Translations under genes and position numbers: made by a program | Shown here: piece by piece, positions 1 through 64,000 of the stretch | Numbering within the stretch: the first letter of the stretch is position 1 | How the letters are laid out: the number at the start of each line of letters is the position of its first letter | Assembly (NCBI RefSeq): GCF_000143415.4 | Contig: NW_003314261.1 | Span: 4,566,691 to 4,630,690 of the forward strand | Direction: 5' to 3' | Source: Selaginella moellendorffii | Taxonomy: Eukaryota; Plantae; Lycopodiophyta | DNA length: 64,000 nucleotides | The notes under the pieces: generated by a model | Seen by the model: only the letters and a program-made list of their open reading frames with translations | The model's database searches: none | What the model was told of the DNA's origin: nothing

Positions 1-1522
1 CCCATGGCGAAAGGCCTTGTAGAGTTTTACGGGGCGTTTTATTCGCCTGATAGCGGACAGATTAGCATAGCGTTGGAGTACATGGATGGAGGATCACTTG
101 CGGATATCGTGCGAAACAAGAAGTTTATTCCTGAGCCGATTCTGTCGGTCATCACACGAAAAGTTTTACAGGTAAAGCCTCACCTTTACGGTAAGCTTCG
201 CTTTTTCGCGTGCTCGCAATCAGTCACGAAAGTTGTGTGTTATTTTCCAGGGCTTGCAGTTTCTTCACGGAGTAAGACATCTAGTTCACCGAGACATTAA
301 ACCTGCAAACCTTCTAATCAATCTGATAGGTGAGCCGAAAATCACAGATTTTGGGATCAGTGCTGGCCTTGACAACTCCATTGCCATGGTATGCGTTCGC
401 ATCTTAGTGACCAAGCTCAAGCCTGCTTAATTTGCACTTTGCTTGGCAGTGTGCCACGTTTGTCGGCACGGTGACTTACATGTCTCCAGAGAGAATCAAC
501 AACGAGTGCTACTCGTACCCGGCGGATATCTGGAGTCTGGGACTTGCGTTGCTGGAGTGTGGTACTGGAGAGTTCCCTTACAACGCTAGCAAGGGCCCTG
601 TGAATCTGATGCTTCAAGTAAGGTTTTTGTCCTGGTAGCCGACACTACTCTCCTGTATGTTCTGATCTGTGTAAGTTGCTTACAGGTAATGTATGATCCG
701 TCTCCAGCCCCGCCTGCGGACAGATTCTCCTGCGAGTTTCGGTCGTTTGTGGAAGCATGCCTACGAAAAGATGCCGATACAAGGCCAACAGCAGAACAGG
801 TTGGAATTTATTTCGGCTCCCAGAGGTCCCCAGTTTTACATGTTCGTTTCTGCTGCAGCTTTTACAACACCCATTTATTAAGAAGTACGAGAACGCAGAT
901 GTTGACTTGGCTGGTTTTGTGCACAGTGTCTTCGATCCAACAGAGCGGTTGAAAGACCTGTCTGATGTAAGATGTTTTGTTTTCTCTCTTCCACTTGACT
1001 TACTGATCATTGAGACGCTGCAGATGCTTACGGTCCATTACTACATGCTGTTTGACGGTCCTGACTCGCTATGGCATCACATGAAGACTTTCTACCGCCA
1101 AAACTCGACTTTCTCGTGAGTTTGCTTTTCTCGTCTGCCGGTCCCCTTTAATTCCCTCCTTACGCAGGTTCGCGAACCAAACCGTCTGCGGTCTGGATCA
1201 AGTGTTCACGACGCTCACGGACATCCGCAACATGCTGGCCGGGGAGCGAGCCGAGGAGAGGCTCGTTCACGTCGTGGAGAACTTGCAGTGCTGCGCGTAC
1301 TCCAAGCGGGGCATCGTGATCCGGGTGTCCGGGGCCTTCGTGCTGGGGAGCCACTTCATTCCGACCAGCGACGGCATCCAAGTGGAGGGACTCCTGGCCA
1401 GCCCGTCCTTGGACGTCCAGAGCCGGCAGATGGGAACGTTTAGCGAGCAGTTTGTGATGGAGCCGGCCGAGCAACAAGGCTCCTTTTTCATCTCCAAGCA
1501 GGAGCTCTACATCCAGCAATAG
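1..1522 (+). CDS. MKK3: MAP kinase kinase, MKK3 type (kinase + C-terminal NTF2-like domain); multi-exon, 5' end outside the window
   Basis: Exons give [33 protein letters not shown]^[16 protein letters not shown] (S-x5-T activation loop), then an NTF2-like tail ending [12 protein letters not shown] (TAG 1520-1522); GT-AG introns between ORF pieces. Confidence 0.9.
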
Positions 1523-1883
1523 TGAAGAAACTATGGCTGCTGCTACAAGCGCTACACAGGCGGGACAGGGAAAACAAGCGCGATCAAATGAGCTCCAAGT
1601 CAATCAGCCACAGGGCATCTCACAGATTTGGGAAGAAGTTCTTAGCGAGAAGCCACAGAGACGACGGTGACGAAGAGGTTTCTTTCAAGTTATGGCAAAG
1701 CGATAGGAAGGAAATAATGCCGAGTTTTTTTTTTCTGTAAACTATGTTGTAAAGTATGGTGGAAGAAAGTGGTTTTGTTTATATCTTAAACTTTGGATTC
1801 TAAGCCTTTAAAGTAAAGTAGTTGTTAGGGTTTTTGGTTTTTGTTGGTAGCTAGGGCTGATCGAGAGCGCGCTACGCTTGGGA

Positions 1884-4137
1884 ATGAAGGAGCCCGTGGC
1901 TGTAAGGCAGATTTCTTCTTTCTCGCGTGATGACCGTGTGTGCGATCTCCATCAGGTGGCAAGAGCAGCGATTCCCGAGCGGCAGTCATCGAGATCGCCG
2001 TCGTCGCATCCTCCTCCCGCTTCATTCTCGGGCGCGCACGATGAATCCGCCGGCGCTCCCTCGCGGCATCTCTGGGTGGGGAACGTTGCCGTGGAGACAC
2101 CGGAGTCCGTGGTGCGCGACATGTTTGGGAAATTTGGAGAGCTGGACAGCGTCACGGTCTATCCCCAGCGGCAATACGCGTTTGTGAATTTTCGGAAGCA
2201 AGAGGACGCCGAGCGCGCCAAGGAGGGGCTGCACGGAGCACACATCGCGGGGCAGCCTTTGCGAATAGAATTCGCCAAAGGGGTGGGTTTCTCTTTTCCA
2301 GGCAGGGATTTCTCTCGATTCTCTCTAGTCTGTTCTTTAGAGTGGTGATTTTTCCTAGGCTGGTATTTCGTTTTTTTTGTGTGTGTGTGTGTGTGTGTGT
2401 GTTTGAGCTTGGTGCTGTGGATGATACTAAAGCTTGGGTGTTTTCTCATCTCCAGGCGAGGCCTAACAGGCATTTGGCTGTGGCTGGGATAGCTCTAAGC
2501 GTGACCAAGGAGATGCTAGAGGCGGAGTTCCAAAAGTATGGAGCCATCGAGGAGTTCAAGCTGTTGAAAGATAAGAGCTCTCTCATGGTGGACTACTTTA
2601 AAACTGATGATGCCATTGCTGCCGTGGAAGCGCTCAACGGGAAACGCTTCGGTGACGACGTCCTGCGCGTAGATTATCGCTCTCTTGCTTCGAAACGGGT
2701 ACTTTGATCTTGTTGTCGCGCTACATCTGACGGTTCCTTTCATGCAGGGTCCTGCCTCGGGACCGTCAGCTCCCAGCTCCGCTCCGCGAGGTGGCGGCGG
2801 CAACAAGGACGATACTCCCAGCGAGGTTTTGTGGATCGGCCTCCCAGCCAACGCCAAGTTCGACGAGGAGACGCTCCACAGGTTGTTTCTTCCCTACGGC
2901 GAGGTCGACCGGGTAAAACTGTTCGCGTCGCGAAGTTACTGCTTTGTAGAGTTTCGCTCAGTCAAAGAGGCGGCTCTGGCCAAGAACGCTCTTTCAGGGA
3001 AACCGATCAATGGACACCGGCTCCACATAGAGTTTTCCACCAGTGAAGTAGGCCCCGTGGATGGGAAAGACGGTGCCTCGGAGCCGAACGAGGCCATCGC
3101 CAAGAAGTCGAGAGTGTCGCCTGCCGAGCAGAGTGGACCCCGTCTTGGCTCGCCGTTTCTTCCCGTCCAAGGCCCGGACAGCTGGGGATGGCACGGAGTC
3201 ATCGCAAAAGGTGGCACTGTTGTCTGCCAAGCTCGTGGATTTCTAGCCAGCGGCAAAGTCGAGACACTCCTGATGTAAGTTCTCTGGTTTCCTCTTTTCC
3301 TTTCTCCTTGCTCATGAAAGCTGGTTTTGCTTTGCTTGCAGACCCGAGGTCGTAAACTGCACGTCTCGCACGGACTTGGACAGGCTCGCGGACCACATCT
3401 ATCCCACCGCCGAGTTTCCAGTCGTCTTGTTCATGCCGGCGCGGGACGTGGACCTGATGGCTTACCACGACTTCCTGCGCTACCTCCGAGAGAACCACCG
3501 GGCGGGAGTCGTCAAGCTGGGCGACGCCACGAACCTCTTCCTCGTGCCGCCGTCGCCCTTCGCGGAGAAGGTCCTCAAGGTGACGCGGAGCGACTGCATC
3601 ATCGGGATGGTGTTGAACTTCCGGAGCCAGTACCACCATCACGTCCAACTCCAGCAGCAGCAGCAGCAGCACCATCACCACCAACAAAAGCAGGATCACT
3701 TCCAAACTTCCCAGCCGCCGCCACCGGCAAACTTGCCTCCGGAGCTCCTGGCATGGTCGATGTTTCCCCCGGCGACTAGCACCGCTCCCAGTGCCATGGC
3801 CGCTCCTCTAAGCGTGACTGGCGCTGCTGCCCCGGCTCCTGTGGCTGCTCCTCCTGGATTCTCCTGGCCGGGACCGGGAGATCAGCAGCAGCAGCAGCAG
3901 AGCGTGGTCGTGTCACAGCAGCAGCCAAATGCTGTCGTTGCCCCTCAGCTTCCAATCGAGCAGCTTGCGCAGCTGACTTCGTTGCTCCAGCAAACATCGT
4001 CGCAGCAAGCGCAGGCACAGCAACCGGCGTGGGCGCCAAGTGCCGCGATTGCGCAGTTCCACCAGGGAGACCCCGAGCAGTTCCAGAGGACCCTGGCTCT
4101 CGCGGCGCAGATGCTCGAGGCCCGGAAAAAGCAGTGA
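1884..4137 (+). CDS. FPA: FPA-like RNA-binding protein (3 RRM + SPOC domain + Gln-rich tail), multi-exon
   Basis: RRMs (PSRHLWVGNV...YAFVNF; RHLAVAGI; SEVLWIGLP...YCFVEF), SPOC start WHGVIAKGGTVVCQAR and RAGVVKLGDATNLFLVPPSPF, poly-Q C-terminus, TGA at 4135-4137. Confidence 0.82.
2379..2402. repeat. (GT)n microsatellite in FPA-like intron 1
   Basis: gtgtgtgt... run directly visible. Confidence 0.9.
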
Positions 4138-4266
4138 AAAACGTAGGCAGCGGCTGTGTACAGTTAGAAAGCAATTGGAGTACAGAAGAGATTCTTGTAA
4201 AACGAACTTTCCAGTGAAATCCTTTTTACTTACTTTCTTCCGTTAAACCTTGAAGCTTGGAGTTAC

Positions 4267-4611
4267 ATGATTCAAAGAGATTTTTGTGTTTTGATAGATG
4301 TCATCTTTAATGGAAAGGTTAATGAGATCTTGAAGCGTTTCAATATAACAGGAGATGTTAAGACCGCAGTGCTTCATGTCATGGAGAGGACTAGCAAGGA
4401 TTACAAGGATTCTGTTATCATGTTTCTGGTGTGGGATGAGGCTCGACTGCCAAAAGTTGCTGGTCCAGATCATAACAAAGCAGAAATAGTGGCAACAATA
4501 TTTGATGCTCGTGGCTGCGCAGCCTTGCCTGCTTGTGGGGATCAGGCTTTTCGTTTTGGAGAGCTGGAGGATGATGATGCATTTTGTGCCAAGGTATCAT
4601 TTAAATTATAA
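4267..4611 (+). other. Unassigned 114-aa ORF between convergent genes
   Basis: Uninterrupted ORF with globular-looking composition; no motif recognised. Confidence 0.25.
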
Positions 4612-4787
4612 AATTTATATAACCTTGAAAATGTCTTTCTTGATAGGAAATTTTGGCTGCTTTTCATTCATTCCAGATGTTTTATTAAGGTGACGAGTTC
4701 AGGTATGAAATGTTTTTTTAATTCTAAAATTTGAGTTCTCACGCACTGACCAAACCAAAAAAAAAAACTGTTTATAAATAAACTTGA

Positions 4788-6864
4788 TTATAAACAAGTA
4801 ATGCAGGACAGATTTCGTAAAACACGGAGCTCTCCAGTCAGGATGTTTCTCAATATTGATTTCCTTGATAGAGGGATTTCACGATCGTCGTCGAGATCCT
4901 GCCCACCAATGGGTCAAGGGAGATGTAATAGAAACAAAGCGATCAAACCTTTAGAGCTTTAGAGTGTTGATCAACTTGCTGCTTAATCTGTGTGCACACA
5001 AAAGAAACGGCCTCGGATTCCTTGCGCTCGTCACGCCTTGGTGAAAGCGCATAGAAAACGTCGTGTGTAATCGATTCCTCGGCCATCTCTTCCAAGTCTG
5101 AAATCCAGAGTTTAGTTTCAGACAAAAGAGATTGACGTGTCATGAACCTTCGTAAGATTCCGCACATATAAGCCGAGCAAAAGCACGGAGCGGAGCCACC
5201 GCCATAGAGCCGCGCTCAGCTAGATCACTATCCCTGTTAAAAACATAAGAAAAGTAAGAAGGAACATTTCTTACTCATCACCTGAAAGTGAAACGCTTTC
5301 TTCCACTCGGAGAACCATCGTCATTCAAGTCTGTGCTCATATTATGTCGCGATAGAGTCTGAAGTTTCAAATCTCGGAGTGGATCTGTTAGTGAAACACC
5401 CATCGGTACCTCCACCTACAAATGAAAAAGAGAAGAAAAAACCAATGTCAAAGAACAAGCTTGAACAAGAGAACCTGTTCGTGGGGATTGGATGCCACAG
5501 CAAAGCCGTAATCAACAGCAAGGATGGAGTTTGGAGTGGAACCATAGCTGAGAAATATCTGCCAGCAAATTAGACAATGTAAAAGAAAGAAGCAATAAAC
5601 TTTACTTCATCACCAGCTTTGTAGTCTTGATCTGCTACTGCCTGCCGATGGAACGAAAAAGAAGAATAAAAAGAGAGAAAGATCTTAGCTAGCAAACAAT
5701 GCGCTTGCAGATAAGCTTACCACCGCACAATCCTTTTCCTTGTCGTAGGAGAGCCGTGTTTGACAATTATGATCGTGGTTGAAAAAATCCGCGAATGGAA
5801 TCTGGTCTACCAGGTTGAGCCAAAGCAATTGCCGTTACTGCCTACCATTGACATTGTCAAGTCTCCTTCTCGGCTTTCCCAGGAACGTGAAGAAACTACA
5901 TTGCTGCCATCAATTCCTTTGGCATTGAATTCTCATTTTTCTCCATACCAGTTGAGTAAGCGTGCATGAAGTCTGTGAGCGAGACCTCGCCAAGCACATC
6001 ACGACACCATGGGAATACCTGTTTATTGGCCAGTGTCAGTAGCTGCCGAGAAATAAAAAGAAGCAATGACGTTTGCTTCAAGGACGTGAAATTCCGACTT
6101 GATGATTTTCAAGCACTCCATCGTCTCGCGATAAGTTGGACTGTGCTTGAGCCAGGCTAGCTCCTCATCCTTCCAAAACATCTACACACACGTAAGCAAA
6201 ATAATTTACAAGGTATAAAGATGGAGTGGAGGAATCCACCTTACCGTGCTTTCGATATCACCAAGTTGAGGCAAGCATCGAAGATAAGGAGCCCACTGCG
6301 ATTCCTGATTGGACAGAACCAATGCTATTCATGATAAAAAGCAAGAGAAGGTACCTGAGCTTTGTGTTTTTCGGATAGAAGGAAAAGAGACAGCCGAGTC
6401 TTTGGGTTGCTTGTGCTCAGAAGGTGGCTCACTTGCGAGGGTACGTTCTCTGGAGTGATAATCTACAGTGACATCTACAAGCTTGTTACAAAGAAGAGAG
6501 AAGAAAAAAAATAAGAGACCAAGATACTCACGGCAATGCGGGGTATTTCGAGAAAACGTGATCCAGCAGGAACTCTACGAGTGGCAAACAATGCCCTTGG
6601 TATCCAAAGAACGATCTTAGAAAGAAAGAAAAAAAAAATGATCAGTGCTAACCTTCCATACTGTGACATTCCAATTGTCACCGCGGTGTTCTTGCCTAAT
6701 CCACCTCGCTTATTGAGCCACGCCAGGAAATCCTTCCATTCCGGGCACTGGAGATCTAATCTGATGAGAAATCACAAATGCCGCTGGCATACCTGACGAT
6801 CGCCTGGAGAAAAAGACGCTGTGAAGGAGCGAGCGCCAGTGATCCGCCTGGAAGAAGCTCGCAT
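4788..6864 (-). CDS. SET-domain protein, Rubisco LSMT-like class, multi-exon
   Basis: Spliced reading MRASSRR...GDRQ^CPEWKDFLAWL...IGMSQYGR^ALFATRRVPAG, WAPYLRCLP, DFFNHD, FLSYG...YGF, ending GELRVLRNLSCITCL* (TAA 4788-4790). Confidence 0.8.
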
Positions 6865-6871
6865 TCCCCCA

Positions 6872-6879
6872 TAGGGTTT
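6872..6879. promoter_or_regulatory. Telo-box (AAACCCTA) between the divergent SET and MOC1 start codons
   Basis: tagggttt at 6872-6879, followed by a partial second copy. Confidence 0.5.
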
Positions 6880-6886
6880 AGGGCTT

Positions 6887-8016
6887 ATGATGCGAGCAGT
6901 GGCAAGGCTGTGGTGTGGGCAATGCGGCAAGGGATTAGGGTTTGTCCGGCTCGCAGCCACCGCGGCGAGCTCGCAAAGCTCGGGTAATGTCGATTGCTCC
7001 ACGAAATCTCCCCTCAAGAAGAAGGCGCCCGTGGCTACGAGGACGAAGAAGCCGAGCAAGAAGGTCATAGCCGAGATTTCCAGGAAGAACTGGCTGGATT
7101 CCCTGACATTACCGCTTGGGGACGAGGGGGATGTCGATGCCGAGTGTGACGCAGAGGTTTTGGCGATCTCGGCGTCATCGGTCCCAGTGGATAATGCGCT
7201 TGTGATTGGCATCGACCCGGATTTCAAAGGCGCATTGGCTGTTCTACGTTTGGAAGATGATCGATTCATACCCGAGGTATGATCCTTTCCTTGTGCCTTC
7301 CTTCTAATGGCTACTGGCGCAGTGAAGGTGTTTGATGTTCCAACGCTCAAAGTCGCCATTGGAGGAACTATGCGGCTTCGTCCAGACGCCAAAGCCATTG
7401 TCAACCTCTTGAAGACGATCAACGCTCCTCACGGTAGAAACGATGGGCTTTTCGTGAAAGTTTCTCATGAACTATTGCGTTGGGTGTTCTAGGCTCGGTG
7501 GCTTACGTCGAGAATTCGTTGCCACATAGCACGGATGGAAAACAGGTAAGAAGATCGCACCACTTCTTCTTTTGTTCTATGCTCACGAAAGCTCTTTCAG
7601 TCATGGTGGAGTTCCGGCTTTGGCTTTGGAATGTGGACCGGTACTTTACTTGCGTCTGGCATCTCTGTGGTGCCCGTGTCTCCCAGAGCCTGGAAAACTG
7701 CCATGGGCCTCTCCTCCAGCAAGGTACTCTAGAGCCTTTGTTTTGTGGAAGAAGGATCTCTCTTCCCATTTCCGACTTGGAAAAACTTTTGCCACACGCC
7801 AGGACGAGAGCCGCCTAGTTGCGTCGAGCTGTTTCCCAGCCATCGCCTCACAACTCACGAGGAAAAAAGACCATGGTTTGTTCCCGCGAAAGTACGGCTT
7901 GGCTTACAGTTTTTGACTCGTGCACAGGCCGAGCCGAGGCGCTTTTGCTTGCAGCGTTTGGAAGGGGCCTGACACCGCAATCCGAGTGGGGGCAAACAGT
8001 GGCAAAGTCAGTCTAG
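6887..8016 (+). CDS. MOC1: Holliday junction resolvase MOC1-like (RuvC-like, probably plastid-targeted), multi-exon
   Basis: VIGIDPDFKGALAVL, VFDVP, VAYVENSLP, WWSSGFGFGMW, DESRLVAS, RKKDHG^RAEALLLAAFG; basic, Ser-rich N-terminal extension. Confidence 0.88.
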
Positions 8017-9056
8017 AACACTCGCAACAGGACACACGACTCGCACACGCACGCAAACATTGGTAAAAGAGATAGAAAACTATTTCTCTTTGGTTCTATT
8101 CAACGTTTGAGTTTGACAAAGCCTCCTTCCAGGTTGGTTTGACAAAGACGCCTGTTCCGGAAAACAAATGCCCCGCACAGCTCCTCCGGGGCCAGCCAAG
8201 AAAAGTATAAACTACAACGCTTCTCGCACTGTTCACCACTATTGTACTTTCAGGTGACGCATTCGCCATCGCCATAGCAGTAGATCGAAGAGCATCGCTG
8301 GCTGGATTCCTGCTTTGATCCCCGGCGATTGAGAAGCAAATCGCGACGAGAGAGAACCGGGGACCGAGACAACGAACTTGTTCGAAGCTTCCAGTCCCGG
8401 CAAGCAAGTGTCTCTTACTTATCTCTCACTCATCGCTTTCATTGTTTAAGCGCTTCCAGACAAAAGCGACGACCACGACCATGACTAGCTATTCCATCGA
8501 TCGGTCTATCGCCCCGCCACTCTCGAGATTTTTTGGAGCTAGATTGGACTGGTGACTGATCGATCTTAAGAAGTAAAACCCATAACCACGATTCCATGGT
8601 CTTGGTTTAAATTTCAGCCGTTGGATCGCGTCCAAATGGGGCTACAATGGCCGTTGGATGTGGAGCGGCGATGGATTGAATGGTGGGTGTAGTCGAGAAT
8701 TAGGGCAGCCGCGAAGGAACAAGGCAGCGCAATTGGCGACAATGCGGCCAGGGATTCCGTGGTAATGATTCGCTTTTGGACAACAAAGTGGTGTATGACC
8801 GGATCGATTGTCTCCGCTCCCTCCTCTTTATGCTAGTGGAGTCTGAATTTTTGGAGCGTCCACTCAATCCATTCCTTCTCTCCTTCTTCCTCTTTGTCTC
8901 CCCTTTTACTTTCCTCTCGATCGATGATCCATTCGCTTCCGTGTGAGAGAGAGAGGATGATCCTTCTTCCACCAGCGATCTAGGGCCCGGATCGCACGGG
9001 TGAAGGGCTAGTGACGGGCAGCGTGACGGGCACCGACGACTTGCGCTCTTCCACAC

Positions 9057-9087
9057 CTCTCTCTCTCTCTCTCTCTCTCTTCCTCTC
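9057..9087. repeat. (CT)n tract upstream of the receptor kinase
   Basis: ctctctctct... run. Confidence 0.85.
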
Positions 9088-9358
9088 TTTTATAATTCTC
9101 AGTCTTCCAGAGTAACTATTCCTGCGAGGCCAGCGATCGACGGAACAGGGGCCGCGGAAGCGTGTTCATATTGCGAGTGAGCTCCTAGATCATGCGCTTC
9201 TTCTCTTCCCGGTTGATCGCCTCCGGCATCGCCAGAGCGTGCTCGCGGTAAGCATTCCAGTAGGTGATCTCTCTTCTCTTCTCTGAGATGGGTATTTCGT
9301 TCTAAGGCCAGTGATCCAGCGATTCCTTTGATGATGCTAAGAAGAAGAAGTAGCGGCC

Positions 9359-12300
9359 ATGTCTCTCTCCAATTTGCTGCTGGGTTTGTTTCTACTCGTC
9401 TTTCTCGCAACATCTCGGTCGCAGTGCCCCACGAATCCATCCGGGATCGCCAACGACACACAGACTCTGCTCTCTCTCGGTGACAGGCTTGGCATCAAAG
9501 CGTGGAACGAGACCGCCAATCCAAGAGCATGGCGCGGTGTGGAGTGGAGCTCGGACAACCGAGTGGAGGGCCTCAATATGTCCAGGTTAAATCTCTCGGG
9601 AGTTCTTCCTTCCATCTGGGCCGAGCTTCCATCGCTGGCTCGCTTGGACCTCTCGCAAAACAACATCTTCTCGCTGGAGGTGGCTGGTTGCAAGAACACG
9701 CAGCTCAAGCTCCTCAACTTGAGCTCCAATTCTCTGCAAGAGGTCCCGGCAAACCTCTCCAGCCTCGAGAGCTTGGAAAGCTTGGACCTCAGTGGGAACT
9801 TCTTGGGAGTGGCTGGAGTTCCAAAGTTTAGCTCCACGCTGCGATCGCTCAACCTGTCCATCAACAACTTGACTGGGAGCGTCTCCATCGGTGGTAACCT
9901 GGGACTGGAGGCACTGGAGCTCTCGCACAACGGATTCAGCGGCTCCATTCCAGAGACTTTCGGGGAGATGACGAACTTGACGCGCCTGGACATATCGTAT
10001 AACAGGTTTACCGGAGATCTACCCGATATCTGGAGCAAGAACTTGGAGCTCAGGTACTTGGATATCTCCAACAATTCGCTCCAGGGCGGTTTGCCACCGA
10101 GCTTGCGAAGGCTACGCAAGCTCTCGGTTTTAAGCGCTAGATCCAACTTTCTCTCCGGGCCACTGGAGCTGGAAGATGGCGACTTTGCGAGCATCGAGAC
10201 TTTGCACCTCTTCCAAAACTTGTTTAACGGGACGGTACCAGCGAGGGTGGGAAGCTTGACGAACTTGAGGATGCTGGTTCTCACGCAGAATCGTTTCAGT
10301 GGCGCTATACCTCCGGAGCTAGGAAACTGCTCGAACATCAGAGAGATATGGCTCAACGGCAATGACTTGACTGGAACCATCCCAGGCGAGCTCTCGAAGC
10401 TGTCGCATCTCCAGCAGCTAGTTCTCAATGGCAACGACATCGGTGGAGAGCTCCCTTCCGGACTCTCCAACTGCACGGAGCTGGTCGTTCTCTGGCTGGA
10501 GCAGAACAAGTTTTCTGGAAATCTCCCGGACAGCTTCGCGAACTTGAGCCGCCTGCTCATTCTCTCGCTCTCCGGCAATGATCTCGTCGGTTCCATCCCG
10601 GCCTCCTACGGCAAGATGAGCTCGCTGATCGGCCTCGACGTTGGATCGAACAGCCTCTCTGGAGAAGTCCCGGCCATGCTGCAAAACGTCTCGACTTTGC
10701 AGTTCCTCTTCCTCTCAAACAACAGCTTCAGCGGCTCCATCCCGGACTGGCTTCCCCGACTCAGGAACTTACGAGCCATGGACTTCTCGCTTAACAGGTT
10801 CTCAGGCGAGATACCGGCAAGCATCGGCCGACTGTTCGCCAACGTCCAGCTCTACAACATGACCAACACCACCCCGCTGGTTCACGCGCAAAGCCTCGTC
10901 TACAGTGGCTTCGCCTTCCCGACAACCATAGACTTCTCCTCCAACCAGCTGAGTGGAAGCATTCCAGCGACCATCGGCGACCTCCACAACCTCCAGGTGC
11001 TGGACTTGAGCCACAACCAGCTAACCGGTCCCATTCCCGATTCCCTGGGAAACGCGAAGAACCTCTCCAGGGTGACGCTCGCGAGCAATCGTCTCAATGG
11101 CTCCATACCATCGTCCGTGGCGGACCTCTCGTTTCTCACCGTCTTCGACGTCTCCAACAACAGCCTGGTGGGACGGATACCTTACAGCCCGCAACTCTCG
11201 TCCATGGACGTGGCTCTCTTCGCGGGAAACCATCTCTGTGGCGCGCCTGTGGCAAACTGCTCGAGCAGTGCTGCGCCGCCGGGTGGAATCCAGTCCAGAG
11301 GTGGCGAGCTAGAATCTCAAGAGGCGACGAGGAGAAAGACGCTCATACCGATCGTCATCGCCATCTTTGCGGCGGCCTTCTTCTGCGTCTTCCTGGCCAT
11401 GTACTTCGCGCTCGCTCGTCGGCGGCACAAGCTGTACTCCAACACCGACCGGGACAACGCCAGCTTCTCGCTCGCCTTCTGCGAGAAGCTCCCCGAGCAG
11501 ATCTCCGCGCGCAAGCTGGCGGCCGCCACAGACAACTTCAGCGGGGACAACGTCGTCGGGGACGGCGGCTTCGGCGTCGTGTACCGCGCAGTGCTGGAAA
11601 ACGGCCAGGTGGTGGCCGTGAAGAAGCTCTCGTCGTGCGGCCTCCAGGGGGACCGCGAGTTCCGCGCCGAGCTCCAGACGCTGGGCGAGCTCAAGCACAA
11701 GAACCTGGTGCCGCTGCTGGGCTACTGCTCCGACAACAACGATCGCCTCCTCATCTACAAGTACCTCAAGAACGGCAGCGTCGACACTTGGCTCTACTGC
11801 CGCGAGCCCGGGATGAAGCCGCTCGACTGGCCGACGAGGCTGAGGATCGCCCGCGGCGCGGCGCAGGGGATCGCGTACTTGCATCAAGGTTGCGAGCAGC
11901 GGCACGCGATCATCCACCGGGATATCAAAGTGAGCAACATACTCCTGGACGAAGAGTTTGAGGCTCACGTCGCGGACTTCGGGCTGGCGAGGCTGGTGAA
12001 CGCTGGAGAGACGCATGTAAGCACGGACGTGGCGGGAACCATCGGCTACATCCCACCGGAGTACAGCCACAAGTGCTTCGCGACGCCCAAGGGGGACGTG
12101 TACAGCTTTGGGGTGGTGTGCCTGGAGATGCTCACGGCGAAGAGGCCGACGGACCAATTCTTCCGGAAGAACACCGGGCTGGTGGCGTGGGTCTTGGGGT
12201 TGAGGAGTGGGGAGGAGAAGAGGATGGCGCTGGACGAGTGCTTGCGGGAGCGGTGTGAGCATGGCGCGGAGTTTGATCAGATGGTGGAGATGATGAGGAT

Positions 12301-12529
12301 CGCTTGCTGGTGCTGTAGAGACGCTCCATCGAAGCGTCCTAGCATGCAGGAGGTGGCGAGCTTGTTGGAGCGGCTAGAGAAGCGCGTGGTTCTTGGTGGT
12401 GGTGGTGGTGGTGGATCGCCGACGCCGCTGCTCGAGAGGGATCGAGATGGGAGGAGCAGCAGCACCAGCAGTAGCAGCAGCGCTCCAGTCGATGATCCTT
12501 GCGTGGTTGAGCTCACAACCACGGTATAG
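9359..12529 (+). CDS. Intronless LRR receptor-like kinase, PSKR/EMS1/BRI1-related (LRR-X-like)
   Basis: 1056 aa: signal peptide, about 20 plant LRRs with an island-like insert (...SLVYSGFAFPTTIDFS), TM IPIVIAIFAAAFFCVFLAMYFAL, RD kinase (GDGGFGVVY, VAVKKL, HRDIKVSNILLD, DFGLAR, GTIGYIPPEY). Confidence 0.93.
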   Translation: MSLSNLLLGLFLLVFLATSRSQCPTNPSGIANDTQTLLSLGDRLGIKAWNETANPRAWRGVEWSSDNRVEGLNMSRLNLSGVLPSIWAELPSLARLDLSQNNIFSLEVAGCKNTQLKLLNLSSNSLQEVPANLSSLESLESLDLSGNFLGVAGVPKFSSTLRSLNLSINNLTGSVSIGGNLGLEALELSHNGFSGSIPETFGEMTNLTRLDISYNRFTGDLPDIWSKNLELRYLDISNNSLQGGLPPSLRRLRKLSVLSARSNFLSGPLELEDGDFASIETLHLFQNLFNGTVPARVGSLTNLRMLVLTQNRFSGAIPPELGNCSNIREIWLNGNDLTGTIPGELSKLSHLQQLVLNGNDIGGELPSGLSNCTELVVLWLEQNKFSGNLPDSFANLSRLLILSLSGNDLVGSIPASYGKMSSLIGLDVGSNSLSGEVPAMLQNVSTLQFLFLSNNSFSGSIPDWLPRLRNLRAMDFSLNRFSGEIPASIGRLFANVQLYNMTNTTPLVHAQSLVYSGFAFPTTIDFSSNQLSGSIPATIGDLHNLQVLDLSHNQLTGPIPDSLGNAKNLSRVTLASNRLNGSIPSSVADLSFLTVFDVSNNSLVGRIPYSPQLSSMDVALFAGNHLCGAPVANCSSSAAPPGGIQSRGGELESQEATRRKTLIPIVIAIFAAAFFCVFLAMYFALARRRHKLYSNTDRDNASFSLAFCEKLPEQISARKLAAATDNFSGDNVVGDGGFGVVYRAVLENGQVVAVKKLSSCGLQGDREFRAELQTLGELKHKNLVPLLGYCSDNNDRLLIYKYLKNGSVDTWLYCREPGMKPLDWPTRLRIARGAAQGIAYLHQGCEQRHAIIHRDIKVSNILLDEEFEAHVADFGLARLVNAGETHVSTDVAGTIGYIPPEYSHKCFATPKGDVYSFGVVCLEMLTAKRPTDQFFRKNTGLVAWVLGLRSGEEKRMALDECLRERCEHGAEFDQMVEMMRIACWCCRDAPSKRPSMQEVASLLERLEKRVVLGGGGGGGSPTPLLERDRDGRSSSTSSSSSAPVDDPCVVELTTTV

Positions 12530-12588
12530 TGTAAACTTTTACTCGAGAAAGGAAAGCTTACAACAAACGTGCCAATGGTGGCCGGGCG

Positions 12589-12730
12589 ATGCAATCGAGC
12601 AATGGGCTCTTGGGTCTTGTGAGATCGTGCCGCGATTTCGCTACGGCGGAGGCGATCATTGCGTCGCTGGATCCAATCGCGGAGGATGTTTACCTTGCCA
12701 ACAGTCTGATTGAGATTTATGGGAAATGTA
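12589..12730 (+). pseudogene. 5' fragment of a PPR gene, paralogous to the start of 23930-25774
   Basis: MQSSNGLLGLVRSCRDF...YLANSLIEIYGKC versus MQSGDGFLGLVRSCRDL...YLANNLIEMYGKC; similarity stops abruptly. Confidence 0.8.
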
Positions 12731-13549
12731 TAGTTAGATTGTCAAGAAGCTCGAACCAGTCTGGTGGTTCTATAAGTCCATAACTATCAATCCTTTAAGA
12801 ATTTTGGTAATGTACAAATTGCTCTCAAACTCGCTTCTTTGGATTCTCTTGTTTTGCTCAAGAGTGTCAGAAGCTTGAAACTCTCTTCGCTGTGTTTGCA
12901 TGCTTGGAGCGACATGAGCACACAGCCAACTACAATCTTTTATCACTGGTTTCCTTCCTCCGGTGAGTCTTGCAGCCTTGAAATCCATCAAAAGCTTCAT
13001 CACAAATGTTCTAGAACTGAAGAGCATTGCAGTTCAAGGAATCCAGACTCAGCCTACAAGACTCTGGAGCGGGAGGGGCAAAAATACGCCTTGACATCTG
13101 AGCCATGCTGCTTTTCAGGAAAGGTAAATCTCAGCTTCTTTCTTGCACTTCACATGCGCTTTGTGCTTATTATCATCACTCCAAACTTGCATATTTGAGG
13201 GTCAACAACGAGGACGAACGAGAAGAATTGATCGAGAAATGCTCGCCCAAATGCTCGCTTCATTTGTTCCGAAACATCAACTCTCGTCATTGCCATGGCA
13301 ACAAGCTCAAATGTCTCCAATCGATCAAGCCCCATGCTACAATGGATACGCAGCTGTTATCAATGTGAAACTCACAGACACAGACGATTACTTCTCCAAC
13401 GAAGTGGGAAGAGCGATAGGATTTGTGACTGCTCGCGAAGTGCCTTCACCATAATCGGGACCCACATTTTATGTGAGTGGAGAGTCCTTGGGATGCTAAA
13501 CCAAACTTTTTCTTGTAGTGTTATGGAGTTGGCAAACTGTGTTGTGTGT

Positions 13550-14070
13550 TGAGAGTGGCCTACAATCAAGAAGGTAATCAAGAGAGTGGACAATAAATTT
13601 TACGACTCTGAGAGGTTGAGCTCATGAGGGAGTGCAAGCACGAGAACGTCGTGAAAGTTCTTGACATGGGCAAGGAAGAAGATGGAGGTGACATGGTTCT
13701 CGAGCACTTTTGGCATATTAGAATTCAATAAGGATGGGCGACTACGTTACAAGCTCTCTAAGGTGGGCTGGATTAAGGAAACCATGTGGTAGCTTCTAAT
13801 GGGTTTAGCAGGCTTGCAAGCGAGAAGTTGTGATCCTGCCCGAGTCAACTCTACCAACACTAAATTGGATCACTAGGATTCAGGGCTCCTGAAGCTATCT
13901 CCACAGAAGTTTGGAAAAGGTGTGGACATGTGGTTAAGAAGCCTTTCAAGTGGTTATAGAAATTATGATTTAGGAGGATGAGGCAAAGGTGATAGATAAA
14001 ATGAAGAAATTGTACAAGAAAGATTGGTCTAAGAAGATTGAAGCCAAGGATGTAGTGGATTTGTTATGGC
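13550..14070 (+). pseudogene. Decayed Ser/Thr kinase remnant
   Basis: About 13613-13710 reads EVELMRECKHENVVKVLDMGKEEDGGDMVLEH (subdomains III-V); the rest is disrupted. Confidence 0.5.
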
Positions 14071-14249
14071 GTTCGCTCGTTTGAGATCAGTTTACGCTCA
14101 CAAGCTTTAGGTGACATTAGAAAATACCCAAGAAAAGAAACTGTTGTCAAAGAAGAAAAGGTAATGGCAAATACCCTTTCCAAAAGTTATGTCTGTTCTT
14201 AAAAGAATTTTCTTAAATTGCATAGTGTCTAGGTAAAGAGGCTGCCAGA

Positions 14250-16070
14250 TTTTCTCACTCAGTTCTTGAGCGCCAGAATTCTGCTGCTCTCCTCTTCTCG
14301 AGATCTTGGACACCGAGGAGCTGCTCGATCACCAAAGCCATATCATCCCAGCTTCTCCAGAGTTCACATTTAACTTCCTTGCGAATTCCACCACGGCCTC
14401 CTTGAGAGCTACTGCTGCCGAGTTCGACAACTCCTCCACGAAAAAGAACGAAAACTTCGTTCGAGTGTGGGATTCCCGGCTCGCAGACGTTGTGTTCGTG
14501 CCTTCTTCGCAGCTCTCTGCACGCGGCGGCGCTGGAATGCTGAGGCGGCATATCGAATCGCTGCAAGACAAGAATATCTGACGGTTGAAATGAATGACTT
14601 CGAAGGCCGCCCGGAAAAATTTCCCTGTACAATCCACCGCAGCCTTGGGTGCGAACAACGTGCCTCTGCGCGCTTGCAATCCCGGGCTTGTAAAGCGGCG
14701 TCCATCTCCTCGCGTTGCATCTGAAAGATGGGATCAAATGCAATCGATCGGCAGCAATTCATGCTACTCCGGAGATCAAGCTCGTCACCATCTTCAACGA
14801 CGCGGGCCTGAAAGTAAACACGCGCTTTAGTCCAAGGACTTAAGAGAAAACCAACTTCTCTAGTTGTAGAAGTTCCTACGGACTGGCAGGAGTCAAGTCT
14901 ATGAGAGAAACAAAAGCGTCTACCAGAGTCCCTTGTAAAAGCTATCCTGTTGATGGATTGTAGAGGCAAGTGGTAGATGGCGGCTTAGGCGGCCAACATC
15001 CCCGTCCACGACACCACGTCTCGCTCTTGTTGTGCCATTGTGATGTTCCAGGAGAGACGTTTAGCTGCCGGATTCTGGGTGCGCTTGATCTCAGCCCTTG
15101 GTGGGCTTGATTTCAGGCGCTTGGCTGCCGCTTGAATCTGCTGGAACCACAAGCTCGTCGGGGGTCGCTGGTGGGTGGGACGTGATAGCTTGATCCAAGT
15201 TGAATGGCGCCACGATGCATTGTTGCGTGCGATTCACTCCAACTGGCTTGACTTGGAAGACTACGCTGGACGATTGAAGTCAGATAGTTATTTCGTCTTT
15301 CTTCCAGCTTTGATGGTTCAACGCGCTTCAAAGTCATCTACCGTTGACTTGGTTTTCCTTAAACATCAGTCAAAACTGGTCGACTAGATTAGACAGATAA
15401 ACACCTATTTTGGATTAAATATTATTTATTTTGTGCTCTTTAAAGGTTATATTGGCATTATTATTTTAGTGACTAAGTAAAATATCGTGCATGTACGATC
15501 TGTGGCATTAAGATGGTGTGGTCAGAATGAAGATGAAGATCAAGACGGACCAGAGTAAAGTGAACATTGTCAATTGGGCAGAAATAGGGAGAAACACCAA
15601 AAAGCTCTGGAAGAACGTACCAAAAGCGTCAGCCAGAGTCCCTTATAAAGGAAAGGCCAAGAAAGCTCTCCTGTCGATGGATTGTGCAAAGCGCGTGATC
15701 GATGCGACCACCGTCCCGTCCACGACATCTCGTCTCGCTCCGCCATCTTGTTGTGCCGTTGTGTGATGTTCCAGAGAAGACGTTTGGATGCCGGATGCTG
15801 GATCTCTTGGTGGCACTCGGACATCCGGCATGATTTCAATTTGCTGGAGCCACAAACTGGGGGAGCGTGATCGTTTGATCCAAGCTGACTGCATTGTTGC
15901 TTGCGATTCAATCGGAAGACTACGCTGGAGCATCGACACGACGTTCCTGAACTCCGCCGCGGCCAGATCCCCTGCCTGGGCATACGCGACGAGCATCGCG
16001 GTCCACGCCACGATATCCCTCTCGGCCATGCTCTCGAACGCCCACCTCGCCTCAAGAAGATGCCCGGATT
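14250..16070 (-). pseudogene. Mosaic of degenerate gene fragments (mitochondrial carrier 3' exons twice, PPR piece, an internal duplication)
   Basis: About 14580-14980 matches 20400-21060; 15570-15710 matches 20950-21070; 15000-15270 matches 15715-15935; 15950-16065 is an inverted match to PPR 47190-47305. Confidence 0.75.
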
Positions 16071-16246
16071 TACCACAAAATGCGTCTAGGATTCGAGTTT
16101 GTTTTTTTCAAGGTCAATCGGTACAGTCCACCAAGTCGAATTGTCCAAGTCCACATTCTATCCCAACACATATCGTGTAAACTCTGGCGAAAACTCTTCC
16201 ACTCTTTGATGTTCTGATCCATCGGTTTGATTAAAGAGTATCGGCC

Positions 16247-18337
16247 ATGTCTCTCGCGGATTTGCTGCTGCCTTTGTTTCTACTCGTCTTTCTCACAACA
16301 TCCCGGTCACAGTGCCCCACGAATCCATCCACAATCGTGAACGACACACAGGTTCTTCTCTCTCTCCGTGACAGGCTTGGCATCAAAGCGTGGAACGAGA
16401 CCGCCAATCCAAGAGCATGGCGCGGTGTGGAGTGGAGCTCGGACAACCGAGTGGAGGGCCTCAATATGTCCAGGTTAAATCTCTCGGGAGTTCTTCCTTC
16501 CATCTGGGCCGAGCTTCCATCGCTGGCTCGCTTGGACCTCTCGCAAAACGGCCTCTCCTCGCTGGAAGTCCCTGGTTGCAAGAACACGCAGCTCAAGCTC
16601 CTCAACTTGAGCTCCAATTCTCTGCAAGAGGTCCCGGCAAACCTCTCCAGCCTCGAGAGCTTAGAAAGCCTGGACCTCAGTGCGAATTTCTTAACAGTGC
16701 TCGGTGTTCCAAAGTTTAGCTCCACGCTGCGATCGCTCAACCTGTCCATCAACAACTTGAATGGGAGCGTTTCCATCGGTGGCAACCTGGGACTGGAGGC
16801 ACTGGAGCTCTCGCACAACGGACTCAGCGGCTCCATTCCAGAAACTTTCGGGGAGATGACGAACTTGACGCGCCTGGACATATCGTTTAACAGGTTTAGA
16901 GGAGATCTTCCAGATATTTGGAGCAAGAACTTGGAGCTCAGGTACTTGGATATCTCCAACAATTCGCTCCAGGGTGGTTTGCCACCGAGCTTGCGAAGGC
17001 TACGCAAGCTCTCGGTTTTAAGCGCTGGAAACAACTTTCTCTCCGGGCCACTGGAGCTGGAAGATGGCGACTTTGCGAGCATCGAGACTTTGCACCTCTT
17101 GCGAAACATGTTTAACGGGACGGTACCAGCGAGGGTGGGAAGCTTGACGAACTTGAGGGTGCTGGTTCTCATGTGGAATCGTTTCAGTGGCACTATACCT
17201 CCGGAGCTAGGAAACTGCTCGAACATCAGAGAGATATGGCTCAACGGCAATGACTTGACTGGAACCATCCCAGGCGAGCTCTCGAAGCTGTCGCATCTCC
17301 AGCAGCTAGTTCTCAACGGCAACGACATCGGTGGGGAGCTCCCTTCTGGACTCTCCAACTGCACGGAGCTGGTCGTTCTCTGGCTGGAGCAGAACAAGTT
17401 TTCTGGAAATCTCCCGGACAGCTTTGCGAGCTTGAGCCGCCTGCTCATTCTCTCGCTCTCCGGCAATGATCTCGTCGGTTCCATCCCGGCCTCCTACGGC
17501 AAGATGAGCTCGCTGATCGGCCTCGACGTTGGATCGAACAACCTCTCTGGAGAAGTTCCGGCCATGCTGCAAAACGTCTCGACTTTGCAGTTCCTCTTCC
17601 TCTCAGACAACAGCTTCAGCGGCTCCATCCCGGACTGGCTCCCCCGGCTCAGGAACTTACGAGCCATGGACTTCTCGCTTAACAGGTTCTCGGGCAAGAT
17701 ACCGGCAAGCATCGGCCGACTGTTCGCCAACGTCCAGCTCTACAACATGAGCACCACCACCCCGCTGGTTCACGCGCAAAGCCTCGTCTACACCGGCTTC
17801 GCCTTCCCGACAACCATAGACTTCTCCTCCAACCAGCTGAGTGGAAGCATTCCGGCGGCCATCGGCGACCTCTACAATCTCCAGGTGCTGGACCTGAGCC
17901 ACAACCGGCTAATCGGTCCCATTCCCGAGTCCCTGGGAAACGCAAGGAATCTCTCCAGGGTGGCGCTCGCGAGCAATCGTCTCAATGGCTCCATACCAAC
18001 GTCCGTGGCGGACCTCTCGTTTCTCACCGTCTTCGACGTCTCCAACAACAGCCTGGTGGGACGGATACCTGACAGCCCGCAACTCTCGTCCATGGACGCG
18101 GCTCTCTTCGCGGGAAACCAGCTCTGTGGCTTGCCACTGATCAACACCTGTTCGAGCACTGCTCCGCCGCATAGGCCTAGAAGAGACGGACAAGGTGGTA
18201 GCGAACAGGACCAAGGAGGTGTGACAACACTTGTCAGCGTCGCCATCTTCGTGGCAGCCTTCTTCTACGCGCTCTTCTGGACTTTCCTATGTACTTTGCA
18301 GCAACCCTGTATAATCTTGAGCCCCGCGCTCCGATAG
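16247..18337 (+). CDS. LRR receptor-like protein (ectodomain + TM, no kinase), recent duplicate of 9359-12529
   Basis: 696-aa intact ORF nearly identical to the RLK ectodomain; TM VSVAIFVAAFFYALFWTFL then a short tail. Confidence 0.85.
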   Translation: MSLADLLLPLFLLVFLTTSRSQCPTNPSTIVNDTQVLLSLRDRLGIKAWNETANPRAWRGVEWSSDNRVEGLNMSRLNLSGVLPSIWAELPSLARLDLSQNGLSSLEVPGCKNTQLKLLNLSSNSLQEVPANLSSLESLESLDLSANFLTVLGVPKFSSTLRSLNLSINNLNGSVSIGGNLGLEALELSHNGLSGSIPETFGEMTNLTRLDISFNRFRGDLPDIWSKNLELRYLDISNNSLQGGLPPSLRRLRKLSVLSAGNNFLSGPLELEDGDFASIETLHLLRNMFNGTVPARVGSLTNLRVLVLMWNRFSGTIPPELGNCSNIREIWLNGNDLTGTIPGELSKLSHLQQLVLNGNDIGGELPSGLSNCTELVVLWLEQNKFSGNLPDSFASLSRLLILSLSGNDLVGSIPASYGKMSSLIGLDVGSNNLSGEVPAMLQNVSTLQFLFLSDNSFSGSIPDWLPRLRNLRAMDFSLNRFSGKIPASIGRLFANVQLYNMSTTTPLVHAQSLVYTGFAFPTTIDFSSNQLSGSIPAAIGDLYNLQVLDLSHNRLIGPIPESLGNARNLSRVALASNRLNGSIPTSVADLSFLTVFDVSNNSLVGRIPDSPQLSSMDAALFAGNQLCGLPLINTCSSTAPPHRPRRDGQGGSEQDQGGVTTLVSVAIFVAAFFYALFWTFLCTLQQPCIILSPALR

Positions 18338-20300
18338 ATGCTCGCCATCAGAACGTACGCAGCCAGAGTCTTTCTCGTTGATCTTCGTCAGTGCCTCGAA
18401 CGCAATCCTCCCCATTTCCACGTTCTTCCACTTACGGCAGGCCCCGACGACGCTCCTCCAAACCATAGCGTCCGCTCTCAAAGGCATGGTCTCGAGGACT
18501 TTCACGGCCACTTCCAGTCGGTTTGCAAGCCCGAAGAGATCCACCAAGCTGCTGTAGTGATGAATTCTGCAAACAATCTATTGCCTGGATAACTCCCTGC
18601 CTCGTTCAACCAGGCCGCCGTGGCTGCAAGCAGTGATGACCGAGACAAACGTGATCGCGTTTGCTCCCACGCCATCTTCTCGCATCTCGCGAAAGGCTTC
18701 GAACACGAGCGACGCGTCGCCCTGTTGGCCGATTCCTGTGATCAGTGCATTCCAGGCGACGATATCTCGGACTGCCAGAGATCCAAACAACTGCTCGGCC
18801 GCCTCCGCACTAACCGTAGAAGTTTACCATGCACGTCCCCACAACTTGGTTGTCTTCCAGCCCACGCCTGTAAAGCTCAGCCTGGATTTTCCTGGACCCA
18901 ACGTTCCCACAGGCCGTAAGTCCCGCTACAAGAGTCCGAGTGTTTGGAGCACAGTCCATGCTCTCCAAGAGTTCCAGCCCGAGCTCACTCTCACATCAAG
19001 CTCGTCCAAACGACAACGTCCCGGCTACGCATGCCTTTGAAAACTGCTCGAGCTTCCACCATATCTCCACACTTGGCATACATGTCCACCAAGCTGCTCC
19101 CGACAAATCTGTGCTCGCAGCATCCAAACTTCGCGGTGAGAGAATGAATCTCCATCCCCTTTTCTAGGCTCTGGATTCACACTAGGTTTCAATCTTCTCG
19201 CGGGACAGGTTGCTCGGATGCTGAAAGGTGGACGCAGGCCATGAGCGCAGCAACAAACGTTCTCTCGTCCGGATCGTTCTCCCTAGCCAGCTCCAAGCTG
19301 TCATTTCCAGCAGATCCCTGGAGCATTGCGTTCCACGAAACCACGTCTCGGCCAGCCATGCCATCGAAGACCTTGCGCGCTTCCTCTAGCTTCCCACACT
19401 TTGCATACATTATCGATCAGAACACGTCCTCGCAGCTCCTGATGTTTTAAGCTTCACCCCAGTTTCCAAGCTCTTTCTCTTGACGACTTTCCCGTCGACA
19501 TCCACCGCTTCTTCTCGCATTGCCGAGCTCGCACAGGCGGCAAGCGTCAGCAACATACGTTCGAGAGTTCGGACAGCACCCGGATAGCTTCATATCTTCG
19601 AAGAACAAGAGAGGGGGCTCGTATCAAGCTCGTCCAGAGCACGACATCATGCTCTCGACCAACACTTAAGTACATGTCCACGAGGCTGCTCCCCACAGAA
19701 ATATCTCCACAGCAGTGGCTTTTCACAGCTCCATCGTGAACAGCGACTCCCTTCTCGAGGCTCCTCGTCTTCACCATCTTTCCATCTTCTTGAGTTTTCA
19801 CTGCTAGATTCGCACCACTGCTAGATTCTCACAGGCCTTGGCAGCAGCAACGAAAGTCCGAGAGTTTGGCGAACAGTCCATCTTCCCAAAGAACTCGAGA
19901 GCGATCTCGCTTTCTCCATTCTCTACGTAGCCCAGTGTCAAAGCGTTCCAGGAGACTCTCGCCGTGGCATCTCATCGAAGACCGATTGAGCATCGAGCAT
20001 GCTGCCACACTTGGAGTACATATTGATCAGCGAGCTCGAGAGGAAAACGTCTTCGCTGCAAGACATTTGCTTGGCTTGAGAATGGATCCCTCTGCGGGTC
20101 TCGAGAGTAGCCTCCTTGACAAGCTTCCCATCGACCAAAACAGCATCTTCCTTCGCCGCAGCCTTCGACGCGGCCATGAAGCTAGCCCGACCGCCTGGCT
20201 TCCATCCTCTCAAAGAGATCCAGAGACACATCTAGCCCAGCATCAAAACGTTCCAGGACATAACGTGTCCATAGCGCCGGCACCCGGGCGCCCGCAGCGG
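18300..20300 (-). pseudogene. Degenerate PLS-class PPR gene
   Basis: Broken ORFs with MYSKCGSMLDAQSVFDEMP, MYAKCGKLEEARKVFD, ITFVSVITACSHGGLVERG and E-motif VWRSVVGACRKW; many frameshifts. Confidence 0.85.
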
Positions 20301-20434
20301 CGCCGCCGAAGGAGCGAATGCTGGCGCGGCGCGTCGAATCGTTGCCGTCGCCAAGCCACGGAACAAGCATCCATCGCAAGAACCCTAAATATTTGCTATA
20401 TCTGACGGTTGAAAATGAATCGGGCCATTTACAT

Positions 20435-21930
20435 TCACCTCTTCTCCCTCGCGACGCTAATGTTCTTCATCACTTCATACACCATGAAGGCAATCCCCAC
20501 GCCCGGAAAAACCTTGAGGTACTCGGGCAAAATCCCCCTGTACAACCCAGCGTAGCCTTGGGTGCGAACAATGTGCCTCAGCGCGCTCACAATCCCAGGC
20601 TTGTAAGCCGGTGTCCATCTCCGATCGCCCTCGAGTTGCATCCTTCTCTTTACCAAATCGATCGGAAACACCGCTGAAAACAGGAACGATGGCGATCAAA
20701 CGTAATCGATCTTAAGACTCTTACCTGTTGAGGCAGCAATTCCTGCTACTCCACCGGAGATCAAGCTCGTCACCATCCTGGACGACTCGGGCCTGGAAGT
20801 AAACATGCTCACACTCTAGTTCAAGGACTTGAAACTAAGAAAAAATCCACCTCTGAGCGTTCCAGTAGTTGTAGAGAGTTTCATACACGCAGAAGTTTAT
20901 CGCAATCGTTGGGCCTACGGACTGGCAGGAGTCAAGTCTCTGGCGTTTTGCAGGGAGAAAAACCAATTAAGCTCTCGAAGAACGTACCAAAAGCGTCGGC
21001 CAGAGTCCCTTATAAAGGCCAAGAAAGCTCTCCTGTTGATGGATTGTGGAAATCGCGTGGTAGATGCCCGTGTAGTGCTTTGAGGTTGTCTGCAAATCAC
21101 AGGGGTCATTTCACCTGCGAGGCGCAAAATAAGTCCCAAGAAACTCTCTGTCAAAGCCATACTTCAGCTAAGAGCTTCTCAGGAAGTGCCTAGAAAGGAA
21201 AAACTACCCCTCGCATCATCTCTTTCTCTACGGTCAAGCTCTACTCACCTGTGCTGCTAGTCTCGTTCGAACGAGATCCAAAGGGTACGTTGTCGCAGCA
21301 GCAGTGATTCCAGCTCCACCACCGGCGACGAAACGAGCAAGCAATCGAGCTCCGGAGTTGTCATCTCCACTGCTTTCTACCCCAAGCCATTTGAGCAGTG
21401 CCTGGAGGGGGAAAGGAAAAGGATTTTAGACAATAAAGTAAACGATGCGTTACTTACCGCCTTGTACTGCTCATACGAGTAGAAATTAATCGCGGAGTAT
21501 GGAAGGCGATGAACAATCGTGACACCATTTCCCTTCCAGAACGCCAAGCCCCCTTCTTCGCGCAATATCCTCGCAGCCTCTCTGAGGATGCTCGGCTTGG
21601 TCAAAATCTTGTCCGTTGTCATTCCCCGGATCTGGAGCGAGCACAAAAAATCCCAAATCCAGCGTGCTCGCGCTCGAAATCGATCGATCAAGGGGGACAA
21701 ATCCCCAGACGCCTTACCTGGAAGAGAATGGTGAGGCGCGCGAGGGGAGCTGTGCACGTCTTGCTCACCGCCCCCGCGATGCCGCCGGCGGCGAGCTGCG
21801 AGAGCGAGCCGATCTGCGACGCGCCCTGCTGTGACGCCAGCACTCCCTCCACCGCCTTGTCGCCGGAGGATCCCGTAGGGACGCTGCTGAAGGCGCTCGT
21901 GTCCACCGCTGCGCTCGTCGAAACCGCCAT
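20435..21930 (-). CDS. Mitochondrial substrate carrier (SLC25), multi-exon
   Basis: LAAGGIAGAVSKTCTAPLARLTILFQ, FWKGNGVTIVHRLPYSAINFYSYE, FPIDLVKRRMQL, GLYRGILPEYLKVFPGVGIAFMVYE. Confidence 0.9.
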
Positions 21931-22069
21931 AGTCGTTTGGAACCCTAATGGTGGGAGAATATCTCTTGTCCCGATAAACCCTAAGCCCTAGCATTTTGAA
22001 ATGAAAAGGCGGGAGTTTTATTGATTCTTGGAGGGGTTATTTTGTCTCAATCCACTCTCCTTTGGCTCC

Positions 22070-22384
22070 TCAGATCTTCTTGGCGCAGCTAGGGTATCCC
22101 TGGAACTTGCAACGCGTAGGGATGCTCTCGGCATTGGCCTCGTTGATGCTGATCCCCGCGCTCTTGGCAGCCGCGATGGTGGAGCACAGGCACGCCGGAT
22201 CATCCTTGAATTTCTCCACCACACTGCAGCACGCCGCCGTGGGCGTGGCCTGCGCGTCCTGGGTCGCCGCCTGGCACGGAAGCAGCGCCGTGAAATCGTT
22301 ACTACAGGTCGCCGCCGCCGCGGTGGAAGCGATCGCCAGGAAGAGCGCGCACACGATCGCGAGCTTGATCATCGCAGCCGCCAT
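22070..22384 (-). CDS. Non-specific lipid transfer protein (8-Cys motif)
   Basis: Signal peptide plus C...C...CC...CLC...C...C pattern, 104 aa. Confidence 0.88.
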   Translation of the reverse strand: MAAAMIKLAIVCALFLAIASTAAAATCSNDFTALLPCQAATQDAQATPTAACCSVVEKFKDDPACLCSTIAAAKSAGISINEANAESIPTRCKFQGYPSCAKKI

Positions 22385-22652
22385 GGAATTGGAATTCGCC
22401 TAGAACTCTCGGACTGATTGGAAGAACGCGAATGCGAAGGGAGTGATCGCCTGAACTGTGCGAGGGAGAGGATGGGAATTTATGGCCTGGAGATCGTCTG
22501 TAACGCAATGCATTATGCCAGGAATCAAGCTGCGAGAAAGCACGCAACGAATAAAAGTTATTAGCCCTATAATTTGAATTTGAATTAATGTACGTGCTAT
22601 GAAACGTGGCGCGCATGCGAGCTTGCAAGTGTAAGTGACCTAAAACCTCCAA

Positions 22653-23900
22653 ATGGCTGCCACTATCGCCCCATTGCAGAGTGTGTGTTTCGCGTCTTCC
22701 AGACTATCGAGATTTCCAGTGTCTTGGAGCTCTTCCTTCTCGCGATCGAGACGATTTGCCAGGAGAGTATCGGCTATGGCTTCGCAGGATGTGGATCTTG
22801 AAGTTTTCGGCAAGGCGGCTACTGGGACTGGAAGCCCCAGCAACCAACGGGGAGATTGTGAGTTCTATCTTCCGTAGCTGGGCGAGCTTCCATTGATATG
22901 TTATGGTATTTGTATTGTCTTCCAGGTCCATTCTCTCAGCGAGTTTACATGGTTCTGGAAGGTATGAAACTTTTGGATTTGTCTTCTTTGGTTCCAATTC
23001 CAAGTTTGTGATTCTCGAAGAGAAACATCTTCCTTACAAGGCAACTTATGTCGAGGAAGGACCCAACAAGCCTGACTGGTCAGTTACGAGAGATCGATTG
23101 ATTTTTTCTTAGGAGAAGGGATTTGTTTTCTCGCAGGTTTATGCAACACAATCCCTCTGGCTTGATGCCGGTTCTCCGTGACGCTGCTGATTGGATTCAA
23201 GACTCGGACAAGATCTTTGAGCATGTGGAGAACAAGTTCAAGGAGCCGTCCCTGAAAACTCCAGACGAGTTCAAGAGCGTGTAAGTCCGATTTCAGTGTT
23301 TTCCCGAAGCTCGACTGAGATATGACTTTGGATTTTCCAGCGGGGCTGGCATCTTTCCAGCGTTCACAAACTGGCTCAAGTCCAAGGACCGAAACGCTCC
23401 AGCGAAGCAAGAGTTTATCAACGAGCTCACAGCTCTCGAGGAGCACTTGAAGAAGCACGTAAGCTTTCTTGAGTTTCTCCTCATCTAAGATTTCTTCCAT
23501 GAACGTTCTTCCTACAATTGTGTTTGTGTTTCTCAGGGCCCTTACATCGCTGGAAAGAATCCCACCGATTCCGACTTTGCTTTGGCTCCAAAGCTTCGTC
23601 ACGCTAGAGTGGCTCTTAAGCACTTCATAGACTTCGTCTTCCCCAGCAATCTCCAGCATGTCGCAAAATACATCGAGGCAAGTTTCTTCCACCAGGCTTT
23701 CCTTCGCTTTCGTCCGACATGATCTCTCAGATGTTCTTTTCTCTTTTGTTTAGCTCATGGAAACGAGGCCAAGCTTCAAGAAGACGGATTCTCCAGACGA
23801 GATGATCATCGCGGGCTGGCAGACCAAGTTTGATCTTCCGGACAAGATTGACAAGAACTCGGGACAGGAGAAGAAAACAGCCGTCACACCGCTTGTGTAA
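22653..23900 (+). CDS. DHAR: Dehydroascorbate reductase (GST superfamily), probably plastid-targeted; last intron is GC-AG
   Basis: Spliced GDC^PFSQRVYMVLE^EKHLPY, KPDW^F, IQDSDKI, GPYIAG, LAPKL, IIAGW; TAA at 23898-23900; Ser/Arg-rich transit-like N-terminus. Confidence 0.92.
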
Positions 23901-23929
23901 TTTCATGGCCAAGTGTCGATTTTACGTAA

Positions 23930-25774
23930 TCAACATATGGAATTGTGCCATGGTTTTGAGTTTTTTCTTCCTTTCTCGACTTCTCCAAACTTTTTAACGC
24001 GAACGCACCCACCTTCTTCGGGGCTCGTCAGAAGGCTTGTCCAGTCCAGAGATGTCGGAACAAACGGCATGCTCGCAATCAAGTCTCGGGCTTGATCAAA
24101 GCGCCCAGCTCTGCTAAGAGCGTCCACCATGCAGCTGTAATGCTCCTTTCTAGCTTTTAGCTCGTAATCCATCACCATCGAAACGAAGCAGGATCTCCCT
24201 CTCTCCACTTCTCCACTTCGAGCGCAAGCCGTGAGAAGCAGCAAATGGCTCGTCTCGTCGGGGCACACAGCCGCGATCTTCATTCTTGCCAGCAATTCCA
24301 AAGCGCTGGAGCAGCGGCCCCTGGACGCGTAGCCAGTGAGGAGAGCGTTCCACGAGATTACATTGGGCTGAGACATCGAATCAAACAGCCCGCGAGCCCT
24401 TTCCAGGTGCCCGTTCTGGGCATATGCCGAGAGAAGCGACGTCCACGAGACGAGATCCCTCTCGGGCATCTCGAAAAACGTTTCTACCGCCTTGGAAAGC
24501 TCCTGGGCATGGCAAAATGCTGCTAGAATTGCGTTCCAAGAAGAAACGTCGCGGCCAGGCATCAGTGCAAAGATCCGTGCTGCTTCTTCAGGATGCCTCT
24601 GTTGGGCATATGCCGAGAGAATCGTCGTGAAGGAGACCGTGCTGTGCTCGGGCATACTCTCAAACGCGCACCTCGCCTCTTCCAGATTCCCACTCTGTGA
24701 TTCTGCCGAGAGCATCGTGTTCCAAGCAGCGAGATCACGCTGCTCCATTTGTTGGAACTCGCGCTTCGCCTCGTTCAGATGCCCGGCCTGGACGAGAGCC
24801 GCGATCATCGCCGTGGAGGACTTGAGATCTTGGACCGGCATCTCGAGAAGCAAAGCCCAGGCTCGATCGATCCGGCCGGACTGCGCGAATGCCACCAGCA
24901 TCGCAGTGGCGGACGCCAAATCCACCACTGGCATCGCCTGGAAGATCTGTTTGGCCTCGTCCACTTGCCCTGCCTCCGCGTATGCGGTGATCATCGCATT
25001 CCAGGAGGAGAGATCGCGCTCTGCAAGACCATCGAATAATCTCCGAGCATCTTCCAGGTGCCCGTTCTGGGAATATGCCGTCAGCATGGCATTCCACGTC
25101 ACGTAGTTCCGTTGGGGCATCTTATCGAATATGCGCTTCGCGCCTTCCACGTGTCCGGCTTGGGCATATGCTGCGAGAAGCGTTGTGAAAGAGACGATGT
25201 CGTGCTCGGGCATCTGGTGGAAGAAATCGACCGTATTTTGGAGGCCATTGTTTAGGGCAAGCGCTGCAAGCATGGAATTCCATGAGATTTGCGTCCTGAG
25301 TGGGATTCCCTGAAAGATTCTCGTCGCTTCCCACAGATCTCCACGCTGGGCAAATGCAGATAGAAGCGTGTTCCAGGAGATTAGATTTGTCACTGGGGCG
25401 ATTTGGAAGAAGCGCTTGGCATCCTCCAGATGCCCATTCCGCACATAGGCCGCCAGCATCGAATTCCAGCAGATGGGATCGTGCTTGCAAGGCATCGCAT
25501 CGAAGACCTCCTTGGCCTGGGCTAGGTAGCCATTGTGGGAGTAAGCGCAGAGTAGGATCGACCAGGAGTAGCAGTTCTTGGATCGAATGGCATCGAAGAC
25601 CTGGCGCGCACGATCTACAGACCCACATTTCCCATACATCTCAATCAGATTGTTGGCGAGGTAGGCATCGTCCGCGATTGGAAGCAGTGACGCAATGCGA
25701 GAATGGATCACCTCCGCGGCCACGAGATCCCGGCACGATCTCACAAGGCCCAAGAACCCATCGCCCGATTGCAT
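23930..25774 (-). CDS. PLS-class pentatricopeptide repeat protein with truncated E region, no DYW
   Basis: 614-aa intronless ORF of repeated SWN-AMI-AYAQ-G motifs ending HYSCMVDALSRAG...MPF. Confidence 0.88.
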   Translation of the reverse strand: MQSGDGFLGLVRSCRDLVAAEVIHSRIASLLPIADDAYLANNLIEMYGKCGSVDRARQVFDAIRSKNCYSWSILLCAYSHNGYLAQAKEVFDAMPCKHDPICWNSMLAAYVRNGHLEDAKRFFQIAPVTNLISWNTLLSAFAQRGDLWEATRIFQGIPLRTQISWNSMLAALALNNGLQNTVDFFHQMPEHDIVSFTTLLAAYAQAGHVEGAKRIFDKMPQRNYVTWNAMLTAYSQNGHLEDARRLFDGLAERDLSSWNAMITAYAEAGQVDEAKQIFQAMPVVDLASATAMLVAFAQSGRIDRAWALLLEMPVQDLKSSTAMIAALVQAGHLNEAKREFQQMEQRDLAAWNTMLSAESQSGNLEEARCAFESMPEHSTVSFTTILSAYAQQRHPEEAARIFALMPGRDVSSWNAILAAFCHAQELSKAVETFFEMPERDLVSWTSLLSAYAQNGHLERARGLFDSMSQPNVISWNALLTGYASRGRCSSALELLARMKIAAVCPDETSHLLLLTACARSGEVERGRSCFVSMVMDYELKARKEHYSCMVDALSRAGRFDQARDLIASMPFVPTSLDWTSLLTSPEEGGCVRVKKFGEVEKGRKNSKPWHNSIC

Positions 25775-26829
25775 TGCCAGGCCATTGGCATGGTTGTTTC
25801 TGAGTTTACAGTAATCTGATCAAACTCGAGGGCTTGCGTAGCCGTTTGGCCATCGCCCCGAAACTCTCTGGGAGGGATCAAACAAAACAAAACATTGTTT
25901 TGATCCAGGCCCGGGGTTACACCGGAGATCTCTAGTGTGTGATGATGACCAACTTACTTATAACTAGTTCATTTAAAGCGACTGGCAATTTTTGTTTCTC
26001 TTAATATATAAAGCAATCTTACATGAATGCAATGCATTATTCACTTTGCCCTGGTTCCTCTTACCATCGTAATCCCAGGTATGAAAAACCATAGATCTTA
26101 ATTGGTTCATTAACGAAATGAAAAGAAAAGATTAAATCTATCACAATGTTGCAGACTTGTAATTTCGTCTAGGAGAAATTTTCATGCACACAGGTGTCAA
26201 TTCCCCAAGTAATGTAAACTCTACACCCTAAATTTTAAAGAACTTAATATAATTATGTTCAATCAATATTTCCAAATAATATTTTAGTACCAAGGAATAT
26301 TTAGTTTATATATACTGAGCTTGCAACAAATTATGAGAGAAAACCATTACCTTGAATTTTCTGTAAATGGTGGTTGTGTACTTTGGAAACCTTTCCACTG
26401 TGATTCCATCAGGCCCATGCAGTATGGAAGAAAAAGAGCTTTATAACTTATGGATAGTATGTTGCAGATCTCAAGGGTGGCAAAGCTTTCCATTTGATCA
26501 CTATCATCTTTGTATTTCATCTACAAATTCACATACAAGGTGGTCGAATTAGAACCCTCCAAACTTCTAGTATTCTCTCTCACTAGATGATGTCCTCCAA
26601 ATTACTCTTGTTAGATTTTTTTATGCAAGAAGAACAAAATTTGTATATGCGTGGAGTAGATTTTTTAACAGAGAAGGATACTATTGGTTTGAACCTTGAG
26701 AAATATATAGACAGATCTTCTTCCGCGTGAGCAAAGTTTGTACTTGGACATGGAAAATCGCGCATCAGAATGATGGACGGAATAGAGATTTTACTTAACT
26801 TGCTCGTTTATTCATTTTATTTCTTACTT

Positions 26830-28765
26830 GGAACAATTCCTCCTGATTCCAAATTCGCGCTGGCTCCAAAAGCTTTGTCATGCAGTGGCTCTTGAGCACT
26901 TCATGGACTTTCCCTAGCAGTCTCCAGCATTGTGGTGGTCTTCTTCATCGAGCACTCGGCTTAGAGTGGAACCTCCCTATACGGACAGCAGCAGCTAGTC
27001 AGTCTTCATACCACGCTGATGGATGGACTGATCGACGAAATGGAGGAAATTCAGGACATGCAAGAGAAAGATTTGGGGAGACTAGTTTTTCCTCATTTGC
27101 TTCGTTTTGATCTCTGTTGTTTCCTCTTTCGTTTAGCTCATGAAACGACACTAGCTCCAAACGGTAAACGATATGTCTAGGAGCGTCAAGTTCGTCCCGT
27201 TGTGCGATGAGCTCCAGTCCCAGTAGTGACAGGTTGAGCGATTGCAGCGAGGTAGTTTCTGGACTGCTAAGAAGGGTCCAAGCTTTCCAAACTCTTGGAG
27301 CTGGAGAAGTTGAGAGGGTTGAGCTGCGTGTTCTTGCAACCAGCCACCGCCAGCGACTTTGGACTTTGGAAAACAAGAGTGCAACAAAAATGTCGATGAC
27401 AACACAACCAAGATATCCACCTGCACGAAATGCAAAGACAAGATTGTGTCTCGGATCTATCATAACATTGCAGCCATGTAATTTGACGACAAAAGAGCTG
27501 TTGCAAGGTAAACGAAAAAGTGTATGTGCGTGGATTCCGAGTGGATTCAAGAGATTTCTCGAAGCTTGACAAATATATGGAAGTTTGTTTGCTCGTTTGT
27601 TCGCTTTATATATTCTCTGTAGCGAGAGGTCCAGGCGGAAGGTGGTTCCAGATGGAAAGAAGAAATTAAACCTAGAAAGAGCGATGGCCTTGCAGTCTCC
27701 ACTCATTTTTTTGGACTGGTGGTCTTTCTCCACACTTCGATGCCAAGACCAAGGGAGAGAAAAACCAGAATCCTGGACGAGTCCAAGATCTAGGAGACGA
27801 GATTTACTCTTGCAGGTTCTCTGGCTTGATACCGGTTTGAAGTGACATTCAAGACTCAGACAAAATCTTTGGAGAAGTAGTTCAAGGAGCATCCAGACGA
27901 GTTATCCCATGCCCACGTGGCTCTAGCTACTTGCGACACGTGTCTGTTCCATCAACCCTAACTCACATGCCCTAAGGGGAGAGCTTGAAACATGGCCAAC
28001 TTAATCGTGGTCTATAGGCCCTCCATAGCTAGCCCGTAAATCTAAACCTTTGTTTGTGGCTCTCTGTCTCGGGCTTGATCAAAGCGCCCAGCTTTGCTGA
28101 GAGCGTCCACTAGCTTTTAGCACCATCGAAACGAAGCAGGATCTCCCTCTCTCCACTTCTCCAGTTCAAGCGCAGTGACGAGATTAAATTGGGCTGAGAC
28201 ATCGAATCAAACAGCCAACGAGCCCTTTTCAGGAAGATCTGTGGATTCCGGATGATCACACCACTCTTGCTATTTCCAGCGCTTAGAGCCGAGAGTTTGC
28301 ATAGCCCGTGCAAACTTGGTGGCAAACCGAGGAAATATCTACGCTAAACCTGTCCAGGTGCGTCAAGTTCGCCATCTCCCCAAAAGTTTCTGGGATGGAG
28401 CCGCTGAGTCCATGTGCGAGAGCTCCAGTGCCTCCGGTCCCATGGAAACGCTCCCAGTTGATGGAAAAGTGCAGCCTAAGAAGTTCCAAGCTTTCCAGCC
28501 TCTTGAGGCTGGAATTGAAGCTTGAGCTGCGTGTTTTTGCAACCACCAGCAAGGAGTGATTTGTGTTTTTCAATATACATAGATTTGCTTACATGAATGC
28601 ATTCACTTTACTTTGGTTCCTCTTGATCTTCATCATTAGGGTATAGATCTTAATGGTTCAAGATGTGTACTTGCATGAAATGAAAAAAAAAAGAATCACA
28701 ATGTTGCAGACTCGTATTTTCGTCTAGGAGAAATCTCCTCATGCTTAATTTATGCACACAGGTGT
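26830..28765. pseudogene. Collage of short, internally deleted fragments of the neighbouring DHAR, LRR-RLK and PPR genes
   Basis: About 26830-27165 and 27820-27905 match DHAR exons; 27170-27350 and 28270-28560 match LRR coding sequence (minus strand); 28065-28230 match PPR 24085-24410; 28570-28765 match 26000-26200. Confidence 0.75.
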
Positions 28766-29399
28766 GACAAAACCTCAGGGGTGAGGTCAGGAGCCCTACT
28801 ATTGCTGAAGCTGTGAGATCCAATACATAAGCATGGAGATTCTCTCTGGGAGTGGGATTTTATTTATAAATCAAATTTATAGGTGTTTATCTAATACAAG
28901 AGAAAGGATTATACTAATAATATTGTTTGCTACTTTAAATAAGTTAAACTGAACATTAATGAAAACTTGCCTTTAAAGCTCTTTATGTAATATAATCATG
29001 TTCATTTACCTTTTATTTATAAATAATAAAGGTAGTGTTCAAACTTATCGAGATCTTTAGTTGCTTTTAGTTATTAGTAATAATTTTTGCTACTTTATTC
29101 AAGTCAAATTAATAAAATTTTCGTAAGATAACAAAATTACAATATATGCCAATTACTGGTGCCCTAAAAACCGGTGTTTTTATTGTTTAACAGTAAGTAA
29201 AACAAAATAAATAAAATAGTGGTATCCAAATGCGACTTAGCAGAAGTTAAATCCCAAGAGCTAGAAGACCATTTTCATGAGTTATTATGCTCATACTACT
29301 TTTATAATCTTGCTCTCAAAAAACTTATGGTCAATTGAAATGTTTCTTTCAACCATCAAGAACTTCATTCCCACATTTAAGATATTGCTTCTTCCAATT

Positions 29400-29873
29400 C
29401 TAATGTAGTGAACTTTTCCCTAGTGCTGAATGAGATATGTGAGTGGTACAAGGAAATACACACTGAAATAGTTTAAAACATTGTTGTAGGATTTTGGGAT
29501 ACAAATTCCAGTACAACATGTTGGCTATAGCATTGACTAGGGAAGTGAGATTTCACTCATACGCTAAGCACATTGAGTAGAGGTTCCACTTCATTTCAGA
29601 TCAAATCAACAATAGAACCATCAACTTGGAATTTTACCCAACCACCTCAATGGTCACTGATATCCTATTGAAGCCCCTATCTTGAGTGAAATAGGAAGTC
29701 TTCCTTAAATCTCTCTATTTGATTGACAGTGCAAGCCTTGAGGAGTGTGGAGACAAGTGACAATGTTAACAAACAAGTTAAGTTCACCAAATGCCAAGCA
29801 TCACCCATACCATTACATACATAATCATACAAGTCCACAGAGCATTCCACACACAAAAATCTAGACATCTACA
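29400..29873 (+). mobile_element. Ty1/copia 3' remnant (RNase H piece, PPT, short LTR about 29745-29873)
   Basis: Inverted homologue of 29880-30370: RFHFI..QINNRTINL-like text, gccttgaggag PPT, then TGTGGAGACAAG...CATCTACA. Confidence 0.75.
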
Positions 29874-31439
29874 ATCATTTGTAGATATGTGTTTTTGTGT
29901 GTGGAATGCTCTGTCAACTTCATTGCTTTGGTATGGTTATGTACATAATAGTATGGGTGTGACACTTGGCGGTTGGTGTCTTGGATGAATGACTTGTCTT
30001 CTTTGCTGATGTGGAGACTTGTCATCACTTGTCTCCACACTCCTCCTCAAGGCTTACATCATCAGTCAAATGGAGTGATTTGAGGAAGAGTTCATGCTTC
30101 ACTCAAGGCAAGGACTTTGTTAGGATATCAGCAACCATTGAGCTGGTTGAACAGAATTGCAGGTTGATTGTTCTATTGTTGACTTGATCCCAGATGAAAT
30201 GAAACCTCCAGTGAAATCTCATATCCCGAGTCAACGCTATTGCCAACATATTGTCGCAGTAGAGTTTGATTGCTGGAATTTGAATCCCAAGGTCCTGCAG
30301 CAATGTCTTAAGCCAGATGGCCTCTTTCGCTACTGCTATAGCTGTGATGTATTCAGATTTGCATGAGGACATTGCAGTGATCTATTGCCTCGTGGAACAC
30401 CAACTAACCATGTTATGGTTATACATGAAGACATACCCTGAGGTGGATTTTCTGTCATCTAGATCTCCTACCCAGTCTGCATTTGTGAATCCCACCAGGT
30501 TGTTGTCTCCATCTCCTCTTGCATATTTCAGTGTGAATTTCCTTATGCCACTCACATACCTCATGATCCGCTTCACAGCGGCCCAATGTGAGGGTGATAG
30601 ATTGTCCAAGAACTTTGAGACTGCTCCCACACTGAATGCAAGGTTAGGCTTAGTTGAGACCATCAAGTAGATGAGGGCTCCTGACTATTGAATGGTACAG
30701 TCATGGGCTTGAGTGGTGCCGGAGGGGCCACCCAGGGAAGTGCTCAAGAGCAGCTCCCACTCCCGAAAGGGAAACCGACTGCGGTGCTCCCAACTCATGT
30801 GGAGTGGTGCCCCACGTGAGTACCTTGTGGCTCATTGGTCCTCGCCCTTCCTAAGGGCTTGGGCCTTCCCTTCGGGATGGAAGTGAGGGGGTAGAGGTAC
30901 CCATACCGGGCCGTTAGGCCATGGTGTTTCGCCCCGACGTCCCGAAGCAAGTGCTGCACCCAAGGCTTGGGATTTAGAGGGTCCCATGATCAAGTCTTGT
31001 GGTACCAAGGGGTGTTAGGAATCTGGAGGCTTGGTGTGCTTGGCTGCTTGTGCCTGCGGGGAGTGTAGCCGAACCTTAAGTCCAGTCTAACCCGGGGAGG
31101 GGGATTGGGAGAGATTTGGGAATCCATAGATGGATGGCTAACACTCCATTGCTCGTGTAGTGAGTAGTTGAAACCAAGTAGGACCAAGTAGGAGCTGGTA
31201 CCATAGGCGAGAAGCTGTGAGACACAAAATCCCTAAGCCCCAAAGTGGAGCCGGAAGGGCGCCACATGGTAGTGGCCGAAGCGAGAGCCAAACGAGCGTA
31301 ACACGTTTGGACCAAAAGCTCCGACTTGAAAAGTCAAGAGCGGGAGTGGAACTCCCAACGAAGTGCTCAAGGAACGAGCACAAAGCGAGCAAAAGGCGAG
31401 GCTCCAAAAAGGGACCCAAAAGGACCAACACATGACACG

Positions 31440-31957
31440 TGGGAGTGTCCGAGATGGACTCGAGTTGGAGTCCGAAGTGGAGTCCGAGATGGACTTGAGT
31501 TGGAGTCCGAAGTGGAGTCCGAGATGGAGTCCGAGATGGAGTCCGAGATGGACCCGAGGTGGAGTCCGAGATGGAGTCCGAGATGGAGTCCGAGATGGAG
31601 TCCGAGGTGGACCCAAGATGGACCCGAAATGGAGTCCGAGATGGAGTCCGAGATGGACCCGAGATGGAGTCCGAGATGGAGTCCGAGATGGACCCGAGAT
31701 GGACCCGAGGTGGAGTCCGAGATGGAGTCCGAGATGGAGTCCGAGATGGACCCGAGGTGGAGTCCGAGATGGAGTCCGAGATGGAGTCCGAAGTCAAGAC
31801 CGAGACCGGGACCGAGACCGGGACCGAGACCGAGACCGAGACCGAGATCGGGACCGAGACCGAGACCGAGGCCGAGGCCAAGACCGAGCCCGAGCCCGAG
31901 TCCGAGCCCGAATCCGAGTCCGAGTCCGAGTCCGAGTCCGAGTCCGAGTCCGAGTCC
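31440..31957. repeat. Tandem array of 12-bp (GGAGTCCGAGAT) and 6-bp (CCGAGA/CCGAGT) units in element B 5' LTR
   Basis: Directly visible; produces low-complexity ORFs (MESE/SPRW/GVRD). Confidence 0.95.
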
Positions 31958-33043
31958 AGAATATGCTAAAGAGACATACTAGGGGTGAACATCCTCCGGA
32001 CTTGGCAAAGAAGAGTCTTTGCTATGGAACCGAAAGGATACCTCAAAAATGGAGGTAGCGATCCGATGTTGCTGGGTGCAACAATCAAGGATAGGAGCAA
32101 AGGACTAGTGGCCAAAGTTTGGGCCATGGAATTTAATGGAAGGGATCCAAATGGCAAAGTTAGCCAAGGAACACTAATGTGTTCGATGCTAACAGCTTGT
32201 GGGAAAGGAAGCGGACTTTCAAGGATGGATTCCTAAGTGCTCCAATTTGGCGAAGTAAAGGCTCCAAGTGAGGGAGCGGTAAGGTAGCCAAATGATAGGG
32301 CCATGGACAGCCCTAGCACAAAGTATGATAAATGGAACTTAGTGCCCAAGGTGGCACGAAATAGAAGAGAGGATGATGGTGCCCTCAAGTAATGAACTTC
32401 CTAGGATAGGGAAGTGGAGTTGCACAATCTGTGCAATGCAAGGTGTTGGAGACACTTAGGAAATTGACTCCCAAAAAGTCAAAAGAGTAAAAGTTCCAAG
32501 GTGCAAACATTCAATAGATGGAAATTGAGATTACTCGAGAAGGAGTAGTGGGATTGACTTAGAGAAGGGTCTCTAAGAGGTTTAGCGAGAACTAAACCAA
32601 TAAAAGGAGAGAACCATTACATGTGGTCCAATCAGTCTCTAAGTTGGAGAGACTACGCTTCTTAAAGGATGGACAAGGCATGGTGAGCCTTTGGTGTCAA
32701 ACCATAGACAAAGATTGGCTAGGTGCCAAGGATGGAAATGGTAACACGTGTGGGTGTTACTTTATGAAATGGTTTACCGTTCGATGAGGACATCGAACTT
32801 CGTCTATGGGTGGTGGAGTTGTGAGACACAAAATCCCTAGGCCCCAAAGTGGAGCCGGAAGGGCGCCACATGGTAGTGGCCGAAGCGAGAGCCAAACGAG
32901 CGTAACACGTTTGGACCAAAAGCTCCGACTTGAAAAGTCAAGAGCGGGAGTGGAACTCCCAACAAAGTGCTCGAGGAACGAGCACAAAGCGAGCAAAAGG
33001 CGAGGCTCCAAAAAGGGACCCAAAAGGACCAACACATGACACG

Positions 33044-33545
33044 TGGGAGTGTCCGAGATGGACTCGAGTTGGAGTCCGAAGTGGAGTCCGAGATGGACTT
33101 GAGTTGGAGTCCGAAGTGGAGTCCGAGATGGAGTCCGAGATGGAGTCCGAGATGGACCCGAGGTGGAGTCCGAGATGGAGTCCGAGATGGAGTCCGAGGT
33201 GGACCCAAGATGGACCCGAAATGGAGTCCGAGATGGAGTCCGAGATGGACCCGAGATGGAGTCCGAGATGGAGTCCGAGATGGACCCGAGATGGACCCGA
33301 GGTGGAGTCCGAGATGGAGTCCGAGATGGACCCGATGTGGAGTCCGAGATGGAGTCCAAGATGGAGTCCGAAGTCGAGACCGAGACTGGGACCGAGACCG
33401 GGACCGAGACCGAGACCGAGACCGAGATCGGGACCGAGACCGAGACCGAGGCCGAGGCCGAGACCGAGCCTGAGCCCGAGTCCGAGCCCGAATCCGAGTC
33501 CGAGTCCGAGTCCGAGTCCGAGTCCGAGTCCGAGTCCGAGTCCGG
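33044..33545. repeat. Same 12-bp/6-bp tandem array in element B 3' LTR
   Basis: Copy of 31440-31957 with small unit-number differences. Confidence 0.95.
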
Positions 33546-36500
33546 AGCCTGAGAGGGTGAAAGCCCAAAGCGTTCGTCTCCCAGACCCTGGGGGTTTTGG
33601 TGAGCTCCAAAAGTATAGTAGGGGGGAGGACTGCAGTGGAGCCAGTTTGGCCAGGAAAGGCCAGTTTGGCCCAGGAAGGCCAGACCCAGTGTTGGGTGAT
33701 GAGCTGCCCACTGGGAAGTCCAAGACTAGAGTGAACATAGACCGACAAGCGGGGTAGCTTGGTGAAGTGTTCAAGAGCCGGCTGTAGTTCCCCCGGGAGA
33801 TCGACTGGCCGATGCTCCCAGTCCAAGTGTGGGTGGCACTACCTACTTGGATACCTGGTGTGGCTCAACGGAACCCGCTCTAAGCCCATGGCTAGAGCAC
33901 CCAAGGGCAGAAGGCGAGGAGAGTACCCAGGTGGCTCGCTTAAGGCCACGGTGTTCCGAAATGTCGTCCCAAAGGCCCAGACTGTGGAAAGGAAGAGGAG
34001 CAGTCCTCTGGAGTAGTGACCAAGGACACAGTCGTGTGGTGAGGAAGTCCTAGAGGACCGTGGGACTTAGGGGTCGGGCCTGTGGGCCTCGATCCAGTGG
34101 CAGTGTTGGCAAACACGGCCAGGGGCAGAAAGGGACTTGGTAGGAACTGACAAAGGGACTTTGGGGAAGGTACTTCCCCAGGTCTGTGGGCATCCTAAGG
34201 ATGCTAAGGAGTGGATCTAGGATGACCACTCGTGGACACATGGCCCAGTCGTGGAGAGACGAGGTGGTGATGCAAGTGGTGTTGAACCACTAGTACAGCA
34301 AAGGTGAATGGGCATGGCCTTAGCGTAACGGGCCGAGACGTCAGTGGTACCTTTGGGTGTCGGTCTCAAGACCGGACACGTGGAGCACTGGGACCAGGTG
34401 CAAGTGTGGAGTGGCATGGATGCCATTCTTGGGGCTAGTAAGTCCCAAGTCCTGAATTGGAATGATGGAGGTTGTGAATGAGACTCCTCCAAGTGGTCGG
34501 AGGTGTGGTTAAGTGACTAAAGTAGAATGGAAAATTTAGTCGCTTACAGAAGCTTGGCGAGGGAACTTAGCACAAGCCAAGGCAGAGTTGGTCGGATAGA
34601 CGAGGTAAGCTGGCAAATTGGAAAGGAAAAATTTGTGGCATACAATTTGGTATCGGAGCCTTTTCCTCAGTTCTAGCAAAGGAAAGAGGCGGATTGCTGG
34701 GAGATGGCAAGGGCAGGGCATAAGCGAACCTAGGTGGAGACGGAACCTCCGCCAGAGTTAGAGCCTCCGGTTGAACAAGAGGCTATGGATGAGGAATCCT
34801 TGCATAAGGAGGACTCTAGTGAGGAAACTTCCAAACAAGAGTCCAGTGGTGAGGTTCAGTTATCCAAGGCTCGATTGGACGTTCTAGAAGGACAATTGGC
34901 GCAGACCAATGCCCTACTGGAGACTCTCGTACGCAAGCTAAAGCGTGATGAGAAGCAGAAGAAAAAGAGAAAGACTGCGGATGCTGGCAGCGCAGAAGGT
35001 GCGGACCCTTCGGCAGGGACTGAGGCAAAACCAAACAAGGTCGAACAGACCGAAGTGGAATCAGTCCCTCAGGTAGTTCCCAAGTACAAACCAAAGCCCC
35101 CACCGGTCTTCAAGGGAGTGAACGACTATAAGGTGGTGGAGGATTGGTTTTACGATATGGAGGACTACTTCCGAGCATTGTGATTACCGAGCTCGGAGAA
35201 GGTCCCATGTGCAAAACCATACTTGGCAGATAATGCCAAGTCTTGGTGGAGAACGACAGAGGCCAACGAAGGACCGGTGGCCACTTGGGAAATGATGAAG
35301 GCAAGGATCCGCGCAACTTACGTTCCTCCGAATGCTACTTTGCATCTAAGGGACGAGCTGAGTAGGCTGAAGCAGACCGGAACCATTAAGGAGTATGTGA
35401 ATGGGTTTATGGCAAAGAGGATACTTGTCACAGACATGGGGGATATGGATGCGTTCCATGCCTTCATATAAGGTTTGCAAACCTGGGCTCACGGTGAGGT
35501 GATGCGGTGGAACCCGACCAACTACAAGGAAGCGTTGGATGCGGCCATCAAGGTGCATTTCAACGATAACCTGCAAAAGGGGAACACGACGGGGTCGGGA
35601 TCCACGTTTAGCAAAGGGGCCAAACCAAGGGGAACGTTTAGCAGAGGGAAATTCAAGAAGAGTTTCTCTAAGAATGAGTCCTCGGGGTTCCGGAAAGGCA
35701 AATCCGGTGGCCAACGAGCGAGTACGTGGGGGAGTCAAGCAAAAAGAGACAAACCCACGGATAAGAAGGTCAAGTCTTATAGCAGCGTGGGAAACAACGT
35801 ATGCTACAACTGCGGTGAAGCGGGACACTTTTCAAGGGAATGTCCCTACCCGAAGAAGGCCAGAGCCAATATGGCCATCAAGTCGGGTGAAGTCCAAACT
35901 GAGGTATGTGATCCAGTCCCTAACTCAAAGTTACTCATTACACGAGCAACTTTGGTAGAAAGTCATTCGCGACATCTACTAGCCCTTCGGGGGAAGCTCG
36001 GAGGTAGCTTTGTTAAGATCCTTATTGACACGGGTGCTTTGGATAATTTTGTGGCTGCAGACATAGTCCGGCAAGCCGGACTAACGGTGCAGTAGCTAGG
36101 CGAACCAAGGACTATAGAGTTTGTTCAAGGTAGCCAAAGCACCGATAAGGTACTTCGACAAGCGAGAGTCGAAGTAGGGACATGGAAAGTGGACATGGAT
36201 TTCACTGTGTTAGACATGGCGGGATTTGACATGATCTTCGGAATGGACTGGTTCAATCAGTTTGTGGTAGCCCTGCATGGACAAGGTAGAAACCTTGTGG
36301 TACTGGCGAATGCCCAAGGAAGAAGATCCAGGGTGGAGGCCCAGGATCTCAAGGTAGGGCAAAGCAAGGCCAAAGAATCTTGCTTAAACCTGGTGTCCAC
36401 GAGAGGACAACTCACTAAAGGAACTAAGGCAGCATTTTTGTGCTTACTCACGGTGAAGAGTGATAACAAGACAGGAACGGAAGAAGTACCTTGCTTGATC

Positions 36501-38576
36501 CAACGGGTGTTGGACCAATTCTAGGATACCATGCCGGAGGAGTTACCGGCGGGGTTGCCCCCCGCACGACCAATAGAACATAAGATTGAGCTAGTCGAGG
36601 GTGCTGAGGCGATGGTTCGTCCCCCTATCGTTTGAATGAGAAAGAACTCGAGGAGCTCAAGCGCCAACTAGAGGAGTTGGTGGACAAAGGGTATGTTAGG
36701 TTGAGCAAGTCGCTGTATGGGGCGCCGATGTTATTTGTGAAAAAGAAAGATGGATCTATACGCATGTGCATAGACTACCGATTGCTCAACAAGTATACAA
36801 AGAAGAACAAGTACCCTTTGCCCAGGATTGAGGACCTGTTCAATAAGTTGGGAAAGGCAAAATACTTCTCGAGGATTGACCTAAGGTCAGGATACTACTA
36901 GATCAGGGTAGCCAAGGAAGATGTCGAGAAGACAACCTGTCGAACGAGGTATGGGAGCTTTGAGTTTCTGGTGATGCCCTTCGGGCTATGCAATGCACCG
37001 GCAACGTTTTTGGCGCTAATGAACCACATCTTTGTACTCTATCTGGATCACTTCGTGGTTGTCTATATCGACGACATCCTAATCTATAGCGAGACGCTAG
37101 AGGAGCATGCCGAACACTTGGCGAAGGTGTTTGAGAAACTAAGGGAACACAAACTGTATGCTAAAGAGAGCAAATGTGACTTTGCTCAACAAGAGGTAAA
37201 GTTTCTCGAGCATGTGGTGGGCCAGGACGGGCTCAAGGTGGACCCGGAGAAGGTCCAAGCGATCCAGGAATGGGAGCGACCATTGAATGTACATGAGTTG
37301 AGGGCATTCCTGGGGCTATGCAACTACTATCGAAAGTTTATCAGACACTATTCGAGAGTAGCCCTGCCCTTAACAGACCAAACAGGAAAAGGGAAGATGG
37401 TATGGACAGCGGAATGCGAGGCGGCATTCGTCCACCTCAAAGGGAAGTTGAGGAAGGCTCCCGTATTGGCATTACTAGACTTTGGTAAGGACTTTGAGGT
37501 AGAAACAGATGCTTCGGACTTTGCGTTAGGTGCAGTTTTGAAGCAAGACAACCATCCGGTAGCGTTCTTCTCGAAGAAGCTGGACAAGGCTCAACGGAAG
37601 TGGCTTGCCCACGAGAAGGAATTGTTTGCGGTGGTCAAGGCACTCAAGGAGTGGCGACACTACCTTGGGAGAAACTTCAAGGTTTACACGGACAATGTGG
37701 CAACGAAACACTTCTTGTCACAGCCCGACCTGCGAGGGAAACAAGGTCGGTGGGCCAATGCCTTGGCCAAGTTTGATTGCGAGATTCTGTACAAGCCTGG
37801 GAAGAGCAACATTGTGGCGGATGCGCTAAGTCGAAAAGCGAGCTTGAGGTTGGCAATATCAAGCGCAACAGCAACCTTCTGGGACGATGTGCAGACAGCA
37901 TATGAGAACGATGGTCTAGCACAAGAAGTGTTGCTGAGGAATCTAGAGGCACGAGAAGCTCACCAGAGAGGTGAGCTGCCAACGGAAGAGAAAACGGGCT
38001 ATGTGGAACGCAATGGACTCATCTATTACAAGCAAACGAGGGTGTATGTTCCAGAAGGGGAACTAAGGAAGGTAGCCTTAGAAGAGTGTCATGACAGACC
38101 TCTTGCGGGACACGGCGGAGTGCCCAAGACGATGGGCTTACTCAAGAGGAAGTACCATTGGCCAGATATGGCTAAGGACGTCCAAAACTATGTAAAGACA
38201 TATCTAACATGTCAGCAGGTAAAAGCCGTGACTAAGGCTAGTGGGGGCTTGTTGCAAAGCATCCCAATTCCAGATCGTCCGTGGAAATGTCTTACGATGG
38301 ACTTCATCACGGGACTCCCCCCAAGTGAGGGGTTTGATGCGATATTCGTGGTGGTGGACCGATTTTTGAAAATGGCACATTTTATACCCACCACAACGGA
38401 GGTGGATGCGGAAGGTGTGGCAAAGCTGTTCTTTGAACAAGTGGTTCGAGTGCGGGGCAGACTGGAAGAGATCATCTCAGATCGAGATAAAATCTTCACC
38501 AGCAGGTTCTAGAGGACTCTTCTGGAACAGTATCGCACCAAGTTGAAATTCAGCACAGCCTATCACCCACAGACAG

Positions 38577-38622
38577 GTATGGGGTATTAGGTCAAGTTGT
38601 TAGCACTAAAACTTCTTGACAG
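38577..38622 (+). other. 46-bp GT-AG intron inside gypsy integrase core
   Basis: Removal restores YHPQT-D-GQTERVN; GTATGG donor, CTAAA branch-like site, TTGACAG acceptor. Confidence 0.8.
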
Positions 38623-39040
38623 ATGGACAAACGGAAAGGGTGAATAGGCAGCTGGAGGATTATTTGCGATGCTATGTCTCGGGAGACCAAACCGATTGGG
38701 TAAGTCATTTGGGACTTGCGGAAATGTGTTATAACAACTCACCACATTCGAGTATCGGGGTGAGTCCATGGGAAGTCATCAATGGGCGAGCTATTGAAGG
38801 TCCTGTGGAACTCGGTGTGGCCGAGTATCATAGAGAGCTACCCGCAGTGGAGGCATTCACGGCGGAAAGACTCAGCATTTGGAATCTAGTGAGGGATTCC
38901 TTGGAATGGGCTCAACAAAGGCAAACCAAATATGTGAACCAGAAGCGTCGGGATGTAGAATTCCAAGCTGGGGAGAAGGTGTGGCTGAACACCAAGAACC
39001 TTAGGCTACCAAGTGGGATCAGCCGAAAGTTGACCCAAAG

Positions 39041-39092
39041 GTAAAGATGCATGTATTCCTGTAAACGAATTGATCTTGAGTTCCTTAAGCAG
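39041..39092 (+). other. 52-bp GT-AG intron inside gypsy integrase C-terminal (GPY/F) module
   Basis: Removal restores RKLTQ-R-FAGPYEI; AG|GTAAAG donor, GCAG|G acceptor. Confidence 0.8.
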
Positions 39093-39959
39093 GTTCGCGG
39101 GGCCTTACGAGATTGAGGCACGAATCGGTAAAGTGGCTTACCATCTCCGACTTCCTCGAGAGATGGGGAAGATGCACCCAGTGTTCCACGTGAACTTACT
39201 CAAGCCGTACTTTGAGGATCCGCTTCACAAGGACCAAGTAAGACCTCTACCTGAGGTAATCCAAGGGGAAGAGGAATACGAAGTCGAGGCCATCCTCAAT
39301 GCGCGCAAGAGCAAGTGACAAGGACGCGAGGTGAGAGAGTTCCATGTGAAGTGGAAAGGATTTCCACACTGCGAAGCAACATGGGAACCGGAGGAGAACC
39401 TAGCGAACGCGCGAGATTTAGTGGAGGAATTTCTACAAGGCAGAACTCTATGTACTTATGCAAAGTTCAATTAAAAATATCAATTTGCAAAGTTGAGCAA
39501 GTGGCATATGTTGAGACCCGAAGGCATGCCGAAGGTAAGCTAATTAGCATGGGTTGGATAGGTCGACCAGGCGTAGGGCACTACGCCCGACTCCCCGCGG
39601 GGATGTCGAATCTGTAGACGTATTCTATGGAGGTTGGGTTCGAGTCCCAACCCCCTAGTAAAGCAAGGCTAGGTTCAAGTCCCGACCCCATACTAGGGCG
39701 TGGTGAGGTGAGGAGTATAGGGACACCTATACTCCGTTGTCATGGGCTCTTGGTCGGGGAGGCTAACTTAGGCACACCGCTAAGTGGGGGGATGCCCCCG
39801 AAGACATGGTCAACAAGTTGTAGGATAAAAAAGAGACGTTCGATATGGGCATCGAACTTCTTCTATGGGTGGTGGAGTTGTAACAAACCGACTCCCCAAG
39901 ATGTCGTAGGCTAAAGGATCCCCGAAAGCATGACCGAAATGACAAAGAGTTCATCGGAT

Positions 39960-40240
39960 GGGACCGAGTCGAAGATCGAGTCCAAGACCGACTCTGAGAC
40001 CGAGTTCAAGATAGAGTCCGGGATCGAGTCCGAGACTGAATCGGAGACCGAGTTCGAGACCGAGTTCAAGACCGAGTTCGAGACAGAGTCCGAGATCCAA
40101 ATCGGGTCCGAGACCAAGTCCAAGGTCGAGTCCGAAGTCGAGTTTGAGATGGGGTCCAAGATCGAGTCCGAAATCGAGTCCGAGATCGAGTCCGAAGTCG
40201 GGTCCGAGATCAAGTCCGAGATCGATTCTGAGACTAAGTC
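39960..40240. repeat. Diverged 6/12-bp CCGAGA/CCGAGT-type array in element A 3' LTR
   Basis: gagtccgagatc-like units; translates as an ETESE/SEIE-rich ORF. Confidence 0.85.
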
Positions 40241-43200
40241 CACATACTAATACAGCTCAAAGGGTGAAAGCCCAAAGCGTGTGTCTCCCGGAGGGGGGGG
40301 GGGGGGGGGGGGCTGTAGGGGGTTCCAAAAGTATAGTAGGGATAGTGAGGTCCAGGAACCAGTCTTGAAGGAACTCTCCAGTGGGGCTTCCAAACCGACT
40401 CGAGGTTGAGACTGGGGCCGAGGGGCCTTGGGTGGGGGTGAGCATGGGCTTGAGTGGTGTCGGAGGGGCCACCCAGGGAAGTGCTCAAGAGCAGCTCCCA
40501 CTCCCGAAAGGGAAACTGACTACAATGCTCCCGGCTCATGTGGAGTGGTGCCCCACTTGAGTACTTTGTGGCTCATTGGTCCTCGCCCTTCCTAGGGGCT
40601 TGGGCCTTCCCTTCGGGATGGAAGTGGGGGGGTAGAGGTACCCATACCGGGCCGTTAGGCCACAATGTTTCGCCCCAACGTCCCGAAGCAAGTGCTGCAC
40701 CCAAGGCTTGGGATTTAGAGGGTCCCATGATCAAGTCTTGTGGTACCAAGGGGTGTTAGGAATCTGGAGGCTTGGTGTGCTTGGCTGCTTGTGCCTGCGG
40801 GGAGTGTAGCCGAACCTTAAGTCCAGTCTAACCCGGGGAGGGGGATTGGGAGAGATTTGGGAATCCATAGATGGATGGCTAACACTCCATTGCTCGTACA
40901 GTGAGTAGTTGAAACCAAGTAGGACCAAGTAGGAGCTGGTACCATAGGCGAGAAGCTTGGCGAGGGAATTTAGCACAAGCCAAGGCAGAGTTGGTCGGAT
41001 AGACGAGGTAAGCTGGCAAATTGGAAAGGAAAAATTTGTGGCTTACAGTGTGCTGGAGAAGGCAACGAATAGTCTTTAGTAGAGTGCAATTAAGGTGCTT
41101 TACCACGGTTCTGTTGGGGAGTATGGGCTATTGTGTACTGGTGAATGATGCCAGCCTCAGCTAGAAAGTTGAGAAACTCTCTATTCATGTACTCTCCACC
41201 ACCATCCGTGTGTAACACATGAATCTTTCAGCTAGTAGACATCTCTGCCCAACTCTTTAAAAGCTTAAAGTGGTTGAACACTTCACTCTTGGTGTGGAGA
41301 AGGCTCACCACAGTGTATCTAGAATGGTCATTGATAAAAGACACAAAGTACCTCTTGCGGCTGAGTGTTTCCATGGGCAAGTAGCACACATCACTATGAA
41401 CCAGATCCAATAAGCCTGTAGCTTAGTCCTCCATGGTTCTTGATGGAAAAGAAAGGCAAACTTGCTTCCCAAGATGGCAAGTTTCACACATGCCCAGATG
41501 GCCAACTAGGAGCGTGATGCCTTTAGCATGTTGGTTACGAGCTAAGGCGTACAAATCTCATTGACATGCCCTAGACGAGCATGCCAGAGCTCAATGGTGT
41601 CTTATGCTTGGGAAGCAAGCATTTGAGCTGGAAAAACCAATTCTACATTTAAACAGTAGAGTGTTTCATACCTCATACCACTGGCTATAGGAGTACCATC
41701 ACAAATATAGATGGTGCACCCTTTTGGGAAGAAGGTGGTAATAAAGCCTTGATCTAAGGTTGCCCCTATAAAAGAATTGTTTACCTTGCTTCAAGTACAA
41801 AGTGCACGTGATGAACCTCCTTAAAAGTTCCATTTGGTACCTTGATCACCACCATGCCACGACTTTCCATCTGGAGTGGTCGCTTGTTGTTGACATAAAT
41901 CTATTGTGGAGCTTGAAGAGCCTTGTAAGTGTGAAATGTAGACCTTAAGGGAGTCATGTGAAAGGAAGCACCACTATCCAGCCATAGAACTTCAAGAGTA
42001 GACATTGGTGATGGGTAAAGAGCCATCATCAACAACGAGTTGCTCTGGATAAGCATGTGTTGGGTGGTAGCCTTCTTTGCACAACACTCACGCTTGACAT
42101 GCCCCATCTTTCCACAATAGTTGCAAGGACCCTTTTTCTTCTTAGAGAAGTTCGATCAAGAGCTAGGAGTTGTAGTAGAAGAGATACAAGGCCCACAACT
42201 AGTGCCTCCTTTCCTCTGCTCCCCACTCGATTGTTTCTTACCAAGAAACAAGGCCTACTCACGAGTAGCCTGAGGGGATCCTTGATGGCCAACTTAACAC
42301 TCAACAATCTTGCACTCTTCCTCAAATAGATCAAAGTAGAGCTCCTCCATGGTTTTGCCTAGGACAAAAAAGAGCATGGAGGATGATTGTTGCAACTCTG
42401 GGGATACAGAGTAGAGTAGGAAGGCTTTTGCATAGTCATTGGAAACTACAACACCTACTTCATTCAATTGCTGCATTAAGCCCTTGAGCTTCCTGATGTA
42501 TGTTGCCATTGTTTCACCAGGCTGTATGCGTAGGGAGAAAAATTTCTAGGTCAAAACCAATTTAGCATTAGTGGCTTTGGCTGCAAAGACTTGGGAAAGA
42601 GAGTCCCAATTGGCCTTGGCAGATTTTTCTAGATCAAGGAGATGAATAAATTCATCTCCAAGACCCAATCCAATCACGGAAAGTGCTTTGCAATCCTTGG
42701 AGTCCCAAGTAGCCTGCAAAGCGGCTTCTGTATCTTGAGGTCTTACTTCAATTCCCTCCACCAAATCCCAACAATCTTTTGCCATTAAAATTAATTGGAC
42801 TTTGGTTTTCCAGGTCATGAAGTTCTCGCCCATGAACTTCTAGAGTAGCTTCTCCCATCTTGCATCCCAGTTGCCAACTGGGGTGGCCATGGTGCTCGCT
42901 AAGGTGGTTCTAGATGTAGTGCAAGGTGGAGTACTGGTAGCCGTTAGTTTCTAGAAGAAAGGATAAAATAGTGGAATAAGCTAGAAGCAAGGAGGGGGAG
43001 GAGGCGGTGGGAATCGTTGGAAGGGACACCCACATGCCGTACACACAGGGCAGAGGCACGGATGGACATCACATTGTGCTCGCTTGCATTCTTGAATCCA
43101 TTGTTCCACCCTAGCAAGGACTGCAAGAGCCCTAGCACAGTCCTACTAATTGCATTGCTGTGTTTGCTAGTGTTTTGCCATCAGGATCGAAACAAACCCA

Positions 43201-43351
43201 ATACCATGTGAATGTGTGCTTTTGTGTGCGAAATGCTCTGTTGACTTCATTGCTTTCATATGGTTATGTATATAATAGTATGGGTGTGTGTCTTGGATGA
43301 ATGACTTGTCTTCTTTGCTGACATGGAGACTTGTCATCACTTGTCTCCACA

Positions 43352-43900
43352 TCAAGTTTCTGTAATGGAGCTGCTGAGTCTGTTGTGTGATAGGTCCAGT
43401 GCCTTCAGTCCCAGGTTACCACCGATGGAAACGCTCGCAGTACAGTTGTTGATGGACAGGTTGAGCATTGAGCTAAACTTTGGAACTCCAGCCACTGTTA
43501 AGAAGTTCACAATGAGGTCCAGGCTTTCCAAACTCTCGAGGCTGGAGAGATTTCCTGGGACCTCTCGCAGAGAATTGGAGCTCAAGTTGAGGAGGTTGAG
43601 CTGCGAGAGGTCCAGGTGAGCCAGTGATGGAAGCTCGTCCCAGATGGCAGGAAGAACTCCCAAGAGATTAAACCTGGACAGAGCAAGGCCCTCCACTCGG
43701 TTGTCCGAGTCCCACTCCACACCCCGCCATGCTCTTGGATTGGCGGTCTCGTTCCACACTTTGATCCCAAGCTTGTCACAGAGAGAGAGCAGAGCCTGTG
43801 TGTCGTTGGCGATCCCAGATGGATTCATGGGACACTGTGACCGGGATCTTGTGAGAAAGACGAGTAGAAACAAAGGCAGGAGCAAATCCGCAAGAGACAT
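43352..43900 (-). pseudogene. Third, truncated copy of the LRR receptor N-terminus, cut by the copia LTR
   Basis: MSLADLLLPLFLLVFLT...NLSSNSLREVP...; upstream 43900-44070 is an inverted match to 16060-16250; ends at the LTR edge. Confidence 0.88.
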
Positions 43901-44029
43901 GGCCGATACTCTTTAATCAAACCGATGGATCAGAACATCAAAGAGTGGTGAGGGTTTTCTTTTCGCCAGAGTTTACGGGATAGAATGTGGAGTTGGACAG
44001 TTTGACTAGTTGGGATCGTCGAAAAAACA

Positions 44030-44220
44030 AACTCAATTCCTGGACGCATTTGGTGGTGTATGCCCAGTCCAGGCATCTTCTTGAGGTCCTCTTCCACAGC
44101 ATGCTGGATAGAAACCTCGTATTGTGGAACGCAATGCTCCAGGCGCACACTTGCGGTGACGCGCTGGAGCTCACAACGGATGAATGTGGAGGGAGTGAGG
44201 TCGGACGAGATCACTTTCAG
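44030..44220 (+). pseudogene. PPR fragment related to 46609-47781
   Basis: LVVYAQSRHLLE, DRNLVLWNAMLQA, QRMNVEGVRSDEITF match 47170-47440 with deletions. Confidence 0.75.
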
Positions 44221-44239
44221 AGAAAGAGGTGATGCAAGG

Positions 44240-45600
44240 GATAGTTTTTCTTTTCCAGGCAATCCCTGAGAAGCTCTTAGCTGAAGTATGGCTTGACAGA
44301 GCACTCCAGGCAGCACGAACTCTTTTGTGAGACTTTGGCTTACCAAACTCGTTTTGGTGTGAGGCAATTGCAATGGCAGCTTACTTGCATAATTGCCAAC
44401 TTACAACAGCTGTGTCAGGGAAGACTCATGCAAAGCATGGTATGGTGTAAAACTAAACATGAGCCATCTACATGTTTTTGGAAGCATTTGCTATGCACAT
44501 GTGTTGAAAAGCTCAAAGATAAGCTTGCAAGCACTAGCCAAAAGTGTGTCCTTGTTGGATACACAGATACAATGAAGGGCTAGAAATTCTTCAACTTTGA
44601 AACTCAGAAAATGATCGTGAGCAGGACGTATGTGACAAGAGATCTCCAGCCACTGCCACAGTTTTCTTTAACGAAAGTAGTTGAGGACAACTCGGGAAGA
44701 TAGTGATAACAAATTTCGCAATCAGCTGGTGCTGCACATGGAGGTGGCAACCAGGACGATCCAGGCGGCAACAACGACAATGGGGTGAGCATGGATGGCA
44801 ATCTTAATGGAGGTGAGAAATTGCTCTATAGAGCAGAAGACTTGCTACTTGACACAAGAGGTGCTAGAACCAGTTAGCTCAGCAAATGCAGTTAGTAGTA
44901 GATCAAGGCCATGAGTGCAGTGTTGGCAGGACCAAGCCTGAAACTAGTGAGGGCAATTTGACGTTTTGGCTATGAGCGCACACTCACAGAGGCTGGTGGT
45001 CAATACAAGGAGCAGCTGGATCTTCAAGCAGCTATGTGGGCTTCTCGGCAAGAAGCCAAGGCTGCTAGAGACTGCTCAGCAACAGTGCAACCTCCTACGA
45101 TACAACTTTTTATTTTGCCAACTCCAGCATGGGCAGCATGATGAGCCAACTTCTACTTCTCTTTGACCATGGCTGAGATGCACTTGTCCCAAAGACCATG
45201 GAAGAAGCTCTTGCTGGACCTTATGCAGATTGGTACTTGTCAAGCTGAGTACAACTCATTGATGGAGAACCAAACTGGAGCTACCACTTTGGAGAAAGGT
45301 GATCAAGACCAAATTCATCTTGCAGCTCAAGATGGGACCTGAAAGCAACCATCCCCTCCCGCGACGGAATTCACAAAGGAAGAAAAGATTAGTTTGTAGC
45401 AAAGTTGCGAGACATATGTTACAAAGTTAGATTTGTTGCGAGAGGATTCTCAGAAGTCGAAGGAGTCTACTTCTATTGAGACTTTTTCACTAGTGGTGAA
45501 GCTTGCGTCGATTTTATTTCTCTACAACTTAGCAGCTCACAAAGACATGGAGGTCGAGTCGAGCACATGGACATGGCTACAGTGATCCTGAACAGCTCGC
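44240..45600 (+). mobile_element. Decayed Ty1/copia internal fragment (integrase C-terminus to RT start)
   Basis: HLHVFGSICYAHV, KCVLVGYTDTMKG, EEALAGP, AEYNSLMENQT, ETFSLVVKLASI. Confidence 0.75.
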
Positions 45601-46608
45601 AGTCGCTGGCAATCCTGAACGGCTTGCAGTCTCTAACATGCTACTGTAGGACTTCCTTTCTAAATTCTTGAAAATCCTTGAGCTCCAAGGCCACCTTCTG
45701 TATAGTTTTGAACCTATCTTGATAATGAACGTAACCAAGTAGTTCTCGTTGATCCGTGCCTTTGACCTGGGTTAGAGAACATCGGCATTTCTTAAGTTGA
45801 GGCATTAGGAAACATGTGAAGTAACCCCATGGCTTACTCTCGCTCAGACGACTCCTACATTTCCATACTCCTACAACCCGCCTAACTGCGATCCATAGTT
45901 CTCATTACACATGACCATGCACTGCTGATAATCCTGGAAAGACAAGGTGGTCAGTAAGCATTGTCGCTAATCCAAAGCTCAACCTTGTGAGCCCCCATTC
46001 CCTGCACGCTATCTTGACCAGTCCAAACACTCAGAGCTGACAGCGCTGGCAAGGATATCCTGAGCTGTGCAAGGGGATTTTCGTCTTCTCCATGACCGAA
46101 AAGTCTATTCCCTCTTCAATCTCTGCATCTCTTGCAGCCATTGCCAACAGATCAAAACACAGAAACCACACTCGCATTTTTTTCTCCAGAACAGCAATTT
46201 GTTCCTGCCAATGGAGCAATATTCAGTTTGACTGAAAAGTACAAGGCATCGAAGGGGAAAAAGATGATGGCTACCCCATCCCAGGTGCTTTGGACATGAG
46301 ACGGAGTCTGGGATTTGCCTGGTCCGTACCAGTGATCAGAATGGATGTAGCTCCAGGTAGTCGATGGCCGATCTCATGTACTTGTCCGTCAGGATCTTTC
46401 GGGCCACCTGAATGCAAAGCAGGATGTGGGAGACGGGGGCTTGCTCCCATGTCATCTCTCCACTGCAACTGCAAGAAATTTCTGCCCGATCTTCCAAGAA
46501 AAAAAACAAACTCAACGTATTTGAAGCGCGTTGAAACATCTTATCAAATCTTCCAATCCAACGTAGTCTCATGGAAATTTGAAGCATGAAAATTGAGTGG
46601 ATCGCAGC

Positions 46609-47781
46609 ATGGGGCCGACCAGCTTGGATCAAGCGATCACACTCCAGCAGCGATCCCCGACAAGCCTGTGGCTCCAGCAGATTCAAGCGGCAGCCAAGCG
46701 CCTGAAATCATGCCGGAGCTTGTCCGAGTGCCGCCAACTCAGAGCCGAGATCGAGCGAACTCACCTGGCACGGAATCGCTACCTCACCAACGTCCTCGTC
46801 GAGACGCTGGGAAAGTTTGGGCAGCTAGAGGAGGTGTCCCAGGCCTTCGCGCGCATCCGGCAGCCAAACGTCTTCTCCTGGAACATCATGGTGGCGGCGT
46901 ACGCGCAGAACGGCCGCCTGGAAGAATCGAGGGACATGTTTGAAGAAAAGATGGCGGAGCGAGACGTGGTGTCCTGGACGACGATGGTGGCCGCTTATGC
47001 GCAGAGCAGGCAGCTGGAAGAAGCCCAGGGCCTGTTCGATCGGATGCCCGAGAGGAACGAGGTGTCATGGAACACGATGATCTCGGCCTATGCCCAGTCC
47101 GGCTATCTGGGCGAGGCTGAAAAGCTCTTCCGGCGAATGCCCGCCCCGGACGTGGTGTCACGGACGCTAATGGTGGTGGCTTATGCCCAGGCCGGGCATC
47201 TCCTTGAGGCGAGGTGGGCTTTCGAGAGCATGCCCGAGAGGGATATCGTAGCGTGGACCGCGATGCTCGTCGCGTATGCCCAGGCAGGGGAAGTGGCCGC
47301 GGCGGAGCTCCTCTTCCACACCATGCCGGACAGGAACCTCGTGTCCTGGAACGCGATGCTCCAGGCGCGAGCTCGCGGCGGCGCGCTAGAGCTCGCCCAG
47401 CGGATGAACGTGGAGGGCGTGAGGCCGGACGAGATCACTTTCATGATCGTTCTCCACGCTTGCAGCCATCTCGGCCTCGTGGAGGAGAGCTTGCGGCAGT
47501 TTGCGTCCATGGTGGTGGATCACGCCGAGGCTCCGCGCGTGGAGCACCGGGCGTGCGTGGTGGATGTGCTGGGGCGGGTAGGGGAGCTCGACGGCGCGGA
47601 GGATGTGGTGGGGAGCTTGCCCGCCTCGTCGGGAGCTCTGGCGTGGACGACGCTCACGGGTGCTGCCAAGATGCATGGAGCCGTGGGTCATGGCGTGAGA
47701 GGTGCCAATGCGGTGTTTAGGATGGATCCAAGCGACTCGGCACCGTATGTTCTCTTGCAATTGCATCTCTGCAAGAAGTAA
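46609..47781 (+). CDS. PLS-class PPR protein with E-like C-terminus, no DYW
   Basis: Intronless; SWNIMVAAYAQNG repeats, PDEITFMIVLHACSHLGLV, AWTTL, DSAPYVLL. Confidence 0.85.
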   Translation: MGPTSLDQAITLQQRSPTSLWLQQIQAAAKRLKSCRSLSECRQLRAEIERTHLARNRYLTNVLVETLGKFGQLEEVSQAFARIRQPNVFSWNIMVAAYAQNGRLEESRDMFEEKMAERDVVSWTTMVAAYAQSRQLEEAQGLFDRMPERNEVSWNTMISAYAQSGYLGEAEKLFRRMPAPDVVSRTLMVVAYAQAGHLLEARWAFESMPERDIVAWTAMLVAYAQAGEVAAAELLFHTMPDRNLVSWNAMLQARARGGALELAQRMNVEGVRPDEITFMIVLHACSHLGLVEESLRQFASMVVDHAEAPRVEHRACVVDVLGRVGELDGAEDVVGSLPASSGALAWTTLTGAAKMHGAVGHGVRGANAVFRMDPSDSAPYVLLQLHLCKK

Positions 47782-48086
47782 ATAAGCGCGCTGCTAAATC
47801 TTAGCTCACTGGATTCATTTCCCAGTTGTAGATCAAGGAATGAAAGTGATCTTTCCAGAGAAACAAAAATCGTCAAGAAGCACTATGTGTTCTACTTGAC
47901 AATACAGGGAGATCTTTTTGTTCTACGTTGCATGCTTTGACAAGAGTTTTCTCTTATCTGCTTAGGTGACATGTCTATTACACTACATTGTCTTAAGTTC
48001 AAAGTTGATGTGCTAGTACAATTTGACTCAAACTCTCGGTGGAGTGTTTAAAACCCGAACCAATCGAACTTATGTCACTCACATCT

Positions 48087-48518
48087 ATGGAGCGAGCGCT
48101 AGTTTTGGCCGTAGCAATTCTTCTCCTTGCGCAGCTTGCTGCTTGCCAAGGGCCCCGGGGAACTCTGGGTGTCTACCAAGCAAGCAACTCATCGAGTAAG
48201 TTCTGCTGTTGACGAGTCACCACTTCTTACTCATGTTGTTTGCGTGTTCCAGCTTACACACCTTGTCCTCGAAGTGGATGGAGCCGAGGCCAGGCTCTAG
48301 CAAATAGCCAGGCGATTTTCAATGGCCCCTCCAGCGCGTGCTTGAGGAGCTACAATCTCACCAGTGACTATAACCGTGGTTTTGGAGTGAGAGCGGTGGT
48401 CAGAGTGGTCGGGACATGCTCGGCATGCTATACTTTTCACAGCACCCAGTCGACTTTCACGTCCATCGCGCAGCCAGGCGCTCAAATCCCTCTGTCTATA
48501 GAGTACATCCCGTCCTGA
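48087..48518 (+). CDS. Small secreted EG45-like / double-psi beta-barrel protein (plant natriuretic peptide/barwin-like), 2 exons
   Basis: Signal peptide MERALVLAVAILLLAQLAAC; intron about 48196-48252; YTPC...IFNGPSSACLRSYNLT...VVRVVGTCSAC...FTSIAQP...IEY follows the EG45 pattern. Confidence 0.65.
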
Positions 48519-48756
48519 GAATTGTGCGAGAGCAAATAAAAGTACCTTGTGTATAGGCTGCGAGCTTCTTAACGATTTTAACAATAAAACTGGAAACGTA
48601 GCTGCAAACAGTGCTCTTACGTATTCAAAGAGTGATGAGTATAGAGGTGTTAAACGTTGTCCGGATTTTAAGAAGACTGGAAACAGGCGCTTGGCTAGTG
48701 CTTGAGATGTTTGAAATCCAGCGGATGCTTACCAGTTGATTTTGTAGACTTTCCTT

Positions 48757-49528
48757 TCAAAACCTTTTTTTCTGAGATTTTGGTCTGAGCATGATATTGG
48801 AACGTTGTATATGTGACCCTTGAAGTCTTTGCTTGAGAAAGTCTGAGCCTTTCCGTGCATGAGACGGGGTGTCATTCAGCACAACGAGCTTGGTTCTGCG
48901 CAAACTCAAAGAATCTATTCAGAAATTCATCCATATGAAAAATCTCTAACCTGTCATTGATTGAGATGCTCGCAACTTTCTTCTTGGTCTTTCGCTTGGG
49001 CCTCGACTCCGTCGGTTGAGCATCGCATACATTCGTCGCTTCCTTCCTGTTGAGTTTAAACGCTAGTCATGTAAAGAAGAAGAAAATGAAGGAGAACTTA
49101 CCGCTCCTTGTCTATGAGGAACTGGACAACGCTCTCGTCCAGGAAGCCCGAGTTTTTCATGGCCAAAACTCCAGCCTCGGGATCGGAATCGTTCTCGACA
49201 AGATCTTCTTCTTTCCTTTCTCTTTCTTCCAGCTTCTTCGCTTTCTTCTCCAATTTCATTAGCTTTGCCTCTCTATTACGCTCGTCCCGCTTGCGTCTCT
49301 TGGATTTCGCCTCGGACGCTATCCTAGCGAGCAAAGATACCCACTGCATTCGTATGAAGGAAAATTAAACAAGAGAAGTACCTCTTCTCGGTGTCGCGTT
49401 CTTGCTTTCGAGCAATCTCCGCGGCATCGCGGCCCTAGAATCGCAATCTGTGAGAAGCAGGAAGAATGCGATCGCGCGCCTACCTCGACCATCGTGACCT
49501 CCTCTGGAGCACCTTCGCTGTCACTCAT
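48757..49528 (-). CDS. Small charged protein, possibly nucleolar (MSDSEGAPEEVT... start), multi-exon
   Basis: Exons bounded by GT-AG; K/E/R-rich coiled segment, GFLDESVVQFL, basic C-terminus; telo-box-like AAACCCTA just upstream. Confidence 0.6.
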
Positions 49529-49582
49529 TGGTTTCACGCAAACCCTAAACCTCATCATCCTTTCATTTGGCATTGAAGAACC

Positions 49583-51005
49583 CTAAAAACAGGACAATAG
49601 ATTTGCTTCTAGCGATGGCATTCGCTCCTTCTCCATAGCCAAGAACACACCCAGCCCACCATCGTTCTTGCAGTTCGAGACGATCACCACGAACTCCGCG
49701 CGATCATTCACCACCGGCGTCACGTAGCTGGGCCTCCCAAAGCCGAAATCCAGGTCCTGGAAAGGGATTTTCCACCAGGGCGTGATGATCGTCCCTCCCG
49801 GAATGTTGATCATCCCGCGGTGGAGCTCGCACCAATCGATCTGCGACCGAACGTACTCCTCGGTTCCAGTAGATGCCAGCGCTCGCCGGACACGATCGAC
49901 GCAAAACGCGAGAGATTGGCGGCGGATCTCTCCCGCCGTGGCGTCCACGCAGCTCGCCCCCACGACAGCATTCCCGCAGAAATTCTCCGGAAGATCGAGC
50001 TTGCCTCGCGTGCTCGTGACCAGGAAGAGCTTCGATGGATCGCCTGGAGCAAGATGATCCATCGATTTGGTTCTTGCCTGCCAGATGTGAGCTGCTAGGA
50101 CCTCGAACGTGGAGGGACGCTTGATCCATTGTGATCCCAGGACCGTGTTCTTGAGGCTCTGGATCATCCCGGGCGTGAATTCGAGGACTTTAAACGCGAG
50201 GTTTGTGTGATCGAGCTCCGGAGAGAACGAGCGTGGATCGAAGAGAACTTTTGGGGGAATCTCTGGGAGCCGCTGCATTTCCTTGTGATCGTAGGAGGTG
50301 TGAGGGGGCGATCGAGGAAGCAAGAGCGATCGATCGGGACTGGGATTAGGGAAGAACTCCTGGCAGCCGCGCACAATCTTCGTATAGTCGTGAAGAAAAT
50401 TGTATGCCGAGAATCCATCCATGGCGACATGGCTCGCGCAAATTCCCAGAGCGATCCCACCACACTGGAACTCCGTCACCTTTTCGAAGAACAAGAGTAT
50501 TTTGCAATCAAGCGAAAGATTTGATCACTTTTCTTGCCTGGAGAGTGAGCAATGGAAGATCCTGGATGGATTCCACATTTCTTGGAAGTGTGATGAGCTC
50601 TTTTCGAAAGAGGGGATCTGGATCACGGAGATTGTGGAGCTGGGCTATGGTGGCGTCCATTGATGCCCGCGTAAACACCACTCCAGCTCCATTGCAATCG
50701 ATCTCCAGGCGCCCATTTTCGTCATTGAGCTTGAAACTCCCGGCCAGGAAGTAGTACGGAACGAGGATCTTGGCGAGACACTCGCGGAGTTTCTCAATCC
50801 AATCGCGGGGATTGTCGATCGAATCGTAGACCATGATCCACTCGACATGGAAGAAAACTTGATGATCGATGTTGCTGAGATAAAGAGTTCTTCGCTCGAG
50901 AGGAAGAGCTGGGGTGACGAGCTCGGAGCTTTGAATCACCACCATTGGATTGCGGTTACCATCCATCCAACGATCGATCGGTTTTAAAGCCGGGAGAGAT
51001 TCCAT
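49583..51005 (-). CDS. BAHD acyltransferase, 2 exons
   Basis: LYLSNID, YYFLAG, LPLLTLQ^VTEFQCGG, HVAMDG (HxxxD), DFGFG (DFGWG variant). Confidence 0.92.
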
Positions 51006-51448
51006 TCTTCGCTATAGTAGTTTTGTGTGTGTACTTGTGAGATTCCTTTTTACATCACGCAGAGGACATGGCTTTCATGCCGCCATGCGAATCGAGCCTG
51101 GCACCTCTGGCTCACGACGCAGTGGCCGATGCCGTCCATCTGGACGGCTCTCCTTGGGCTACGAGGGCTAGGATTGGAAGGAATCCCGTCGAGCGTCTCC
51201 GGCTTAAGCCTAGAAGGCGCTATTGGATCAGCTGCGTTAGGGTCGGATTTCTCTTCTCCAATCCTCCAGAGATCCGAGCTCCGCATCCACAGCGCTGAAT
51301 GGAGCATGCCAGCAGCAGCATTTTGATATCGAAATCGCAGCGGCCGGCGGATTCTTCTTCATCGATTCCTCGCCCTGGATCGAGCTCTAGAGTACCTGCA
51401 TTGGCGATGGAGCAAGAATGAGATGATTTGAGGAGCAGCACTCCGGCA

Positions 51449-54400
51449 ATGGAGAGGTATGGCAGTGGATATTTTGTCGATAATGTCTTAGATTTAGACG
51501 AATTTTATTGATAGCGAGATCGAGAGATTGCGCTCCGATAGGCGCGAGCTCCTGGAATACATACTCGCCATCAACAGCAAGATCGTCGTGACACCTCTGG
51601 ATGGAGTAAATTACGACAGCATCGATGTAAAGTATGTTCTTGACCGGGCACGGAAAGGTAAGGATGGTGCTTTGCGAATTATTACTCAATCTACTAAGTA
51701 AACGCTCTGGATCCCATTCAAGGCCTCACTATGGACATAGCAGCTGCATTTAATTCGCCACCACCTCAAGAGGTAAAAGATCGTGTCGTATCGACTTGCT
51801 GGAAAATTACTCTTTCTTTCACAGAATAACGACACAGTTTTATCTACGTCGCCTGTTGGTGAGGAGATTGCAGATGGGGGATCCTGTCCATCGGTGGAGG
51901 CTCCCTTCAAATTCCAAGGGGAACAAATAAAAAATGCCGATGAGATCGCTTTGTGCTTGCCAGCTTTTGAAACAGGTGTGTGAAACTTTTGTCAAGTTGT
52001 TTATTGACACCCCAGTTTGTCCCAGGTCTTTCCGACGACGATATCCGGGAAACAGCATACGAAGTTTTGCTTGCATCAGTGGGAGCAGCCGGGTGGGGCC
52101 TTTTATTTGGTTTGCTAGATTCTGATTTCTATATTGTGTAGTGGGCTGATGAAAAAGGAAGAGAGCGTCTCGCGGTCTGGAAAATGGAAGCCTCAATCGA
52201 AGGCTTCCGGTCTCGCTTGTCTGATGAGCATAATGCGAAAGCAACTTGAGGTACGTTTATCTGTAGCTCGCTACTGTAGATAACCGTCTGTATGGGACAG
52301 ATATCTGAAGAGAATGACAAAAGGACAACAGATGCATTGTTTCATGCATCCAGCGGAAGATTGGGCAAAAGAACTGATAGCTTGCTTGTGCCGCTCGAGT
52401 TGTTATGCAATACAAAACGGGAAATTTTTCCAGACGGGACTACCTATCTAAACTGGCAAAAGAGATTGGTAATATTTGTAACCTCGTTTTTCTGCTCTGA
52501 TAGTGTTTTGCCTTGCAGCTAAATATTGTAAGAGAAGGAGTGTTGAACAATTACCATTGGAACCTTGATCGATCGGATCATCTTGCTATGGAGTTGATGG
52601 CTTCAATAGCTAATGTTGAAACTTCCGCTGTAAGTGATTTTTTTTTATTTTTCTTTTGCGTGATTTTAAATTCTGATTTTAGTTTAAAGACCGAACCGAC
52701 GCGTTAAAACGTGTTAAGGATGTCTATCTCGCAATTTCAGGAAGAAATGGGAAATCTGAAGAACCCTGTCATTGGGCCGACGGTTACTATTTGAATGTCC
52801 GTTTGTACGAAAAGCTACTGTTTGGTATATTTGACCCTGTGAACTCGAGCCAATTTATTGAGGTTAGCGTCTCATGTATGTTTGAAGGCTCACGGTATTA
52901 CGTCCCTTCGTAGGAAGCAGAGGAACTCCTTGAGCTGCTAAAATCGACGTGGAGAGTGTTGGGACTCAATCAGATTGTACACGATACATGCTTTACGTGG
53001 GTTATTTTCAAACAGGTAATGTCTAAGTAATACGTCTGCTTATTCACAAACTTGGCTATGGAACAGTTCGTCGTCACTGGGGAGTTTTTCTTGCTCCAGC
53101 ACGCTCAACGTCAAATGAAACTGATTACATTTGATCGACCAAGAACTGTAGCAGAACGGGCGTATCTTAAGACAACGAAACACGGGAATCTCGATGTTTC
53201 ATATGTCCAAGCTGTTCTGGGATCTATTAAGTCATGGATTGACAAGCAGTTGAATGACTACCATCTGTACTTTCAGCATGTAAGTGCATGTGCTCTCAAC
53301 GTTTACTCAATCTTGATTTTAGGATCGTACAAAAATGGAAGCGGTGCTTGCCATTGTTGTAACTTCTGCAAGGCTTCTAACTGAGGAGGAAACGGTAAAT
53401 TGTGTTGACTCCTCTTTTGGATAATGTCAATTAATCTGTTGCTCATAAAATGCAGAAAGCTCCAGGAATATCGAATACGTTAGTTATTGCAAAGCTGATC
53501 GAGGGTTACATATCTTCATCGATTAAGGAGGCCTATGCAAGGGTTCGTAAGCGACCTGTACTCGATATTTGAATACTAATGGCTGCTTATAGGTTTTGGC
53601 ACAATCTGCAAAACAAGAAGGCCATTGCGGTCGGCTGATATCACTTGCTGAAGATACTAAAAAACTCGCTGATTACGATATTACGTTCTTTTCCCCTCTC
53701 CTATGTCGTTGGGGACCTTTGTCGGTTGCTGTCACGGCTTCAGTATTGCATGCTGCTTACTTCAAGGAGCTTGTAAGTTTCTTAGAAGATAAAATTCTTA
53801 CCAATCACTTGTGTATGCTCAGAAACCTTGTCTTGAAAGATTGTCGACATCACCCGACGATGAAGTCACTTCACTACTATATGCAGCGGATAACTTGGAA
53901 CAATATTTATTGGACTTAGTAACTTCAGCAGAGAACGGGGATGGAAAGGTTGCCGAATATAAGGCACAAATGATACCATACGAGGTTAGCTTACTGGAGG
54001 TGTACAACCTTCTGATGTTCTTTTTTGCAGCTAGATAAAATACCGGGGAACTGGAGTATGCGCTGTATAACAACAAAGTTTGAAGAGCTCTCCAATGGTG
54101 TTGAAAGTGCTTTCATGGAGGAGGTGAGAGGTATACCCTTTGTCTATCAAATAAACTGGAGTTCTTGTGCAGAATTGGGAACCTTTATCCCCAGAAGAGC
54201 GCTATGGTCGTTCTGCCTCAGACATCTTTAAAGCAATTGACAAGGTAAGCACCAAGGCTTTAAGTCAGATCCTGTCATGTTGTCTATAGGTAGTGGACAG
54301 TTTCTTTGGCATAGAGTTTCCAATAAGGGCGTCCCATATAAAAAACTTGATAGATGCCTTGGAAAATGCGGTGCAACTTTATTCCGACAAACTACACAAG

Positions 54401-55729
54401 CAACTCGGTGCGTTGGTTTTTGTTTTTTTTTTTTTAGCATACCGACGCATCTTATATGTTCGAATCAGGTGACAAGGCTGATTTAATACCTCCAGCACCG
54501 GCTCTAACACGCCACAAAAAAGAAATCTCTATTAAGGTGTTCTCTAAGAGGAAGGTGAGCGATCCACATTTGCCAGACGAGAAGCGTTCGAGCGAATTGA
54601 ACGCGCTTACAACAGCTAAGCTTTGCATGCGTCTGAACACCCTGCACGTAAGCTGACTTTACCAGGTTACTCTTTTCTAACATTTTCCGAACAGTTTGTA
54701 CTGCATCAACTTAATCTGTTACAAGAAAATATCAAGCAGAAGTGGCTAACAAAGAGGGCACAGTATTGCAGTGGTATGAGTGGTACTTTTATGGTTGGTT
54801 CTAGTTTACGTTTCAAATTTGCAGGAAGCCAGATAAAGTCAAAGCAAAGCGAAGAGATTTTGCCTGGCTTTGAAACGTCTAAGAAGTTTGTGACCTGGGT
54901 ACTTGAGCAAACGTGCGAATTTACAGGTGAATAAGGATCTGTATTTAGCTACATGTCTGACAATGTTGTATGTAGGCTTCAAGCTTATTTTTTGGGACAT
55001 GCGTGAAGCATATGTTGATACTTTATACAAAGGAAACGTTGGCCAGTGTCGTATCGAAAAAGTGGTGAATGGACTTGACACGGTAAGCTTCCATTTGTTT
55101 TTGGCAGCTTCTTAGCGATTCTTTCATCTTTTTTTGCAGGCATTGGGTCAGCTGTGTGAGGTTCTTGTTGAGCCTTTACGGGATCAAGTAGTTTTTGGAC
55201 TCCTGGAAGCATCTCTTGTATGCGCGTGATAGCTTAATATATGGCTGTCTAATGTTGGAAACTATACAGGAAGGATTTCTGTGGGTGCTTCTTGATGGCG
55301 GTCCGTTTCGTTCGTTTTCTCAAGCTGACACAGAAATACTGGAACAGGATCTTAATATTCTGAAGGTAAATTGATGCTTCTTTCAACTGCGGTTCTCAGT
55401 TTGCGCTCCAGGATTTCTTTGTTGCCGATGGTGACGGCCTTCCAAGAGTGACTGTTAATAATGCTGCCTCCCAGGTTCATCAAATTCTAAATCTCTACAG
55501 ACTTGAGGTATTTTACCTAAATCCTTTTGCGGCCAGCTTTTCAATCTAATTCTTTCAGACGCACGCGGTAATTGAGAACTTTAAACGAGCAAGCGAACAA
55601 ATGAGCAACCCTGCCAAGAGTTCCGCTCAAGTCGCCGACTCAGAGATTTTGCTCCGTGTGCTCTGCCACAGGAAAGACAAGGAGGCAGCCAAGTTTTTGA
55701 GGCAGTGCAAACTGCCTAAACAATCGTAG
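51449..55729 (+). CDS. Plant unc-13 homologue / PATROL1-like (MUN, DUF810), many exons
   Basis: RSDRRELLEYIL, LSDDDIRETAYEVLLAS, LLVPLELL, CHWADGYYLNVRLYEKLL, LIPPAPALTR, KLIFWDMRE, VLLDGGPFRSF, LLRVLCHR; TAG 55727-55729. Confidence 0.88.
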
Positions 55730-56181
55730 CGCGTCTTCATTTGCAAAAGACACGTAAGGTTCGTGTTCGTACGACTTAGCGTTGTCTTTTGATCACTCTG
55801 TTTCCAGCCTAAGCCTTTGAGAAGTTTTCACAGCACAAGCGCATTGACATACCATCGCGAGGATTTATATTTCCAGGATAGACTGTATTTACAGGCCAGG
55901 TGAGCTCCGGAAGTTCAGCGTCACTCGAGGTTCTTATCCAACACCTGTTTGTCTTTGTTTTTCTTCCAGGGCTCACGAGGCCCTCGTGGCTGTCGGTCGG
56001 GCATTCAGGATGCGACGCGTGCCTTGCCACTTAGCTCTCGTTTCAGTCAAGCGTACACTACATAACAGGTGTGACTTCAAAGTATTTAGTCACTTGAAAG
56101 TTTTCCACTCGCAGATCGTCCATCACTGCCAGAAAGAAGAATCTCTGCCTCTCTCTCTCTATCTCTCTCTCTGTCTCCAGA

Positions 56182-56628
56182 ATGGCTCAGGAAAATTTCC
56201 AGCTGCTAAAGTCGGTTGAGGATCCTTCCCAGGCCCAGCACCAAGAAGTTGCCGTCGAGAAGAAGCCAGTGACGTTCCGGGTGCCGCGAACTCCAGAGAT
56301 CCCTCGCGAGCTCCTCGCCACCAAGCCCAAGGATCGCATCGACGAGCTCCTGGTCCTTGAGGGGATAGACATTCCAGGATGCAAGCTCGTGCTGGATGTG
56401 TATCTCAATCTCCCCATCGCGGATGAAAACATGCGGCACGACATCGCGGAGTACGTGGGCTCCTTCTACTGCATCACTCCCAGGAGGAGCGACCAGAAGT
56501 TCTCCATTCGGTCCAATCTCGAGATGCTGGAGCTAGACAACGCCAAGGAGATCACCGTGACGGTCGTTCCAAGGGGGGGTTGCCATACGGAGGTTCCAAT
56601 CCGAGGCGCCAACATCGTGTATGCTTGA
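56182..56628 (+). CDS. Stand-alone polyphenol oxidase C-terminal domain (PPO1_KFDV-like)
   Basis: VTFRVPR, DELLVLEGI, LDVYLN, EYVGSF, LEMLELDNAKEITVTVVPR...I.GANIVY follow the PPO C-terminal domain; no tyrosinase copper domain upstream. Confidence 0.8.
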   Translation: MAQENFQLLKSVEDPSQAQHQEVAVEKKPVTFRVPRTPEIPRELLATKPKDRIDELLVLEGIDIPGCKLVLDVYLNLPIADENMRHDIAEYVGSFYCITPRRSDQKFSIRSNLEMLELDNAKEITVTVVPRGGCHTEVPIRGANIVYA

Positions 56629-56912
56629 TTGATCCAGAGCGCGCGTAGTCGCGAATGAAATGCTTGTAAGGATTGCGTAGAATCTCTTATGAAACCCAGA
56701 CGGTCAGGAACTCTGTTCTTGACACGAGGGGCTCACTTAAGATCTTTTATATTTTCAAGCAAATCAGTTTTCCTGGACTGAACAATATGCTATCCTCTAA
56801 TCGCGATTCCAGTGTATTATTTTAAAGTAAAATTAATATACTCTTTTAGAAAAGTTAATTGAAATAATACTGTTTTGCGTACTAAAGTAATAAACTAAAC
56901 TCAATACTTATT

Positions 56913-57779
56913 TTATAATGAACAAAATTTATGATTTGAAGTACCCAATGCCCAAAATTGTTTATTTGGATATTTTGTTGAATAAATTACCAAATCACAA
57001 TTATTTTGAATTATAAGAAAGACTGGTATAATACAATTTCTCTTTGCACAATATTCACCACTTGACCATATAGCTTTAGTTTTATTATAATATAATACAA
57101 GGTTGCCATCATTCTGAAGTTTTAAGTTACATCCATAATAAAATAAATTTCCAGTTTCTGAGTCCCAAATTATTTTACTTAAAGAATAAATAATTATATT
57201 ACAATTTGATTGTACATATAACATAGTTTTACCATTTGAAGAAATCAAGAAATTACTAGAAGCAATTAATGCTGGACTAGATAATGTACTAATAATATAT
57301 AAACAACCAAAAAGTTTATCAAAAACATTAAAATTTTGATTCTTGTTTTCGAAATCAAAACTCCAATCGTCAGTTATTTTATATGTTATTTCATATACTC
57401 CATTTTGTTTTTCAAAAAAGTCAGAGCAATATCTTTGTATCTCTTCCTCACATGTATTTAAAATTGTGGTAAAACCTCTTTTCAAATTTTGACCATAGAC
57501 TTCTTGGGTTGTTTGTTGAAGTGAACAATCATCTATAATTTTTAAAGTTAAGTGTACAAGTCCTTGAGAAGTAGGTATTAAATCACCATCTGTAAAAGTT
57601 GTAGGGTAATAATCATTGCCATTAATTTTTATTATTAATTGTCTAATAGCAGACATAATAGTACCAATATCATGTATATTCAAAACTCTTATTCTTCCAA
57701 ATTTAGGCCTATAATATGGTGCTTGAGATAGTTGTATGGTAACTAACAATAAAAGTAATAAAATTATACTGTTTTTCAT
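56913..57779 (-). CDS. Secreted protein: signal peptide + unassigned N-domain + C-terminal bulb-type (GNA-like) lectin
   Basis: MKNSIILLLLLLVTIQLSQA signal; LQNDGNLVLY...AIWSS and two degenerate repeats (QSNCNIIIY, QNNCDLVIY); 288 aa, intronless, very AT-rich. Confidence 0.75.
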   Translation of the reverse strand: MKNSIILLLLLLVTIQLSQAPYYRPKFGRIRVLNIHDIGTIMSAIRQLIIKINGNDYYPTTFTDGDLIPTSQGLVHLTLKIIDDCSLQQTTQEVYGQNLKRGFTTILNTCEEEIQRYCSDFFEKQNGVYEITYKITDDWSFDFENKNQNFNVFDKLFGCLYIISTLSSPALIASSNFLISSNGKTMLYVQSNCNIIIYSLSKIIWDSETGNLFYYGCNLKLQNDGNLVLYYNKTKAIWSSGEYCAKRNCIIPVFLIIQNNCDLVIYSTKYPNKQFWALGTSNHKFCSL

Positions 57780-57844
57780 ACTTGAAAAACTGTATAAATT
57801 GCACAAGCTATCGATCAGAGCTGGTTGTAAGTCACCACATCGAG

Positions 57845-60800
57845 GGATGGAGTGATCCCAGCATGGGCAATGTGAGCTACGCATCTAATAATAAATACTA
57901 TAGTAATGAGAGTTTTTCTTTATAATAGTTATGCTACGATTTATAATATATTACTTAAAATCTTTATTAAAGCAAACTTTAGAACTATAACACTTGGAAC
58001 ATTACTGTTTTAACAAGTAATCTAACTTAGAGATTATATTTGTCACTTAGCAAGTGCCAGTATAATAATTTATTATTCATTAAGAACCTTAGTATAAAAT
58101 CAAAACATTATCCTTTTATTTATAATATGTTCAAAAGTTTATTCTTGTATTGTTGATAGATTATCTAATCATATAATAAATAAAAGGTGTTTGCTACAAT
58201 GAATTTGTGATGATTGAGATTCAATGACTTTCCTGAAGGTGATGTGAATTTTCTATGGTAAAAATAGAAATAATAATACTATAATCTCAATAAAATGTTA
58301 GATTTTAACAATTAAGTACTAAATGTAGCTAAAATGAAAATAAAAATCAAAACAAGGATAAAAATGGAATTTTGGAATATCTGTTTATTAGTTTGAAAAA
58401 AATATTTCTCTATATTATCATTTTAAGAAAAACTATGTGAATTCCAGTATCATGCAAAATCTTTATTAAAATATATATTTCCTGAATATTAGAATTTTTG
58501 CCTATTTAGTTAAATATATGAATAATTTGCTGCTCTGTACAGTAATACTTGGTTTGCTTTAGTTTTTTTATATGCATATAAAAGGATTTTTGTCACTTTC
58601 TTTTATCCAATTTCTTTTTGAGTTTTATTTTTACACATACAAATAGTTTAGCCATTACAAAATAATTTAGTATCTTTTAATTTAAGATTTATATTGATAA
58701 ACTAAACAGATTGGATATCACATTCATAACTGCAAGGGTGGTCTTCAATATTTCACCATGTCACCATGTTCAAAAATGCCAGCTTAAAAGGCAGCTCTGC
58801 CCAGCCACAATCATATGATTAGAATCATAAAACCGGATAACAAACTATATACTAAATGTGAGGATTCCAAAATCTGACAGTTGTGTTGTGCACAAAAGCA
58901 AGAAGCTTCCTTCCAATCAAACCATACTTCTGAAAGTATCATAAAAAACCTTGAGTCTAAATGTTGACATATATTAACATCTCCTGATTAACATTTCCAG
59001 ATATCATGTTAGTTTGTCTCTGTGGCTTTTGTTTTAGTGGTCACAAGAGCTTCATGGTTTTTAAGATGACATTGTCTGTGGAAACTAGAACAACCTTGTT
59101 TTTCTCTGGAAAAAATGAAAAAAATGAATTTTTTTTTTAAGAAACTGAAATATCCAAGGTTTAACACTTCAATTTTATTTACAATTTCCTCAATGTTGTA
59201 AATATAAAGCTGAAATCCAAATTGGCTAAAAGCAAGTAACGAAAAGTCATTTTATATGCATAGAAATTATTGAGCTTCGCATTGATTGTTTATTATATTA
59301 ATTAATAATATGGTTTTGTGGTTTTGAATAATTTATTGTAAATAATGAGATTTAAACATGCTCACTCTAGACATATTCACCATTCCATGGAAGTGAATCA
59401 TTGAGCTAGAAGGATTAGACTCGATGTCTTGGATGAGCTTGGTTGGCAATCCACAGGGAGGCTGGCAAAGGCAACAGTGTTCCTGGAAACAGCAGCAGAG
59501 CAATGCTTGTGTCCAACATGCTAATATGATCTCATTTCAACTGTTTCTAGCTAAATCGTTCCCTAAGCTGAAAGTGCTTGAGAGAGAGCGAGAGACACTT
59601 AACTGGATATTGTTTGTGATCTGCGTATGAAGCCTTAGAGGTTTGTGCACCCCACGAGCTCAGTTTCAATGAGCTCAATGCATTAGCCTACACTTTTACC
59701 AGCATCCATGGCAGCAAGTTTGTTGTGAAGAGTCAGGTGCCTCTAGAAGATGCTGACAGTGTTGAGAACGGCCCATCTCACCTAGGAATTGGCCTCGAGT
59801 TGCTTGCGTGCAGTTGAGCCGTTTGAGAAGCTTGTCCAGTTTAAAATCCAGCTCCAATCAATCACCTCTTGGATGTTTGATAATCCCCCTTCTACAAGTC
59901 TGAACTTGAGGAACTTAGTTGTCACTCCAGCCAGTGCAATGCATGCATAATTGTGCCATAAACTACGAACTTTTGAGAAATGTGATTGATATACGCATAC
60001 TAAGTCATATCCTAGAAGTTAACTTTCCAGTTTTAACCTGCAAATAGTATCACCCTTGCTAGTAGCAGAATTTGAAACTTACTTCCATCCTGGAACACCA
60101 AATCCACGAAACTTGTCCCAGCTTGGACATTTATCGAGCCATTCTGTTTGAAGGCATCAAGGCTTGAGAATATGTCAAATTCCCATCAAGTAAGCCACCA
60201 AGAAATGCTTCTATAGAGCACTAGATTACTATTAACACAAGAGAAACTGGAAAAAATGGGTACCTGAGCTACTCTATTTCTGTACTGATTATAACTCAAA
60301 CACCACCATTGTTCTAGATGAATGAAAAACAAAGAGGAAGGATAAGCTCTTACCTAATCCAAACTAGAGCAAGTTGGAGATGTGTTTGCTGATAGAACTA
60401 TGCAGCGCTTGGCATGGAGAGAAGAGACACCAGGAACCGCAACAGCAGGGAGGCTAAAGCCTAAATGGACAGAGCAGTAAATTATTCATATATTAGGTTA
60501 CATAAACTATATAAAAGATATATTTTTTAATAAATAATGTCACATAGTTTTTCTTAAAATGAAAAAAAAATTTATTGAGATTATACTATTAGAACAGAAA
60601 TGTTTTTTTAAGGAAAGTCATTGAATCCTAATCATTACTAAGGTTTGTCAACAATATCACAATAAAGGAAGGGGAACATATTATTAATAAGACTGTAGCT
60701 TAATATTTAGGTTACAAAATTTTTTATTTAATAAAGATATATATCATGAATCATAGTAATTATTAAAAAAATTCTATTATTATATTTTTATTATTAGACT

Positions 60801-60890
60801 TTTATTTTATGCAGTTATCCAGATAAAAAGTAGTATTCATATTGCTCATGTGTGCACAAAGGGGCAGCAAGTGATATAGGAACTACCATC
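57845..60890. repeat. Long imperfect inverted repeat (about 57845-58545 and 60468-60890) around a gene-fragment-containing core
   Basis: Reverse-complement blocks such as acagagcagYaaattattcatatatt, tcacatagtttttcttaaaatga, tttattgagattata and aggaaagtcattgaatc occur in collinear order in both arms. Confidence 0.75.
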
Positions 60891-60905
60891 TATAGTTGGA
60901 CCTTC

Positions 60906-63900
60906 TGTGAGAAAAAGAAAAACCAATCCAAGCAAAATGGAATCAAGATCACTTGCTGCCTAGCACAATTTCCCTCTATAGCTCTTAGCATGTGGATGAT
61001 ATTGAGATAAAATCTCCAAAGCCCTTATCACCATGATCTAGGGTCAAGATCACTTTTGGTCAGAAGTGGAATTAAGATTAGTACCCCCGTGTTTAATTCC
61101 ATGCTCTTACAAGAAGTGTTTTGTGTCAAGCATTAGCTTTGACCACATGGTCAATATCGGTCAAAGGGAGGCTCAAGTTAACCAGGTAGCTTGGGGGTGG
61201 TTAGGTGGTGAGGAACCTCAAGAGGTGGTAGAGAAACTAGATTTTTGTCTTTTCTTGCGCTGGTTATAACATTGGTATTAGAAGAGTTGGTTATGATGGC
61301 TGACCAAGTTGAACACTAGAATCTTATTGTCAATAGTGGTGCCGATGATGATGCCGACAGAGCTGTGGAGGTTTGGACCATTCAAGATGTTATTCATGAG
61401 CTACGAGCCCTTAATCAAAATCAGCAAGAGATGCTAGACGAGATGTATGGCATGATAGATACCATGCATGAGTGTGTTGAGGCACTCAAGGTTATGCGTG
61501 GTGGCACTCCAAGTAAGCCTCTTTGGTAGATCGACTCAAAATTCCAACCTTTTCTAATGATGGTGGTGTGGACGAGTGTCTTGCTTGGCTAGCCAATGGG
61601 AAGAAGTTTTTTGCTGCTAAAGGAACTCCAGGTGCAGAGGATTTAATGGCCATTCTAATGGTTTTGTGTGATATAGGTATGCAGTGGTGGAATTAGCTTG
61701 AGGAGTCTTGTGTTGCGGATAAGAAACCACTAGTGTCTACTATGGATGAGTTTGAGGCTACTTTTCATTTACATTTTGCCCCTCATTACGATATAGAAAA
61801 TGCTTGCATAGAACTTTGACATTTTCAGTAAGGGAAAATGACACTCATGGACTATATTGAGAAGCTTACTTGCTTGATTAGCCGTGTTCCAACAAAGGAT
61901 TTAAATTAGAACAAATCTTACTTTATTGATGGCCTTTATAGTGAGAGCATGTGGCAACACTTGTGTTATTCTTAGCTTATAAAGAGTTTGGAGGAGCTCT
62001 TTGATGTGGCTCATCAACTTGATAATGATAAACACAAATCTCGCAAGCATTCAAGGAGTCCTCTTATCGAGAATTGTCTCAATGATCGCCATGGACACAA
62101 GGATGGGAATAAATACCACAAGTTGAAGTTTGTGGTGGCAACTTCAATGCAAAAGGTCAAAAAATCAAAAGTTCTTTGTGAAGAATTATAAACATGGTTA
62201 TCATTATTGTGGCAAGTTCAGACACTACAAAGTTGATTGTCCACAGCTGAAGAATAAGCAACAGGGCAAGAAGAATGGCCAATCTTCTACTGATGGTAAG
62301 TCAAATACTAAAAAATTGTAGCATGAGGATGATGGGAATGATCATTCCAGTCGGAGGAAGAGGCTTTTGATCATTGCTTGTCAACTCAATTGTGTGTGAA
62401 ACAAGATAGAGCTAAAAGACACGCATGAATCAGCTTTAATATTGGAGGGCGTATTTTGTGGCAATCCAGTGCAGATTTTATTGGATAATGGGAGTGATGA
62501 TAACTTTATTTCGGCAAAGTTTGTTGCGGAGCATAGCCTAGTGACATGAGGAGTTCTTCCATACACGGTGGAAGGTGCAATTACTTCTACTCAGTATTTT
62601 AATGCTTGTGTAGAGGGGTTAGAAGTGTTGGTTGGCAAAACCACATTTGTGGAGAGTTTTTATCTTGTGGATATCTATCGTATGGATTTCATTATGGGGA
62701 TGCCATAGTTAGTGAAGGTGGATCTAGAGATAAAGTGAAGTATTAAATATGTCTTGCTAGAGTACAATGGCGTTTAAAGATGTGTGATTTAGAAAGAGAG
62801 TTTAACTTCCAATTGTTATATTCTCCACTATATCTTTGAAGCAAGTTTGTTATAATGAAAAAGCACTTTCGAGTTATTTGTTGTTTGTTCATGACTTAGG
62901 GGACCAAGGTATGTATGGGGGAGAAGCAGCAGTATGGGATATACTTGATAAATTTTCTGATGTTTTTTCATCTAAATTTCCTCATGGGTTGCCTCCATTA
63001 CGAGGTGTGGAGAATAGGATTGCATTGGAGCCGGAGATACAACCAATTTACCAGAATTTATTTTGGTTAAATTATATGGAGGAGTAAAAAGTTTAACGAT
63101 AAGTCAAAGAGTTATTTGAATTTGAATTTATTCAGCCAAGTAAGTCTCTATTTAGTGCTTCGGTCTGGCTTGTGAAGAAGAAGGACAATTCAATATGGAT
63201 GTGTATTAACTACTGTGCCTTAAACAAAAAGACAGTGAATGATAAGATGCTGACACCGTGTGTGGATAATATTTTAGATAAGCTTAGTGAAGCATAAGTG
63301 TTTACCAGGATTGATATGAGGAGTGGATATCATCAGATTGCCATAGATGATGCATCTATCTCCAAGACAACATTCAATATGACCTTTGAGTATTTTGAGT
63401 TTATAGTTATACCATTTGGTTTGACAAATGCACTAGTCACATTTACTTTGTTAATGACAAAGGTATTTAGGCATTATCTTCATAAGTTTATGGAGATTTT
63501 TTTAGATAATATTCTTGTTTTTATTAAGAATATAGAGGAGCCTAAGGTGCATTTATGCAATGTTTTTTTGTTATTATATGACAGCACACTTTATGCAAAG
63601 AAAGAAAATATGAGTTTGCAAAGTCGAAGGTGGAATATTTTGGCCATATTGTGACATCTAAGGGTGTCAAGATGGATCCCAAGAAGGTGGCTGTGGTGGA
63701 GAACTGGCCTACACTGACTTCAATGGCTGAGTTACGCAACTTCCTTGGTATCATTAGTTATTACTGACGTTTTCAGTATAATTTTGTAGAGGTGGCTATT
63801 CTTTTGACACCATTGTTGCGTAAGAACGTGCTATTCAAGTGGAAGAAGCCACAAGAGGAGAGTTTTGTGGCATTGAAACGGTTAATAGGCGAGGCTCCAA

Positions 63901-64000
63901 TGCTTCGCATTCATGATTTATCAAAACTTTGCAAGGTGATATGTGATATGAGTGGTTATACACTGGGAGGAGTTCTCATACAAGAGGGACACCCTTTTGC
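60906..64000 (+). mobile_element. Heavily decayed Ty3/gypsy element running off the window
   Basis: Possible LTR 60906-61271 (TG...CA), PBS-like TGGTATTAGA at 61273, gag knuckle YCGKFRHYKVDCP, protease LLDNGS, RT FTRIDMRSGYHQI and FLDNIL; many stops. Confidence 0.85.

Follow-up and report, generated by a model that had tools for sequence, protein, structure and literature searches.

The window, a 64,000-nucleotide stretch of the Selaginella moellendorffii genome, contains a dead copy of a Ty3/gypsy chromovirus whose integrase coding sequence is interrupted twice. By their sequence and their exact removal from RNA, both interruptions are best read as spliceosomal introns of the major (U2) type. 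Most probably, the copy represents an SM1-Galahad-like chromovirus whose integrase is split by two introns that are removed from RNA and kept in the DNA data examined, with a doubly spliced mRNA supplying integrase-chromodomain and unspliced RNA serving as the genome. Intron loss after a single cycle was the founding proof of retrotransposition. This family has apparently gained two integrase introns and kept them through amplification. It must direct two RNAs that are almost identical to different fates, translation and packaging. The introns provide a natural 98-nt marker, which makes the choice of genome RNA by an LTR element directly testable.

Element anatomy and family identity

The window element shows the hallmarks of a chromovirus, namely TG..CA LTRs, a primer-binding site, and a polypurine tract (Table 1). 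The 5' LTR is truncated at 30702, with about 560 bp of the LTR start absent. The primer-binding site at 34648 is presumably of the initiator-methionine tRNA type. The domains follow the order Gag-PR-RT-RNase H-integrase, matching a Ty3/gypsy chromovirus. Exon 1 yields profile matches to PF00098, PF00078, PF17917, PF17919, and PF17921, while PF00665 scores under the cut-off; its protease motif was identified by eye, and its catalytic Asp residues are located at 38300 and 38480. Exon 2 aligns to residues 1268-1389 of Ty3 Gag-Pol (PDB 7q5b, E 3.7e-6), and exon 3 matches profile positions 24-63 of PF24626 (E 3e-15) and the chromodomain profile PF00385 (E 1e-12). In the window copy, exon 1 is broken by in-frame stops at 34731, 35181, 35469, 36093, 36522, 36899, and 38510, as well as by a frameshift near 36630-36645.

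Table 1. Features of the chromovirus copy, in positions of the window.
Feature	Position	Strand	Details
5' LTR, upstream remnant	30702..31215	+	96.7% identity with 40443-40957 of the 3' LTR
Nested LTR element	31216..34548		Splits the 5' LTR remnant in two; 5-bp target duplication
5' LTR, terminal remnant	34549..34644	+	CA end; 97.9% identity with 40951-41047
Primer-binding site	34648..34660	+	13 nt; motif match at 34648
Exon 1	34704..38576	+	Gag, CCHC knuckle, protease, RT, RNase H, integrase HHCC domain, first two catalytic Asp
Intron 1	38577..38622	+	46 nt, phase 1, GT..AG; in-frame stop 38588-38590; branch site near 38606-38610
Exon 2	38623..39040	+	Catalytic Glu (38634-38636), remaining integrase core, start of SH3-like (GPY/F) domain; stop-free
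Intron 2	39041..39092	+	52 nt, phase 2, GT..AG at AG/GT site; branch-like word at 39070
Exon 3	39093..39474	+	Rest of SH3-like domain, group I chromodomain; in-frame stop 39316 in the window copy
Polypurine tract	39867..39878	+
3' LTR	39879..41047	+	1,169 bp, TG..CA; includes 12-nt tandem array and 20-G run at 40293

The element likely belongs to SM1-Galahad of S. moellendorffii (Novikov 2012), as judged by the published description of its ORFs, LTR, and primer-binding site. That description gives consensus ORFs of 3885, 316, and 309 bp, reported as separate, of which the first stops in the integrase core and the last bears a group I chromodomain; its LTR exceeds 1 kb and contains a poly-G tract of 11-25 bp, its Met primer-binding site measures 13 bp, and its copy number is high (PMC3350952). 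The window copy has ORFs of 3884 (with one frameshift), 318, and 309 nt, the middle one differing by 2, and likewise fits in its LTR (1,169 bp, 20 G) and in its primer-binding site at 34648. Its three exons together comprise 1,557 codons, compared to the 1,577 amino acids of SM2-Galahad, a sister family that is intact, has a single ORF, and is described with hundreds of copies in the same genome (PMC3350952). Placement of the family in the Galadriel clade rests on the same source. The words "intron" and "splic" are absent from the main text of that paper, and "intron" is absent from its supplement, which contains no mention of Galahad. Relative to the SM1-Galahad description, the presence of introns, the evidence that they are spliced, and the proposed mechanism are new, and the three-ORF reading is corrected. 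Pipelines that call such families broken or chromodomain-less may overlook introns.

Intron sequences within the integrase

Both insertions lie at the positions and have the lengths and GT..AG ends given in the original prediction. When insertions of these lengths were placed at random and any equivalent cut was allowed, GT..AG ends arose with a frequency of about 1.2% for intron 1 and 1.0% for intron 2, and for both together in about 1 in 8,000. The cut position is ambiguous by a 5-nt slide in intron 1 and a 4-nt slide in intron 2, with the product unchanged. Branch-like words sit 13-19 nt upstream of the intron 3' ends. Compared with the exons, both introns are enriched in AT and in T (GC 0.39 and 0.37 versus 0.49-0.51). 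The insertions thus have GT..AG ends and a branch site close to the 3' end, as U2-type introns do. Their size had been equated with that of host introns; at 46 and 52 nt they are short for host introns, as judged from four putative ones chosen by eye in one window gene (86, 56, 159, and 66 nt).

If retained, intron 1 translates as T-G-M-G-Y-stop, exactly as foreseen, and intron 2 leads to an immediate stop at 39042-39044. Removal of both restores a single frame from YHPQT^DGQTERVN through KLTQ^RFAGPY, and only then does the chromodomain join the frame of the integrase core. The predicted restoration of the frame therefore stands, but two stops persist within it in the window copy, at 38510 ahead of intron 1 and at 39316 between the SH3-like domain and the chromodomain. 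A D,D35E triad, with 35 residues between the second Asp and the Glu, is present only in the spliced frame, and alignment places the E of QTER at the position of the E in the integrases of Ty3 and foamy virus. Spacing and alignment agree with the earlier assignment of this Glu to the triad, and we take it to be the third catalytic residue. Intron 1 parts it from the other D,D35E residues, while intron 2 interrupts the SH3-like domain before the chromodomain. From this layout it follows that unspliced RNA would encode Gag, protease, RT, RNase H, and an integrase without its third catalytic residue. RNA with intron 1 alone removed would encode an integrase core without a complete SH3-like domain or chromodomain.

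RNA structure was considered as an intron-retention device and rejected: folding of a 101-nt segment around intron 1 gives z -3.2, which is not special, as 10 of the 94 windows along the element reach -3.08 or below. For an origin by local duplication, match scores in the rest of the window (21-28) show no clear excess over those of shuffles (19-28), and introns 1 and 2 are dissimilar in sequence. As a target duplication, the 5-nt repeat flanking intron 1 is weak, since the splice consensus already predicts three of its five letters.

Intron state and coding constraint across the family

Intron state was read from pooled family contigs and depth. Among the runs, X15 (study P2), X17 (P3), and X18 (P4) are guessed to be RNA, X1, the one deep DNA-type sample, is guessed to be DNA, and X22 (P6) is recorded as RNA-seq, while the kind of X4 is not recorded. 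X18 contains the joints 38571>38618 (46 nt, GT..AG) and 39038>39091 (52 nt, GT..AG), with short-side anchors of 80 and 90 nt, and a single 2,500-nt contig of X15 skips introns 1 and 2 exactly. The evidence from recorded RNA-seq is one junction read in X22, where bin arithmetic on the depth profile yields one 150-nt read over 38531-38571 and 38618-38726, skipping intron 1. With 9.2 million reads examined per run, X22 gave 5 that match the element and X24 gave 0, and expression of the element appears very low. Frameshifting or read-through in place of splicing is rejected, because the RNA-type contigs omit both segments exactly.

Intron 1 is retained in X1, X4, and X17; the X17 contig, which runs on into intron 2, could be carried-over DNA. 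Intron 2 is spanned by an X4 contig and covered in X1. The two segments are thus exactly removed in RNA-type data and retained in DNA-type data, the kinds of run being partly guessed. The canonical CTAAC-type branch site accounts for 97% of X1 depth at 38610, the intron 1 stop stays a stop throughout X1, and the sole indel among the X1 variants listed falls within intron 1. Splice sites and branch site are conserved family-wide, while the intron interiors are variable. The introns had been proposed as a possible family trait, and this is borne out by their presence across X1 and X4 and by the same three-ORF split in the published SM1-Galahad consensus (PMC3350952). They are not private to one copy, their GT and AG sites are kept, and spliced RNA is seen in X15, X18, and X22. 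The designation as a relic is true of the window copy and not of the family, which yields spliced and unspliced RNA.

Alternatively, spliced RNA may also be reverse-transcribed, leaving a mixed family in which intron-less copies are rare, accession-specific, or missed, and in which some "spliced" contigs are transcripts or DNA of those copies. In favor of this reading, X15 and X18 are RNA by guess, the DNA compared comes from other individuals, and contigs prove presence, not absence. Against it, the full joint table for DNA-type data contains neither junction in any of the 7,123 contigs of X1 or the 22 of X4, although repeat-family contigs are short and lose rare variants, so that intron-less copies could escape detection. 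X1 does show other deletions, at depths of 109-134 and in one case of 2.4, which means that a joint with the depth of a single copy can be picked up there. Moreover, X1 depth over intron 2 (0.76-0.87 million) is near that of the flanks (about 1.1 million), and the many-copy SM1-Galahad consensus has the interrupted form (PMC3350952). We consider a mixed family quite unlikely.

Downstream of intron 1, variants shared within the family show a synonymous bias. In exons 2 and 3, 13 of 15 X1 variants at 3-90% depth are synonymous in the spliced frame (34% expected, p 4e-5), whereas each of the two alternative frames makes very few of them synonymous (2 and 1 of 15). These counts are among the variants listed (40 of 173 and 40 of 60), which are biased to RNA-contig sites and include linked sites that make p values optimistic. 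Of the differences private to the window copy, again among the variants listed, 7 of 13 are synonymous. If all copies are intron-bearing, the shared variants must postdate intron gain.

This bias also bears on a reading in which SM1-Galahad is integrase-dead in practice and depends for its movement on integrase from a relative that lacks introns, such as SM2-Galahad, with the introns incidental but spliced and the spliced RNA functionless. The intact sister family in the same genome, the finding of no intact SM1-Galahad copy as of 2012 (PMC3350952), the precedent of BARE2 for such parasitism, and the very low apparent expression all speak for it. Nevertheless, both cuts restore the frame exactly, splice and branch sites are kept as intron interiors vary, and the synonymous excess concerns exon 2 and 3 variants shared among intron-bearing copies; we regard an integrase-dead family as very improbable. 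That a single genomic copy acquired the introns and later multiplied without an RNA step, by segmental duplication or carriage in another repeat, with no need for RNA sorting, is a remote prospect: the lost 5' end of the window copy speaks for it, but hundreds of copies at about 95% identity carry LTR, PBS, and PPT (PMC3350952), synonymous bias exists among copies, and the divergence of the LTR pair (3.1%, 19/611) looks below the distance to expressed members (57 differences in 1,118 nt with the X15 contig), as expected if reverse transcription reset the LTRs.

Proposed expression strategy and comparison with known systems

For an SM1-Galahad-like element with two DNA-kept introns, we propose that both were gained in the SM1-Galahad lineage. 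The doubly spliced mRNA would encode full Gag-Pol and is likely the sole source of catalytically complete integrase-chromodomain, while unspliced RNA would be selectively packaged and reverse-transcribed. Spliced RNA, just 98 nt shorter than genome RNA, would be excluded from reverse transcription, perhaps through separate RNA pools like those of barley BARE1. Incomplete splicing may yield Gag and RT in excess of integrase, in a one-ORF element without a frameshift. A reduction of integrase relative to Gag and RT that serves the element is at least as likely as a gate imposed by the host. More tentatively, and less probably than not, the system could act as a three-state switch. Unspliced RNA would serve as genome and give RT particles without integrase, removal of intron 1 would give a core without chromodomain, and removal of both would give chromatin-targeted integrase; spliced RNA would be strictly unpackaged, and splicing control by host or stress would decide whether and where integration occurs. 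The two apparent lineage-specific intron gains and the intron-less sister family SM2-Galahad are available for comparison.

One functional parallel is Ogre, a Ty3/gypsy element of the Tat lineage in pea and Medicago, in which a genomically kept intron is removed from some transcripts to give the whole polyprotein (PMC6317226, PMC12786077, PMC3735527). As in Ogre, splicing of introns retained in DNA from a subset of RNA would give the complete polyprotein. Unlike Ogre, the window element has two introns of about 50 nt within the integrase coding sequence, and its RT/RNase H would come from unspliced RNA, with only integrase-chromodomain requiring splicing. Ogre is a non-chromovirus, whereas the window element carries a chromodomain; it would thus function like Ogre but is not Ogre. 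In foamy virus, essential Pol is made from a spliced mRNA, unspliced RNA is the genome, and a suboptimal splice site sets the level (PMC7828637). The window element would share this division of RNAs, but foamy virus translates Pol on its own, from a subgenomic RNA without gag, whereas the near-full-length spliced RNA here would give a Gag-Pol fusion. With the two RNAs differing so little in length, sorting should be harder than in foamy virus.

In the Ty1/copia elements EVD (PMC5580714) and BARE1 (PMC3735527), retained introns tune the Gag-to-enzyme ratio, and BARE1 maintains capped, spliced RNA for translation and uncapped, unspliced RNA for packaging (PMC3735527). These cases are opposite in sign, as splicing gives a Gag-only message and unspliced RNA encodes full Pol. 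The EVD study reports no conserved splicing among Arabidopsis Ty3/gypsy elements (PMC5580714). In a review from 2025, Ogre and EVD are the only plant LTR elements listed as having functional introns (PMC12786077). Penelope-like elements retain spliceosomal introns through retrotransposition, one spikemoss family being drawn with an inferred intron (PMC8557442); unlike the window element, they are without LTRs, particles, and DDE integrase, and their introns lie mostly in the 5' UTR.

Within literature searched without most subscription journals, Repbase reports, and the primary Ogre papers, no paper turned up that describes a retrotransposon integrase interrupted by introns, and exact integrase-intron phrases gave 0 matches. 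A search for the site-1 intron in other gypsy elements, with a pattern of one His codon only, gave two matches in metagenome contigs, both unrelated genes by translation, and 12 in viral contigs, of which 0 were confirmed. Protein searches gave no close relative, which indicates that the proteins covered do not include other Selaginella species; the best matches reach 57% identity over the N-terminal part of integrase and 50% among near-full-length exon 2 matches. None of the protein relatives examined ends with the read-through signature of intron 1, and in protein comparison the relatives continue uninterrupted across both intron sites. Two of 150 protein matches (P0307 and P0314) begin exactly at the intron 1 site, which we did not count as evidence.

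Two introns in a chromovirus integrase

The element in the window is a Ty3/gypsy chromovirus comprising Gag-CCHC, protease, RT, RNase H, integrase, and chromodomain. Between the 5' LTR remnant and the 3' LTR there are 19 differences over 611 positions, and this copy is dead, carrying eight in-frame stops and one frameshift, which agrees with its description as a relic in the original prediction. The two GT..AG insertions proposed within the integrase were borne out in both coordinates and ends. As anticipated, removing both yields a single frame that links the integrase zinc finger, via YHPQT^DGQTERVN and KLTQ^RFAGPY, to the chromodomain. Random insertions of the same length produce GT..AG ends in about 1.2% (46 nt) and 1.0% (52 nt) of trials.

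Intron 1 interrupts the D,D35E core, and only in the spliced frame do 35 residues separate the second Asp (38480) from the Glu (38634), which we take to be catalytic. The Glu motif of exon 2 aligns with Ty3 and foamy-virus integrases (PDB). Intron 2 lies inside a Tf2-1-like SH3 domain, as exon 3 begins at profile position 24 of 64. Both introns are richer in AT and T than the exons and contain branch-like words. The predicted likeness in size to host introns needs a small correction; at 46 and 52 nt they are short against 86, 56, 159, and 66 nt for putative introns of one window gene (n = 4, chosen by eye) and against S. moellendorffii means of 285 bp (all) and 106 bp (retained) in the available text of a transcriptome study (PMC5310277).

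Identical five letters close exon 1 (38572-38576) and intron 1 (38618-38622); five is the target-duplication length of the clade, and three of the five are expected from the splice consensus. A predicted fold at 38590-38620 / 38558-38649 could dampen splicing, with a z-score unexceptional for the element.

Features of the window
Feature	Position	Remarks
5' LTR remnant		shortened, interrupted by nested LTR element
PBS	34648	Met-type
Exon 1	34704..38576 (+)	
Intron 1	38577-38622	46 nt; if kept, in-frame stop at 38588-38590
Exon 2	38623..39040 (+)	
Intron 2	39041-39092	52 nt; if kept, in-frame stop at 39042-39044
Exon 3	39093..39474 (+)	
PPT	39867	
3' LTR		1,169 bp; contains 20 G
Nested LTR element	31216-34548	in chromovirus 5' LTR
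Its target duplication	31211-31215 / 34549-34553	5 bp
Its shortened LTR	31216 to about 31957	
Arrays of 12-nt and 6-nt units	31447-31957, 33051-33545, 39929-40241	long; in LTRs of both elements
Two decayed fragments	29400-30700	opposite orientation, long inverted repeats; copia-like by eye
LRR receptor-kinase genes, duplicated	9341-12529, 16235-18337	long and shorter; named by eye
Third LRR receptor-kinase piece	about 43354-43948 (-)	inverted; named by eye

By its published description, the element is taken to be SM1-Galahad, an S. moellendorffii chromovirus family. The accessible part of that description (PMC3350952) gives a consensus built from many copies, a family size in the hundreds with about 95% likeness among members, poly-G LTRs of >1 kb, and ORFs of 3885 bp to the integrase core, then 316 and 309 bp, the last holding the chromodomain. 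The corresponding ORFs here measure 3884 (the frameshift cost one base), 318, and 309 nt. This consensus is independent support for family-wide breaks. The words "intron" and "splicing" are absent from that paper (Novikov et al. 2012); the family was published without its introns.

Introns kept in DNA-type and removed in RNA-type data

Seven of the 24 available runs, all from one organism, were aligned: one of three DNA-type, one of 12 of unknown kind, and five of nine RNA-type or RNA. In X1 (presumed DNA), 7,123 contigs align to 38490-39180, and both intron junctions are absent from the full joint table, which does show other joints at depth 109-134, plus one at 2.4. Depth across intron 2 is near that of the flanks; it drops within intron 1, where this copy diverges most from the family, and loose contig ends there continue through intron sequence. 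The intron 1 stop codon remains a stop across X1, and a canonical CTAAC-type branch site (38606-38610) is present in 97% of depth. In X4 (kind unknown), intron 2 is covered end to end by a single contig, and two contigs pass from exon 1 through intron 1. The sole indel listed lies within intron 1, in X17. The insertions are thus not private to this copy, being present in X1 contigs with no intron-less junction.

The spliced junctions sought at both sites are present in X15 and X18, and that of intron 1 in X22. One 2,500-nt contig of X15 (study P2) aligns in three pieces, omitting exactly 46 and 52 nt, and two contigs of X18 (P4) carry both joints with GT..AG. In X22 (RNA-seq on record, P6), 5 of 9.2 million reads match; minus-strand depth bins sum to one 150-nt read, 38531-38571 plus 38618-38726, the intron 1 junction, and a second read, computed likewise, extends 25 nt into intron 2, at depths too low for these joints to be listed. 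X17 (P3) retains intron 1 and enters intron 2 on a contig that could be DNA, and X24 has zero matching reads. The RNA kind of X15, X17, and X18 is a guess. Spliced and unspliced forms both appear in RNA-type data of partly guessed kind, at low level.

Apparent selection on the spliced frame and a probable splicing-dependent integrase

We classed 52 single-letter differences among those listed (40 of 173 and 40 of 60), excluding duplicates, seven intron positions, two in-frame-stop positions, and one junction codon. Of the 20 variants listed for exons 2-3 at under 90% of X1 depth, 15 are synonymous, against 34% expected. At 3-90% depth, 13 of 15 are synonymous (p = 4e-5, optimistic because variant sites are linked and pre-selected), compared with 2 and 1 of the same 15 in the other two frames; exon 3 holds only three of them. 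Synonymous changes make up only 5 of 9 listed rare variants (<10%) and 7 of 13 listed differences private to this copy. The direction is clear, and the spliced frame appears to be under selection. If all copies carry the introns, the exon 2-3 variants are later than intron gain, and from that time on the protein encoded 3' of intron 1 would have been required.

In an element with one ORF, Gag and Pol are produced in equal amounts by default. In this family, unspliced RNA codes for Gag, protease, RT, RNase H, and a dead integrase stub. Integrase with chromodomain is encoded by doubly spliced RNA only, so that incomplete splicing would give particle and RT proteins in excess over integrase. RNA that keeps intron 1 and lacks intron 2 would probably be degraded by nonsense-mediated decay, in which case three forms would be stable. 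Copying of spliced RNA would strip an LTR element of its intron within a single cycle (PMC12786077, available part). Given that the aligned DNA data show no intron-less form, spliced RNA is probably kept out of reverse transcription. In the accessible text on BARE1 (PMC3735527), packaging draws on transcripts that are unspliced and lack a cap, and splicing and translation on those that have one; such separate pools would be one conceivable route for sorting here. Host control of splicing, as put forward in the original prediction, is possible.

We hold this splicing-dependent mechanism to be likely. That intron-less copies exist but were missed is improbable; seven runs of one organism were aligned, and the X1 joints include none at either intron. 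Provision of integrase by a sister family such as SM2-Galahad, which has a single ORF of 1,577 aa (PMC3350952, same part; the three exons here total 1,557 codons), is a slightly weaker prospect, set beside the apparent selection on exons 2-3. Amplification at the DNA level is very unlikely.

Probable intron gain, known systems, and neighbouring sequence

Site 1, the insertion point of intron 1, is crossed with just Asp between the two exon matches in 109 of 140 related proteins, none of which has the read-through signature of intron 1 as a protein end; the exon 3 start is fused to its upstream motif in 60. Among 150 HMMER matches, HPxT stands immediately upstream in 132 of 145 reaching site 1, and 101 of 122 reaching site 2, that of intron 2, continue into GP. 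The relatives compared include no close one and some eukaryotic gene models, which could conceal introns. With relatives that mostly run uninterrupted through both sites and an intron-less SM2-Galahad, gain in the SM1-Galahad lineage, not loss, is the most economical interpretation.

In metagenomes, a pattern for a site-1 intron matched twice, both times by chance. Protein P0307 (JGI/IMG, 2,139-nt contig) carries the C-terminal half of an integrase with its SH3-like domain and chromodomain, and then a SET domain (PF00856, 23.7 bits, cut-off 22.4; one sequence). Its start lies two residues ahead of DGQTER, the place at which a predicted gene would begin downstream of an intron-1-like intron.

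As described in the accessible parts of the sources, translation of the whole Ogre polyprotein depends on intron removal (PMC6317226), and the Pol of foamy viruses comes from spliced mRNA (PMC7828637). Enzyme output of the window element likewise appears to depend on splicing, so the logic is already known. In EVD (PMC5580714) and BARE1, splicing serves the opposite purpose and yields a message for Gag alone, and Penelope-like elements keep introns through another mechanism (PMC8557442), again by the available text. The parts available of PMC2864245, PMC5718144, and PMC9940879 add nothing further on this comparison. No integrase-internal introns of retrotransposons were found in the literature searched, which lay mostly outside subscription journals, Repbase, Ogre primary papers, and REXdb supplements. 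The integrase introns are a real feature, and with them the element widens the known range of LTR elements that depend on splicing.

No pol was seen in the nested element, which is probably a deleted or non-autonomous relative; its shortened LTR is followed by about 860 bp of internal DNA that ends in the same PPT, and its full LTR (1.7 kb) is about 68% alike to the chromovirus LTR in the repeat region. The LTR arrays are possible seeds of satellite DNA. The chromovirus 5' LTR is truncated at the edge of the decayed fragments. Duplicated PPR-like genes, named by eye, are interleaved with the LRR receptor-kinase duplicates.
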